Shown: positions 1 to 64,000 of the stretch, piece after piece
Numbering within the stretch: position 1 is the stretch's first letter
Layout of the letters: the number at the start of each line of letters is the position of its first letter
Assembly (NCBI GenBank): GCA_964106915.2
Contig: OZ066914.1
Reading direction: 5' to 3' (one strand)
Length of the DNA: 64,000 nt
DNA from: Podarcis gaigeae
Taxonomy: Eukaryota
Program-made: the position numbers and the translations under genes
Notes under the pieces: generated by a model
Databases searched by the model: none
Told to the model about the DNA's origin: nothing
Seen by the model: the letters and a program-made list of their open reading frames with translations, nothing else

Positions 1-37
1 GGCCAAAGCAGTTGCAAAGCATCAGTCCAGGTTTCAG
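1..37 (+). CDS. TTN: TTN exon, 3' end of an Ig domain (partial)
   Basis: [12 protein letters not shown] then G|GTTAGT donor. Confidence 0.85.
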
Positions 38-3000
38 GTTAGTTGAATGACTTGGGAATATCCCATCTGCGTCTTGATATATGGACTTATCTAATTCAGT
101 GATTTCATATACTGCTTAACCACTGAAATTTCCAAGTGCTGTATGATCAAACCAGACAGCAGATAAAATAAATTTAAGTGAATGATTAAAGATGGAAAGC
201 TTCCTTAAAATGCCTACTGAAATAAGAAGGTCTTCAAAAAGTGCCTGATGTTGAACAGAGAGCGGGCTGCTCTAATGTTGGCTAGGAGAGAGTTCCACAT
301 AATTGGGTCCACAATACTGGATGTGGAGACAAGGAGAAGCCATGGACATGCCTCTAAAATGAAGAGAGTGCCTGTCTGCTTTCAAGATCCATCTCAAACT
401 TCTTATGCCAATAAATAGTTTAATTATTGTTAAGCCCTTGGGAATCTATTACTTTTTTTAACTAAATAAAAAAGCTTGTGAAGACAAGCCATAACGTTTC
501 TACCTTTCCTTTGTGCTCCACAGATCGCATTATACCACCTTCATTCACAAAGAAGCTGAAGGAAACACATGGGCTCTTGGGTTCATCTGCTGTACTTGAG
601 TGCAAAGTAATTGGGTCACCTCCCATTTCTGTCTTTTGGTTCCATGACGGAGAAGAGATCACTAGTGGAGAAAAGTATCAAGCAACTCTTACAGATAATA
701 CTTGTTCTCTAAGAGTGAATGCTGTTCAAGAGTCAGATGCTGGAAATTACATTTGCACAGCAACTAATGTAGCTGGATCTGATGAATGTGATGCATATTT
801 CATTGTCAGAGGTAAATACTGAAACTTGGATAGATAATGAAAACAGGATATCAGTTTTAAAAAAACAAAACAAAACCCTGTTCCTTATATTCTTTATATC
901 TTTTGTAAATGCAGCTGCTTGCCTTTCAACCATAACTATGTTTTATTAACCTCTTTTTACGTATGTCTAGAACCTCCATCTTTTGTGAAGAAACCAGAAC
1001 CTCTGCAAGTTTTATCTGGGGCAAATATAACTTTCACAAGTATCATTAAAGGAAGCCTTCCCCTTGATGTGAAATGGTTTAGGGGTAGCGTTGAACTATC
1101 CCCAGGACATAGATGTAACATCTCTCTGGAAGAATCAGTGGCTGAACTGGAGCTGTTTGATGTACTCCCAGCCCAAAGTGGAGACTATACTTGCATTGTT
1201 AGTAACGAAGCTGGCAAAATCTCTTGCACAACCCAACTCTTTGTAAAAGGTTTGTTCTTTGTTTCGGCTTCCTTTGTTTACACTGGAACAAAATCCCAAA
1301 TCTCAGACAATTATCTTAAACGTTTGCTCTCATGTCATTTCTGATAGAACCAGCGAAATTTGTGAAGAAACTGAATGACTTCAATGTTGAGAAAGGAAAA
1401 CAATTAATCCTGGAATGTACATACACTGGGACACCTCCTATTGCAGTGTCCTGGAGGAAAAATGCTATAAATATAGCACAGTCAGAAAAACACAGTATCA
1501 CCACTACTGAAACATCTGCCATACTTGAGATCTCTAGTAGCAAACTGGACGATGCTGGGCTGTATTCTTGCCATATAGAAAATGACTCGGGACAAGATAA
1601 TTCACAGTCTACGGTCTCAATACTAGGTTTGTAGATTGTTTTAAAAGTGACCGCCCTTTTTCATTAACTTTATGGTTGTTGTGACATGTGGAAGGGTGTG
1701 ACTGGTTTTGTAACTGAGTCTGTGTGCTTATTCTCTAGAACCACCTTATTTTGTCAGAAGCCTGGAACCTACTCAGGTGACAGTAGGGGATTCTGCATCA
1801 TTGCAGTGCCAAATTGCGGGCACACCAGAAATCACTGTGTCGTGGTACAAAGGAGACACCAAACTGAGAGCAACTGCTACCTCTAAAATGCACTTTAAAA
1901 ACCAAGTTGCCACGCTGGTGTTCACTCAGCTGGGTAGCAACGATGGTGGAGAGTATGTTTGCAAAGCAGAAAATAGTATTGGAGAAGCTTCCTGTTCAGC
2001 ACTACTCACTGTTCAAGGTGAATATGGCAATATGCTTTTGTCCCACTTTTGCAGTGCTGTGGTGCAAGAGTGTCTCTCCAGGTTATCAATGAGGGGGTAA
2101 CACACTGGAGAAGCATGGCATGGCAGGTAATAATGACTGCTCCCTGCATAAAACGGGGGACGCCCTTTGCGTGGACGTGCACGGCTCCTGGATCTGGAGC
2201 GGCTCCATTAGCATAGGCTTGGCTTTGCTTTCCCTCAGGTGGGATACCTGGAGGTCTCCGCCTACCCCAGTCAGTTGTCCAATCCCACCTGGGGGAAGCA
2301 TTGCCAAGGAGATCAGGCCACGTAGGGGAGGGATTACCTGCCCACACAATAATATGGAATAATGTGTGGACAGTTTAAATCCATCACTATTGCACTATTA
2401 TTGCATCGATGGCATGGTGCAGAATATATCTGCCAAAGATCCCCATGTTTCTACCTGTTCTTTATTCCTCAACAGCAAGTTTCCATAGATTTAATATAAA
2501 CTAGTTATGATGCTTCACTATAGAACCATCTGTGCCATGGACCTGACTAGAACTTCTCTATGCCGTAACTTCATTCCTGCCCACAGGATTCAATCTTTCT
2601 GTTCTTGCTAATGGTGAATAATTAAACATCGGCTAATCTTTAAAAACGAAATCCATCTTCTATGCCATTCACTGTTTATCAGAAATGTTTGGGGGAAAAG
2701 ACAATGACTCCCGTTCAACTTTAGCAGCCAGTTAAGCTAATTCTCATTGATTTCAATGGGATTTAGGCATCACTGCCTCTAGCTAGATTGGGGACATATG
2801 TTGCTACAAATGTGCATACTATTTACCTCTATGAAAAAATCTTAAGCAATGGAAATATAGTACAACAACTGAAACATTTGGTCAACAACACTCCAATGTA
2901 CAATATTTGTTCCCTTGCAGAGCTTAAACTTCCTCCTTCATTTTCCCGAAAATTAAGAGATATTCACGAAACTGTTGGATTACCAATTACATTTGATTGT

Positions 3001-6000
3001 GGCATTACTGGTTCTGAACCCATTGAAGTAACCTGGTATAAAGATGGCGCACAAATAAGAGATGGCTATAATGTGCAAACGTCATACTTAAACAACGTTG
3101 CAACTCTGCAGATCTCGCAAACTGACATGAGTCTTGCTGGACAATATACTTGCACAGCTTCCAATGCTATTGGAACTGCTTCTTCTAGTGCCAAACTCAT
3201 CCTTACAGGTTTGTCAAGTGTCAAATGTACTTTTCTTTGATGTCATCAATGGGATGTTTCCCCACTTACGTGCCTATCCTAAATGATGAATATGCTGTGA
3301 CTTGGGCCTCTTCCTGCAATTACCATGTGTTTCTTTCTTAACAAAGTAACTCATCTGGATTAACATGTGCAAAGTTACACCTTATTTTTACTTCTTCCAA
3401 TCTTTAGAAGGGAAGACTCCTCCGTTCTTTGACATCCCAATTGCACCTGTTGACGCCGTTGCTGGTGATGGTGCTGACTTTGAATGCCACATTTCTGGAA
3501 CACGCCCAATAAAGGTTACTTGGTCAAAGGATAACCGAGAACTGAGAACTGGAGGGAACTACCAGATCAGCTATGTGGAAAATATAGCCCATTTGACAAT
3601 TCTGAAAGTTGGCAAAGGGGATTCTGGAAAATATACGTGTCATGCTAGCAACGAAGTTGGAAAGGACTCTTGCACAGCTCAACTTAATATTAAAGGTACT
3701 GGGTGCTTAATCTGTACCAGCTTCCATTATATCATATTGGCTTCTCTCTAAAGAACAGTGAACAGATTTTCACATGTGGGAAGGGTTTTGTTTTTGTTTA
3801 CTTCTCCCTGCATCTTCCAAAAAGTCACATTTGAATTTCAGAGGATGACCTGTAATAGTGTGTTATGCAGTGCAGGAAGTGGCTGTAACTGGCATTGGAA
3901 TCAACAAACTCTGGAGACCCCTCATATGAGTGCCTTCCACTCGCCTAGGAGGTCTCAGAGTTCAAGCTACAATGACAAAGTGATGCTTTGGAAAACATCA
4001 CAACATCTGTATTTTGACAAGACATACTGGAGGAAACTGAAAATACGCATTGAAGAGTGTTTGGGTGGTAGTCTGTGGCATGTGAGCGGATTTCCATTTG
4101 TCCATTGGGACTTCCCCTTCCTCTCCTTCCCCATGCAGTCCCATGAACTCCCACAAATATGTTCTTGGGGTGCACTCAATCCTCTGGAGCAGATTTGTGG
4201 GAGCACTTGGTCTTCGGGGGAAACTGAGAAGAATGGGAAGTCTCATCATGCAAGTGCAAGTTTGTTCTGCTGGATGTGAGCCACTGACAGTAAACGGGGA
4301 AATCCAGGAGAATAGAAGACAGTTGTTTGGAGGGTGACAAAGATTTTTCTTCCTTTCTGACAGAACGACAGACTCCACCTTCCTTCACCAAAAAGCTGTC
4401 AGAAACTGTAGAAGAGACAGAAGGGAACACATTTAAACTTGAGGGCCGTGTTTCTGGCTCCCAGCCTTTGACAGTTGCCTGGTACAAGAATAACCAGGAG
4501 ATTTATGAAAGCCCTAATTGCGAAATATCATTCAAGAACAACACTCTTCTCCTTGAAATTAAGAATTCAGGACAAGCTGATGCAGGTTTATATACCTGCA
4601 AAGTGTCCAATGAGGCTGGGAGTGCACTCTGTACTTCTTCTGTGGTTATTAAAGGTCAGTTGACAGCCTCCATGGTATTTAACTTTCTTCTTAAGCTGAT
4701 AAGCTTTTGGTGTTTTCTGATTGTCTAATTGCGCTAGAATACTCATTAATTGCAATTACTTTTCTACGTTGGGTGATGAAATCCAGTCCCACGTTATTTA
4801 TTCATAGGACTTGCAGGAGTTAAACTGTAAGACTAGGAAAATAGTAGGCAATTCTTCTGAAGCTGTTCATTACTTGACATTTCTCTTATTTAAAATGTTC
4901 TGCTGTTTAGTAAACTCTTTAATAATGCCGCTTTATGCATGCTTGAAGAGGCAAAAATAGTTTGAAAAAGACATCTTCCAGATGTTTTTCTGTAAATGCT
5001 AAGCCTTCTGAAAAAGTTATATTATCTTTTCATCGCTTTTTTATATAAATAATTAGTGCTCATACTTATTGTTAACAGTGCATAAAAATTTCATCCATTA
5101 AAAAAATGTTTTGCAAATAAATCCATTAAAGACTGCTTCAAAAGTTAGAAAGTGTTTAATGCTTCCCAACACTTGAAGATATAGCTGCATTTGTGAGAGT
5201 CTGGTCAGATAAGCAATATATTGAGTGCCTGCTTTTTCTTACATGGAACTGCTATCCATGTAAGGACTCTTTGAAATGCTTTCCCCCCTTAACAATATCA
5301 CATTAAAGGCATCAAAGGTGAAGGATTGCAACCAATTGTGTAATATATTGTTCCAACCTTTCTGGCTTGTACATCTTTGGTAGCTTGGTGTGAAATCATC
5401 AAATTTTGGGCTGTTAACATAAAAGGCGATAATGCATATTTTGCAGCTAATTCAATGCTTTCATATTCCTTTCTCTTTGCAAAATAGCACATAGCTTTAT
5501 GTGCTACCTTAACGTATGCATACTTCACACCTCCATTCTTTTTGTACTACTTCTACCATATAAATACTGTACTAGGAAAATGGAATGGATTCATCAGCAT
5601 CTGCTGCATAATCTTATTCAAACCCAGATCTGTATCTTGTTATGGAAGAGAAATTATTACTTAACATCTTTTCTTCTCTTGCTTCATTATTTTGTCCCTT
5701 CGAATGGCATTACAGAGCCCAAAAAACCACCAGTATTTGATCAACCTCTTAAACCGGCAACAATAGAAGAAGGTAAAATCTTGCAGCTCAGTTGCCATGT
5801 CAAGGGATCGCAGCCCATCAGAATCCAGTGGCTAAAAGCTGGGAAAGAGCTAAGATCATCTGATAAATGCAGCTTGAGCTTTGCTAATGGATCCGCTGTT
5901 TTGGAAGTCCAGGCAGTTACTAAGACTGATTCTGGCGAGTATATATGCAAAGCTTCAAATGCAGCTGGGACTGATTCTTGCAAGTCAAAAGTGACAATTA

Positions 6001-9000
6001 AAGGTACAGTGAAACTGAATGCTTAGGTGATGAAACAGTAACTCAAAATTCCGGTACCAGTCTATTCAGTACAGTGGTACCTCAGGTTAAGTACTTAATT
6101 CGTTCCAGAGGTCCGTTCTTAACCTGAAACTGTTCTTAACCTGAAGCACCACTTTAGCTAATGGGGCCTCCTGCTGCCGCTGCACAGCCGGAGCATGATT
6201 TCTGTCCTCATCCTGAAGCAAAGTTCTTAACCTGAGGTACTATTTCTGGGTTAGCGGAGTCTGTAACCTGAAGCGTATGTAACCTGAAGCGTATGTAACT
6301 CGAGGTACCACTGTATCTCCCTGTTACAGTAGATAGGAGCAGCTTCACCTATAAATTAGCAGATCAAAACTGCTTAATTTTACCGGGCACATGACTGCAT
6401 ATCACACTACGACTTGCTTATTCACATGCATTATTTCATAGTATTGCCACCCAAAATGCATTTGCTTCAATACCCTGAGCTAGTTGTTCCTTGGTATCCT
6501 GTATTTTATACATGACTTGTACGGGGGTATAAAATTAAATCAAACAAAAGGACCCCAATACATAAGCTGGGTAGTATTTTGTGCATTTAGTCAATGGTCT
6601 CATCTATGGCATGGGTTGTTGTTGTTGTTTGGTTTTAGTGTAGTCCCTTTCTGTTCTACCACTTAATTCCCTCAATGTGCTTTTTCAGAAAAAGCAGCAG
6701 CTGCACCAGCAGCAGCTAAGAAAGCACCAACTGATGGCAAGCTTTACTTCGTCTCGGAGCCTCAAAGCATCACTGTCATCGAAAGTAAGCCAAGCAAAAA
6801 TAGCCGTCTTTCATAATACTTGAATTTGGCATATGTTGACTGCTGTTTCCCCCCTGGCCAGGGACAGATATTTTCTTTACCACATTTTGTTTCTTTTCTT
6901 CTTCATCAGAGAGCGTTGCAACATTTATTGCCAAAGTAGGTGGCGATCCCATCCCCAATGTTAAATGGATGAAGGGAAAATGGAGGCAACTCAACCAAGG
7001 AGGTCGCATCAGCATCCAGCAAAGAGGAGATGAAGCCAAGCTGGAAATAAAGGATACAACAAAAACTGATTCTGGGCATTACAGATGTGTGGCTTTCAAT
7101 CAACACGGTGAAATTGACAGCAACGTCAACCTACAGGTTGAGGAGAAGAAACAAGAAGTGATAGAAGGTGATCTTAGAGCAAAACTAAAGAAGTAAGTAC
7201 CAGAATTGCTCTAAGTTTTAATCTGAAGGTGAGGCAGGATCTGAAACACAAATATAACTCAGGCTGCAACCCTAAACACTCTTAATAGCAGTCGTGTTCT
7301 ACTGAACTCAGCAGGACTTATTTCTAACTAAACATGCTTCTTGAAGTCTATCGGTCTATTCCTGATCATGACACTCAAACTTCAATGTGGTAAACATGTA
7401 GTAGATGTTATGTAGCCTTTTGCAGCCTTCTCAGCACTAGGGACTAACAGAATGTCGTATTAATTAAAGTCTGAAACCACAATTTGATCCACTCTCTAAT
7501 GCTGAGGACAACAGCCATCAGTTTTAGAAAATCAAACATTATGGTTTAGGTTGTGCTTAATCATGACTAACAAATCCCACTGATTTCAGAGAGTATGATT
7601 TAATCCATATCCAGTTGTATATGAATGAGATACCCCACAACATGACAGCAGACCTACGGGGATATATAAGACATGCTGTTTTAAGGGCATGAATGAAAAG
7701 TTCTTTTTCCTGGTCAGAAAAATCATTAAGAGAAACTTGTCAAGAAGTAATTTATGATTCTCCATGGCATGTTACATAAAGGAATGTAAATTATCTGAAA
7801 AGTTAACTAAGTGCAAACCTATGCATTGTGCATACAGAGGTAAGCTTGGCTGAGTTTAAAAAGGATTCTAGATTCAGGTAGGTAGCCGTGATGGTCTGAC
7901 ACAGACAAAATCAATAAAAAAAATAAAACATTGTTCAGTAGCACCTTAGAGACCAACTAAGTTTGTTCTGGGTACAAGCTTTCTTGTGCATGCACATGTC
8001 TTCAGATACACTGAAACAGAAGTCACCAGACCCTAATATATAGTGGGAGGGTGAGGTGGGGATTTTCTCAGAAGGGTAGTAGGAGATGGTGATTGACTCA
8101 ATGGGTATGGTAAACCTGTTGACGACTGTTAACGACTGCAATTAGTCTTACAGGGAAAAGCAAGGGATAGTATGCAGATGACCAAAAATAGCTTTAGCAA
8201 TTTAGCAATTCAGAACATTGAACCATTCAACACAGAGAGCATATTTTATGAACAACACCAAAAATCCTGCCATTTCTGTAGGACCCCAACTAAAAGGAAG
8301 GAAGATGAGGAAGAAAAGGCCATTGATATAATGGAACTTCTGAAAAATGTAGATCCTAAAGAATATGAAAAATATGCACGTATGTATGGAATTACCGATT
8401 TCCGAGGTCTCCTCCAAGCCTTTGAGCTGCTGAAACAAAGCCAGGAAGAAGAAACTCATAGACTGGTAAATTCCAGCATATACATTTGCTTCAGAGTAAT
8501 TTTTTGAAATGTGTTGTGCTGTTATTGCTTAAATAAGTGTGTTCAATATTCCAGCTATGCAGTTAACCAATTACAGAGATTTATATTCTATTTTGGAACT
8601 TAGCTGTTGCTTCTGATGTCATGAAGGTTCACATTTGGGGATAGTTTATTCATGGCATCTTCACAGCAAACCCTACTCAGTGTTGTTCTCCAAAAGATGT
8701 CAATCATACCTCATCACATGAGGTGTATAGACTAAGAGGCATTGTTTAGGGACAGTAGAGAAGAAAAGATGTGCTTCTGATAGTTTTTATTGGGTTCTCT
8801 TTGGGTAACCTTAAGCATTTTGGAAGGATTGGAGTTGAGCTGTCCTGTGTGTAAAGGAAGTTAGATCCGCAATGAATATACAGAACTGTTTCATTTTCAT
8901 AAAGATTTGGCAAAAGGGAATAGCTAAAAGCATGAAGGTTTTCTACCATTTTAAACCATGGTTGTTGTTCCACCAGGAGATTGAAGTAACACAGAGATCT

Positions 9001-12000
9001 AGAAGGGAAGAACAAGAGTTTGATGAACTGGTATCATTTATTCAGCAAAGACTTACACAGACAGAGGTAGTTATTGCCATATATTACACAATTTAATTAT
9101 GTGTGCTGACAACTGTAGCTAATACATAGCATAGGCTGTGCTCTGAAACAGTCAAACATATGAAAAATGTTTTTCAGCCCATTACTCTGATCAGAGATAT
9201 TGAAGATCTGACTGTAGTAACAGATGAAGATGCCGTGTTTGAGTGTGAGATTAAAATTAACTATCCAGAAATCAAACTTTCCTGGTACAAAGGCACGGAA
9301 AAACTGGACTCTAACAACAAGTATGAAATAAGAATTGAAGGTGACCGACACATACTTAAAATCAGGAATTGTCAACTTGGAGATCAAGGAAATTACAGAG
9401 TGGTCTGTGGGCCACATATTGCCAGCGCTAAGCTTACTGTGATTGGTAAGTGCAAAATTTCTGTTTAATGCAAACTTAAGCTTTGATTTTGCTTGGCATT
9501 TTCTAAAATATATACTTGAACTTTCTAACAGAACCAGCAATTGAACGGCATCTGCGTGACACTTCACTCAAGGAAGGCTTTACATGCTCTTTCGTCTGTC
9601 AGTTTTCTGTTCCAAATGCAAAATCCCAGTGGTTCAGAAATGGAAAGGCTCTTAAGATAGGAGGTAGATATTCAGCTGAAGTCTCAGAGAAGATGCACAG
9701 GCTCATAATTAAGGATGTGCGAACAGAAGACCAGGGGCGCTATACCTGCAGGTTTGACCATCTAGAAACAACTGCTGACCTAACCATTGAAGGTTTGTAT
9801 ATATCTTTATGCAAGAATAAGCAAGTTTGGGGATAATCTTGACAAATAAGACAGAAAAGACAATGCTTTTGGGAAATCCTCTGTTTGAAGAAAATTCTGC
9901 TATACTTCTTCCCCCACTGCCCAAGATATCAGTCATGCTGTCATTGTACTCATTCTTATCTCAGCTTATTTCTCTTTGAACATTCTTATAGCTTGACTTT
10001 ACAATGGGAGGGATTTTTCCACCCCATTTCACCATTTGGCACTTTTATGCTGTGGTTTTTACGGTGATCGCAGGCCTTTCCATTGTTACCTGGCTTCTCT
10101 TGCTTCTGACACAGCGCTGTGCCAACTATCTTAAGTTTCGGGTCTACTTCCAGTATACGAACTCGCTGTCATGAAATGCTGAATGCTCAGTTCTTTGTAG
10201 AACTTTCTTTGTTTTTTGGTGGAGTCGTGTATGTAGGCAAAGCTTCATGTAAAGGAATAATGGTTACATTTTCAAAAAATTGTTTCCAAAAACAGCTGAA
10301 CCCATCCAGTTTACAAAGACTATTCAGAACATAGTGGTGAGCGAATACCAATCTGCAACCTTTGAGTGCGAGGTATCCTTTGATGATGCAGTCGTCACAT
10401 GGTATAAAGGCAAAGTTGAACTCAGGGAGAGTCAAAAGTACAGTTTCAGAAGTGAAGGCCGTTGCCATTATATGACTATCCACAATGTTACTGCAGATGA
10501 TGAAGGTAATGTTACACTACTTGCTTCCTTCCCTTGCTGTCGTCCACCGCCCCCCCCCCCCCGTTGCTGACAAAAATGATGTCACATAACAAATTGCCTT
10601 TGTGATTTCAGGGGTATATTCTGTAATTGCTCGTCTGGAGCCAAGAGGTGAAGCAAGAAGCACTGCTGAACTTTATCTGACTACTAAAGGTTAGTAAATG
10701 CTTTATTCAACTTAAAACAACAACAACACAGGACGTAAGATGGAAGGGTGGAAATGATGTCCGCGAAGTGGAAATAATTTCAAATGCAAATCTACTTTCT
10801 TCTCTTGCAGAAATTAAACTGGAAGTGAAGCCCCCAGGTAAAGAAAAAAAGCATGGATGCATTTGTCTCAAGTTTTATTTTTGTATTTGAAACACCAGAG
10901 TACCCACACATGATGAGGATCTCTGCCTGTACATTTCCCCTTCCACTGGAAGCCCCTGATCCTCTGGGTTGAATGCCACTGTGGAGCCTCCCCAGATTTT
11001 CAGCAATGGCCTCTGGAAGTTTCTAGATGGGGGGTGGGGCTGAAAATCCCCTGGTACATGCACAAAAGCCTGCAGCCTTCATACTAAAGTTAGTTTCAGT
11101 GAGCATAGGCTATTTGTTCTTGTGTGTTCCAAGTAGGACAATTAAAGGGTTGGAGCCAAACTTAGCTGCTTGCAAATGAAAGCCACCCTTCTATCCTGAA
11201 AATAACCCATCCTTTCTGCCATTTTTGAAGGCCTCCTAACCCCCTGGAACAGATTTTCAGAGGGTGCAAGGGACTGCAGAGGGAAGGCGGAATTGGCAAA
11301 AGTCATCTCCTTTCCTTCCGCCGGAGTTCTGCTCCCACTAGCAGGATGCTCCTGACAGTGGGTGAAACATCTGGATCTAAGCCAAATGGAATATTTAGAA
11401 TGGCTTTTTCATAAGGGCAAATGACTTAAGAGTCATCTTCTAACTGAACCAGGACAGTCTATTCCATTCCATTCCATTCCATTCCATTCCAGGACACACT
11501 ATTCTTTTCCTCCTGGTTTTTAATTTCTTCCCCCCTCCAGAAAAGTCAGCTAGGATGCTGTGGCCCCTTTTCATTCCTTATTGTGCTGTGCTTGGTCCCC
11601 CTGCTTTGGAAATAAGTTTTTGCACTTCTGCAAACTTCATGACAGATGGGAACCTTTGGCCCTCCAGAAGTTGCTCAACAAGCATGGCCAGTGGGAGTTG
11701 TTGTTCAGCAACATCAGGAGGGCCAAAGTTTCCCCATAGCTGCCTTAAGAGGTTTCCAAAGCTTCGGGTACCTCCCGTGTGTGTGTGTGGTGTCACTTAA
11801 GCTGTGTAAGGATCCACACTCCTAGAATGAGTTTCTTATTCGTATATGGGATGCAACCAGATTAATCTGATGGTCCCTTTCCCTGCACATTTGGTTCTCC
11901 AGATATCCCAGATGCTAGAGTTGCAGTTCCTGTTGAAGTTCCAGCTGAAGGTAAACCTTATATACAAAGGATTCCGCTGTTAAGGGTGGGAGAGCAGGTG

Positions 12001-14191
12001 GTTTAGAACTTGTGTGCTATATGAATGTTCATTGATTGAATTTTCCCTTGCATTTATCAGAAACTCCTGCTCTTCCTCTCTTCCTTCTTATGCCAGAAGA
12101 GAAGAAAAAGGAAAAAGGTATTACAGTTCTGTTGCATACATGCTCAGAAATGCAGATCTTTACATGCACTTTCACTTGCTGCTGGGTTCATTTTGGGTGG
12201 CTAATGGCTTTATTTATTTTCTACTTGTTTTAGTCGTTAAAAAGACAACCGTGCAGAAAGTCACCAAAAAGGTGGTTCCAAAAGCTCCAGAAGAAGTTGC
12301 CCCTCCTAAAGGTACTATCATACTACAAGTATTGATTCAAATACTATAAAACTGATTTATAAGGAACATATGTTAACCAGTGTAGATTAAGGCATAATCA
12401 CAGCAAAGGAAAGGGGGGCGGAACCATGTTCCTCTCATTCTAAAAACTTTAGGAGCTTTCACATGTTACTACAAATGCATAAGTTCAGGAACATCTTCTA
12501 TATCTGCAAGAGAGGAGAATTGCTCTTGTGCTAATGTTCTGCTCCCTGGTTTCCCTCAGGCATCTGGTTGGCCACTGTGAGAACAGGATTTTGGATTAGA
12601 TGGGCCTGATTCAGGAGGCTATTATTAGGTCTTGTGTGTGTGTGATTGCAGCCTCAGTTGGGTTGTCGCTGCTGAATTTGACAGAAGACTCAATTAGCAA
12701 TATTTGTTCCCGAGATTTGTTTCTCTCCCATTTGTCTTTAAATGTTAACGAGAATGCCGTGCATCTTAACAATACAAACCGAAGATCTCAGTCCACTTTC
12801 ATCTGACTAATGTTAATGAGACCAGATGAAATTAAATCCAAAGGCTAGCTCATGATGCTCAATCAAGCCGCTTAGCAGATATATCTGTAAATGTTTCAGA
12901 AGTGGCAAAGGAACCAGAACCCCCATCTTCGGCCCTAGTCCCAGTTCCAAAAGTACAGGAAATTATTCCAACAGAAGGTAAAGAATCAAATACTGAAATG
13001 CACATACTAAGAAAATACTCTTTTATGGGGAGAATGGCACCCACTTCCCATCTTTTATTGCTTGGGCCATTTAAAATGTGGCGCTGTCATTCTTCATTTT
13101 CCCTTCAGTCATCCTAACATCATTATTCATGCAAAGGTCATCCCTTTACAGGATTTCCCAGATAATACTAATTTGAACTCTTTCTTCAATGTTTACTTCA
13201 GGAGCTTGCTGCAGATAAGCCAGGGGATTTAACTATCAGTTGACTAGAATACCCACTGAAATACTGATAGTTTATTAAAAGGACTTTGAAAAGACAGTAG
13301 GTAGAATTAAAGCAGAATAGCTTTTGATCTAGTGGAGGTGTGTACTAGCACAAGAGATTAGGAGGCAGTTTTTTCATTAGTTTTTTCTCCTTGCAGCCCC
13401 CTTTGCCACCTGCCACACTGTTCCAGAGTGAAACCTCTTGAACTGATTTTCTGGGGACACAAGGGGCTGCAGCAGAAAATGGAGGAGAGGGTTCAGCAAA
13501 AAAAAATCTCCTCTCCTTCTCTTATATGGACACTTCCATGCAGAATTGTATTTCATAGGGTTGGAGGAGACATTCAATTTTGTTTCCGTTTTAATGACAA
13601 ACTAACTAGTAAACACTTTTGGATCCAATAGCCAAACTGAAATGCAGCTCTCCTTTGAAATTCACACTCCCTCAAATTTTGTGATGTAGTTCTCCAAGCA
13701 TAAATTTGTATACTAGGGGCAAGTGCGCATGAAAATGCATCAAATAGTCGAAACACTTCATTATATTAGGGGAAAATACTTGCAAAATTATGTATATTAG
13801 TCAGAACTGCATGGGAAAATGTTGGTGGATTTGCATGAGGAATTTTTAAAGTAAATAAATAAAATAAAGACAGAGAACTGAATTCAAGATTGGGAAAAAC
13901 AAAAAGCTGAGAGAAACAGTCATTGACAGATTCATCTATCCCTAGATTTCACCCAGGAATTTCAAACTTTTCCACTGAGCAGAAAGCTTTCATTTAATTC
14001 ATCTATCCATTCATAAGCTCTAATAAATCCATCTGCCTTAGGACAGCCATGCTGCTGTTGCTTTGAGAATGACATGGCATTGAAACTACATGACGAAAAA
14101 CTTCATTTGTACAATTTCAAAGCACAATAACGCATGTATGGAATGATTATTCTGAAAACTGCAAATACCCATGTCAACCTTATTAGGCTTT

Positions 14192-14238
<47 letters not shown>

Positions 14239-17200
14239 TATTAGCTCCTGCAAAGAAACCTCAGGAAGTCAAAGTAACCACTGTAGCTAAGAAGAAAGAA
14301 GCAGTTTATGAGAAGAAGGAAGAAGTATATGAGGTTCACAAAGAAGAATATGAAGAATGGGAAGAGGATTATGGAGAGGAGCATGAATATTATGAACGAG
14401 AAGAAGGATATGATGAAGGAGAAGAGGAATGGGCATATGGAGAAAGACAAGTAACTTATGAAGAAAAGCAAATTCGCAAAGAAGGTATGTTTCATTTTTT
14501 AAAACTTTCTCCTTTCTGTTTTCTCTGTTGAGGAATATGTGGTTCTCGAGATGTTGGTGTATTCCATATCCTATCAGCCCCAGTCAGCATAGCCATTTGG
14601 CAAGGATGATATCTGGACAGTCACAGCTTCCCCACCACTGCACTATATGATTAATTTCCAATACCTCTCATTTCACTGTTCTTTGGAGGGGGAAGAGAGC
14701 TCAAATGTGGTTGAAAAAGCTGCTGTTCCTATTTTTCTATCAAATTTTGCTTTCTTGCAGCAATATACTTGCAGAAAATATTTCTTTTTTTAAAAAAAAA
14801 AATAATTTTTATTTGATTTTACAAGCGTAAAGGTAAAGGGTAAAGGGACCCCTGACTGTTAAGTCCAGTCGCGAATGACTCTGGGGTTGTAGCGCTCATC
14901 TCAGTTTATTGGCCGAGGGAGCCGGCATACAGCTTCCGGGTCATGTGGCCAGCATGACTAAGCCGCTTCTGGCGAACCAGAGCAGCGCACGGAAACACTG
15001 TTTACCTTCCCACCTATTTATCTACTTGCACTTTGACGTGCTTTCGAACTGCTAGGTTGGCAGGAGTAGGGACGGAGCAATGGGAGCTCACCCCGTCGCG
15101 GGGATTCAAACCGCCAACCTTCTGATCAGCAAGTCCTAGGCTCTGTTTAACCCACAGCGCCACCCGCATCCCTTTACAAATGTAGAATTATAACAATACA
15201 AAATACATATGCATCTTTAGAGATTTTTTTCCAAATCTTCCCACCTTCCCCTCCTTGGGTCCTATTATCAGCCTTTTCAACTGCATATTATTTCATCGTC
15301 CAAATTTTATGTCTCTCCATTTTGTCCATAATATTTTCAACATTACAAGTGTTATTGCAATCCTGCTAAAGTTTTCATCTGCTTACAGTGGTCTCTCAAG
15401 TAAATTACATTTTTTTTCTCATTCTTTATTAAAGTTTTGGTCCTCTTGGTCCTGAGCTTTCTGGTCAGTTTTGCCATTTCGGCATAATCCAACAGCAGAA
15501 AATATTTCAAATGGATGTTCATCCAATCTAAATCTGCCTATACCTTGCCTTACAGGTCATATTAAAAAATAAGCATATTCTTTTGCAGATGGAACAATGC
15601 TACCCTAATTAAGCAAATGGTGGCCAGTGTTGATTTCTATTTGGGCCAAGAATACACAACTGCTAACATTCCCTGCACTCTTTTTCTTTCTCAATCATAA
15701 ACATCCTTGATGTTTATGAAGCAGGTGTAAGGTAATGTTCTCTAATATAAATGTAATGTATGTTACAGTTGTCCAGGTTCCAGGAAAGCCAGAACCACCT
15801 ACGCGGAAACCACCAGAGATTTCAGCCAAGAAAGTAGAGAAGAAAGTTGTGGTAGAAAAAGGTATGGCCTTTAGAATTTTAGTATCAAAACATTTCCCAC
15901 TCCAGCAAGTCCTATTCAGATTCTTACAGTCCTATTTTCTTTCCTTTTCTTTCCATTTTAAAAAGTGCATATTCCCATTATATTCTTAAGATAACTTCTG
16001 TGTAAAATGAACCAATTTCCAGCTAATGTGTAATTATTTAAATTCCCTGTAGTTACACGGAAACCTGTAACAGAAGAGGTGGAAAGAAAGGCTAAAGTGA
16101 TGGAGGAAGAACATTTCAAACGGGCCAGAGGTAATACTGAAGATAATGGTAATTGCATGTGCTTAGCAGTAGACAGTGCTATTAATACATTTGCATCAAT
16201 TTCATATCCATGAAATACATGAAACTGCCTTAACAGGTCAGCCTGTTTTGTTCATCTGATCCAGTGTACTGTTTCCTCTGACTGGCACTGGTCTCCATGG
16301 CAGATGTCTTTCGTGTTATCTGCACCCTATCCTTTTAAATGGAGATACCAGGGACTTCATCTTGGACCTCCTTCTTGCAAACTAGGTGCCCAGCTACTAG
16401 CAGAGGGAAGGAAGTAGTGATGGGGGAGCAAATGGAGATGAGGTGTCCATTAAAAGCAAGAGGTTATAGTTAATTGTTCTGGGGTTTTCCCCCAACCCCC
16501 TGGAGCAGATTTGGGGGAGGAACATGGGAAAGCATGAGGAGACAAGGGGACTTCTACTATGCATATTGAAGTCCTTGCACAAACAGAATGACTTATTTGG
16601 ATACAACCCTTTGCTATGTATTAATTTGGTCTTTTGTAAATTGTATCCCACGAGTGGCGCAAAAATGCAAGCGCATATGCAGTGTGATGTTACATTTTCT
16701 GCATGTAATCTTAGCCTAGATGATGACTGAAAAGGTTTGGGACTAACTATTTATATCCTTTAAGCTCCAGAAGCTCCACCACCAAAACCTGCACGAAAGG
16801 TGGTCCATGAAGAAGTGGTAGAGAGAAAAGGTACAAAACACATTTTTATTTTTTCAGCGTTTATATGTAATCCCTGATCCGAATATTTCCATAATGTATG
16901 CATGCATGCCCACATGTTCACTCTGTGCTGACCTGCAGTGATTGCTGGTTTTTATTAACCCATTGTGATGTTCCCACTTCACAGTCACACATGGCATTCT
17001 CTTTCTCTATGCAGGAATGGTGACCATGACTTGAGAAATCCCCAGATCCCCATACACTTACCACAATTCTGTTTTTCTACTTCCCATATCACGACACCAA
17101 AACACACCAACTCCCAAGCATGCTAGTGCCTCTTTTGTTTCTCCTTAAGGCTCCTTAAAGCCATCTGTTTTGATTCCAGTCCTGTTGTTGTTCTTGATCT

Positions 17201-20200
17201 GAGTTTGCCATTAGAGGAAGAAATGGTAGTTCTCATCACTATAGGGTGTGTGTGCTTTAAATGAACGTGGGGGAACAGGGTTCTCTTAAGTCCTGTGGAG
17301 TTTCCACAACACCTAGGCACTGAGTCTATATTGGTGCAGAATTCTTGCTTTTTGGTTCCTTTCTTTAATATCTTCTATATTCATCTAATTTACACTATAT
17401 GTTACCATTCAATACAACTTCTCCTGTATACTCACAATAGTATGTGTCCACTCTCTTGTTCTTCTTATGTCTGCTTTTCTTTGGAAACAGGGCTTTTGTA
17501 CATTCTCTTTGCACACAAAAATAGTTTGGATGCTTGAAAATGCTTTTTTTGCTTTATGGTCTCAATTGTTACCTGTTTATGATTTTTGTTTCTCTTTATT
17601 GCTGTGGCACATCCACCCTAATGGTGTAATTTTGAGCTGTGGTGCTGAGTTCAATAAATGTAGTATGTGGTGTTATGCGACTTCCATAAGGATAGATTCA
17701 TTGTCTACCAATTCTTTAATTTAAAAAATACTAAAGTGAATTCTTGCTTTTTAAAGTACCAACAGAACAACAATGGACCATTTCAGAAGAAAAGGTATCT
17801 GTTTCGTATCACAGAGAAGAAGAATATACATATGGTTCAGGTAACTATAAATATCTCTTCTTTTTTCTCCTTGCTGTCTTGTCTCGTGTGAAAAGGGTGC
17901 CTTTTCAGAATTCTTACATTCTTTTTTACTTGATGGTAGAGTAACAAGTGAGGATCTGCTCCCTATACTGAACTGCATGGGAAAATACTCATGCACAAGA
18001 GTTTTGTGAGCACATGGGAGTGCAAAGATTGCTTAGGACTGGTGGAATAGACAAAGTCTGTTTGCTGTTGCATTTCTTAGTTGTCATTTTATGTACCGAT
18101 CCAGTATTATCTAAAACAGAGTGAAAGTACAGTTTTTACATCTTACAATTCTCTTTAAAGAACCAGAAGAGTATGAAGAGGACAGCTTCTATGTGGAATA
18201 TCCAACTGAAGGTAGATTCGCTCTTTTTCCTAATCAGTTTTATCTTGTTTTGTACCATGCGAGTTCATCTGTACTGTTAACTGTTGAAATGTGTAGCTGT
18301 TATTATATACCGTCTTTGATACTTCCCTGGGTTTGGGCATGTCTTTATCACTATTCAGATGACCGATACATATGTTGGGTGGTAGGACTTAAGATCATGC
18401 CCGGAATTGTTGTTCCCCGATTTGCAAACACTGTGTGGAAAGAGCCTAAGCGCATACAATTTGTACACACCTAGACTCCATATGAAAGATCAGATGGACA
18501 CTTAGAGGTGTGGATAGCAGGAGCAATTTTTTCTTCCACAAATTCATCCATCATCTTAATAGGTCTACATGTAGCGTTTCAGTATTATCTAAAATGGAGG
18601 GTAAATGTAACTTTTTAATCTCATAATTCTCTTTAAAGAACCAGATGAGTACGATGAGGAAAGGTTCTATGTGGAAGCACCTGAAGTTCCACCTCCCAAA
18701 GGTAGATTATATTATTATTAATATTATTATTACTACTACAATTTTAGTATGTGAGTTTATTTAAACCAGGGTTTCCCAAACTTAGGTCCCCAGCAGTTTT
18801 TGGAGTACAATTCCCATCAACCATGACCGCTGGTCCTGCTAGCTAGGGATTATGGGAGTTGTAGTCCAAAAACAGCTGGAGACCCAAGTTTTGGGAAACC
18901 CTGGTTTAAACTCTTATCCATTAAGAACTTGATATCTGCAGTTATTTTATATCCTTGTTGATCAGATTTGGGTGCTTATGTATGTTTACATGTGTCACAA
19001 AAGCCCGTACGTTTTTGAAACTATAATGTGAGGGTGGCTCTGATGACCACTATCATCTGATTAACCCAAAATTAATATATTTAAAGTTCCTGAGGTGAGG
19101 AAGAGAGCAGAAGAAAAAGTTCCCAAGGAAGTGGAGGCCCCGCCGGCTAAAGGTGAATAATATATGTGCAATAATAACAATATCTCAGACAGGTCTCTAG
19201 CCTGCGTATCTTCTAGAGGATTGATAAACACGCAGCCAAAAATGTGGCTTGGCTACTTCATCAGAAAGACACCTTTACAACTAAGATCCTACATATTAAA
19301 CGTTATACGCGGGTTTAATCTTCAATAGCCATAACTGTCTTTGTTAAATAGATACACGGTTTTAAATCCACGCTGGCATTTCAAACATTTTCTTCACTGC
19401 TATGAACAAATGTAGGCCTGTAGCACTTCCTTAAACCTTTTATACCTGTGTGTCTTTAAAGTGCCTGAGGTGCCAAAGAAACCAGTCCCAGAAAAGAAAA
19501 AACCTGCTCCTCCTCCGAAAGTAGAGGCTCCGCCAACTAAAGGTACATCCATTGTCAGAGCTGATCCCGCCATCTTGCTTCTCTGAACTCTTATCCATGC
19601 CTTAAAATGTGTCCATCCATATGTTACTTAGGTGGCTTTCTGGTGTTTTTCTGCAAGCAAAGTGTGTATAATATACATGTACTTTAGGGATGGCCAAATA
19701 TTCATTTGCTAAATTTCACTTTGTAATGTAATGGATGTTTACTCCTTTCTGGGTGGGTGCCTGTTGTGATCCCTCGTGCTCAGCCACCATCCCTGGGCAG
19801 TGAGAACAGAGAGCACATGGCCAGGCAGCCATTGGGGAAATCCCCCCTGGCTGTCTGGGCATCTGGCTTGTGTTCCCGCCAGCTGCTGCATTTCAAATTG
19901 GCCAATCAGTGGCCTCTCCCGGCTGAGAGGGCATTGGCTGCACACATGCCCTTGCAACTGAGGAGGTATAAAAGCCGGCAGTGTTTTCCAGCCCCAGCAC
20001 ATTTGCCAAATTTCGCTTTGTTAACGTAATGTCTTCTGCATGGCATGATAACTGTTCGATTTGCATGCCGCGTATAGAAGGCACTCATACAGACACACAA
20101 TTATGGAGATCAAAATGGGATGTATGCCCAGTGCGGCTTTTTTCATGACAGATTACCCTTACCTATTAACTGATTTGGGACGCGGGTGGCCCTGTGGTCT

Positions 20201-22342
20201 AAACCACAGAGCCTAGGACTTGCCGATCAGAAGGTCGGCGGTTTCAAATCCCTGCGACAGGGTGAGCTCCCGTTGCTCGGTCCCTGCTCCTGCCCACCTA
20301 GCAGTTCGAAAGCACATCAAAGTGCAAGTAAATAAATAGGTACCACTCCAGTGGGAAGGTAAATGGCATTTCCGTGCGCTGCTCTGGTTTGCCAGAAGCG
20401 CTTAGTCATGCTGGCCACATGACCCGGAAGCTGTCTGTGGGCAAACGCCGGCTCCCTCGGCCTACAGAGTGAGTTGACCGCGCAACCCCAGAGTAGTCCA
20501 CGACTGAACCTAACGGTCAGGGGTACATTTACCTCTTTAGTAACAGCTTTTGCTTGATGCCTTGATATGCCATTTATCTCGCTTCTGCTTCTCTCCATAT
20601 ATTTCTGTACAATCTTGGATGTTGAGCCCCAAATAGGAGTTCCAAGTTCTAAAACCTCTCTTTTTTTAATGATCAAGTGCCAGAGGTGCCTAAGAAACCT
20701 ACACCAGAAGAAAGAAAGCCTGCTGCTGTTCCCAAGAAAGAACCAGCACCCCCAGCTAAAGGTACTTTTCTTGAAACGAAAGCCACCCAAAGAACCTTTG
20801 TCCCCTGTGCTTTGTCCCCCATATGCAACCACTGTTCGGAATGAGTTTTACAAATCCAGCGTCTTTCTCTGTTTGGTTACCAAAGCTAATGTGTTGAATA
20901 TGTGGGTGTTTGGGCTGCTGCCCATAGGGAATCTTAAATGGAGGTTCTTCTGGGTTAGAGCATTCCTTTCCAAAATACCATCTCTTCCTTCTTGTGAAGT
21001 GTAATCACAAAATGTGAGATGTCATTGATCAGTTGTTATGTGTCCGGGTGATTCTCAGAATCTGCTTTTGATATCTTTAAAGTGCCCGAAGTACCTAAAA
21101 AGCCAGTCCCAGAAGAAAAAGCACCTGTTCCCGTTCCTAAAAAAGTGGAGCCACCTGCTAAAGGTATGAGACCACCGCTCATAAGCAGCTCTTTTCATTT
21201 GTTGCTTCAAATGATGTGTCGTGAAAAGATCTGAGGTCCCTCAGCGGTGATTGTTTTCGTGTCGTAATCGTCGTCTTCCTATATTTGTTCGTTGCTCAAC
21301 AGCATCTTCATTAACAAATGTTCTTCAGTTAAACACCAGAACACTAAACGGACAGTGTGCAATGTTATCGTAACACATCTAAATTCAGTAAAGTGCCCAG
21401 TTCACTTGTAAGTGATCTCACAACTTGATATAGGACCCTGCTCCTCACTTTATAATAGTTAGCAATATTCGATCCCAATATTCATAACTCTGATGTTTTT
21501 TTCAAAGTGCCAGAGGTACCCAAGAAAGTAGAAGAAAAGGTTCCTGTTCCAAAAAAGAAAGTGCCTCCGCCACCCAAAGGTACAAGACGCAAATCTTATA
21601 TATTTGAAAAATATATAAAACTAAATCTTAAGACTCTTTTGTTTCTCTCTTTGGATCTTCCTCTTAATCATATGTAAGTTCATTTCATATTTGAGTCCTA
21701 TGCAGCATATGTTTGTGTATAGTTGTTGATAATAGCCGTCATGGTCTCTTAGTCTCTACATATTCTTACATATTCTCATTTTAACATTATTAAAAGTACC
21801 TGAGAAAGCAGTCCCTGAAGAAAAAGTGCCGCGACTACGCAAAAGGGAAGAAGCTCCTCCAGCTAAAGGTATGCTCTCCTTCAAAACAAACAAACAAAAC
21901 AGAACAGAACAAAAAGACTATTGCAGTCAAATGTAGACAAGGATTAAATGTAAGGTGTTGGTTGTGTTTAGAATAGATTTATGAAAGATTTAGAAAACTT
22001 ACTGATTAGAATATTTGTGTGAGACTGTATGGGAAAAATACGGAATAACACATACAATCTTGCTTAAAATGTATATAGGAAGTGCAGTGTAAGCGATGGA
22101 AGTCAATCAATGAAATTTTATTATTATTTTCATATTGAGATATTTGTACAAGAAATTTGGAATAAATTCTTCCAACTTTTCTTCTTCTTTTTTCTTTATT
22201 TTTTCTTCTTTTTTCTTTTCTTCTTTTTTTCTCTTTTGTTCCATTTTTCATGTATATATGCTTATTTGAAGTGTATATGTGTGTATGTATTTGCAGTGTT
22301 TTGCTTATATTTTGTAACAATTATGTTAAATAAAATTAAAAT

Positions 22343-22391
<49 letters not shown>

Positions 22392-25300
22392 GACCATTGG
22401 TCTTTTACATCGGCACCATTATTTAAATGTCCTCTATATCTTTTTAGTTGCTGCCTCTTCTTTGTAGCCGAAATCTGTACTTTTAACATCATTCTTGCCA
22501 CTTCAAAAAAATTCTAAAACTAAATGGTCTCTTTAAAGTGCCTGAGGTACCTAAGAAAGTCGTCCCTGAAGAAAAATTACCTGTTGCTGTTCCCAAAAAG
22601 GTGGAAGCTCCCCCAGCCAGAGGTATGCATTTAAGTGGTCAATGGTCTTATTATCTAAAAGAGCTTTTACCTTTCTTTCGTATGCTGACCATCATTTTAT
22701 GTTTCGTACCATGTCACATTGCTTGCAACTGTTCAACATATTTTCATAGGGCAGGAATGGGGAACCTTAGATCTGGGGGCCAAATACAGCCCTGCTGGCT
22801 TCTCTATCTGGTCTTCAAAATGCTCCTCAAGCCACATAACCTCCCAAGGTCACATACCTCATCAGCCATGCTTTGTATCCTCCTTGAGTAAAAGGACGTG
22901 GGTGGCGCTGTGGTCTAAGCCACTGAGCCTCTTGGGCTTGCCAGTCAGAAGGTTGACAGTTCAAATCCCCACACACGATGGGGTGAGCTCCTGTTGCTCT
23001 GTCCCAGCTCCTGCCAACCTAGTGGTTCAAAAGCACACCAGTGCAAGTAGATAAATAGGTACCGCTGCGGCGGGAAGGCAAACGGCGTTTCCATGCACTC
23101 TGGTTTCTGTCACGGTGTTCCGTTGCGCCAGAAGTGGTTCAGTCATTCTGGCCACATGACCCAGAAAAGCTGTCTGTGGACAAACTCCGGCTCCCTCAGC
23201 TGGAAAGCGAGATGAGTGCCGCAACCCCATAGTTGCCTTTGGACTTAAATATCCAGGGGTCCTTTACGTTTACCTCCTTGGGTATTTTTGCCTGGCTGGG
23301 ATGGATGCTTAGACGGATGGATAATAAAGTAGGGTTGGTGAGTGTGTGTACAAACTGACCTACTGTCAAATTCACATTAGTTCCTCTCTGCGCATTTGCC
23401 TCTGGCCCTGTGCACCACTGATATTTGTCCCCCAGAAGCTTGCCCCAAAGAGAAGGAAGCCCTCAGGCTGAGAAAGCTTCCCCATACCTGTCAAGTGGGG
23501 AGGATTTGCTTATGTTTGTTTTGGAGTTCTGTATTAGCTTTACTTTGTACGTTGCTTAGTAAAGAACAGTATGTAGTTTACTTGTCCATTTTGCGGTTGT
23601 TAGTTGCACAAGTGTTCAGACAAACCTCCTCAGATATCAGTCAGGAATCTGTATATCCCCATTAAAACTCAATGCATTTAATGTCTTTTAAAGTGCCTGA
23701 GGTGTCTAAGAGAGCTGTTCTAGAAGAGAAAAGATTTGTTTCAGAAGAAAAAGTATCTGTTGCCATTTCTAAAAGAGTGGAAGCTCCACCGCCTGAAGGT
23801 ATATGTGCAAATAATTAGAACTGTGAGGAATTCAACTGTGTTCAGGCGCTTTTTGTTGTCGCTGCTCTTCACTGCTCTTCCCTGTTAACATCTGCCATTA
23901 CAGTTTTGTGTTTGTGTGTCTCTGGGCATTTGTATAACATCTGACAGCCAGGCAAGATCCTCAGAGGAAATGTCTTTTCTCAGATCCAATTCCACGGTTA
24001 TCCAGAATGTCAATAGCATTTACTATTTATCCATTACATTTTATCGCACCCTACTTCCAAGAATCTCAGGATGATATACATGGTCCCTCCTTTCATTTTG
24101 CTTTTGCAACAACCTAGTGAGATGAGTTAATCTGAGAGATAGTGATTGATCCAGTCACCCAGTGAGATTCATGGCTGAGCCCCAAATTCTAGTCAGACAC
24201 ACCTATATCATGGTGGCAGAAGTAAATCTTGTGCAAAGTCTTACAGAAGCCCTTGTGCAAGTGGAGGAGCTCCTATGGATCTGGGGTAGATTTTGTCATT
24301 CAACGTTCTTCCATTAAGTCAGAAGCAGTCCGACTATGCTTGGAAAAGGTTTTCTTCTAAATGAAGATCACCTTTGGATCTAACCCATTATCCTTTCAAC
24401 TTTCCATACTCTGCAGAAAGAAGTCATGATTTAGGGGCAAGGGTACACAGTGTACACATAGGACAGCTGTGGTGCAACATGGGTTTTCCTACATAAAACT
24501 CCACCTGATTTTTCTTGTAAGAATCTGTCCCCTGGTGGAGTCATCACATACCACAATGCAGGATTCCATAGATCAAGAGACCTTAGCAAGTCATCTAAAC
24601 CCTTGCGGTAGCTAACTTTGATACTGAGGTACTTTGCTATTAATTCTCTTATGTACCTGCTGCAATGGGAAAAGGTCTGAGATCCCTAGAATTGCAGTTG
24701 ATATGAATGTGTGTTTCTGTGTATGAAAATCAGTTCATGTCCTTTGTATGTGCCTGTCTGTAGTAACTACACTGACCTGGCAAGGGTGGTTATAGGACAT
24801 CTAACCCCACAGCAAAATTAAAAATAACCCATCTTTAAAATATTAACAGTGGAAGAATGGCCTGAAGAGGTGGTGGAGGAGGAAGAAGTGGAAGAAGAAG
24901 AAATTTATGAAAGAGAGGAGGAGATTTCTTATGAAAGGGAGGAGGAAATTTCTTATGAGAGAGAGGAGATCTCTTATGAGAGAGAGGAAGAGATTTCTGA
25001 AGTAACAGGTATGCCTCAATTCAACAGCCAGCAGCAAATGTTGGTATAGTATAATATCTGCCATTATATCCTTTGGGCTGAATTGAATGTAATTATTTAA
25101 TGACCTTTTGAAATTAAGGCAGTCATTTGCTGCTTATGATATGATTTACTTTGTTCAGAACCCAAATAAAGGTTTAAAAGAATAAATTTAAAAGTACATA
25201 CACTTTTGCTTTTCTTATTTCCCTCCATCATTCTTATTTTCACATGAAAATACAGAAACGAACCCAAGTGTTCTTTTCTCAAATTTACAAATATAGGCAG

Positions 25301-28300
25301 AGCACTGCAAGCCAATTTCTATAAGAATAAAAGATTCCTACATTCCTACACAGATGACACATATTATTTAGGGTGGCTCAACTTTCAGAGCCTCATTACT
25401 CTCCCAGGAAAGCAGGAACCACCAGAAACAGACAGAAAAAGAGCTACATATTTAAAAGAGATAATATGTATTTATTATTTATTTATTCATTCATTCATTA
25501 TTTATTTATTTCATTAATATGATTTATTACTTGCTTATCATTATAAAATAATTCCAAATATTAGTCACCTTCATATCAGCCACCTAGAGCTAAACAAAAC
25601 AAAAGTACATGAAATCTAACTTACCTAAAGCCATTGCTCCAAGAGCTATAGAATTAAAGGATGTGATCTAATACCCCGTTTCATAAGGCTCCCCCTATTT
25701 ATTACAAGAACCATTGAGATAGGCCCTTTCATGGATGTGACCTTTTCAAGGAAGTTGAGATATGTCATCTCTCGCTGAAGTCACTGTGGGTGTTTACATT
25801 GACTTCAATTGGAACTGGGAAGTAATCTACTCACTTTTTCCCATGAAATGGTCAGAAGAGAGAGTATGGCCTCTGTTGAGAGGAAAGCAGGGATGGAGAA
25901 CCTGTGGCCCTCCAGAGCTTGCTGGACTCCCAACTACCCCAGCTAGCATGGCCAATGGTCAGGAATTATGGGAGTTGTAGTCCAGCAATATCAAGAGGTC
26001 TGTCCCTGGAGTAAACCTACCTGCACATGTACTAGGAGTAACATGAGATGAAAGTAAATATATGTGTGTTTGTAAGAGCTGTCACTTTCTTGTTTTGTTA
26101 ATTGTATCAACATGTGCATGTCAACTATTCAACTATACCTTCTTAATATCTTTACATTAACAGAAGAGGCCTACTACGCTGAGGAGACAGTGCATGAAGA
26201 AGTCCCACCAGTTAAAGGTATACCAGCAACTCTTTGGTATTAAATTATCAACTCTTCAATATAGATGTTTGACAGCTGTCTGTCCCATGCTTGTTACTAT
26301 TGTATTTGTGCTTGTTTTTTTGTTGTTGTAGTGCTCAAAGTATTACAAACTATCTTTTTTGACTGCCAAGGACCTGTTTGCAAATTCCTGTGCCTTTCTC
26401 AATTTTAAAAACCCTAATTGCCAGCAATGGCCCATTTTGCTTTCATATAACACCTTGTGTATCTTTTGATTCTGCTGTGCAGAGATGAGTATGTCTTAGT
26501 GTGTGTTTCTGTATGTATATAAAACAAAATTAGCCTCTGAACATTTCGACTGAATTTTGCATTGAAATATGGATTCATCTCCTTATTTTTCTATACTGTT
26601 TGAATAACATGCACAGCAAACATAACTGATACTTAAATATTCTTCCTGAAGTGCCTGAGGTTCGGAAGAAACCTGAACCAGAAAAGAAAGTACCAGTTGC
26701 TGTTCCCAAGAAAGTGGAAGCTCCCCCAGCTAGAGGTATATATAAAGACTGCTTTTTTCACTTAGGCAAAATTAGGGTTGCCATACGTCTGGATTTTCTC
26801 GGACATTACTGGGATTTCAAAGGCTCAACAACTTTGGGGTTTGTCTAAAAAAGCTCAACAACTTTCAGGGTGCCCTGGCTTTTACTTTTTGAAATATGGC
26901 AACCCTAGGCAAAATGCTTTTTTTTTTTTTTCCTCTGTCATCTAAACTATTTGAGTTGATATTAATCTCTTTTGCATTAAGTGTGAGCAATTGCTTGTCT
27001 CTAAGCAATCTGGCTGTGGATTTACTCAGTGAAATGTATGTGGTGTAAGTTCTTAATGTGTTTTCCTATTGATGTTCAAATCACTCCAACGTTATAAAAT
27101 TTTGTAATATTTTTAAGTGGCCAAGAAAGCTCCTCCTGAGGAACGGGCACCACCTAAAGCAAAAGAACCTCCAGCACCCAAAGGTAACACACACACAAAA
27201 ACATGTCAGTAATGTGTTTTGTCTAGATAGCGTCATGTATATATTTTGTTGGTCCATTTCACATAAGAATTATATGGGTTTCGTGCACATTAATATCTTG
27301 AGGTACTGTCGCCATGTATTGGCCCCTCTTTCAATCTTCTGCCAGTAATGTTGTCAGTTCCTCGGTCTCTTTTACTGTCTCATTCATGTTTTATATATGG
27401 TAAATAATAGATCAGTATTTTTAAATGGAACTGAATTATAGTCAAAACATATTCCTGTCATTCTGAGATGGAACCACATGCAATATTCCTACCTTTGTTT
27501 GTTGTCTTTAAGTGACCGAAGTACACAAGAAAAAGGTTGTCACTGAAGAAAAAGTAACAGTCACTAAGAAGGAGGAGGCTCCACCAAAAAGAGGTATATA
27601 AAGTTTTAAATTCTGTGGAATTTATATATATGTATCTTAAGATTTCTTGGGAGCTAAAGAACTGCACAGCAAATGTGAGAAACCCAGGGGACTCAGTCAT
27701 CAAATATCTCCCCCCATGATGCAGAGCAAACCACTTTTGAAACTGAATGAGCTTTCAAAGGCTATTTGTGATATAGCATGGGAGAGGAATATAGCAGGGG
27801 AAGAAAGAATTTATTGTTCAAACAAGAAAAGTTGTTTTTAGGCATGCCAAAGGTAACTCTTTGCATCCTTCTTTTACCCTAGTGGTCTAATTATGTTAAA
27901 TAGTCTGTGTTTCCTTTTCTTGTTTTATGTACAATCAAGATCTCGGTACTTTGAATCGTTTTGTTACCTGGTTTATATTTGTCACATGTACGTGATTTAA
28001 GTCACCTGAAAATTAATAATATCTTTCAAGTGCCAGCTGTGCCAAAGAAAGCTGTGCCGGAGGAGAAAGTCCCCATTCCGGTTCCCAAGAAAGCAGTGGC
28101 TCCACCAGCTAAAGGTACACCTGCTTTCTCTGACTCTACAAGAGGGCTTTTGAATAGATCAGAAACAGGCACCCGCTGGAGTTTTGAACCAGCTGCTTCT
28201 GATAAGGAAAAAGTAAACTTGACTAAATTTCACAGAAATGTTCTGCTCTGTGTCAAAACAAATGCAGAATATTAGGGTTAAACTGGGACACTTGAAATGC

Positions 28301-31300
28301 TGGTGTCAATGAATTCCTGTAGGCACTTTGCCTGCACAACTTCGAGCAGCTGGCCTTTGCTGATCTGCAGCAGTGCATTGTGTTGACTGTGTAGTTTGTA
28401 AGGTCTTTTGAAATATTATGTTTATGTGGGTGAAACTGCCACGTGCTTTAGATCTCTTATGGCATTCTTGTTTTGTGAGACATTTCTCTGTCCCTGTTAA
28501 AAGCTGTCCTGAATCTTAATGTCCTTCATGAAAGTTTTCTGCAGTGTACACTCTTTTGGACCTTTATTTAAAAAAAAAAAAAGAAAATAAATGATTTCAT
28601 AAATATTATTTCTGTTTAAAAATCTGCAGTGAATATTTTACATTATGATGCCTTTGGATAAGAAATAACTATTTCTGTTCTTGAAAAAGAGCAAATTCCA
28701 TAAACCAAAAGCAGGCCAGTTAATTATCTAAGTGTATTGTCAAGTTTTTGCTAAATGTATGCCTGCTTAATATTATGTTGTCATGTTGGTCTCCTGTATT
28801 AGAAAATCTTGAGATATCAAATGTCTATGAAGTTTTCTTTGTCTGTAATCCTCTTACAAGACCACCAACAGCAACATTTCAGAGAGAGGGTTTTAAATTC
28901 ACAACGTGGTTTTCTTACATTTCCTATCTTTCAAGTGCCAGAAGTTCCAAAGACAGTTATCTCAGAAGAAAAAATATCTATTGCTGTCCCCAAAAGGAAA
29001 GCAGCCCCTCCAGAAAAAGGTATACAAGCTTTGAAGTAAACTAAATCAAAGTACAAGTGGTTAATGTGCTAACAACCCCCCTATTAATTCCCATAGCCAA
29101 CCCTAAGTTATTAAGGAAATTCATTTTTCTGCCCCAAATACATTTGAGAGGATATCGCTTTGGGCACTCCCCTCCCCCAATTTATTTTATTTTATTTAAA
29201 CCTAGAAGGCTTGACATAAAAGTTACATTTGTTTTGTAACTGCTTAATCAGTCTTATTGAAATTCCCGTTGTCTGACCCAAATAGTGTTTCCCGTAAGAA
29301 ATGCTAAAGTTCAATACTCTGTCTTTAATAATAGTTGTGGAAGAACACTGGGGGTATTCGGAAGAAATGTCTGTTTCTCTTCACACAGAAGAGGAAGTTT
29401 CATATACAGGTATGAACTCAACCAGGGTAGGGGAACAGGAATCCTAACCAATTCACCGTATAGATTAATGGGCAGGGTGAGAACGTAAAATGAACCTACA
29501 AGATCAGGCCAATGACCCATCTAGTCCAGCATCCTGTTTTCACAGTGTTTCATGAGATGCCTTTGGGAAGCATGTGGCATAATTGTCAACTTTTCCCTAT
29601 TCTTGCGAGGAATCCTTTTCGGAATAAGGGAATTCCCCTTTAAAAAAGGGAACCGTTGACAGCTATGGCATGTGGGTATCACCTCAGTTTTCACTTTTAT
29701 ATTAAAATGAGGTGTATCTAAAGGTGTTCTACTGATCCATTAGAGGCTTCCATCAGCCAAACGGTGAGGAAAGTGATTTTTGCCAAATCCCTCTTCTTCT
29801 TGCAGCTCCCATGCCTCTGCGCCACAAATGTGCTCTGTGGGAGGTGGCATGGAGGATGTAGAGGGGAAGGCAATTTGGTGTAAACTGGTGTTTCCTTCCC
29901 TGTTCTACTGACAGAAGCCTCCACTTTCTCAAAAAAAACCACCTCCCGTCAGTAGAGGTGCATCTTTGGAAACAACCCAATCTGACTTTTTCTTACATTA
30001 GCAGAATTATTAGTTCTAGAATTAACCAGTGTAAATGCTAATTCACTAAAGAAGTTCACTGATATAAAGCAGTGGTGCAGGATAGTATTCGTGTAAGAAT
30101 AGCTTAGGGTGTTCAACTTCATTCATGGTGAGGCAAAAAAGAAGCAGTTTGTTGATCTAAACCACAGATAACAGTGGACTTTTGGTTGTTTGGCTCCCCA
30201 TACCCTCCAACAGAGTAAATTTCACAGCTTGCATAAATTATTGGTTTGTTTGTTCATTTTTGGTTTGGATGACTGCTACAGTTGTTCCATCCCATAAAGC
30301 TGAAGGCTTAAATCTTCCCACATACCGTAATCTCTTCTAGAATGTAGAAATTTCTTCAAAATGTCAGTAACCTAAACAGAGACTTGGCATAATACCCACT
30401 TAATGTAACCAGACTTTCAATGACTTCCACCCCTTTGATTTACCAGACATAGCAGCTTGCAATGAAAGTCCCTATGTATTATCTTGAAAAATTACTGTAG
30501 ATTACTGTCTAGAGTATTTCTAAGTAATAGCACCTGAAGAAATGGGCAGCTTTCCAATATGATAGACATACAGACTCCACTGATCCTAACAACAAAATGG
30601 TGTATATGCACTACACCAGTAAGAAGACGGATGTATAAAGACTATACTTGCAACTATGCGTTAGCCACATCTTGTCCAAATGTTTGTTCATTTGTCTGGC
30701 AACATAAATGTTTGTTTCTGTCAAATTTCCTACTGCTCTTTGTGGCCTTCTGTACCTTTACCATCAAAGCTCTGAAACATAAATATACTGTGTCTTTAAA
30801 GTTCCCGAAGAACCTGAGAGAATTCCCACAAAACAGAAAATGCCCATATCAATTGCCGCTAAAGTGAAGAAACCTCCAGCTAAAGGTATTGTGCCAATGT
30901 GTGCTCTTTGTGTGCCATAAGTGTATACCGTCTGCTGCTGTATATCTGAGTGTTCTTGTCCTAGCTTGATTCTTTCATTGCAGTGAAATTTGGTTCTTAG
31001 TATGCGTTAAATAATACGTTAGCTAAGACTCTTGAAAATTCGTATTTTTTAAGTGCCTGAAGTCCGTAAGACCGTTACTCGAAAAGAAGTGGTTCATGTG
31101 GAAGTTCCCCAATATGAAGAGGAGGAAGAGGCTCCCCAATATGAAGAGGAAGAAGTCACACAATATGAAGAGGAAGAAGTCACACAATATGAAGAGGAAG
31201 TCACACAATATGAGAAAGAAGTCTCTCATTATGAGGAGGAAGTCACCCGATATGAGGAAGAAGTCACACAATATGAGGAGGAAGTACCTCAATATGAAGA

Positions 31301-34300
31301 GGAGGAAGTTCCTCATTATGAAGAAGTTCCTGAGTACGAGGAAGAGGAAGAAGTGCCTCCTCCGCCTCCTCCAGCTAAAGGTAACATCCCAGTTTACAAG
31401 CGCATTACAAAGAAAGGATTATTATTATTATTGGTTTGGCTTTGGCTTTTGTTTGCTTGGTTATTTATTTGGTTTTCGCTTTCAGTTCATTTTGCTCTCC
31501 TTTGTTGTGAGATGTGTGCGGTGCAGCTCATGTTGCAAGTAGAAATAGCTGTAGTTGAATTAGAGAATATCCCAGAAACACTGAGCTTGTCCACGCTAGG
31601 CAGTGTCTTTAGTCCTAGCAAAACTCTCAGGAATATATTTCATTTCCACCCAGGCTTCTCCAAGCTGAATAAAATGTCAATTCAGCAAGCTAGTTGTGTG
31701 CCAAAACCCTGTGACACCACAGTTCCCAGAGAGTAAATAACCAGAGAATACAACAGCATATAGTTTGGGGGTAAAATAGATTACAAAAATATATACAGAA
31801 CATCTGATAGCATTGACCTATGCTCTACTGAATAGTGAGATCAGGAAGAAAGTGTCTAGCATCCGATAGTGTCCCGTTGTCCTTCCATTGCCAACCACCC
31901 CTCTCCATGTGCCGAGCAATATATCTTAACCATAGAGGAGATGGGAAATTTCTCCTCCATGACCTTCCCTTAAATAACTTATCTTTGAATCTTTGCTTTT
32001 GAATTACTCTCCCCTCCCAGCATCAGTGTCCCCATCTGCGGAAGGACTGTGGCTTTGTGGTAAAACATCTGCTTTGAATGTAGAAGGTTCTAGTTTCAAT
32101 CCCTGGCATTCCCAGGCAGGACTAAGAATGTCCCGTTTGTCATTATACAGTCACACCTTGGAAGTCGAATGGAATCCATTCCGGAAGTCCGTTTGACTTC
32201 CAAAACGTTTGGAAACCAAAGCTGCGGAAGCCCCATCAGACATTTGGCTTCCAAAAATAGTTCACAAACCGGAACAGTCACTTCTGGGTTTGCAGCGTTT
32301 GGGAGCCAAAACGTCCGAGTACCATGGCGTTCGGGACCCAAGGTATGACTAATTGACAACGAGGAGCTAGATGGACCCAGTGGTCTGGCTTGATTACAAA
32401 AAAACAGCTATGTATGCCCCATTTCACTGTATTCAGGAAGGAGCCCCAACACTCTGGAGAGGACTTTCAGGGGATGCAAGTGACTGCAAAGGGGAAGAGG
32501 GAGCAAGCAACTTTCCTTAAGTTAACTTAGCTTGCAGGGGTCATGTCAGAGTGTTGCAATACAGCTGTGTTCTTATGGTGCGTCTTGGTGCATCCATTCT
32601 TTTAAATACAATCTTATCCTTCAAGTGCCTGAGGTACCAAAGAAGCCTGTCCCTGAGAAAAAGGCTCCTCCTGAGCCTGTCCCCAAGAAGAAGGAAGCTC
32701 CTCCAGCAAAAGGTATATCTATCTTCATTCGGTGTCCTCAAACTCTTGCTTTCATTTCATTAAGTTTGTTGGCTCAGTGGCGTTAGTGGGCTGGGGATCA
32801 GCTGTAGACATGCCCTTTGTTGACTCTCTGTTTTAATGTGCTGTGTGAATGGTGTGGTGTCCTCAACAATCTCTTGCCCTATCTTTAAAGTGCCTGAGGT
32901 GCCAAAGAAACCCGTCCCGGAAGAAAAGGTTCCGGTTCCTAAACGAAAAGAAGCCCCACCAGCTAAAGGTAAATCAGTGTGAGGCTTGCCCTGTGCAAAT
33001 AAACTTACCTAATCGGCTACAACTAGGCTGTTGATTGCAATGATGTACTTAGATTTTCCTGTTGTGTTGATGTTGTGTCACGACCCACTCTGGGCACGTT
33101 TATGTGGCAAAAATTGCTGTGCAAACAATAACTGTGTTAATAGTCCTTTAATCCTGTTAAATGTAACTTCTTGTTTATTTTCTTCAACAACAAAAAATCT
33201 TCTTGTGTTTTGTGTCACTGTTCTCCATCTTCATTTGGAAACCAAATTCTATGCTCAACATACTGTCTCTTTCAATTGAAGTGCCTGAAGTGCCCAAGAA
33301 AGTGGTCCCTGAAGAGAAAGTACCTGTTCCTAAAAAGGTGGAAGCTCCTCCTGCTAAAGGTATCATCTCCTTGTTCACCTGGTCATCCTTTTAAACCAGG
33401 GTTTCCCCAAACTTGGGTTTCCAGGTGGGTTTTTTTGGGACTACAATACCCATCATCCCTGGCCACTGGTTCTGCTAGCTAGGGATGATGGGCATTGTAA
33501 TCCAAAAACAGCTGGTGATTCAAGTTTGGACAGCCTTGTTGTAAGCAATTGACCTGCTATGTTACATAGCAGGGCTGCAGTTTGTTGTACCTCTCCCTGG
33601 GTGGTCAATACCATGAAGGGTGGGCCTGTAAATATAAATATTAAAGAAACATTATATCAGTGAGAAAAACCTGGCGGTTTCATTAAGAGCAGATCTGCAA
33701 ATCCCCTTGCCCTTGTGGTTCAGATGCAGCACATTCTTCTTTTAGTTCTTTTGCTTTGTGGTGTCTCAGTACTAGAAGGAGTCAAATCAATCTGCAAATT
33801 AATCTTTTTAAAGTGCCGGCCGTGCCGAAAAAAGCCGTGCCAGAAGAGAAAGTGCCTGTTGCGGTCCCCAAAAAAACAGAGCCCGCTCCACCTAAAGGTA
33901 TCTGAAATAATATTTGAAAGATATAAATTATACATACATGTGTAAGTGCTTTACCCATGGTTTGACACAGAGATATGTACAGAATATTTCAACAAGCAAT
34001 ATTAACCATGCAGAGTCAACAAGGATGTGTAGATTTGCATCCACAGATACACCCACCCGAGATACCAGTGGTTTTTGTGTTTTGTCTTCTACTACATCTG
34101 TTCTTTCTTTTTTGTGATACAATGTGCATATAAAGTCTGTTTCTTGGTGTCTTTAAAGTGCCTGAGATACCCAAGAAAGCTGTGTCTGAAGCAAAGGTGC
34201 CTCTCACTGTGCCCAAAAAACCAGAACCTCCACCAGCTAAAGGTATATTGACCCAGTCAAAATCAGTCTTCTTGATCTCATGTGTTTCTTTAATCTTAGA

Positions 34301-37300
34301 TGTGATGCTTGTGTATGTCAAATATAGTTGTTGTCCCTTGCCTGTCAGCTCTTTCTCTTTCTGTCTCTTTCTTTGTCACAACAAACCCATAAATCACATT
34401 CTTCAAATTAAATCCTTGAAGTGCCTCATATACCAAAGGAGCCTGTCCCAGAAGAAGCACCTGTTTATATACCTGAAGAAGAGGAAGCTATACCTGAAAA
34501 AGGTACATTCAGCTCATCATTATCCTTACCAAAGACCTCTTTTAAAAATAAGAACAATAATATGATCTGTGTCGTTTGCTTTATGTTCTCTAAAAGCCAT
34601 GCAATCTGATCTTATGCATGTTTACTCAGGAACAAATTCTGCTAGGCTTACCAAATTCTGGGCAAGCAGAGTTTTGTTGATTCAGTGGGACTTCCCTTTC
34701 CCCCTTTTTCCCATGCACCCCCCAAAAAATCTGCTCAAATAGTCCCCTGACTTCCATATGTGAATTTTGAGGGAGCACAGAGTGGCACTGCAGGCGGGAG
34801 GAAACAACAGGGAAGTTCCATTGGGTAATCAGTAAAATAGCATTGGAGACAATGAACGATTACTCCCAAGTGAATGGGCATAGGACTGCAGACAAACTTT
34901 TAATTGCAGTCTAAATACTTCTCTTTCTTGATCTGGTTTCATGCTGCAATTTTCTTTATAACGCCTCTGAAAATAATTTTACAAACCTGTTTCTAAAGAC
35001 ATAAATAATAGCACTTGAGTATTTAAAGATAACTGTTTCTATGTAAAGATATTTGCATAGCCATACTCAAGAGGTACACCATCCAATGTTGGAGAAAAAC
35101 CATGTGAACTGGTTTTGAAGAAGACATTGGGTTGGTATCTGAGATCAACCAGCCTGCCTGCTGGTTGTTGATAGTTGGGTCAAAAGGTCACTCCCCGAAA
35201 AGCATCAAGGGTGATGCTCCCCGCCGGACTGCCTCTCAGTAGGGTGCCTCCATGTGACCTCTGGGCAGCAATATCCCTTCCCAAACCCCTTTAACAGGGT
35301 AAGGTAAAGGTAAAGGGACCCCTGACCATTAGGTCCATTCGTGACGGACTCTGGGGTTGCGGCACTCATCTCGCTTTACTGGCCGAGGGAGCCGGCGTAC
35401 AGCTTCTGGGTCATGTGGCCAGCATGACTAAGCCACTTCTGGTGAACCAGAGCAGCACACAGAAACGCTGTTTATCTTCCCACCAGAGCGTTACCTATTT
35501 ATCTACTTGCACTTTGATGTGCTTTCGAACTGCTAGGTTGGTAGGAGCAGAGACCGAACAACAGGAGCTCACCCCATCATGGGGATTCGAACCGCCGACC
35601 TTCTGATCAGCAAGTCCTAGGCTCTGTGATTTAACCCACAGTGCCACCCGTGTCTCATTTTAACAGGGTACCCAGTTGTAAAAAGCTCCAGACCCGATTC
35701 CTTAACCTTAACCTTAACTCATTATCTGATTTGGTATAACGACACTTCTTTGAACACTGTGGGATTTGCTCCTAAGTAAACATGCATAGGATTGATGTAC
35801 ATTGTTTAGTTATCATGAGCAAAGGCCCACACTGTTTCGCAAATTGTTTTTGAAACTCTGCGAAATTTCAAATGTGGTGTGTGATATGGCCTGGCTGCTG
35901 TTCTGAGGGAAATATTCACAAATTCTGTTAAGCAAACCCTAAAGCAGATTCATGAATTGTGGTCTATGCTGTGACCTGTGTTTGTGCTCCCCGCCCTGCC
36001 CCAAACCCAACGTGAGCTATGTTTCTCTTTCCGAAGTGGATTAAAAACAAAATTCTTAATCCGAAAATATGTGTTTAAAGTCCCAGAAGTGCCAAAGAAA
36101 GTCGTCCCAGAAAAGAGAGTCCCTGCAGCTGTTCCCAAAAAAGTGGAGCCTCCTCCAGCAAAAGGTACATTGAGTAACAAAGAAGTAGTGTATGTTTTCT
36201 TCAGTTGTACTAACAACCTGACCTTCCAGAAGAGAAAAGAAACTTCTTGTTTGCCAGTGAATTCAGGGGGATTCAAACTGTGTGCAGGAAATATTTCAAA
36301 ATGTGTATAGCACAACATGTTTGTCCTGTGTCACTTTTGTCTGTTTGCAATGTGTGGAAAATGGCTTCCCAGCAGAATATTGTCTGTTGGGTTCTTGAAT
36401 TGCTGAAGTTCTTGTTCTGCGAATTTCTTGCTTTTTGTACACATCTTCCTGTTCTTGGTGCTTCTTGGTGTTGTGTTAGCACTGAGGATTTCTTTAAAAA
36501 ACAAAACATATTCTCAAAACACTATCATGCTTTTTTTTTTTAAGTGGCTGAGGTTCCTAAACCTGTCCCTGAAGAGAAAGTGCCCGTTCCCAAAAAGGTG
36601 CCGTCTCCTCCAGCAAAAGGTACTTACTTTAAGTCTAGAAATTATCATTATGTCTCGGAGCATTGAAACACATAGCTAACAATGCTGTGAAGTCTTACAT
36701 GTTTGTGTGTGTGGTGGCTTTAAATTAAGTCTATGTTGTCTTTAAAGTGCCTGAGGTTCCTAAGCCTGTTCCGGAGGAGAAAGTTCCTGTTGCCAAAAAG
36801 GTCCCAGCTCCTCCCAAAAAAGGTATATCCAATCTTTAAAACGGTGTGCAATTTTTATTTTTACTTTTGTCCATACACTGATAACCATTTGTATTAATTA
36901 ATTAGCTATTAAAGTAGGGTTGCCGTACGTCATACCTGGTGTTCACTTTTGGGAATATGGCAAAGTTGTCTGAATAGATAGCTCTTAAACGTTGCAATGC
37001 CATATGTGTTTGTCCGCGCTGGCTCGAGACCAAATTCTTAAAACAACTCAATATTCTTTAAAGTGCCTGAAGTTCCCAAACCTGTCCCAGAAGAGAAAGT
37101 CCCTGTTCCTAAAAAGGTGGCAGCTCCTCCAGAGAAAGGTATATCCATAAATCTATACCTATAGATACATAAGATGATAACTTTTATCGTGGCATTAACC
37201 AGTCATTTTTGTTGTTGTTGTCCCATTACATTTGAACTTGAACCAACTAAACAATGCCATCCTATACACTTCGACTCCGAAGTAAGTCCCATTGGGATCA

Positions 37301-40300
37301 ATAGGACTTACGTCCAGGAAAAGGATGGGTATAGGATTGCATTCTAAATCAGTGTAGTGATTTGTGTCATCTTGTATGTCTGTGTGTTGCTTGTGATCTT
37401 GTAGTTTGACTGACATTATATAAAAAAGCTAAAGTAGCGGTGTCATGTCTTTAAAGTGCCTGAGGTACCCAAGAAAGTTGTCCCTGAAAAGAAGGTACCA
37501 ACTGCTCCTCCTAAAAAAATAGAGGCTCCACCTGCCAAAGGTACATCTCTTCTTATCTGTGTTATAACGTTCTTCTTTCATATTACTAATTATATGTGTG
37601 TTTTATCACAGACTGTCAAATATACGTTAGTAAGTTCTTGAGTTCATTTTTATTCATGCTTTATGAATTATGTGGTTTTCTTATACTTGGTAAACAATTT
37701 AAACAGCACCTACCTAAAACAGCACTGTATTTTTTAACATCTCTGAGGAAAAAATATCTGCTGTTATATCAAAGAAAATTCTTCCACCTAAGTTTGTTTT
37801 TGTGCATCTCTAAATATCTTGTAAAGAGAATTTATTATTAATCTTTTCTAACATCTTCTAGTCTATTACTATAGGCTACTAGCATTACAGGTATCTCTTT
37901 TTTATTTTTAAAAACCCTTCTTGTAATTATTTGATAGCTTTGGGTGGTTTTCTTTCTATATTTGCTTTGTATGCTTATGCACCAGCAAGTCTTTGAAATA
38001 ATGAAAAATTAATGCTATCTTTAAAGTGCCTGTGGTACGTAAGAAACCCATCCCTGAAGAACAGGTCACTGTTGAAAAATACTTCTATGAAGAATATGAG
38101 AAATATGAGACCTATGAGAAGACTGAGGAGTTTCTTCAGGTAGAAGAGGGTGAAGAACCTGAAGAATATGAGGAAGCCCCAGAACCTGAAAGATATGAAG
38201 AAGCTCCAGAAGAACCTGAAGTCGAGCAATACGAGGAAGCTCCAGAAGAATTTGAACAGTATGAAGAAGCTCCAGAACCGGAGGAACTTGAGTACTATGA
38301 AGAGGTTCAGGAGACCAAGGAGATTGAAGAATATGAGGAAGTGTATGAGGTTCCACCAGCAATAGGTATATTAATCACTTACCTGTTGTTTGTTGCTGCC
38401 CTGAGATTGAACCTTCTTTTGAATGCCCAAATTTCCCCTCCCCCCAAAAATCCACCCCAGTATTCCCTGCTTTTGTGCTTACAAGACTCCATTTGAGGGA
38501 CAGGTTTCCCAGAGTGGGTCAAACCAACTATGATGTTGTTACTGAAGAGTTTAAAAGCTAATTATGGGTGTATCCTCCTTTAATGATTAGAGACTTCTTC
38601 TGTAATTGTGATTACAGTCTTCTGAATTTGGCAATTTGGTTTCTTTGTAAATAACTAAAAGCTCCTTTGTAAAATGTTTTTCAAGTGCCTGAGGTGCCTA
38701 AAAGAGCCATTGCTGAAGAAAAAGTAAAAGTTGCTGTACCTAAAAAAGAGGAAGCTCCACCAGCTAAAGGTAGATAAAGTTGCTGAATCTGTTCCTTTGT
38801 GTACCCTGAAAAATCAGATGCCCTCATGGTTGACTGTTGTCCTTACATTTCAGTTTTCACTAGCATTAAGATTGCAGATAGGACATTAATTTTATTATGT
38901 CACTATGGGTTGTATCCATTGTTAGTCGTAGTCATAACAGACCCAATGAAATTAAAGGTCATGACTAACATAGGCCCATTAATTTCACTGTGTCTGCTCT
39001 GAGTTGGATACAAATCTGTTAGCTGAACTGTCTAAGGGCATGAGCTATGTATACATCTGGTAGCTTTTCCTCAGTTCTTTTAAGTCAATGCCTGGCCAGC
39101 TAGCGAGGAACTCCCCCAGCTTGGGCCTCTGACTGGCCAATGTGAACCTGGCGCTTCACTTGACAGAAAGTTGTACCCATGGCCATGACAACTGGGGGGA
39201 ATTCCCCATCAGCCAGCAACCATGTGTGTTCAGCTGCCAGGGGAGGAGACCTTCCAAAGTGGCTTTTCAGAGGAAGAATAGGACTTGAGGGAGGGTATAG
39301 TTGGATTGTGGTTCCAAACCACCTAAGTTTCATTACATTTAGTGGAACAGTTTCCTATATATGTAAGCAACTAGATAAGAGAAGGCAGATCAGTATAGCT
39401 AACAAACTGGGATAGATAATTTTTTTCCTTCTCTGTCGAACTTGACATTTAATCAATATTGCCCCTATGCGTCTGTGTCTCTTTTTAAACCCCTTCTGTC
39501 ATTTTGTGTGGCATTTTAAGTCTGTTTTGTTTATTCTTGCACTTGATTCGTAATTCAAAGAATGGCAAACTCTTAAAAGAAATACATGTTTTTAAAGTGC
39601 CCACAGCAAAAAAGAAACCAGAAGAAAAAGTACCTCTTGCTGTTCCTAAGAAAGAAGTGACTCCTCCACCTAAAGGTACATTCACTCTTCGCTATCTTGT
39701 GCATCTTTCATCTTCTCTCTGTGTATTTTGTATAAATGTGTTGTGCACCTTCAATGGTATGTTGTGTTTGTTCTGTATGTGTACGTATTCATGGTGTGTC
39801 CTTGTGTTTTGTGTTCCCTTCTTTTGTAATTATGTATATAGCATTCATGTAAGATTCATAAATAACTAAACAAAAGTATTGTATCTTTAAAGTGCCTGAG
39901 ATACCTAAGAAAGCTGTTCCTGAAGAAAAAGTGCCTAAGACTGTTCCCAAAAGGAAAGAGCCTTCACCAACTAAAGGTAGATTCAGTAGTAAGACAGAAA
40001 GAATATTGACATTCCTGTGTTCTTGTCTATGGTGTTATCACTAACGCCTCAGAAGAGAACTTTCAGCAATGTGCACATTATTTTAGAAGTGTGTATTTCT
40101 CCAAATAAGCTTGAGTACATGCTCTATCTTTAAAGTGCCTGACATTCCCAAGAGAGCCGTCCCTGAAGAAAAAGTATCCATCACTACCTATGAAGCAGAA
40201 GAACCTCCCACAGTAAAAGGTAGATGAAATTTTGAATAGGCAAGAACAAAAAAAGTATATCTTCATCAGTGTAGTTGCGTGATCAGTGTGCTTAGATCAC

Positions 40301-43300
40301 AGCAGTAAGGCCCTTAGATGTTCCTGACACAAGTGTATCATAAATCCTACGAAATCTGGAGAAAACATTTTCATTTGGCTTACAAAACTCTGTTGACTAT
40401 GTTGACAACAGCTGTGATTGGAAGATGTCCTAAATAAAGTGACGATGTTTATTGTATAAAGGAAAAGAGGTATAGCTGACATTAGAAAATGTATTTTATC
40501 GGCCAAGCCAATTTATTAAATTTAAATTGCTCATTATCCCCTTCTTTCCTGCGTAGGAAACCATTAAAATGATATTCTGCCCCTGAAGTATTTAAAATGG
40601 AAAAAGAATTTGTTTAGTTATTCTTTTCTCTGTGTTATGGTTGTCTTGTGTTTAAAGATGTTATAACTATTTTTTTTATTAAAAAAAACCCAACTAAGAG
40701 AAAACTAATATCTTTAAAGCTCCCGCAGTTCATGAGAAAACATTACGGGAAGAAAAAGTTACTTATATTATCTCCAGAGAAAAGGAAGGTGCTACAGTTG
40801 AAGGTACATCAGAGTTTTATTCAATTTGCAAAATAACTAAGCTTGAAAAGCCAGTCAGTCAGTTTAACAATTTAATTGGCACTGAGAATAGTAAGAGGTG
40901 TCTGATTTTGTAGACTTTATAATATCAAACAGCTTACCGTGCTGTGTTTTGCTTAATCAAAATGTCATGATTTAAAATATTATTGTCCACATGTTTTGGC
41001 GTGAGGACAGATTGCAGTGAGGTAGCAGGTTTTATGGTCCAATGGTAGGATTCTGGCTCCAGTGCTGAATTTCCTTTGCAAAGCTTCCTATCAATCATTT
41101 GATCTCGACAGTCTGAAGCAAATGCACTTGGCCAAACATAGACATAAGGGCAGGAATCTGAGTTGTTAGTATGCGGAGCAGAGCCTGTTGTCACTGTGTC
41201 AAGAAGAGCATAGTAATTCATAGCCATTTCACTTTTAAAAGCCAAAGGAAACAAAATAGATGTCAGAGAGCAAATCATAAATGAGTTGTGCTTCTTTAGT
41301 TCTAGGATTATTCTTTTTTTAACTTTGTTTGTTTTCTTGATCTGCTGGTCTTCACTGTGTGCTGTTTATTTTTTCCCCCAACCTGTCCTTTGTGTGTCCT
41401 TTTGAAACGTCTCAAATATACTAATATCTTTAAAGTGCTTGAACTGGAAGAGGAAGCTGTCCCAGAAGAAACGGCTCCCATTGGTGTTCCTATAAAACAG
41501 AAAGCTCCGCCCATTAAAGGTACATACACCACCTCTTCCGCTAACTTCCCAAAGTGCGAACTACCATTGTATTATCCAGGCCCTTTGTTGGTCTGTTCCT
41601 TTTTGTCTTATGTGTGACATAATTGTATACATACTCAAAAATAAACTAATATCTTTAAAGTGCCTCCGGCGGCAAAGAAAGCTGTGCCAGAGAAGAAGAA
41701 ACCTACACCTGTACCTAAAGAAGAAGCAACGCCTATCAAAGGTAACACACCTTTAGCTACAACTGCAGTGAAATGAGACATTTCACCATTTTATTTCCCC
41801 ACCTGCTATTCTCTTACATAATTCAGTGTTTTGTGCAATGTAGGCGAATTTCTTGCCAAATTAATTACAAATTATTCCATGCAGTTTTAGGGGGAATAAT
41901 TAAATGGGATAAAATTCAGATCACCAGTACTAGAAATCTGAATAGGAATAGGAATATTGCTTTTCATCTAGAATCGCCGCTCTTGCAAAGCAGAGACGAA
42001 TGCAGAAGGCTCAATTGGTCATAAGGCAATGTTTCGTCGCTGTAATTCTATCATGGAAGATACGTGTCAAATTTCTTCCAAGATCTTCGAAATATGTGTG
42101 TGTGTCCTGTTGTTTTGTCTGTGGTCTGTAATAACCTCTTATTTTAAAATGCCCACGTTTCTAAAAAAAGACTAATATCTTTAAAGCACCTGAGGTTCGA
42201 GAAAAGGCTGTTTCACAAGAAATAATTCCTACTCCATCGGTCTCAAAAGAATTGGAACCTCCGGCAGCTAAAGGTACAACAGCAATTAGGTGAAAGTGAT
42301 AATGAATTAGCAAATTTCAAGGCATTTAAATGTGCCACAATAGCTCATTGTCATAAATTTCGGGGTGTTGTGTGCCAACGTCAATAACTGTTTATTTAGT
42401 TTGTCTGTTTCTATGTGTTTCACAAATTTTAATTTCCTGCCAAAAACTAATATCTTTAAAGTGCCTGTGATACAAAAGAAAGCCATTTCGGAGGAACAAG
42501 TAACAGTTCAAGTATCTAGGAAAGAAGCTACACACTATGAAGGTACATAATCCTTTAATTGAATGTTTCATCTAAAAGTCTTCTAACGTGTCAATGCTTT
42601 ATGTTACAGAGCCCAAGCCCAGGTTGTCATGTATACTAAAGGTGTTTATGGCCATTTGATCGGCCATCCACACTCCATTCACATTACTAATTGGATAGAT
42701 TTTAAGTAAATTCATTTTCAAATGCAGCAATAGACACACATGGGGGATTGTTTCAAGGTTTAGATATTATTTAGGCTGCCTTTCATGTGTCTCAGATGTA
42801 GCCCAATAAAAACCATTCTCATAAAGCATTAAGGGAGAAAAATGAAAACTTGGGTGGAAAAGAAAATAGCATAAGATCCAGTTAATGATAGTTCAGTAGC
42901 AATGAAAAACTTTTTTTCAGAACTTAACTGAAGAGTGGAATAACTAGAAACCAGAAAGGTGGAACACTTAGATTTTAATTAGATTAGACCAACTGGTTTC
43001 AGTGGGGCCAAACTTTATAACTAGCGAGGCTAACCATAAAAGCATGACGTGATCAGTTGAGGGGTGGGCCTTAACTTGCCCATGAGAGCAGAAAAATATT
43101 CAGAGCCCAGGGGGGTAAAAAGGAGTTCCAGCAAAAAATGTTTAGGGACTTATGGAGTGCAGAAGGGGCATATTTCAGAACCTTTCACTCCTTCACCCCC
43201 TTTGCTCTTAACAACAGGCACTCTACTTTATATGTGATTGTAGCAAACCTAGATCTAAGCAAATAATTGTGCTGCACTCCTATCTAGTTTTAGCCTGAGC

Positions 43301-46300
43301 ATCTCTAATTAGCAGAGCAAAAGGTTAGAATTAGTTAACCTTGAAGAAGGCCTGCTTCTGTGACTAAATGGAAAGTATAAGTTTATTCCACAATAAATAC
43401 GGCTGGGCTCTCTGTTTGTTGGTCATAGTCTTTTGTTATGTCTTTTTTGTCCTATGCTTTTTACAAGTATGATTTTGCATGTCTCAAAGAAAACTAATAT
43501 CTTTAAGATACAGAAACATATGAGGAAATGCTTCTAGAAGAAATGGAAGAACGGTATCCTGCCACCATTCCTAGGAAACGTGAGGTTGCACCTCCCAAAG
43601 GTATATTCTCTCTTCAAGGAAAACGTAAAGCTACCAAAGTCACAAAAGTGACATATTTTCATTATTTTGCTCTTGTTCAGTTTGATGCTACTATTTGAAT
43701 TTTGTGGTTTTAAAATTCTTACAAGGGAATTGATTTTATTTAAAGTGTCTGAGGTGCCCAGAAAAGGAGTGGCAGAAGAGAAGATATCCATTGCAAAGCA
43801 TGAAAAAACAGAATTAGTTTCTGTACATAAAAAAGCAGAACTTACTGAAGTATCTCAGATAACGCAGCCTCAAGCACCAGAAAGGAAGACAGCTGCTCAT
43901 AAACCCACAAAACCAGAATCTATTGCTGTATCAAAGCCAGCAGAGCCTGAGGTGCCAAAACAGAAGCTACTTGTTGCCAAACCCAGAAAACCACAACCCG
44001 TTGTGGAGCCTGAAGTGCAAGAAGAGGAGATAGATATTGCTGAACCTGAGGAACCCATACCTGTTGCAGTTTATGAGGCGGTCGAACCTCATGTGCCAGA
44101 AAAGAAGAAAGTCGTTGCTAAACCTAAAACACCAGAGCCTGTTGTGATGCTTAAAACAGTAGAGTCAAAACAGGAGATAGCTGTTGCCAAACCCAGAAAA
44201 CCAGAACCTCTTGTGGAGCTTAAAACAGAAGAGTCTGAGGTGCCAGAAAAGAAGCTAATCATTGCTAAACCTAAAAAAACAAAACCTGGTGTGGTCCCTA
44301 AAACAACAGAGCCTCCAGTGCGAGAAGAGCAGATGGCTGTCTCCAAACCTAGGAAACCACAACCTGTTGGGTTTCCTCAAACAGTAGAGCCTGAAATGGA
44401 GGAAGAGGAGATAGATATTGCTGAACCTGAGGAACCAAAACCTGTTGTAGTTCTTGAGACGGTAGAACCTCATGTACCCAAAAAGAAGGTTGTTGCTAAA
44501 CCTAAAAAACCAGAACCTATTATGGTGTCTAAAATAGTGGAGCCTCCAGTGCCAAAACAGAAGATAGCTGTCACTGAACCCAGAAAACCAGGACCTGTTG
44601 TAGAGCCTGAAACAGCAGAGCCTGAAGTGCTGGAAGAGCAGGTAGTTGTCTCCAAACCCAGAAAACCAGAATCCATTGTCATGGCTCAGATGGTACAGTC
44701 TGAAGTGGAAGAAGAGGGGGTAGATATTGCTGAACTCAAGAAACCAAAACCCACTTCAGTTCTTGAGGCAGTTGAACTTCATGTGCCAGAAAAGAAAGCA
44801 GTTGTTGCTAAACCTCAAAAAACAGAGCCTCTGGTGCCTGAGCCTCCTGCACCAAAACAGAAGATAGCTGTCACCAAACCCAGAAAACCACAACCTGCTT
44901 TGGTGCCTGACATAGAAGGGCCTGAAGAGGAAGAAAAGAAGGCAACCATTGCTAAACCTAAAAAAACAGAGCTTGGTGTGGCTCCTAAAATAGCAGAGCC
45001 TTACATGCCAGAAGACAAGATGGCTGTTGCCAAACCCAGAAAACAGGAATTCATTGTCATGCCTCAGATGGCAGAGCCTGAGCTGGAAGAAGAGACAGAT
45101 ATTGTGGAACCTGAGAAACCGAAACCTATTGCTGTTCTTGAGTCAGCAGAACCTCGTGTGCCAGAAAAGGAGGTAGCCGCTGCTAAACCTAAAAAACCAG
45201 AACTTATTGCAGTGCCTAAAACAGTAACGCTTCCAGCGGCAAAACAGAAGATGGCTGTCACCAAACCCAAAGAACCAGAAGTTGCCATGGTGCTTGAAGT
45301 GGAAGTGGAAGAAGAAAAGAGAGCAAAATCCGGGGAGCCAGAACCTACAGTGGTGCCTGAAACAGTTTGGTGGCAAGAGCCAGAGGAAAAGGCAGCTGTT
45401 TCCAAACCCAGAAAACCAGAGCCTGCTGTTGTGCTTGATGCAGCAGAGGCTCAAATACCAGAAGAGACTGTGATGGTTGCTAAGCCTAAAAAACAAGACC
45501 CTTATGCTGTGCCTGCAACAGAGTCTCCACCATTAAAAGGTAGACGTCATTCCCAAAGGGAAATGACACTCTTGGCTTAAGAAATGTTTGTCTTGTTTGT
45601 GGGGAAAAAAATCTTCTTTGTTTCATGTTAGTTTATAAATTTTGTACAGGCAACTTTTCTTGTCATACGTAAATGTGAATGTGCCTAATTAATGTCAATG
45701 TTTGGTGTCAAGTCTTTATGGTCTTGCTGTTATTTATCTTTATTGTGGCTTCTTCAGTTCGTACAATTAACACAATCTAATATCTTTATTGAAGTATCTG
45801 GTTTATCCAAGAAACCTGTTCTAGACAAGTGCTGACAAAAAGCAAAAAAACAGAAGCTCTGCTGGGTAAGAAAGAAAGTAAAAAAAGAACTTATCTCTTC
45901 TTGTTTCCTGATAATCTTGTGTCCCAAAAAGTTCCCATGCTGATTTTTGCAGAAATAGGAATATCATTTGCAGCTATATTCTTACCTTCCCTTTATAAAC
46001 AAATATGACGCAATACATAATAAAACATGAGGTCAGATGCCAGGATGAAAGGGGAAATGCTAATTATGATAACAATTAATAATAATAAACATACCCAAAC
46101 CACTGTCAGGAAGGTAACAGCTGTGGGAGTAATCTTACAAAACAGATATATCAGCAGGTATTTTGAAATCTTTCAAATGTTCAGTTGAGTTCAACCGTTT
46201 CCATCAGCCCATAAAAGATAACTACTTATATATATGAATGAAGGACCTGTATAGGGGGGAATTTTTATCCTAGTGCCTTCTCTTCAGTCACTTGAACGAT

Positions 46301-49300
46301 TTGTTCAGATTTGCCACCTGGACAGCTAATATTCAGCAACAATTGACGTTGTGGTGCTTGTTCATACGCCAACTATAGATGTTTTGAGAAAAGGTCTATG
46401 TCTATACAATGTAAAGGGCAGCCTCCTGCTTTCAATTGAATACCCACCCGTGTGATTTTAATGTCAATATTGTCCATGTCATTCCATGTCCGTGTGTCAT
46501 GTTCTGTCTGTTGGGAATAAATCTGTTTCACTTCTTCATGCCGTGTTATAAACCATTTTCAGTTCTTCAAAGTAAAATGTACTAATATCTTTAAAGTTCC
46601 CGAGATGCCCAAGAAGGCTGTGCCAGAAGAGAAAATACCTGTTGCAGTGCCTAAAAAACCAGCTCCTCCACCTGCTAAAGGTATATACCTCAGTCTTGGT
46701 GACATTCATTCTTACCAAAAGAAAAAGAAATGGGTTATGGGTTCACTTTCCCCCACCCCCATTTATAATTCTGCATTCTTTTCTTCTTCCTCGTCTTCTA
46801 AAAACCGATTTCATTTCTTAATTGGAAACATTCAGATAGGTTTTGGTTACAATTCAGAGAGTTATGGATACAAAACCCCATCGATTTCAGTGGAACTTGT
46901 TTGTCCCCTGAACTGTGATTGCTTAATATTGACCACTAACCTTCCTGATATTCCTCTAAAGGCGCCTCTTTATTCCTGACACTTTTGCCTGCATTTTAAC
47001 AAACTGAAACGTAACAGAAAATGATGCTATTTCTTTTCAAGTGCCTGAGGTTCCCACAAAAGTTGTCCCAGAAAAGAAGGTGCCAGCTGCTGTTCCAGAA
47101 GCACCTCCAGCTAAAGGTAACATCCCATTCGACAGAAAGCAGCAGTGGGTTAGGGCTGGTCCAGGAGGATAGGCATTGGCCTGGTTTGCATGACATGGTA
47201 AGAACAAACCTCAGCTGCAGCTCGTGATTGATGAGTAGACCACTAAACCAGGCTTCCTCAAACTCAGCCCTCCAGATGTTTTGAGACTACAATTCCCATC
47301 ATCCCTGACCACTGGTCCTGCTAGCTAGGGATCATGGGAGTTGTAGGCCAAAAACATCTGGAGGGCCGAGGTTGAGGAAGCCTGCACTAAACTAAACTTT
47401 GATTGAGCTCAGCGCAGTGTAATATTAAAAAAGACTATGGAGGACCAAAGGGGTTGCAAGCTGGTGATTGAAAGCCTGCACTTTTGCACAATTCTGGTAA
47501 GCCATAGCTTAGCTTACTGTGTCACATGAACCAGGCCAGTGTATATCTTTTTTTATTACTTTTTTATACTACACATTATCATCGCTAAATGCCATGTGTT
47601 CTTCACTTTAGTAGACGATATCAAGTGTGGTATTTGGATACCAAAGGTGGCAGAAATGTTCTCCTTTAAGCTAATACTATTTGTTTGTTTGTTTGTTTGT
47701 TTGTAGATTCACAGTCAGACTTTAATATCAATATTTCTAGAGTAGGTCACCATAAAAATAAGAAAGCAATTTTAAAAGATCAAACAGCAGATAAGACTAG
47801 CATCACTAAGACAGTCTCCTCAACAGTGAACAGGCAGGTGAAATAAATAGGGTGGCATCAAAAGATCTTATGAGAATATATAATTATGGTTTCCGTCAAA
47901 TTTCAAATTATAAATTATACATTAAAGATAAAGGATATAAAGTGAATATTATTATTTAAATATCCCCATCCCCATCTACTATAACTTTATTTCAAATTAT
48001 TATATTTCCTTTTTAAATTATTATTGAAATTAATTTATTGTAGTGTTGGTTGTTAAATTGCTAACTGCTTAATTATTTACTGTTCTGTTACTGGTTTGTC
48101 AATGCTGTGCTTTCTTCCTTACTATTACTTTCTATTTAAATTATGTATAATTTTTTTTTAAAAAAAAATGTTAATGATGGTGTTAATAACAACGATGGCA
48201 AAAAAGACGGCATGCTAGGTGAGCCTCCCTTGGGAAATAGTTTCATAAGAAAGCCACTACCCCAGTCGCCGCCCACCTTGTCTCAGAGAGATGGCACATT
48301 TCAGATGAGAGCCTTCAAAGACAAAGCCTTGTGTGTTAGATGATGGCCAGTGCAGTCAAATCTCAGAGGCAACTGCTGCTGCATTTGATGGGATTCAAAC
48401 GTAACTGGACCTAGGATTACAGCCTTAAGCTGAGCAATGTTGTCACTAGTTAATATTCAGTGGGACTTACTTCCTAGTGTGCTTTGTGTTTAGACTGCAG
48501 CCTCAGTTTGCATTTGTGTCTTAGAAGTTATGTGTATTGTCCTGCACCAAAGAGTAAGCAAAATCCATACCCTTCCTTTAACAGTGCCTGAAGTACCAAA
48601 GAAACCTGTTCCAGAAGAGAAAGTTGTGCCTAAAAAGCCAGAGGTGCCAGCAGCTAAAGGTGTGTGCATTTCATGTATTCAACAAATAAGATGCTCCCAT
48701 CCCTTCAGTTCCTTACTGTTCCTTTAGTGTCTACACTTCATTTCTTTCATACTTCCTTGTCATTATTCTTCACATAGAATACATGGCAGCAACGATAGCA
48801 CTTCTTAGTCATGTTGTATATATGGTATACAGTAGTACCTTGGTTCTCAATCTTAATCCATTCCAGGAGTCCATTTGACTCCCAAAACCATTAAAAAACC
48901 AAGACGCAGCTTCCAATTGGCTGCAGGAGCAAGCAGAAGCCGCATTGGATGTTTGCAGCGTTCAGGAGCCAATTTGTTCGACAACTAAGCTATTTGAGAG
49001 CCAAGGTACCACTGTACATGTTTAAGTTCACATTATTGAAGCTATTGTGTGTCCACCTGCTACCATTCTGTGACAGGATTAACATATGCTACCTTTGGAA
49101 GACATGGCATTAACATAAGCTAATCTTATTCAGTGCCCGAGGTACCAAAGAAACCTGTCCCAGAAGAAAAAGTTCCAGTGGCTGTGCCAAAGAAGCCAGA
49201 ACCTCCACCTGCCAAAGGTAGGCCTCATTTTTAAAGAAAGGATGACAAGTTAGTACTACCAGGGCTATTTTTCAGCCGGAACTCGCCGGAACTCAGTTCT

Positions 49301-52300
49301 GGCACCTCTCAGGTGGGCGCCATTTCCATTCTAAGGAAACAAAGTCTGGCACCTCTTTTTCTAGAAAAATAGCACTGAGAAGTACACATTTTTCAAACTG
49401 AAGTCTGCTGGTGTTACTATACTGTATATTTGCAATATCTAAATATATTTGGGTGAACACAAGAAGAGACCAAAAACTCATCTAATCTAGCACATGGCTG
49501 TCACAGTGCCCGACTAAATAGATGCTAATGGGAAGTCCACAAGCAGAACATGGGCACTACAGCATTCTCCTCACTTACAATTTCCCAAAAACTGGTTTTG
49601 AGGAGCATACTGCCCCTACTCCGGAAGTAATACACAACCATAATGACTGGTAGCCTTATTCCCCCATGAACCCTTTTGAAGGCAAACCAATTTGGTGGTC
49701 ATCACTGCATGTGGGAATCATGATCTCAAATGATGGATCTGTGCTGCTATTTAATGTTGGGGTTGTGTGTGTGTGTGTGTGTGTGTGTTTGCAACTGTGT
49801 ATGTTTCTTAAATGAGTTATTGTAAACAAAAATAATATTAATGTTTTCAAGTGCCTGAGGTGCCAAAGAAAGTTGTTCCGGAAAAGAAAGTACCAGCTGA
49901 AGTGCCTAAGAAACCGGAAGCTCCACCTGCTAAAGGTGTGTATTGCTTGTAACGCATGAAACAGCTTTGTTTGCTCTTGGGAGGAATATTTAACCTTTAT
50001 CAAGGGAAGAGACAGGAAAATATTGATTTCCGTCTGTGTGTTTCTACTGTGTGATCTGTAAAGAAAGACAGAAGGCTTACTACTGTACAGCTTAATTGTG
50101 TCATACCAGTTCTCCCCAGTTTTGTCTTATTTTTGAAGTTCTGTGTTTTACGACTTTCATGTGTCCTTAAGTATCTTCTGCACATTCTTTGATATTCGCA
50201 TTCTTAAATGAAATTATTTTCCCTTCAAGTTCCGGAAGTACCCAAGAAAGTGGTCCCTGAGGAAAAAGCAAAGGTTCCTGAGCCTAAAAAACCAGAGCCT
50301 CCTGCTGTTAAAGGTACATGTCATAAGTAGAAATGCCACAAAGAACTTCAGATTTGTTTTATAGATGTAACAATAACACATAACTGTGTCACATAACTGA
50401 ATATTTGTGAAAGTATGTTTAATAGTCTTATTTTCCCTCTGAGATGACTTCTCATAATGTAATATGAGAATATGTAATATGTAATATGTGTCCCATATGT
50501 ATTTTAGAAAAAAGATAGCCCTTTATGTTGGTTTCCCTGCCCCTTGTTTGCTCTTGTTAATTACTGGCATACATCACTGAAGCCCAAGACTTAAAACAAT
50601 TTACTATCTTTGAAGTTCCTGAGGTGCCAAAGAAAATCCCAGAAGAAAAAGTACCCGTGAAAAAGCCTGAACCTCCAGCACCCAAAGGTATATCTTAGCA
50701 TCTTGGGAATATTTGTATTATTATTGTTTTGCATGTTTAGTTCTTTCAAATTCGCTGCCTCCTGAGATTTCCTTCTACTGTTTCAGTGGCAAATTCAAAT
50801 CTATTTCACTCAATTCTATGAACAGATCTAAGGAGTGCAACTTGAGTTTCTTGCAGAAACTGTTTTCTCCTTGCGTTTTGCTCATATCTTCTACATTTAG
50901 AAAGCTGGTGCGTGTTTTAATCTGTTTATTGTTATTTTAGCCTTTTCAAAAGTCTTAAATTACTGTTAATTCTTCTTATCGATAATTGTATTATCTTTTT
51001 TTGTAAACCCCTTTGGGGTTTTGTTTTTTTATTTTACTTTATTTTTACAATCAAGCAGTATATAAAATTTCTCGTGAAATTAAATAAATAACTCGGACAT
51101 TAAAACTGACCAATGTCTTTTAAAGTGCCAGAAGTTCCCAAGAAAGTCGTTCCAGAAAAGAAACCGCCTGAACCAGAAGCTCCACCAGCTAAAGGTACAT
51201 GTCAATACTATTGTGGTCACATGGAAGCATCTTCTTATTCTGATGTGTTTGTTGTACTTTGTGTTCCTTGTTTTCTCTTATGATGTACAACATGTCTTCT
51301 TCATGTGAGATATCCAGAAGGCTTTCCGCCTATTTTAAAAAATAATTTGTTTATTAGCTTACTCTTAGCTCTTGGTGAGTGATCTGCCACCCAGGCTGTT
51401 GACCTATTTACTTTCAGCAACCCTGGCAGCAGAAATTTACTGAAAAATAATCGGTGTAGTTCATATACTTAAGGAAAATTCAAATGAGAATGTACCAGAA
51501 AGCATCTCCATCCCTTACTAATGCTATGCTCATCCTCCATTGACTGTGATAATTTAACAGAAGGACAAAGAAATAGGATGGCAGTTAAACTGCCACACTT
51601 TATAGAGATCTGCATAACTTCTCAGGAAAGGGAAGGAGGACTCATTTAACAAAACAAAAACAAAAACAAACTAGGGCTATAGCATGAAAATAAAGAAAAT
51701 ATACTGTCTGCATTTGTGGAGAGGAGGAGAAAATTGTATTTGAATATCGCTTTTGTCACTGTTTTCAAGTTTTGTGTTTATTGTTTTCAAATCTTTTATA
51801 TCTTTGACAATCACACATTCAAAACTAATATCTTTTAAGTGCCTGAAGTGCCCAAGAAAATTGTCCCAGAAGAAAAAGTACCAAAGAAACCAGAACCTCC
51901 CCCTGCTAAAGGTATTTGTCAATTCTGAAATAATCATAGTCAAAATATTTGGGTACAAAGCTTCTTATATAGAATCAGTGGTAAAACTCCCATGGGTTTT
52001 AAATGGAGCAAGCTTTTGCCTTGCTCCCATGCCTTCAGTTCCTTCATTTATTACTTCCCATTGAAATGTGGCATTTATTAGACACAGCCTAGGTGAAGCT
52101 AAGCACTTTTAAGGCTACAGTCCTATGCACACATCTGAGAGAAAAGTTCATTGTACACCATGGGACTTCCTTCTGACTAAACATTAGCAGGAAGTTTAAG
52201 CATGTCCCATTAATTTCAATGGAAGGATTAAGCACAAAGTGCTTAACCTTAACTGGATTATGCCCAAAGTAACATGTAATCCAAATGCTTATCAAACAGA

Positions 52301-55300
52301 TACATTTTTATAGTCTTTTTGATCACATTGAGCAAGAAAAGCCAGAGGTTTATGAGCTGCCAGTGACATTTAGGTTGCATTGAGCTTGGTGAGTCGCAAA
52401 GAAGTTGGTGGTATGCCTAGGCAATGCATGTCAATAATAAATCAAAATACAAAATATCAACAGGCCAAAGAAGACATGTAAACTTCCAGTTGTGTTGTGT
52501 CATCTTCCAATAAGGTGGCAAAATTCTTGTCAAAGGCATAAACTTATTCATTATCCATTAAAGTCATTGGATGTTAATGTGAACATCCTATTAATATGTA
52601 CTTGGATTTTACCATCAGTTTGAGTATATCATTGGGTTTTGAGAATTAAGGAGAACATCTTAGGAATATATGATGGCCCAGAAGAAAATATTTATGAAAT
52701 ATTTATCAGTTCATATATAGTCATCAGTAATCGAGAAATATAACCAAGACTAAAACCACTCCAATTTTTTACAGATTTACTGTTTATGAGGAGTGGGGAT
52801 GTAATACTATCTTGTCACAGTGGGATTGTAAATGCATTTTCTTTGTTTGTATTTGATACCCTTGTTTTCTATCTGCATTGTCTGAATTAGTGATTGTTTT
52901 AATGAAAGAGAAAAGTGAGAGGCTGAGACAGATCTTCAATGTTATGTAGTAGATAATGTTGTATATCGTCATGTTTTGTGTCTCGCGGTTTCTTGATCTC
53001 ATAATCTTGCACATTGCATTTAGAATTAATAATAGTAAAACAAACAAATATCTTTAAAGTGCCAGAGGTGCCCAAGAAACCTGTGCCTGAAGAGAAGGTC
53101 CCTACGCTCAAAAAGAAAGAACCACCAACACCTAAAGGTATATGTTGTATCTGAAGCGAAAAACATCATTTTCTTATTCTCTTGATCATTGATCATCTTT
53201 TGGATATCCTTATGAGTCTATGTCATGCATCCTTTTGAGTAGCTTTCTGTGCTTAGCATCTCCATCCTCATAGTTCTACTGGTGGTACAAGTGGATTGTA
53301 CTTCATGGTAGTTTGTTGTTACAAGATTCTGGGGACAAAAGCATGCATGCCCCCTCACCTTACATCTCGAGCTTTGACATTTTCCCATCTTTTACATTTC
53401 ATTGTGCTTTCAAAATTCAATAGTAAGCATTAACTAATATCTTTAAAGTGCCAGAAGTGCCCAAGAAGGCTGTTGTCGAAGAGAAAGAACCAACTCCCGT
53501 GCTTAAAAAGCCTGTACTTAAGGAACCAGAGCCTCCTCCTGTTAAAGGTACATTTCAGCATTAATGCAGTTATAAAGAATGTGGTTTTGATGCAGGTGTT
53601 TAAAGCAGATGTCTGGGAGATTCTTGTTCTGTCTGTGCTCCGTTGCTTAAAATTTCTTTTGTAAACAATACTGTTGGTTCAGTCCAGTGTGTGAGAGAGA
53701 AAGTGCTTAGCTGTGCTGAACTTCATCATGACTGCTTTCTCTGTGTCCTAGTATGCAAAAACACAATTGCTGATTTTGTTATAATTGTGCATTATGTTTC
53801 AATCTTCTTCGTCATATTAGCTACATATCTTTTGCCCCTTCTTAAAAGTAAAACTAATCTCTTTTAAGCACCCAAAGTACTTCGGAAAACTGTGCCAGTT
53901 TAAAAAGTAACTCTTGTTTTACCTAAAGAACCAGAACGCTTTGCTGTGTCTGAAGAAGAGACCATTAGTGTTTATGAAGAAGAAAAAGTCACTGTTGAAT
54001 ATGAAGAAGAAGTCGTCACTGTTGTTGCTGAAGAACGTGAACCTGCTATTGTGCCTAAGAAACCCAAGCCTACCATTGTCCCTAAGAAACCAGAAGCTGC
54101 AGCCGTGCCGAAACCACCAAAAGCTGTACTTAAAAAACCAGAACGCCCACCTGCTAAAGAGACCTTGGAATATGAAGAAGAACGAGAGGTGCAAACGATT
54201 GTTGGGTACAGAGAGCGAACACATGTTTCTGTCCACCAGGACATAGAGGCTATAGTTGCGCTTGAAGAACCCGAGAGTGCTTCAGCTTTTGAGATCACAG
54301 AGCCTGAGCAATACTTTATTGAGGAATCAGAGGAGATTATTTCACTTGAAGGACCCGAAGTTGTCCCAGAAGAACCAGAAGCCGTTGCTGCTCCAGAAGA
54401 AACGAAACCTGCTATTGTGCCAAAAAAGCCAAAGCCTACTGCTGTAGCTAAAAAGCCAGAACCTGCGGCTGCACCCAAGAAACCAGAACCTATTGTGGTG
54501 CCTAAAAAGCCGAAACTTGCTCCTGTACCTAAAAAACCAGAGCCTCAGAAGCCAGAACCCTTGTTTAAAAAGCCAGAACGCCCACCACCAGCTAAAGAGA
54601 TCGAAGAGCACGAAGAGGAACGAGAGGTGCAGACTTTTATTGGAAAGAGAGAGCGACAACATGTTTCCGTCCACCTAGACATAGAGGCCATAACTCCTTT
54701 TGAGGAACCTGAGAGCGCTGCAGCTTATGAGATGGAAGAAGAAGAACAATACGTCATTGAGGGGTCCGAGGACATCGTTTCCCTTACAGGACCTGAGCCT
54801 GTTGCTGTCCCTGAGGAACCCCAAGTCGTTGCTGCTCCTGAGGAACCTAAGCCTGCTCTTGTGCCCAAGAAACCCAAGCCTGTTGCTGCGCCTAAGAAAC
54901 CTGAACCCGAAGCTGCTCCCAAGAAACTGGAACACGTCGTGGTGACGAAAAAGCCGAAACCTGCCGCTGCGCCTAAAAAACCAGAGCTTGCGGCACCGCC
55001 CAAGAAGCCCGAACCCTTGTTCAAAAAACCAGAACGCCCACCAGCTAAAGAGATCGAAGAGCACGAAGAGGAACGAGAGGTGCAGACTTTTATCGGAAAG
55101 AGAGAGCGGCAGCATGTTTCCGTCCACCAAGACATAGAGGCCATAACTGCTTTTGGGGAACCTGAGAGCGCTGCAGCTTATGAGTTGGAAGAGGCAGAAC
55201 AATACGTCATTGAGGGGTCTGAGGACATTCTTGCACTTGAAGCACCTAGAGCTGCTCCTGAGGAACCAGAAGTCATTGCTGCTCCTGGAGAGCCTACGGA

Positions 55301-58300
55301 AGTACCTAAGAAACCAGCAAAAGGTATATGGCATAATCTTTTCCAGTACAACAAGTATGTCTTCCTTAAAGCAGAATGTTGACAAGCGTTGCTCTGCCAA
55401 CTTTCTGCTGAGCAATTCGAAAAACTGCTCTTGTAAACAAAGTTGTTGTGTGTATACATTGGTGTGTGGGTGTGTGAAAGAGAGAAAGGTTCTTTCTGAT
55501 TCTGCAAAGCAATTTGCTTAGGCCTGCAAGAATCTGAAATTTCCATTATTAATTGACGTGAAAGTAAAAAAAAAAAACCTTAAATGTATGAATGGAAACA
55601 GATTCAGGAAGGATTATTCATTTGAAGCTGGATGAAGGTGATGTCTGATGTGCCTGTGGGTTGATGGATCTATTTTTTCCCTGTCTTTTAACAAACCAAC
55701 TAATATCTTTAAAGTGCCTGAGGTACCCAAGAAAGCTGTCCCAGAAAAGAAAGTACCAGTTCCTGTGGCTAAAAAAGTCAAACCGCCACCAGCTAAAGGT
55801 ATATGACCACACCTAAAGAAGAAAATTTCTTTGTTCTTCTTAAAATACTCTCTTCTTCTGTACTGTCTCTCCTATAGTTTTTGCTTGACTGAAATAACCT
55901 AGTGTTCATTTTATAATACGAACTCTGTATGTATAATACGAAGTCTGTATGTCTCTAGATACGATGTACGTCTATGTATCTGTAGCATTAATCTTGCTTT
56001 TGATAATTCTTCGTTCCTCTTCTTAACATCTTGGTACCTCTTACTTCAATAATTCTCAAAGTAAAAATAGAAATATTATCTTTAAAGTGCCTGAAGAGCC
56101 CAAGAAAGTTGTTCCCGAAAAGAAAAAACCAGCTGCTGCACTTAAAAAACCAGAAGCTCCTCCCACAAAAGGTACTTTTATCATTCACAGAGAAAATCAT
56201 TATCTTGCTTGCTGCGTTTGGTTCAGCTGTTGGATTTGTAAATCGTACTAATGTGTACAAATGACAGGCTGAGCCTAACTTGGGAGGGGATGGGGGTGAG
56301 GGAGTGTTTGTGTCCAAACACAATAGGTAACTTCAATACCTTCAGCAGCTCCGCTTTTGCTTTTAATGCCTTGTTTGTTTTACCTACATGAAAGTAAAAC
56401 TAATTAACATTTCTTGAAGTCCCTGAAGTCCCTAAGAAAACTGTGCCAGAAGAAGAGGCCCCTCTTGCTGTTCCTAAAAAGCCGGAACCTCTGCCTGCAG
56501 AAGGTAGCTCTCCCTATTAATCACGACGTCATTCTTATCCAGACTGCTATGTCTGTTTTGTTTGGTCTTACATTTTATGTGGTCCTGTATGTATATGTAA
56601 GGCGGGGGTGGTGGTAGAGGACTCTGTCTGTTCTTTATGATGTCCATCTGTTGAAAGTTAACAGTCTGCCTTTCCTACCTTATTGTGGATTTAAAGCCAC
56701 AGCCTTTAATGGCTGCAAGCAATTCTAACCGTGGAAAACCCATGCTTAGAATCTCGAACATTTGAATGAAACACAGCTGCATCAAATAGTTGCTTCGTAC
56801 AAAATTGGACCTTATCAGGCCATCAAAGCTGCCCCAACTTCTTTGAAGGGGAAAAACACATGTATATATAAAAAAAATCTGTGAATCTGATGGCAACAAT
56901 CCTTTTTTAAAATATGTGTGAATATAATCTGGACATACACTTTTCAAAAGCCCCATCAAATGCACAATATATTATATAGGCCTTTGTGCAGAGGGCTGCA
57001 GAGGGTTCCTAGAGGCCTGATGCAATTTCTGTTTACGAAAGCATCCATTTAAGGGCCTTCCATCCATTTATGTAAAAAAATACACTCTGACACTGGTGTG
57101 TTTGTTTGTGACTGTGTATGTTGTAATAATGTCCCCGCTATTTTGTGCAATATGTCTCCAATTCTTCTTGCCATTTGATCTTTTAAATGGCAATCTTATC
57201 TTCGTTGTCAATATTCTTTAAAGAGCCAGAAGTTACAGAGGAAATTGAACCGGAAGAACCAGTACCTGTTCCTATTCCAGAAACAGAGGAGATAATTCCA
57301 GATGAAGGTATATACTAAAGTGTGAATGAAATATACCAATTTCTTTTGCACCATCTCCATCTTGCTGAGTAAGAATTAGGTGTGTTTGTTCCGTGATGTG
57401 TACACTCCAGTATGTTTTGTTTTGTTATTTTTATGTGTGTGTTTGTATGCGTGTATTTCCTACGTTGTATTGCTTTCTGTAACTGTGTTGGTGATTCCCA
57501 TTATCTTTGACCATGTAAACACCTTTCCCTCTTAATTGGCTTGGAAGTTTACTAATGACTTTTTCAAAAACTTTCTTGAACCTATGGGCCATCAGATATT
57601 TTGAGCTGAGTTGTTTATTTTGGCACTTGCATTACTGGGAGTTTTACGAATGGAGTCTATAAAAGCAGTTTATTTCCTTTGTTACATTAGATGGTTTACA
57701 TCTGAGGTTTATATAGTATAATTACATTAGCACTGAATCTACCGCAATATCATTTAAAGAACCAGAACCGGAGAAGAAGATACCTGAAAAACCCAAACCC
57801 CGTGTACCTTTCCCACCAAAAGAGGAGGTTAAAGAGGAAAAGGTTCAGCTTAAAGGTATCAGCAGCGACCCCAACAGTATTTAACAACTTTTACTAAGCC
57901 CCAGTTTTATAACTAATGCCTATTGACACATAATAATGTTCTTTGAAAGTGTGGACTTTAGGCTGCCATCCTATTCCCACTCACCTGGGAGTAAGCCTGA
58001 TTAAACTTACTTTTGAGTAGGTGTGTATAGGATTGCGCTGTTAATATATTAATGTAAGTCTAACTTAATGTTGTCTGAATGGTTTTCAGTCTAATGTCCC
58101 TACTCACTGATGGTTTTCATTTTTTTATTGTTTCTAAATTTGTAATTAGGGTTTGCAATCCAGATAGTTAATTTTACCTGTGCTCTAAGGCCTTATGCAT
58201 GGTGTAGAAAACCTCCCGTTACATTCAATCAGTCACTGTGCTTTGCAGATAGAGAGCCTCCTTCAGATACCATCTTACCAAGAGCTTTGTTCCACATAAT

Positions 58301-61300
58301 GTAGGAATCAGGCCTTAAGTGTCTTGGCACCTACCCATTGGAATTCTGTCCTATTAAACATTAGACAAGTGATGTCTCTGTTGCCTTTTTGGTACCTACT
58401 GACAATCTTCCTCTTTCAACAAGCCTTTTAAATAGAGATCTTTCCCAGTCTGCATCTGTATTGGAATTGTATTGGGTGTTTTTAGATGAATTAATTGTTT
58501 TGTCTTTTGTGTGTTTGCTGCCCTGGGCTCCTTTAACAAATGATGACGACGATGTCACCTCACAAACTGCTTTTGAAACTCTTCTGTGTCAACGTGTGGC
58601 ATGTTTGTTTGCTTTCTGAGATTCACAAGTCCAGAGTCTCACTGAGTGTGTGAAACTTGTTTTATAGTTCATTGGATTGTATTTAGTTATTTGAAAGTGC
58701 ATGTGTCAAGCATGGATGTAATATAGCTAGCATTCAGAATTAAGGATAGAGAAAATGGAACTCAAAGCATTATAGACAGGGAGGAAGATTTATTACTTCC
58801 TAATGAAAATCAGTAGTGGATTATCAAAATAAACAACTATATGTAGCTTTTCTAAAGGTTCCATAAAAAAGATTACTCCACATCTCACATTTTGCAATAT
58901 TCTGATCTTATACAGCATCATGAAAAGATCAAACATAATTTAATATTTCAAAGTTGATCACCTAAGTAATATTTGGTCCTACAAGAATTGCATTTACTTT
59001 TGAAAAATATGTTCTTTTCCCACCATCTCAAATCAGAGGGAAATAGATCCTCTTCCCAAAACAAGATTCTACCCCACCACCACACACACTTTTGCAATAA
59101 TAGTTTCACGCAAAATTCACAGCGAAAAACTTGGTTATAGGGTCTTTATAGCTCATGTCAAGAAGGAACATTGTGGCTACACAATCTATTAAAGTTTCAA
59201 CAGAAGTGGATGTTCTCTCTGCTAAGTATATATAGATCCAGTGAAATCAAATTACTGTATGATCAGATATGCTAGAACCAAAGTAAGCACTGTAAAGTCT
59301 TCAGGCTTCCCTTCCCCAGTCCAAGCAGCCACTATGTGGTAAGTTGCCCACAGACCCTTGTGTCTTGTTCTCATCTTAAATAGCACTAGACTGTAGTTTT
59401 TAGTATATTTCACAAAGTAGTATATTTTTCATTCCGTTTCCATGTGTGACTTCCTGTGGTTGTTTTGTGTTCAACTCGATTCACTTTTTTATCTATTTTC
59501 TTTTTACTGAAGCATACTTTCATTTCGGATGGAGTATTCTGTGGCTTCTTCATCATGGCCTTGTTATCATGACTAACAATATTATACAGTGGCACCTCAG
59601 TTTTCAATCTTCTCAGAAGCCAAACATTTCGGTTTTCAACCGCCGAAAACCTTGAAGTAAATGCTTCCATTTTTGAATGTGCCTCAGAAGTCAAATGGAT
59701 TCCACTGAGTCCCCCCCCCCAAGTTTCTCCATTGATTCTTCAGGCTGCCCTTTGTGTTTCAGTTTCCGAATGTTTCAGAAGTCGAACAGTCTTCTGGAAC
59801 GGATTATGATCGAAAACTGAGGTAACACTGTATACACTAAAGTTAAAGTCAAAAATTAAAGTTTAGCAACAAAAATCGTGGTGGTTGTTGTTTTAGTTTT
59901 TTAAAGAATTCCTTCTGAAATAAAGTATCTTTGGAAGAGAGGACCAAACTTAACAAAGAGAAAAGTAAAGTAAAGTAGCGAATTTCTCCATGTTTTGTGA
60001 TCATTCAAATGGAACTGAAAGGTATAGCTCTCTTATAATAGGAGGTATTTCAGTTCTAAATGCTTATTGTACATCAAGCATCCAATGGCAATGATTACAT
60101 GTGCGCTTATTCTGAAATTAATATCATTTTAAGCACCTGGACTGAAGCCACGGAGACCCACACCTGAGCCTCCCGCTCCACCACCTAAAGAAGAAGTTGT
60201 TTTGAAAAAAGGTAATTTAGCCGTGTTGCTTTTTTCAAAAACCGGAGGACCCCACTGCTGTGATATTCCAGTCCTAATGCCACATTGTGAGGTCTGACTG
60301 CAAAAGCTAAGACACTTCAGCTTCTTCTTGCATCCAACTATAGGATCTCGAGAAGCCCATAAACAATTTCCTCAAGCAGGCTAACTCCTTTGCTTGTTCA
60401 AAGAAAATGCTAGTTCTAGACATGCCAATTCTAGGCAGAAAGCTCTACTAGCAACCATAGCTGATGCTGGAAGCTCCCAGACAGTTGGAATTTCAAAGGT
60501 GTCTACTTTATTTGCAACATAAAGAAAGCTGTTGTTGCTTTTGCTTTTGAATATACAGTAATTGGTGCTTTGATTTCACCTGCAATTCTAAAAAGGACTT
60601 CTTAATGGAGACTTGATTGTAGATTATCACACCATGCAGATTTTAAGTGGTGATCAGTTTATCAGCCTTGAGAGGTCACTATTCTCCAGATGTAAAACCA
60701 AGCCTATTTGTTGGCCTATGTCATTTATTAATAAAGTTCCTCATCACTTCATCACACTGTTCTTGAAAGAAAATTGTTTTTCTTTTAAAGTCACAAGAGC
60801 AGTTAAGAAACCAGAGGAAGAACCTAAGCCAGAGAAGGAACCCAAAGCTCCACCCAAGCCTCTTGAAAAGATTAAGAAGCCTGAAGGTACAACGAAAATC
60901 AGATTGCCATGAGGTTAAGCAGTGGGAGACCCTTCTTAGATCCCCATATTCACAAATACTTTCTGAATCTGAAACAGTAAACCATCTGAATTTTGAATAG
61001 TTCTTCAGCATGGAAATAAAAATCCCATGTGGAATATTCAGAAATTTGGGGACACAATCTGTAATGTAACACATTTCCCTCTCCCATCCCCTTGACACAC
61101 TCTGTCTTTTCAGTCTTCACTTTGTAAGAACTCTTGTAGAAAGCTACATCTGACATATTCTATAATTGATAGTTTTGATCTGTCTTCCTCATTATCGCTA
61201 TTGTGTCCCAGCTGTCCATCTTCACCACATACAGTGTTTTGACAGGCTTTGAACTTATTTCTTATTTGTTTTAAATAAATCACACCAGCTACATGGCTCA

Positions 61301-63461
61301 GGATAAACTCGATTAATGCATCAGGGAAGTCAAAATATATGAATTCAGCTTCCGCATAAAACAAATATTTTTTTTAAGTGCCGGAGGTTGAAAAGAAGAA
61401 AACTGAGATCCCAGCTTTCAAGAAAAGGGAAGAAAAAGAAAAACCTGTGCCTGAACCAGCAAAAGGTACAAACATGCAGTGCTCTTATACAGTGCTTATA
61501 CAACTAAAACCGCATTTGATCTTGAATATTGGTCTGTGAGCTGCACTAATCTTTAAAACAAGCCAGCTATAAATGCTCCCATCTTTGTGCTCTTCCAGCT
61601 GCTCCTTAATTCTTCATGCAGTACCTCATTTCTTCTTCTTCTTCTTCATTAAATGTCCTCTTATTTGTCTTTATATGGTTCAAGCCTGTTCTGTTCCCCT
61701 GAAGTAGTATATGAATTTCTTTAAGGCTTCTGTTAACTGTGCTGTTTGTCTCTCCAACTATTTTAATGCATTTTGTTGGCTTTGCAATGTTCTGTTAAAA
61801 AAAATAATTGATTGAACTACTTGTTATTTTTTTTGTTCAAAGTTCCAGAGCCTAAACCAGCCACAATTCCTGAACCAAAGCCTGCTACAGGTAGGACATT
61901 TTGAAACCACTGATTATAGACCATTTTCCTCCAATCTAGTTAACTCTGGTGTTAGCATAAAATCAATGGAGCACCAATATAATTTGAGCTTTTTTGAATC
62001 CCACCCTACGTCCTTATGTGCTGGTGCAACTCCTTGTTTTATCAGACTGTGGGCTTACATTTTAGCATTTGTAAATTATGCAATCACATTTGAGAATTCT
62101 GTAGTGTTCTGCTTATGTTTTGCTTGTTAAAGATCCATTCCAACAAGTTTGCTTCATCCCAGCTAATACCACTGTCTGTTTCTGTAAGAAACTAAGGCAG
62201 GTGAAAATCTATTTCACGATTCTAAGAAGTACTAGCAGTTCAAATCTATTCAGAAGTAAGCCCCATTGCCTTCAATGGGACTTACTCCCAGATAAATATG
62301 TGTAGGATTGCAGACTAAAAGGATTTTTTAAAAATGTGTATTGTCTAATGTTAATCATTGTTGTGCAGAAGTAGGTCCACTTAACTCAGTGTGGCCTTCC
62401 TAGTATGTGTGTTGAGGATTGCAACCTCAATAAATATATATATATATATATTAACTTTTTCTACAGCCCTAAAATCTCCTAAGCCTCCCGCAGAACCCAA
62501 ACCTGAAGCAGCTCCTTTAACAACGCCAGTGGTTGGAAAGAAAGCAGGTATGACTATTACTTCAGTAATATATTCAAGGGCGGGACTGTATTATTATTCT
62601 GTAATATATTCAAGAGCAGGGTTGTATCACAATTCTATGAACTTTTGTATGAGTAGTCATGAGCACAACAATCATGAGAGAGTTTAAATGTTCTTACTCA
62701 CAAAAATATTTACAATACACAACTCACTCAAGAACCTTTAGGGATCACATCTTGTTGTGCTATCAGTGTTCTTCAACGTCGAGTCTTCAGATGTGGTTGG
62801 ACTACAACTCCCAGCCTCCTTAATCAATGGTGAAGGGAGATGTAGTGCAACAACATTTTGGGCCCAAACCTTGAATGGACACTGTCCTAAATAACATGCA
62901 CATGTATAACCCCAATACAGTCTCTGCCACACATCTTTCACCCAGGACTCAATGATAGCAGATGGGGAAATGGGTACACTTAGCGGGAGGGCTTGAGGGT
63001 CCAAGAAGATGACACGACCATTACCACGAGGGAGGGAAATGAGGCTGAATTAAACCATTCATTCATTCATTCATTCATTCATTCATTCATTCATTTGAAT
63101 ATGCACAACTTCTCAGAAGTAATATGAATGCAAGAAGAAGCAACNNNNNNNNNNNNNNNNNNNNNNNNNNNNNNNNNNNNNNNNNNNNNNNNNNNNNNNN
63201 NNNNNNNNNNNNNNNNNNNNNNNNNNNNNNNNNNNNNNNNNNNNNNNNNNNNNNNNNNNNNNNNNNNNNNNNNNNNNNNNNNNNNNNNNNNNNNNNNNNN
63301 NNNNNNNNNNNNNNNNNNNNNNNNNNNNNNNNNNNNNNNNNNNNNNNNNNNNNNNNNNNNNNNNNNNNNNNNNNTTATCTAATACTGCTGTTGCTGTTTT
63401 ATGTCAGAGCCTAAAACTACACCAAAGGAAGAAGCTGGCAAGGCTAAACTTCCTATTAAAG
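1..63461 (+). CDS. TTN: Titin, partial multi-exon CDS: I-band tandem Ig, N2A element and PEVK region (about 93 exons; gene extends beyond both ends of the window)
   Basis: Spliced exons give titin-type Ig domains (PP.F...C...G..P..V.W.K...D.G.Y.C.A.N..G), the N2A unique sequence ([47 protein letters not shown]) and dozens of VPEVPKK...PPAK modules, all with GT-AG introns and consistent phase. Confidence 0.99.
524..811 (+). CDS. TTN: TTN tandem Ig exon (288 nt)
   Basis: CAG| [12 protein letters not shown]...[10 protein letters not shown] |GTAAAT. Confidence 0.95.
971..1249 (+). CDS. TTN: TTN tandem Ig exon (279 nt)
   Basis: TAG| [11 protein letters not shown]...SCTTQLFVK |GTTTGT. Confidence 0.95.
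1348..1626 (+). CDS. TTN: TTN tandem Ig exon (279 nt)
   Basis: TAG| [11 protein letters not shown]...SQSTVSIL |GTTTGT. Confidence 0.95.
1739..2017 (+). CDS. TTN: TTN tandem Ig exon (279 nt)
   Basis: TAG| [11 protein letters not shown]...SCSALLTVQ |GTGAAT. Confidence 0.95.
2921..3208 (+). CDS. TTN: TTN tandem Ig exon (288 nt)
   Basis: CAG| [12 protein letters not shown]...SSAKLILT |GTTTGT. Confidence 0.95.
3408..3695 (+). CDS. TTN: TTN tandem Ig exon (288 nt)
   Basis: TAG| [12 protein letters not shown]...SCTAQLNIK |GTACTG; TAGAAG tandem acceptor. Confidence 0.95.
4364..4654 (+). CDS. TTN: TTN tandem Ig exon (291 nt)
   Basis: CAG| [12 protein letters not shown]...LCTSSVVIK |GTCAGT. Confidence 0.95.
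5716..6003 (+). CDS. TTN: TTN tandem Ig exon (288 nt), last Ig before N2A (I79 equivalent by position)
   Basis: CAG| [12 protein letters not shown]...SCKSKVTIK |GTACAG. Confidence 0.95.
6072..6313. mobile_element. Tc1/mariner (Tigger-like) MITE
   Basis: TA-CAGTGGTACCTC...GAGGTACCACTG-TA terminal inverted repeats with TA target duplication; internal AACCTGAA repeats. Confidence 0.85.
6689..6784 (+). CDS. TTN: TTN N2A exon: linker and start of I80 (96 nt; missed by ORF track)
   Basis: CAG| [32 protein letters not shown] |GTAAGC. Confidence 0.93.
6910..7192 (+). CDS. TTN: TTN N2A exon: I80 and start of UN2A
   Basis: CAG| [19 protein letters not shown]...EGDLRAKLK |GTAAGT (phase 2 end). Confidence 0.95.
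7870..8170. mobile_element. Penelope-like element fragment
   Basis: GTAGCCGTG.TGGTCTG...GTAGCACCTTAGAGACCAAC...AAGCTTTC...TCTTCAGATAC resembles reptile Penelope terminal repeats (from recall); boundaries approximate. Confidence 0.55.
8282..8465 (+). CDS. TTN: TTN N2A unique sequence (UN2A) exon
   Basis: TAG| [61 protein letters not shown] |GTAAAT. Confidence 0.97.
8977..9066 (+). CDS. TTN: TTN UN2A exon (90 nt)
   Basis: CAG| [30 protein letters not shown] |GTAGTT. Confidence 0.95.
9178..9445 (+). CDS. TTN: TTN N2A Ig I81 exon
   Basis: CAG| [10 protein letters not shown]...[14 protein letters not shown] |GTAAGT. Confidence 0.96.
9532..9792 (+). CDS. TTN: TTN N2A Ig I82 exon
   Basis: CAG| [10 protein letters not shown]...[10 protein letters not shown] |GTTTGT. 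Confidence 0.96.
10296..10505 (+). CDS. TTN: TTN N2A Ig I83, first exon
   Basis: CAG| [17 protein letters not shown]...HNVTADDE |GTAATG. Confidence 0.96.
10612..10689 (+). CDS. TTN: TTN N2A Ig I83, second exon (78 nt)
   Basis: CAG| [26 protein letters not shown] |GTTAGT. Confidence 0.95.
10811..10837 (+). CDS. TTN: TTN 27-nt micro-exon at the N2A/PEVK junction
   Basis: long pyrimidine tract CAG| EIKLEVKPP |GTAAAG. Confidence 0.92.
11461..11490. repeat. (ATTCC)6 microsatellite
   Basis: direct reading. Confidence 0.9.
11903..11950 (+). CDS. TTN: TTN PEVK exon (48 nt)
   Basis: CAG| [16 protein letters not shown] |GTAAAC. Confidence 0.88.
12061..12117 (+). CDS. TTN: TTN PEVK exon (57 nt)
   Basis: CAG| [19 protein letters not shown] |GTATTA. 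Confidence 0.85.
12234..12311 (+). CDS. TTN: TTN PEVK exon (78 nt)
   Basis: TAG| [26 protein letters not shown] |GTACTA. Confidence 0.9.
12900..12977 (+). CDS. TTN: TTN PEVK exon (78 nt)
   Basis: CAG| [26 protein letters not shown] |GTAAAG. Confidence 0.88.
14193..14237. repeat. (TAT)15 microsatellite next to a splice acceptor
   Basis: direct reading; ends 7 nt before exon 14245. Confidence 0.95.
14245..14484 (+). CDS. TTN: TTN PEVK E-rich exon (240 nt)
   Basis: TAG| [10 protein letters not shown]...[27 protein letters not shown]...QIRKE |GTATGT. Confidence 0.92.
14785..15494 (-). mobile_element. 5'-truncated L1/Tx1-like LINE fragment, interrupted by a Sauria SINE
   Basis: 14-bp TSD GCAGAAAATATTTC at 14771-14784 and 15495-15508; A/T tail at left end; minus strand reads [10 protein letters not shown], like a squamate L1 ORF2 C-terminus (from recall). 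Confidence 0.7.
14830..15172 (-). mobile_element. Sauria SINE
   Basis: (AAAGGT)n tail at left, tRNA-like head (reverse complement GGGATGCGGGTGGCGCTGTGGG) at right; TSD TTTACAAGCGTA/TTTACAAATGTA. Confidence 0.92.
15769..15861 (+). CDS. TTN: TTN PEVK exon (93 nt)
   Basis: CAG| [31 protein letters not shown] |GTATGG. Confidence 0.87.
16053..16130 (+). CDS. TTN: TTN PEVK exon (78 nt)
   Basis: TAG| [26 protein letters not shown] |GTAATA. Confidence 0.85.
16765..16830 (+). CDS. TTN: TTN PEVK exon (66 nt)
   Basis: AAG| [22 protein letters not shown] |GTACAA; in-frame alternative CAG at 16770. Confidence 0.85.
17757..17840 (+). CDS. TTN: TTN PEVK exon (84 nt)
   Basis: TTTAAAG| [28 protein letters not shown] |GTAACT. 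Confidence 0.85.
18161..18211 (+). CDS. TTN: TTN PEVK exon (51 nt)
   Basis: TCTTTAAAG| [17 protein letters not shown] |GTAGAT. Confidence 0.82.
18639..18701 (+). CDS. TTN: TTN PEVK exon (63 nt)
   Basis: TCTTTAAAG| [21 protein letters not shown] |GTAGAT. Confidence 0.87.
18767..18903. mobile_element. hAT-type palindromic MITE
   Basis: CAGGGTTTCCCAAA...TTTGGGAAACCCTG TIRs; 8-bp TSD ATTTAAAC/GTTTAAAC. Confidence 0.85.
19087..19152 (+). CDS. TTN: TTN PEVK exon (66 nt)
   Basis: [22 protein letters not shown]; AAG/GT. Confidence 0.9.
19462..19542 (+). CDS. TTN: TTN PEVK PPAK exon (81 nt)
   Basis: [27 protein letters not shown]. Confidence 0.92.
20177..20538 (+). mobile_element. Sauria SINE
   Basis: GGGACGCGGGTGGCCCTGTGGTCTAAACC head; GCAGTTCGAAAGCAC...GGCCACATGACCCGGAAG core; TTTACCT tail. 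Confidence 0.92.
20678..20761 (+). CDS. TTN: TTN PEVK PPAK exon (84 nt)
   Basis: [28 protein letters not shown]. Confidence 0.92.
21083..21163 (+). CDS. TTN: TTN PEVK PPAK exon (81 nt)
   Basis: [27 protein letters not shown]. Confidence 0.92.
21508..21579 (+). CDS. TTN: TTN PEVK PPAK exon (72 nt)
   Basis: [24 protein letters not shown]. Confidence 0.92.
21797..21868 (+). CDS. TTN: TTN PEVK PPAK exon (72 nt)
   Basis: [24 protein letters not shown]. Confidence 0.9.
21924..22386 (+). mobile_element. Retroposed LINE 3'UTR-like fragment with (AAT)n tail
   Basis: TSD AAAAAGACTATTG (21911-21923) / AAAAAGACCATTG (22387-22399); T-rich body, AATAAA, then (AAT)n. Confidence 0.7.
22539..22622 (+). 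CDS. TTN: TTN PEVK PPAK exon (84 nt)
   Basis: [28 protein letters not shown]. Confidence 0.92.
22752..23490. mobile_element. hAT-type non-autonomous element, interrupted by a Sauria SINE
   Basis: TIRs CAGGAATGGGGAACCT ... AGCTTCCCCATACCTG. Confidence 0.65.
22893..23272 (+). mobile_element. Sauria SINE
   Basis: GGACGTGGGTGGCGCTGTGGTCTAAGCC head, CCTTTACGTTTA tail; TSD CCTCCTTGAGTA/CCTCCTTGGGTA. Confidence 0.92.
23694..23798 (+). CDS. TTN: TTN PEVK exon (105 nt)
   Basis: [35 protein letters not shown]. Confidence 0.92.
24850..25008 (+). CDS. TTN: TTN PEVK poly-E exon (159 nt)
   Basis: CAG| [20 protein letters not shown](EREEEISY)n...EVT |GTATGC. Confidence 0.85.
25888..26008. mobile_element. 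hAT-type MITE, degraded
   Basis: CAGGGATGGAGAACC...TCCCTG ends; shares the ATGGGAGTTGTAGTCC core with the 18767 and 47249 copies. Confidence 0.6.
26164..26217 (+). CDS. TTN: TTN PEVK exon (54 nt)
   Basis: CAG| [18 protein letters not shown] |GTATAC. Confidence 0.8.
26652..26735 (+). CDS. TTN: TTN PEVK PPAK exon (84 nt)
   Basis: [28 protein letters not shown]. Confidence 0.92.
26773..26907. mobile_element. hAT-type MITE
   Basis: TIR TAGGGTTGCCATA...TATGGCAACCCTA; perfect 8-bp TSD GGCAAAAT. Confidence 0.88.
27118..27183 (+). CDS. TTN: TTN PEVK exon (66 nt)
   Basis: [22 protein letters not shown]. Confidence 0.9.
27513..27593 (+). CDS. TTN: TTN PEVK exon (81 nt)
   Basis: [27 protein letters not shown]. 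Confidence 0.9.
28031..28114 (+). CDS. TTN: TTN PEVK PPAK exon (84 nt)
   Basis: [28 protein letters not shown]. Confidence 0.92.
28936..29019 (+). CDS. TTN: TTN PEVK exon (84 nt)
   Basis: [28 protein letters not shown]. Confidence 0.92.
29335..29409 (+). CDS. TTN: TTN atypical PEVK-region exon (75 nt)
   Basis: TAG| [25 protein letters not shown] |GTATGA; phase 1-1; resembles exon 17757. Confidence 0.72.
30802..30885 (+). CDS. TTN: TTN PEVK exon (84 nt)
   Basis: [28 protein letters not shown]. Confidence 0.9.
31054..31380 (+). CDS. TTN: TTN PEVK poly-E exon (327 nt)
   Basis: [19 protein letters not shown](QYEEEEVT)n...VPPPPPPAK |GTAACA. Confidence 0.92.
32040..32420 (+). mobile_element. 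Degraded tRNA-derived SINE (Squam3-like) containing a nested MITE
   Basis: tRNA-like head GGACTGTGGCT..GTGGTAAA.CATCTGCTTTG..TGTAGAAGGTTC..GTTTCAATCCCTGGC and GAGCTAGATGGACC.AGTGGTCTG 3' part. Confidence 0.55.
32148..32351. mobile_element. Tc1/mariner-type MITE
   Basis: TA-CAGTCACACCTTGG...CCAAGGTATGACT TIRs. Confidence 0.7.
32626..32712 (+). CDS. TTN: TTN PEVK PPAK exon (87 nt)
   Basis: [29 protein letters not shown]. Confidence 0.92.
32891..32968 (+). CDS. TTN: TTN PEVK PPAK exon (78 nt)
   Basis: [26 protein letters not shown]. Confidence 0.92.
33282..33359 (+). CDS. TTN: TTN PEVK PPAK exon (78 nt)
   Basis: [26 protein letters not shown]. Confidence 0.92.
33397..33538. mobile_element. 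hAT-type MITE (same family as 18767)
   Basis: CAGGGTTTCCCCAAACTT start and CTGCTAGCTAGGGAT core. Confidence 0.75.
33814..33897 (+). CDS. TTN: TTN PEVK PPAK exon (84 nt)
   Basis: [28 protein letters not shown]. Confidence 0.92.
34159..34242 (+). CDS. TTN: TTN PEVK PPAK exon (84 nt)
   Basis: [28 protein letters not shown]. Confidence 0.92.
34422..34502 (+). CDS. TTN: TTN PEVK exon (81 nt)
   Basis: [27 protein letters not shown]. Confidence 0.9.
35302..35656 (-). mobile_element. Sauria SINE
   Basis: (AAAGGT)n tail at left; perfect 12-bp TSD TTTAACAGGGTA at 35290 and 35659. Confidence 0.93.
36081..36164 (+). CDS. TTN: TTN PEVK PPAK exon (84 nt)
   Basis: [28 protein letters not shown]. Confidence 0.92.
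36545..36619 (+). CDS. TTN: TTN PEVK PPAK exon (75 nt)
   Basis: [25 protein letters not shown]. Confidence 0.92.
36748..36822 (+). CDS. TTN: TTN PEVK PPAK exon (75 nt)
   Basis: [25 protein letters not shown]. Confidence 0.92.
37064..37138 (+). CDS. TTN: TTN PEVK PPAK exon (75 nt)
   Basis: [25 protein letters not shown]. Confidence 0.92.
37252..37345. mobile_element. Short palindromic MITE (ATCCTAT...GTAAGTCCCATTG...GGACTTAC...ATAGGAT family)
   Basis: about 90-bp hairpin; related degraded copies near 7261, 48410, 52110, 57960 and 62245. Confidence 0.6.
37457..37540 (+). CDS. TTN: TTN PEVK PPAK exon (84 nt)
   Basis: [28 protein letters not shown]. Confidence 0.92.
37739..37791 (+). pseudogene. 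Relic of a PEVK exon (pseudo-exon without acceptor)
   Basis: reads [18 protein letters not shown] but is preceded by TATTTTTTAAC (no AG) and ends CCTAA-GTTTGT. Confidence 0.6.
38027..38365 (+). CDS. TTN: TTN PEVK poly-E exon (339 nt)
   Basis: [26 protein letters not shown]...(YEEAPE)n...EVPPAI |GTATAT. Confidence 0.92.
38686..38769 (+). CDS. TTN: TTN PEVK PPAK exon (84 nt)
   Basis: [28 protein letters not shown]. Confidence 0.92.
39598..39675 (+). CDS. TTN: TTN PEVK exon (78 nt)
   Basis: [26 protein letters not shown]. Confidence 0.92.
39893..39976 (+). CDS. TTN: TTN PEVK exon (84 nt)
   Basis: [28 protein letters not shown]. Confidence 0.92.
40136..40219 (+). CDS. TTN: TTN PEVK exon (84 nt)
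   Basis: [28 protein letters not shown]. Confidence 0.9.
40720..40803 (+). CDS. TTN: TTN PEVK exon (84 nt)
   Basis: ACTAATATCTTTAAAG| [28 protein letters not shown]. Confidence 0.87.
41436..41519 (+). CDS. TTN: TTN PEVK exon (84 nt)
   Basis: [28 protein letters not shown]. Confidence 0.88.
41661..41741 (+). CDS. TTN: TTN PEVK exon (81 nt)
   Basis: [27 protein letters not shown]. Confidence 0.9.
42187..42273 (+). CDS. TTN: TTN PEVK exon (87 nt)
   Basis: [29 protein letters not shown]. Confidence 0.88.
42462..42542 (+). CDS. TTN: TTN PEVK exon (81 nt)
   Basis: [27 protein letters not shown]. Confidence 0.87.
43508..43600 (+). CDS. TTN: TTN PEVK exon (93 nt)
   Basis: [31 protein letters not shown]; in-frame alternative CAG at 43513. 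Confidence 0.85.
43746..45539 (+). CDS. TTN: TTN giant PEVK exon (1794 nt, 598 codons)
   Basis: TTTAAAG| [17 protein letters not shown]...ATESPPLK |GTAGAC; open throughout (ORF 43667..45580); internal 26-aa-type repeats. Confidence 0.88.
45795..45865 (+). pseudogene. Frameshifted PEVK pseudo-exon / candidate poison exon
   Basis: CTAATATCTTTATTGAAG| [13 protein letters not shown] (TGA 45833-45835) ...GG|GTAAGA; 71 nt. Confidence 0.7.
46597..46680 (+). CDS. TTN: TTN PEVK PPAK exon (84 nt)
   Basis: [28 protein letters not shown]. Confidence 0.92.
47042..47116 (+). CDS. TTN: TTN PEVK PPAK exon (75 nt)
   Basis: [25 protein letters not shown]. Confidence 0.92.
47249..47384. mobile_element. hAT-type palindromic MITE
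   Basis: TIR CAGGCTTCCTCAA...TTGAGGAAGCCTG; perfect 8-bp TSD CACTAAAC. Confidence 0.9.
48585..48659 (+). CDS. TTN: TTN PEVK PPAK exon (75 nt)
   Basis: [25 protein letters not shown]. Confidence 0.92.
48830..49014. mobile_element. Tc1/mariner-type MITE
   Basis: TA-CAGTAGTACCTTGG...CCAAGGTACCACTG-TA. Confidence 0.82.
49134..49217 (+). CDS. TTN: TTN PEVK PPAK exon (84 nt)
   Basis: [28 protein letters not shown]. Confidence 0.92.
49260..49377. mobile_element. hAT-like MITE
   Basis: TIR CAGGGCTATTTTTC...GAAAAATAGCACTG; internal GCCGGAACTC and TCTGGCACCTCT repeats. Confidence 0.7.
49764..49788. repeat. (TG)n microsatellite
   Basis: direct reading. Confidence 0.9.
49852..49935 (+). CDS. TTN: TTN PEVK PPAK exon (84 nt)
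   Basis: [28 protein letters not shown]. Confidence 0.92.
50230..50313 (+). CDS. TTN: TTN PEVK PPAK exon (84 nt)
   Basis: [28 protein letters not shown]. Confidence 0.92.
50616..50687 (+). CDS. TTN: TTN PEVK PPAK exon (72 nt)
   Basis: [24 protein letters not shown]. Confidence 0.92.
51126..51194 (+). CDS. TTN: TTN PEVK PPAK exon (69 nt)
   Basis: [23 protein letters not shown]. Confidence 0.92.
51840..51911 (+). CDS. TTN: TTN PEVK PPAK exon (72 nt)
   Basis: [24 protein letters not shown]. Confidence 0.92.
53060..53137 (+). CDS. TTN: TTN PEVK PPAK exon (78 nt)
   Basis: [26 protein letters not shown]. Confidence 0.92.
53449..53547 (+). CDS. TTN: TTN PEVK exon (99 nt)
   Basis: [33 protein letters not shown]. 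Confidence 0.92.
53908..55323 (+). CDS. TTN: TTN second giant PEVK exon (about 1.4 kb; acceptor uncertain: start 53908, 53929 or 53935; the consensus acceptor giving start 53869 leads to a stop)
   Basis: open frame from 53904 to donor AAAG|GTATAT at 55323 (ORF 53946..55382); three internal repeats of about 150 aa. Confidence 0.75.
55715..55798 (+). CDS. TTN: TTN PEVK PPAK exon (84 nt)
   Basis: [28 protein letters not shown]. Confidence 0.92.
56088..56171 (+). CDS. TTN: TTN PEVK PPAK exon (84 nt)
   Basis: [28 protein letters not shown]. Confidence 0.92.
56420..56503 (+). CDS. TTN: TTN PEVK exon (84 nt)
   Basis: [28 protein letters not shown]. Confidence 0.92.
57224..57307 (+). CDS. TTN: TTN PEVK E-rich exon (84 nt)
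   Basis: [28 protein letters not shown]. Confidence 0.9.
57760..57855 (+). CDS. TTN: TTN PEVK exon (96 nt)
   Basis: [32 protein letters not shown]. Confidence 0.9.
59587..59830. mobile_element. Tc1/mariner-type MITE
   Basis: TA-CAGTGGCACCTCAGTTTTC...GAAAACTGAGGTAACACTG-TA. Confidence 0.82.
60134..60211 (+). CDS. TTN: TTN C-terminal PEVK exon (78 nt)
   Basis: [26 protein letters not shown]. Confidence 0.9.
60791..60886 (+). CDS. TTN: TTN C-terminal PEVK exon (96 nt)
   Basis: [32 protein letters not shown]. Confidence 0.9.
61379..61465 (+). CDS. TTN: TTN C-terminal PEVK exon (87 nt)
   Basis: [29 protein letters not shown]. Confidence 0.9.
61843..61890 (+). CDS. TTN: TTN C-terminal PEVK exon (48 nt)
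   Basis: [16 protein letters not shown] |GTAGGA. Confidence 0.87.
62467..62547 (+). CDS. TTN: TTN C-terminal PEVK exon (81 nt)
   Basis: CAG| [27 protein letters not shown] |GTATGA. Confidence 0.92.
63056..63094. repeat. (CATT)n microsatellite
   Basis: direct reading. Confidence 0.9.
63145..63374. other. Assembly gap (230 N)
   Basis: run of n. Confidence 1.
63408..63461 (+). CDS. TTN: TTN C-terminal PEVK exon (54 nt)
   Basis: CAG| [18 protein letters not shown] |GTAAGA. Confidence 0.92.
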
Positions 63462-63732
63462 GTAAGAGAGATTAAAAAATGGAAAACTGCCCACCCCCAG
63501 CCTCTTTAAATATATAGTAATTGTGATCAAGAGTCCCAGTATTTATGCTATGAACTACCAAATAACTGACTATCTAGAATAAACCTGTGAGTCATTTGAC
63601 AAATGAATGGCAAAGACACTCACATACCCTTTGTAGTCAACATTTTTACAATGAGTAGTGTCTCTTCTTTCAGAGAACCTAGGTGGCAGTAAGCTAAATT
63701 TTACTCAAAGTAGAGACCTATTGAAATTAATG

Positions 63733-63973
63733 CAGTCAAACCTCGGTTGTTGAACATAATCCGATCCAGAAGACCATTTGACTTGCAAAACGTTCAGCAA
63801 CTGAATACTGAAAGCGGAAACCTAAATACAATATGGAAACTCAAAACAGAAGCCGCATACCATGTTCGGATTCTGAAAATCATTTGAAAACCAGAACAAC
63901 TATTTCCAGGTTTTCGGCGTTCAGGAGCCGAAACATTCCAAAACGGAGGTGTTTGGGAACTGAGGTTTGACTG
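63733..63973. mobile_element. Tc1/mariner-type MITE
   Basis: CAGTCAAACCTC...GAGGTTTGACTG-TA TIRs. Confidence 0.8.
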
Positions 63974-64000
63974 TAGACCTAACTTAGTCATGTCCATTAA

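Follow-up and report, generated by a model that had tools for sequence, protein, structure and literature searches.

The length of the PEVK region of titin sets the passive stiffness of muscle, and a longer PEVK goes with a lower passive stiffness (PMC6469411; PMC11033294). Reported lengths are 204 aa for rat cardiac and 821 aa for turtle cardiac PEVK (PMC11033294) and 634–774 aa for the elephant shark skeletal-muscle PEVK (PMC12241362), and the titin of the python heart is described as long and compliant (PMC11388396). A survey of 41 mammals puts the mean PEVK exon at 76 nt (PEVK-C) and 93 nt (PEVK-N), with duplication of exons and of blocks as the mode of growth; since the survey tool tends to truncate long exons, these mean sizes are no proof that mammals are without long ones (PMC6469411). 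In human TTN a nine-exon PEVK block is triplicated, and other mammals carry duplications too, so that higher-order repetition lengthens the spring (PMC6469411; PMC12241362). Duplication of this type copies exons together with their introns and leaves the units separately spliceable. The mammalian spring is described as varying in steps of about 28 residues via many small exons.

The PEVK repeats of the invertebrate titins, Sallimus of Drosophila and TTN-1 of C. elegans, reside in large exons. Tandem peptide repeats act as spring elements in these proteins (PMC3835035). As a general pattern, long internal exons have been described as coding preferentially for disordered sequence and as growing by insertion, in an abstract that holds no titin-spring case (PMC9825244).

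Here we describe a 1794-nt PEVK exon (hereafter the giant exon) in the titin gene of Podarcis gaigeae. It resembles titin PPAK exons (Pfam PF02818) in gene region, composition, phase 1-1 frame and T-rich acceptor, in a homologous core, and in that its alternative splicing alters PEVK length. Unlike mammalian PPAK exons, it appears to have grown inside one exon to 1794 nt, and its unit of 17 + 9 codons is not recognised by the Pfam PPAK family. It shares higher-order repetition with the human-type block duplications, but its repeat forms one continuous frame in which no inner introns were seen, and is therefore all-or-none. Sallimus and TTN-1 likewise use tandem peptide repeats, although no test made here showed their repeats to be homologous to PPAK, and the elongated internal exons offer a parallel in being long. 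Two poly-E exons nearby (327 and 339 nt, with periods of 21 and 27 nt) also show in-frame tandem growth within an exon, but they are five times shorter, rich in glutamate and tyrosine, and lack higher-order structure. The growth mechanism is generic and the functional reading extends textbook titin biology; a comparative look is warranted by the scale, by the clean history and by another exon of this kind close by. We consider it likely that an ordinary 84-nt exon grew internally into a 1794-nt cassette, which would change the length and stiffness of the spring in one step.

We found no account of such a giant PEVK exon in the literature searched, which did not extend to subscription-only work on the connectin of chicken, turtle, frog and zebrafish, and the accessible parts of PMC5852582 and PMC3835035 contain nothing on reptile PEVK exons. 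Protein searches with the giant-exon translation, among sequences of near and of longer length, gave no match within length limits that exclude full-length titins. A HMMER search of 1.84 billion representatives also returned no match to this low-complexity query. Ordinary titin PEVK was equally blank in these searches, so their outcome says nothing for or against a counterpart.

Position, size and reading frame

The window, that is, the whole 64,000-nt stretch of DNA analysed, carries part of a titin gene on the + strand, with Ig and N2A-type exons at 0.4–10.6 kb followed by PEVK exons to 63.5 kb; just past its end come one final PEVK exon and then distal Ig exons. Intronic SINE-like motifs suggest a lizard host. 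The flanking exons are presumably titin N2A and distal Ig, named here after the general layout of titin. The giant exon is a titin PEVK exon, with the N2A element before it and the distal tandem Ig segment after it:

43746..45539, + strand, the giant exon, a cassette exon of titin PEVK (1794 nt in phase 1-1, with 597 full codons)
43730..43745, + strand, 3' splice site of the giant exon (T-rich type common to the small PEVK exons; used in relatives' spliced contigs)

The exon is bounded by an acceptor AG at 43744–43745 and a donor GT at 45540–45541, and it stays open from end to end in a single frame, with 597 full codons; these ends and the phase resemble those of its neighbours. P, E, V and K make up 61.6% of the residues and A a further 9.4%, and the resulting 71% passes the composition threshold of PEVK_Finder (0.54, with A counted; PMC6469411). 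The 597 codons contain no Asn, no Cys and no stop. By a script with hand corrections we delimited 71 PEVK exons in the window, a lower bound, whose median length is 84 nt; the giant exon is 21 times as long as this median, and the next-longest exons measure 1416, 339, 327 and 240 nt. It accounts for 19% of the approximately 3130 PEVK residues predicted over the 71 exons. A preliminary description of this DNA had placed a single PEVK exon at exactly these coordinates and put it at about 20 times the typical PEVK exon, and both statements agree with our results. The giant exon is single-copy in the genome assembly (1.51 Gb, 211 contigs), and 97–100% of the region's words occur in DNA-like sequencing runs, which rules out an assembly artefact. 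Elsewhere in the window, a run of 230 N at 63145–63374 is intronic and lies beside a CATT microsatellite.

Repeat units and higher-order repeat

The interior of the giant exon is a tandem array marked by recurring acidic segments:

43871..45524, + strand, unit array, 22 anchored units of ~78 nt (classes D-A-B-C-E, 4–5-unit higher-order repeat)
44021..44044, + strand, acidic marker 1 of the higher-order repeat
44402..44425, + strand, acidic marker 2
44708..44734, + strand, acidic marker 3, one residue longer
45086..45109, + strand, acidic marker 4

Tandem Repeats Finder reported a period of 78 nt, and the best self-match lags of the DNA were 78, 687, 309 and 156. Among the 21 unit spacings, 10 were 26 aa, 2 were 25, 3 were 27 and 6 were 20–24, such that 11 of 21 deviate from 26 aa, always by whole codons. 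The preliminary description had counted about 21 units of mostly 25–26 aa, which the 22 anchors bear out, and an acidic pattern occurring four times; all four markers were found, and three fit the pattern exactly, the third in order being the exception.

The markers are spaced 5, 4 and 5 units apart. For the 17 of 22 units compared, nucleotide identity averaged 77% within classes (19 pairs) versus 63% between classes (101 pairs), although the classes had been set by eye and the permutation test on class identity is partly circular in consequence. Class labels were clustered in a tree built from all 22 units, with 0 of 200 label shuffles scoring as low; class D was strongly supported (99/99), E and C were weakly supported, and A and B were not recovered as single groups in this tree, A grouping with C and B mixing with E. 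These data support a higher-order repeat of 4–5 units in the giant exon, as had been proposed.

Charge also varied along the array: windows of 26 residues carried about +2, dipping to −7, −9 and −8, and the net charge per residue over the whole exon was −0.02. This alternation is putatively a small-scale echo of the PPAK and poly-E alternation. With glutamate at 17.4% and the acidic markers being short, the exon is not itself of the poly-E type, a motif with ~45% clustered glutamate (PMC9100103).

Origin of the exon

We built PPAK profiles from 18 ordinary 84-nt PPAK exons of the window. The profile of a 17-codon core exceeded 10 bits at 22 places in the giant exon, versus a mean of 0.27 (maximum 2) in 100 codon shuffles, and that of a 9-codon slice gave 32 matches versus 3.6 in shuffles, matching twice per unit at offsets of −1 and +8 from most anchors. 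Mapping of profile diagonals showed that the unit consists of an inner PPAK slice of 17 codons, the last 9 of which are then repeated. On these profile scores, the unit core is homologous to the PPAK core. The outer parts of a PPAK exon occur once each, at the giant exon's own ends:

43746..43765, + strand, single PPAK-exon-like start (top exon-start profile match, 16.8 bits; next 12.5)
45525..45539, + strand, single PPAK-exon-like end, followed by a GT donor (top exon-end profile match, 13.1 bits; next 9.2)

These profiles peak at the true ends of the exon, in keeping with the earlier remark that it starts and ends like an ordinary PPAK exon. A profile of a PPAK end fused to a PPAK start reached at most 0.5 bits inside the giant exon, and the units do not follow the pattern of one 26–28-residue motif per exon with a PPAK end and start. 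Pfam assigned no family to the 597-aa giant exon, and PF02818 matched both of the ordinary exons used as controls. The single start and end, together with the lack of fused junctions, point to growth by duplication inside one exon. Since fused junctions are lacking, the units are not fused exons, and the similarity of 26 to 28 residues is a coincidence of 17 + 9; the meaning that had been seen in the match between unit and PPAK module length is not supported for a unit that derives from inside the exon.

The simplest history, as far as present-day sequence can tell, would comprise three steps. A 27-nt inner slice would have been duplicated by slippage to give a 78-nt unit (17 + 9 codons); the 78-nt units would then have been amplified and have diverged into classes; and finally blocks of 4–5 units would have been copied, with only one copy each of the exon's own start, end and splice sites throughout. 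In the 22-unit tree the median end branch measures 0.15 changes per column and the contigs of related organisms differ from the window by ~2–4%, indicating that the amplification predates the splits from those relatives several-fold.

Splicing and alternative use in relatives

We compared 4 of 14 runs guessed to be RNA (X1, X2, X3 and X7), which come from related organisms with other species labels; X3 and X7, from two studies with two organism labels, are RNA-like by this guess, and 15 of 36 joints were listed. The exons concerned, besides the giant exon, are as follows:

41661..41741, + strand, upstream exon, origin of both the inclusion and the skip path in X3
42187..42273, + strand, small PEVK exon, 87 nt, skipped along with the giant exon
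42462..42542, + strand, small PEVK exon, 81 nt, skipped along with the giant exon
43508..43600, + strand, small PEVK exon, 93 nt, immediately upstream, skipped along with the giant exon
46597..46680, + strand, downstream ordinary PPAK exon, 84 nt, Pfam PF02818 match, joined by both paths

Contigs of X3 and X7 join 42273>42462, 42542>43508 and 43600>43746, all with GT..AG, so the 5' join of the giant exon was seen in two of the four runs, and its 3' join 45539>46597 in X3 only. A separate X3 contig leads from 41741 directly to the exon at 46597..46680 (one of four runs), dropping four exons together (2055 nt, 685 codons); the side of the join at this exon is only 24 nt long, so that a look-alike exon farther downstream may be the true partner. 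Depths of the X3 contigs were ~50 for inclusion and 56 for the skip, these being contig depths and no inclusion rate. X1 and X2 contigs run across introns and give no splice support for the giant exon. Thus, the giant exon is supported as spliced and alternatively used in related organisms. One splice choice had been expected to add about 600 residues; the alternative use stands, but the skip observed removes the four-exon block, and no skip of the giant exon alone was present among the 15 of 36 joints listed.

Contigs of X3 and X7, overlapping or nearly abutting, tile most of the giant exon, and no single one spans it. No GT..AG joint lies within the exon among the 15 of 36 joints listed, with which rare internal splicing would still be compatible; the sole consensus donor inside it (44639) would break the frame, and a search for a strong polypyrimidine acceptor inside it found none. 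Two listed joints were rejected as splices: 45427>49143, whose 21-nt side matches a look-alike exon (GT..GG), and 44941>44993, which reads as a 51-nt in-frame gap (GC..TA). X3 contigs alone carry four 1-nt indels (44272, 44551, 44683 and 45499), and the other runs covering these positions do not have them. They may be errors or a broken allele, and if real the frame would be lost in that organism.

Selection on frame and residues

Neutral simulations were started from the present sequence as a stand-in for the ancestor. At 0.10 changes per site, 0.5% of 2000 runs were free of stops, and at 0.15 changes per site none of 2000 runs was; the joint absence of stops, Asn and Cys had a probability of at most 0.005 under neutral mutation from the present sequence. 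Gap totals were multiples of 3 in 8 of 8 gapped exonic contig pieces (X1, X2 and X7) and in 1 of the 6 gapped, mostly intronic pieces listed, some gap events being common to runs, and the in-frame indels of the giant exon among relatives range over 3–51 nt. As to the residues, dN/dS between units was 0.85–0.95 after transition/transversion correction, which supersedes the uncorrected Nei-Gojobori values of 0.62 and 0.69 (interval 0.46–1.06), and the 35 exonic differences to relatives listed comprised 9 synonymous and 26 residue-changing ones (27% synonymous expected). Purifying selection on residues is therefore weak or absent, and selection appears to hold the frame and the PEVK-type composition, not particular residues. 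The preliminary description had read the diverged but open units as a sign of purifying selection and proposed dN/dS between units as the check: selection against stops is borne out by the simulations and the kept frame, and selection on residues is not.

Alternative explanations

The strongest objection to our reading accepts the origin described above and disputes adaptation only. According to this, the expansion is tolerated filler produced by slippage and unequal crossing-over, whose frame is kept as stops in titin are harmful, and which has no tuned mechanical role. The dN/dS between units and the 26 of 35 residue-changing differences listed are as neutrality predicts, the 3–51 nt indels show that length varies in frame among relatives, in this genome the second giant exon (see below) meets an in-frame stop when read from its typical acceptor, and neutral change of PEVK length is allowed for in PMC6469411. 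Loss or silencing would nevertheless have been open to an exon that can be skipped, but this one has remained open and spliced since before the compared organisms split, and near-neutral residues are equally expected of an entropic chain; we regard the filler account as quite possible but lean against it. It is unlikely, in our judgement, that the open frame does not serve as a single exon, being internally spliced like an exitron or present mainly in unproductive transcripts. The absence of a spanning contig, the 15 of 36 joints listed and the four 1-nt indels in X3 leave room for such use, but X3 and X7 contigs cover most of the exon with joins at its true ends, both inner joints listed lack GT..AG, and the frame is intact across 1.8 kb.

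The regular charge pattern would fit a repeated binding platform for actin, SH3 domains or calcium, in which basic units alternate with acidic markers, and PPAK and poly-E are reported to modulate each other's response to pH and calcium (PMC9100103). Residue-level constraint is absent, however, no family was matched and the charges nearly cancel over the exon as a whole (−0.02 per residue), which makes this function quite improbable. A fusion of ~22 neighbouring PPAK exons through intron loss by cDNA recombination could draw on the unit length of 26, which falls in the PPAK range of 26–28 (PMC9100103). This we reject as very improbable, because the best fused junction inside the exon scores 0.5 bits, compared with a median of 42 bits for real neighbouring exon junctions (n = 45, 40 of which exceed 5 bits), and the units lack either PPAK end and carry the 9-codon slice twice. 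Internal growth of a single PPAK exon into a cassette that alters the spring thus remains our preferred reading.

Consequences for the titin spring

From its composition, the giant exon is predicted to encode an extensible disordered segment, and we infer that it would be translated into titin, behave as an entropic spring and lower the passive stiffness. Taking ~0.38 nm of contour length per residue, it would add ~227 nm, and the four-exon block ~260 nm. Its ~600 residues in one exon come close to the whole elephant shark skeletal PEVK; they amount to about three times the cardiac PEVK of the rat and three quarters of that of the turtle. The giant exon represents a second route to a longer spring, and its duplication history is readable at three levels. 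Its near-neutral residues and kept frame offer a natural test of whether length and composition are all that matters in PEVK.

As a speculative extension, some lizards may possess a coarse titin switch, of a kind not known from mammals, based on two giant exons that each arose from one PPAK-type exon through inner duplication. One splice decision, dependent on muscle type or temperature, would then change contour length by about a quarter of a micrometre. Strong positive selection has been reported for squamate titin, in a paper whose accessible text does not give its place in the protein (PMC12961865), and lineage-specific repeat exons may, if this switch is real, underlie or confound that signal. 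Alignments of reptile titin in selection scans can include non-homologous repeat expansions.

A second giant exon and other neighbours

The giant exon is not unique, since a second one lies 8 kb downstream, at 53.9–55.3 kb; it was omitted from the preliminary description:

53869/53908-55323, + strand, second giant PEVK exon (1416–1455 nt)

It has a period of 453 nt with 2.6 copies that are 78% alike, and inner 27-nt repeats. Read from the typical PEVK acceptor (53869, 1455 nt) it contains one stop near its start, and reading from 53908, where there is a weaker AG, gives 1416 nt without a stop. Some X3 contigs have loose ends that match its interior, or its 3' end in continuity with a following exon. 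Both giant exons together make up 34% of the ~3130 predicted PEVK residues.

Two glutamate/tyrosine-rich PEVK exons at 31054-31380 (327 nt) and 38027-38365 (339 nt), with inner 21- and 27-nt repeats, are smaller cases of growth within an exon. At 41436-43600 lie five small PEVK exons in a row that are divergent, yet their T-rich acceptors are nearly identical (the same 16 bases in four of the five, one base shorter in the fifth), which suggests either that exons were duplicated locally or that the splice site is strongly constrained. Intronic interspersed repeats at 47249-47384 and 48600-49400, which we take to be SINE- or MITE-like, had very high contig depth in three of the four runs, and a SINE-like insert resembling them lies near 35295-35600.

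Follow-up and report, generated by a model that had tools for sequence, protein, structure and literature searches.

How can a titin exon begin behind a consensus splice acceptor, meet an in-frame stop within its first codons and still be followed by several hundred open codons? This question is raised by a 64,000-nt stretch of DNA from Podarcis gaigeae (the window; all positions are counted from its first letter), whose content is the N2A/PEVK part of the vertebrate titin gene on the + strand. The original prediction had read the second giant exon in phase 1 from the acceptor at 53868 into a TAA at 53901-53903, with a frame that then stays open for about 470 codons. It had named as possible reasons an acceptor moved downstream, a choice between a nonsense and a productive isoform, and a truncating allele or sequencing error in an exon of low inclusion. 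The reading itself holds in the sequence. In phase 1 the TAA is codon 12 behind the AG at 53867-68, and after it 473 codons are open up to the donor after 55323. Here we argue, with a probability of roughly 0.78, that the acceptor has shifted in frame by 60 nt (old site 53868, new site 53928), a move that made intron of the first 20 codons of the exon and keeps the TAA out of the productive mRNA.

The exon map of the window comprises Ig-domain exons, the N2A element and about 65 PEVK-type exons, all on the + strand. The N2A exon (8289-8462) matches the titin structure PDB 7nip_A with an E of 3.3e-22, an exon upstream matches the Ig I-set profile, and the PPAK motif (PF02818) was found above cut-off in two of the three neighbouring short exons tested. 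A search of the genome G000 (1.51 Gb, 211 contigs) for copies of N2A recovered a single full match, that is, one titin N2A locus, and this rules out a pseudogene copy of titin. Further features of the window were recorded along the way. The first giant PEVK exon (43746-45539; 1794 nt, phase 1-1) is free of stops. Tandem-repeat exons rich in E and Y lie at 31054-31380 and 38027-38365, with EEAPE-like units among their repeats, and a run of 230 N occupies 63145-63374. At several PEVK exon starts two in-frame AGs lie 9-24 nt apart with both frames open (36730/36748, 39580/39598, 46573/46597 and 48585/48594); these pairs are candidate tandem acceptors. Eleven of 61 acceptors, all between 40720 and 56420, have an ACTAAY motif no more than 30 nt away (expectation about 0.8), and in nine cases its A lies exactly 11 nt before the exon. 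The acceptors with this motif cluster in the block that holds both giant exons, which may reflect shared ancestry by duplication or QKI sites.

A stop within a live exon start is unusual. None of the 59 paralogous exon starts compared has an in-frame stop within its first 60 nt (two exons shorter than 60 nt were left out), so a stop in the start of a live exon would be odd, whereas 1504 of 2100 intronic 60-mers (72%) contain one. Part of the stretch is contained in 22 of 24 runs, with DNA available under eight organism codes. None of the 24 is recorded as RNA and six are RNA by guess, which carries no information on expression. Four of the runs were compared over 53490-54330, namely X3 (organism A, the closest to the window), X15 (organism H, DNA), X17 and X19. 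No contig of X3 or X15 covers the stop, a result without weight since a filter removes some contigs. An unspliced contig of organism H (X19 record 2) covers 53659-54270 with 12 differences in 612 bases and no gaps. None of the 12 falls on the AG at 53867-68, the TAA at 53901-03 or the AG at 53927-28. Organism H, which is about 2% diverged from the window, thus carries the same TAA. The stop is therefore real and common to two species, and neither the sequencing error nor the truncating allele that had been considered accounts for it.

The acceptor in use was read from a contig of organism I. This contig (X17 record 1; 852 nt, depth 139) aligns with 53490-53542 and then directly with 53924-54330, with no letters in between. 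Five letters fit both sides of the joint, and the sole cut with GT..AG ends leads from 53547 to 53929 and removes an intron of 381 nt. In organism I the acceptor used is the AG at 53927-28, and the place of the TAA lies inside the skipped intron. This joint comes from one contig of one run, the RNA status of which is a guess, and contigs drop rare forms. The joint is known from organism I and the TAA from organism H, neither of them from the window species' own reads, and we infer that Podarcis gaigeae splices as organism I does. Further joints in the run alignments (54071/54073-54132, 54254-54028 and 54330-54040) were read as internal repeats of the exon and not as rearrangements. The proposal that the acceptor moved downstream is supported by the joint, yet the site is 53928 and not 53907, which had been highlighted.

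Phase-1 AGs end at 53868, 53877, 53898, 53907, 53928, 53934 and 53955. Those at 53907, 53928 and 53934 had been pointed out correctly, whereas the two additional ones upstream of the stop, 53877 and 53898, had been missed; both were rejected as rescuing acceptors, as the stop would be kept. To score the sites we used a matrix of 25 intronic and 3 exonic bases built from 58 window acceptors, one per exon, which were chosen by sequence alone; the matrix favours the family motif. Its background consists of 4257 other AGs and includes the old site itself and a few true exons that were first missed. The old acceptor at 53868 scores 13.3 bits, a value reached by five of the 4257 other AGs (the count including the site itself), and the leave-one-out median of true sites is 15.4. 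The new acceptor at 53928 scores 3.4 bits, a value that 113 of the 4257 other AGs reach and that six of the 58 true sites do not exceed. No other AG lies between it and 53910, and upstream of it are 12 pyrimidines in 16 positions, 21 nt free of AG and a branch-like TAAC at a distance of 18 nt. Such an AG arises readily, as 15 of 59 paralog exons likewise carry one at exon nt 59-60. The AG at 53907, where GTTTAAAAAG had been thought to resemble the family acceptor, does not bear out this likeness. It scores -5.2 bits, as low as one of the 58 true sites and matched or exceeded by 794 of the 4257 other AGs, and just 9 nt before it are free of AG. We rejected it for this score and because the X17 joint does not use it, and likewise the AG at 53934 (-13.6 bits), which is not the X17 joint either.

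Table 1. Features around the stop-bearing start of the second giant PEVK exon (window positions).
Feature	Position	Strand	Basis
Upstream PEVK exon, 99 nt, phase 1-1	53449..53547	+	Exon map; donor GT 53548-49 is the 5' side of the X17 joint
Intron removed in organism I, GT..AG, 381 nt; contains the TAA	53548..53928	+	X17 joint
Likely ancestral acceptor, intact; AG 53867-68, ACTAAT 53853-58	53844..53868	+	13.3 bits; unchanged in organism H
Relic of the former exon start, 60 nt (20 codons), probably intron today	53869..53928	+	Paralog identity; T and GAA make-up
In-frame TAA in the relic	53901..53903	+	Lys at the aligned position in P0002; same letters in organism H
Phase-1 AG, poor acceptor, not seen in use	53906..53907	+	-5.2 bits; passed over in X17
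Predicted branch site (TAAC, A 53910) and pyrimidine tract (53911-53924) of the new acceptor	53908..53924	+	Sequence; branch use predicted
Acceptor AG seen in use in organism I	53927..53928	+	X17 joint; 3.4 bits
Second giant titin exon (PEVK/E-rich), 465 codons in 1395 nt, phase 1-1, three repeat units	53929..55323	+	3' end placed by donor consensus; 5' 400 nt on the joined contig

The 60 nt between the two acceptors have the look of a former exon start. They are identical to the best paralog start at 40 of 60 positions; the intronic background reaches a mean of 22 and a maximum of 30 in 2000 draws, and for live paralogs compared among themselves (34 exons) the median is about 47. The composition has drifted. 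The relic has 17 T, a number that none of the 59 paralog starts attains (maximum 15), and a single GAA, as few as in one of the 59 paralogs (median 4); both measures were chosen after looking, and the paralogs are not independent. At the level of sequence, these comparisons show a PEVK exon start, since decayed, as the origin of the 60 nt.

The ancestral state of the relic could be approached through a distant ortholog. One real relative was found in the protein collections, P0002 (with P0011, two residues apart), which is a gene call on a 1330-nt contig. It aligns to the N-terminal end of the exon with a score of 80 (shuffle mean 26, none of 2000 as high) and to the C-terminal end with a score of 57 (shuffle mean 19, none of 2000 as high), where the alignment extends into the read-through of the next intron. 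Over the relic P0002 reads MPVKKVPVAAPHEPERF, a PEVK-like run with Lys at the stop. Organism H has Met at the first aligned position, as P0002 has, which supports the register of this alignment. The claim that paralogs have PEEK where the window has the stop stands for the paralogs, with EE at codons 11-12 in 18 of 34 and EK in 11 of 34, but not for the distant ortholog. Since P0002 reads P-V-K-K there, the V is old, and the change was probably confined to the stop codon. The ancestor probably used the relic as coding sequence, and a single base change would suffice for the stop. Furthermore, P0002 has His-Glu where the window has Lys-Glu, and because His codons end in C or T it cannot have an AG at the place of 53928. 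Its frame, as read from the gene call, is open over the aligned nine codons before the new site. In the species of P0002 an upstream acceptor would appear to be used; an AG one codon pair later could also serve there as acceptor. P0002 was the one match of the near-length protein search, and a further search gave nine matches with one real relative. P0003, P0005, P0008 and P0009 were discarded as low-complexity chance matches, and P0004, P0006, P0007 and P0010 were left out. No relative of the exon was found among 243 shorter candidate proteins or among 925 longer ones (829-2365 aa; full-length titins lie outside the searched lengths), and these length ranges yielded no ortholog with an annotated boundary. 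A metagenome scan returned 314 pattern matches, none of them confirmed.

The part of the exon behind 53929 behaves as a working coding exon. If it ends at the donor after 55323, its length is a multiple of three. Its P+E+V+K share is 0.58 and exceeds the threshold of 0.54 that is given for PEVK_Finder in the available text of PMC6469411. It lies in the TTN locus behind N2A, with PPAK-motif neighbours, a symmetric phase 1-1 and a length of 3n; in the exon itself (P0001) the 27-residue PPAK motif gave no PF02818 match at E<=0.1. It is a long, lineage-restricted, E-rich exon. Its three repeat units are marked by EEEREVQT at aa 83, 229 and 380, compared with two similar units in P0002; the number of units differs from lineage to lineage. 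A comparison of the window with organisms H and I gives 14 distinct changed sites over 53929-54330, 10 of them synonymous and 4 nonsynonymous. The synonymous share expected without selection is 0.23-0.28 (P 1.5e-4 to 9e-4), and the exon beyond 53929 is shown to be under purifying selection. Organism I has a 3-nt in-frame insertion behind 53956. The idea of a low-inclusion or dying exon is not supported, given these changes and the joined contig, on which the exon is present. At the other end, the read-through of the intron start (55324-55356) resembles GSWHNVFSTTK of P0002 and looks conserved; it is possibly a splicing-regulatory element near the donor.

A shift of the acceptor could have proceeded as follows. 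Substitutions in the old codons 14-21 would have created a branch-like TAAC, a T-rich tract and the AG, and the purine-rich (GAA), enhancer-like motifs typical of such exon starts would have been lost. Exon definition would then have moved to the new site 60 nt downstream. The released 60 nt could take a change of the AAA-to-TAA type at no cost; the few transcripts in which 53868 was still used would be degraded by NMD. We infer that the new acceptor arose before the stop. The intron would have grown from 321 nt with the old acceptor to 381 nt with the new one, and the protein would have 20 residues fewer in its disordered spring. The site within the ancestral exon is used in a relative, as the X17 joint from 53547 to 53929 shows, and the reading frame is kept, the 60 nt lying between two phase-1 sites. 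Mutation of the ancestral site, which is usual for such shifts and not strictly defining, is not seen. A point against a shift is the old acceptor, which has stayed intact with a score above that of the new site (13.3 versus 3.4 bits). Minor use of the old acceptor, hidden by NMD, may persist; rare splicing at 53868 could escape notice because contigs drop rare forms and NMD thins the stop-containing form. The shift belongs to a known class of events; it is the ordinary explanation and in our view the best reading.

The intact old acceptor is also the starting point for a reading in which both sites are kept in regulated use, with 53868 giving a nonsense isoform by tissue or stage that is degraded by NMD and tunes the titin level, and 53928 giving the productive form. 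A stop is a target of NMD when a junction follows at a distance of more than about 50 nt. Here 1420 nt separate the TAA (53903) from the donor at 55323, enough to trigger it, and NMD and contig assembly alike would hide the stop-containing form. In human TTN, too, alternative sites occur near canonical ones, 16 of 19 of them in frame (PMC5874998, as far as its available text goes). We nevertheless regard such regulation as unlikely. The X17 contig, at depth 139, runs unbroken across the joint. The old acceptor is strong and unchanged in organism H, but 25 unchanged nt are expected at 2% divergence, and the relic differs from organism H at 1 of 60 sites compared with 4 of 210 in the preceding intron, which, with so few changes, gives no sign of extra constraint. 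The relic has also lost the GAA motifs of its paralogs, with one left. A version with a defined switch, to which we give similarly low odds, would have QKI and SF1 compete at the upstream ACUAA and thereby choose between the NMD-destroyed form (53868) and a productive 465-residue spring insert (53928). QKI represses exons with ACUAA branch sequences, and competition of QKI and SF1 at ACUAA has been described (both from the available part of PMC13004596). As ACTAAY precedes 11 of the 61 window acceptors, it is a family trait and not particular to the stop-bearing exon, and a QKI block is doubtful as a sufficient cause, the motif being common to many window acceptors. That the former first 20 codons of the exon were made into an AS-NMD dial, with the old acceptor kept on purpose, is improbable as well.

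The same end state would be reached in the reverse order, if a nonsense change in codon 12 came first, was tolerated via a latent in-frame AG, and this AG was strengthened later (the Catania-Lynch route). The lost piece is short, 3n and stop-containing, as predicted by the stop-first model in the accessible text of PMC2586383. The old site survives, in-frame AGs that could serve as latent acceptors are common at the same exon position (the 15 of 59 paralogs), and the enrichment in T beyond all paralogs could reflect later selection. These points are met by others that make this order hard to credit. Unless splicing had already moved to the new site, a nonsense codon within an included titin exon would do serious harm, as human titinopathy suggests (PMC5874998, in the part available). 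The 72% of intronic 60-mers that contain a stop by chance mean that a stop after intronization needs no special cause, and no intermediate species was seen. Finally, an assembly error, a private truncating allele or a dying exon is very improbable: in the runs compared no read or contig of the window species lies over the site, but the same TAA is present in organism H, and purifying selection, the in-frame insertion in organism I, 465 open codons and the presence of the exon on the joined contig speak against an exon that is dying or little used.

With the shift from 53868 to 53928 as preferred reading, the locus offers a tidy example of exon-boundary drift in the titin spring region, with the old acceptor still intact. 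It is also a warning for annotation, since pipelines guided by homology or consensus would choose 53868 and report a false truncating mutation in titin. Boundary shifts of this kind can, we reason, disturb alignments used for positive selection; positive selection on titin in several squamate branches is reported in the available text of PMC12961865. As many close relatives are sequenced, the order of stop and new acceptor could be traced on a tree, a small test of stop-first intronization. A greater importance would follow only if the old acceptor was a regulated NMD switch. No paper on the exon came up in the literature searched on titin or PEVK in lizards and squamates and on poison or alternative acceptors, and the available text of PMC6469411, PMC12961865 and PMC11033294 does not describe it.

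Among known systems, poison (AS-NMD) alternative 3' splice sites are alike in that splicing at the upstream site would place a stop a long way ahead of the following junction; here the joint at 53928 alone is seen, and the stop-bearing segment gives no sign of extra conservation. Human TTN PEVK exons, in the portion of PMC5874998 available, likewise have alternative sites near canonical ones, mostly in frame. There, minor alternatives stand beside a working canonical site, whereas here a stop follows the canonical-looking site, and the inner site alone is seen in use. Catania and Lynch (2008; PMC2586383, available text) put forward the hypothesis of stop-linked intronization, in which, as in our case, a short, 3n, stop-containing exonic piece is spliced out; here an existing intron is lengthened from 321 to 381 nt and no new intron arises. 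Splice-site shifts come closest. In the accessible parts of the sources, CESAR lists 360 real cases in four mammals, mostly of 3-6 nt and up to 429 nt (PMC4914097), TOGA2 finds shifts of over 1000 nt (10.64898/2026.06.30.735536), and 56 of 85 human-specific sites are splice-site shifts (PMC3538075). The 60 nt found here exceed the usual 3-6 nt, though shifts from 30 to over 1000 nt are reported in these texts. In the usual account the ancestral site is mutated (PMC4914097, as available), whereas here the ancestral AG and its context are intact, and the released piece contains a stop, whereas no premature stop is given among the tandem cases in the available text of PMC3538075. What the locus has in common with the mammalian shifts described in these three sources, as far as their available text goes, is the outcome: the ancestral exon becomes shorter through a new in-frame acceptor within it, and frame and gene stay intact.
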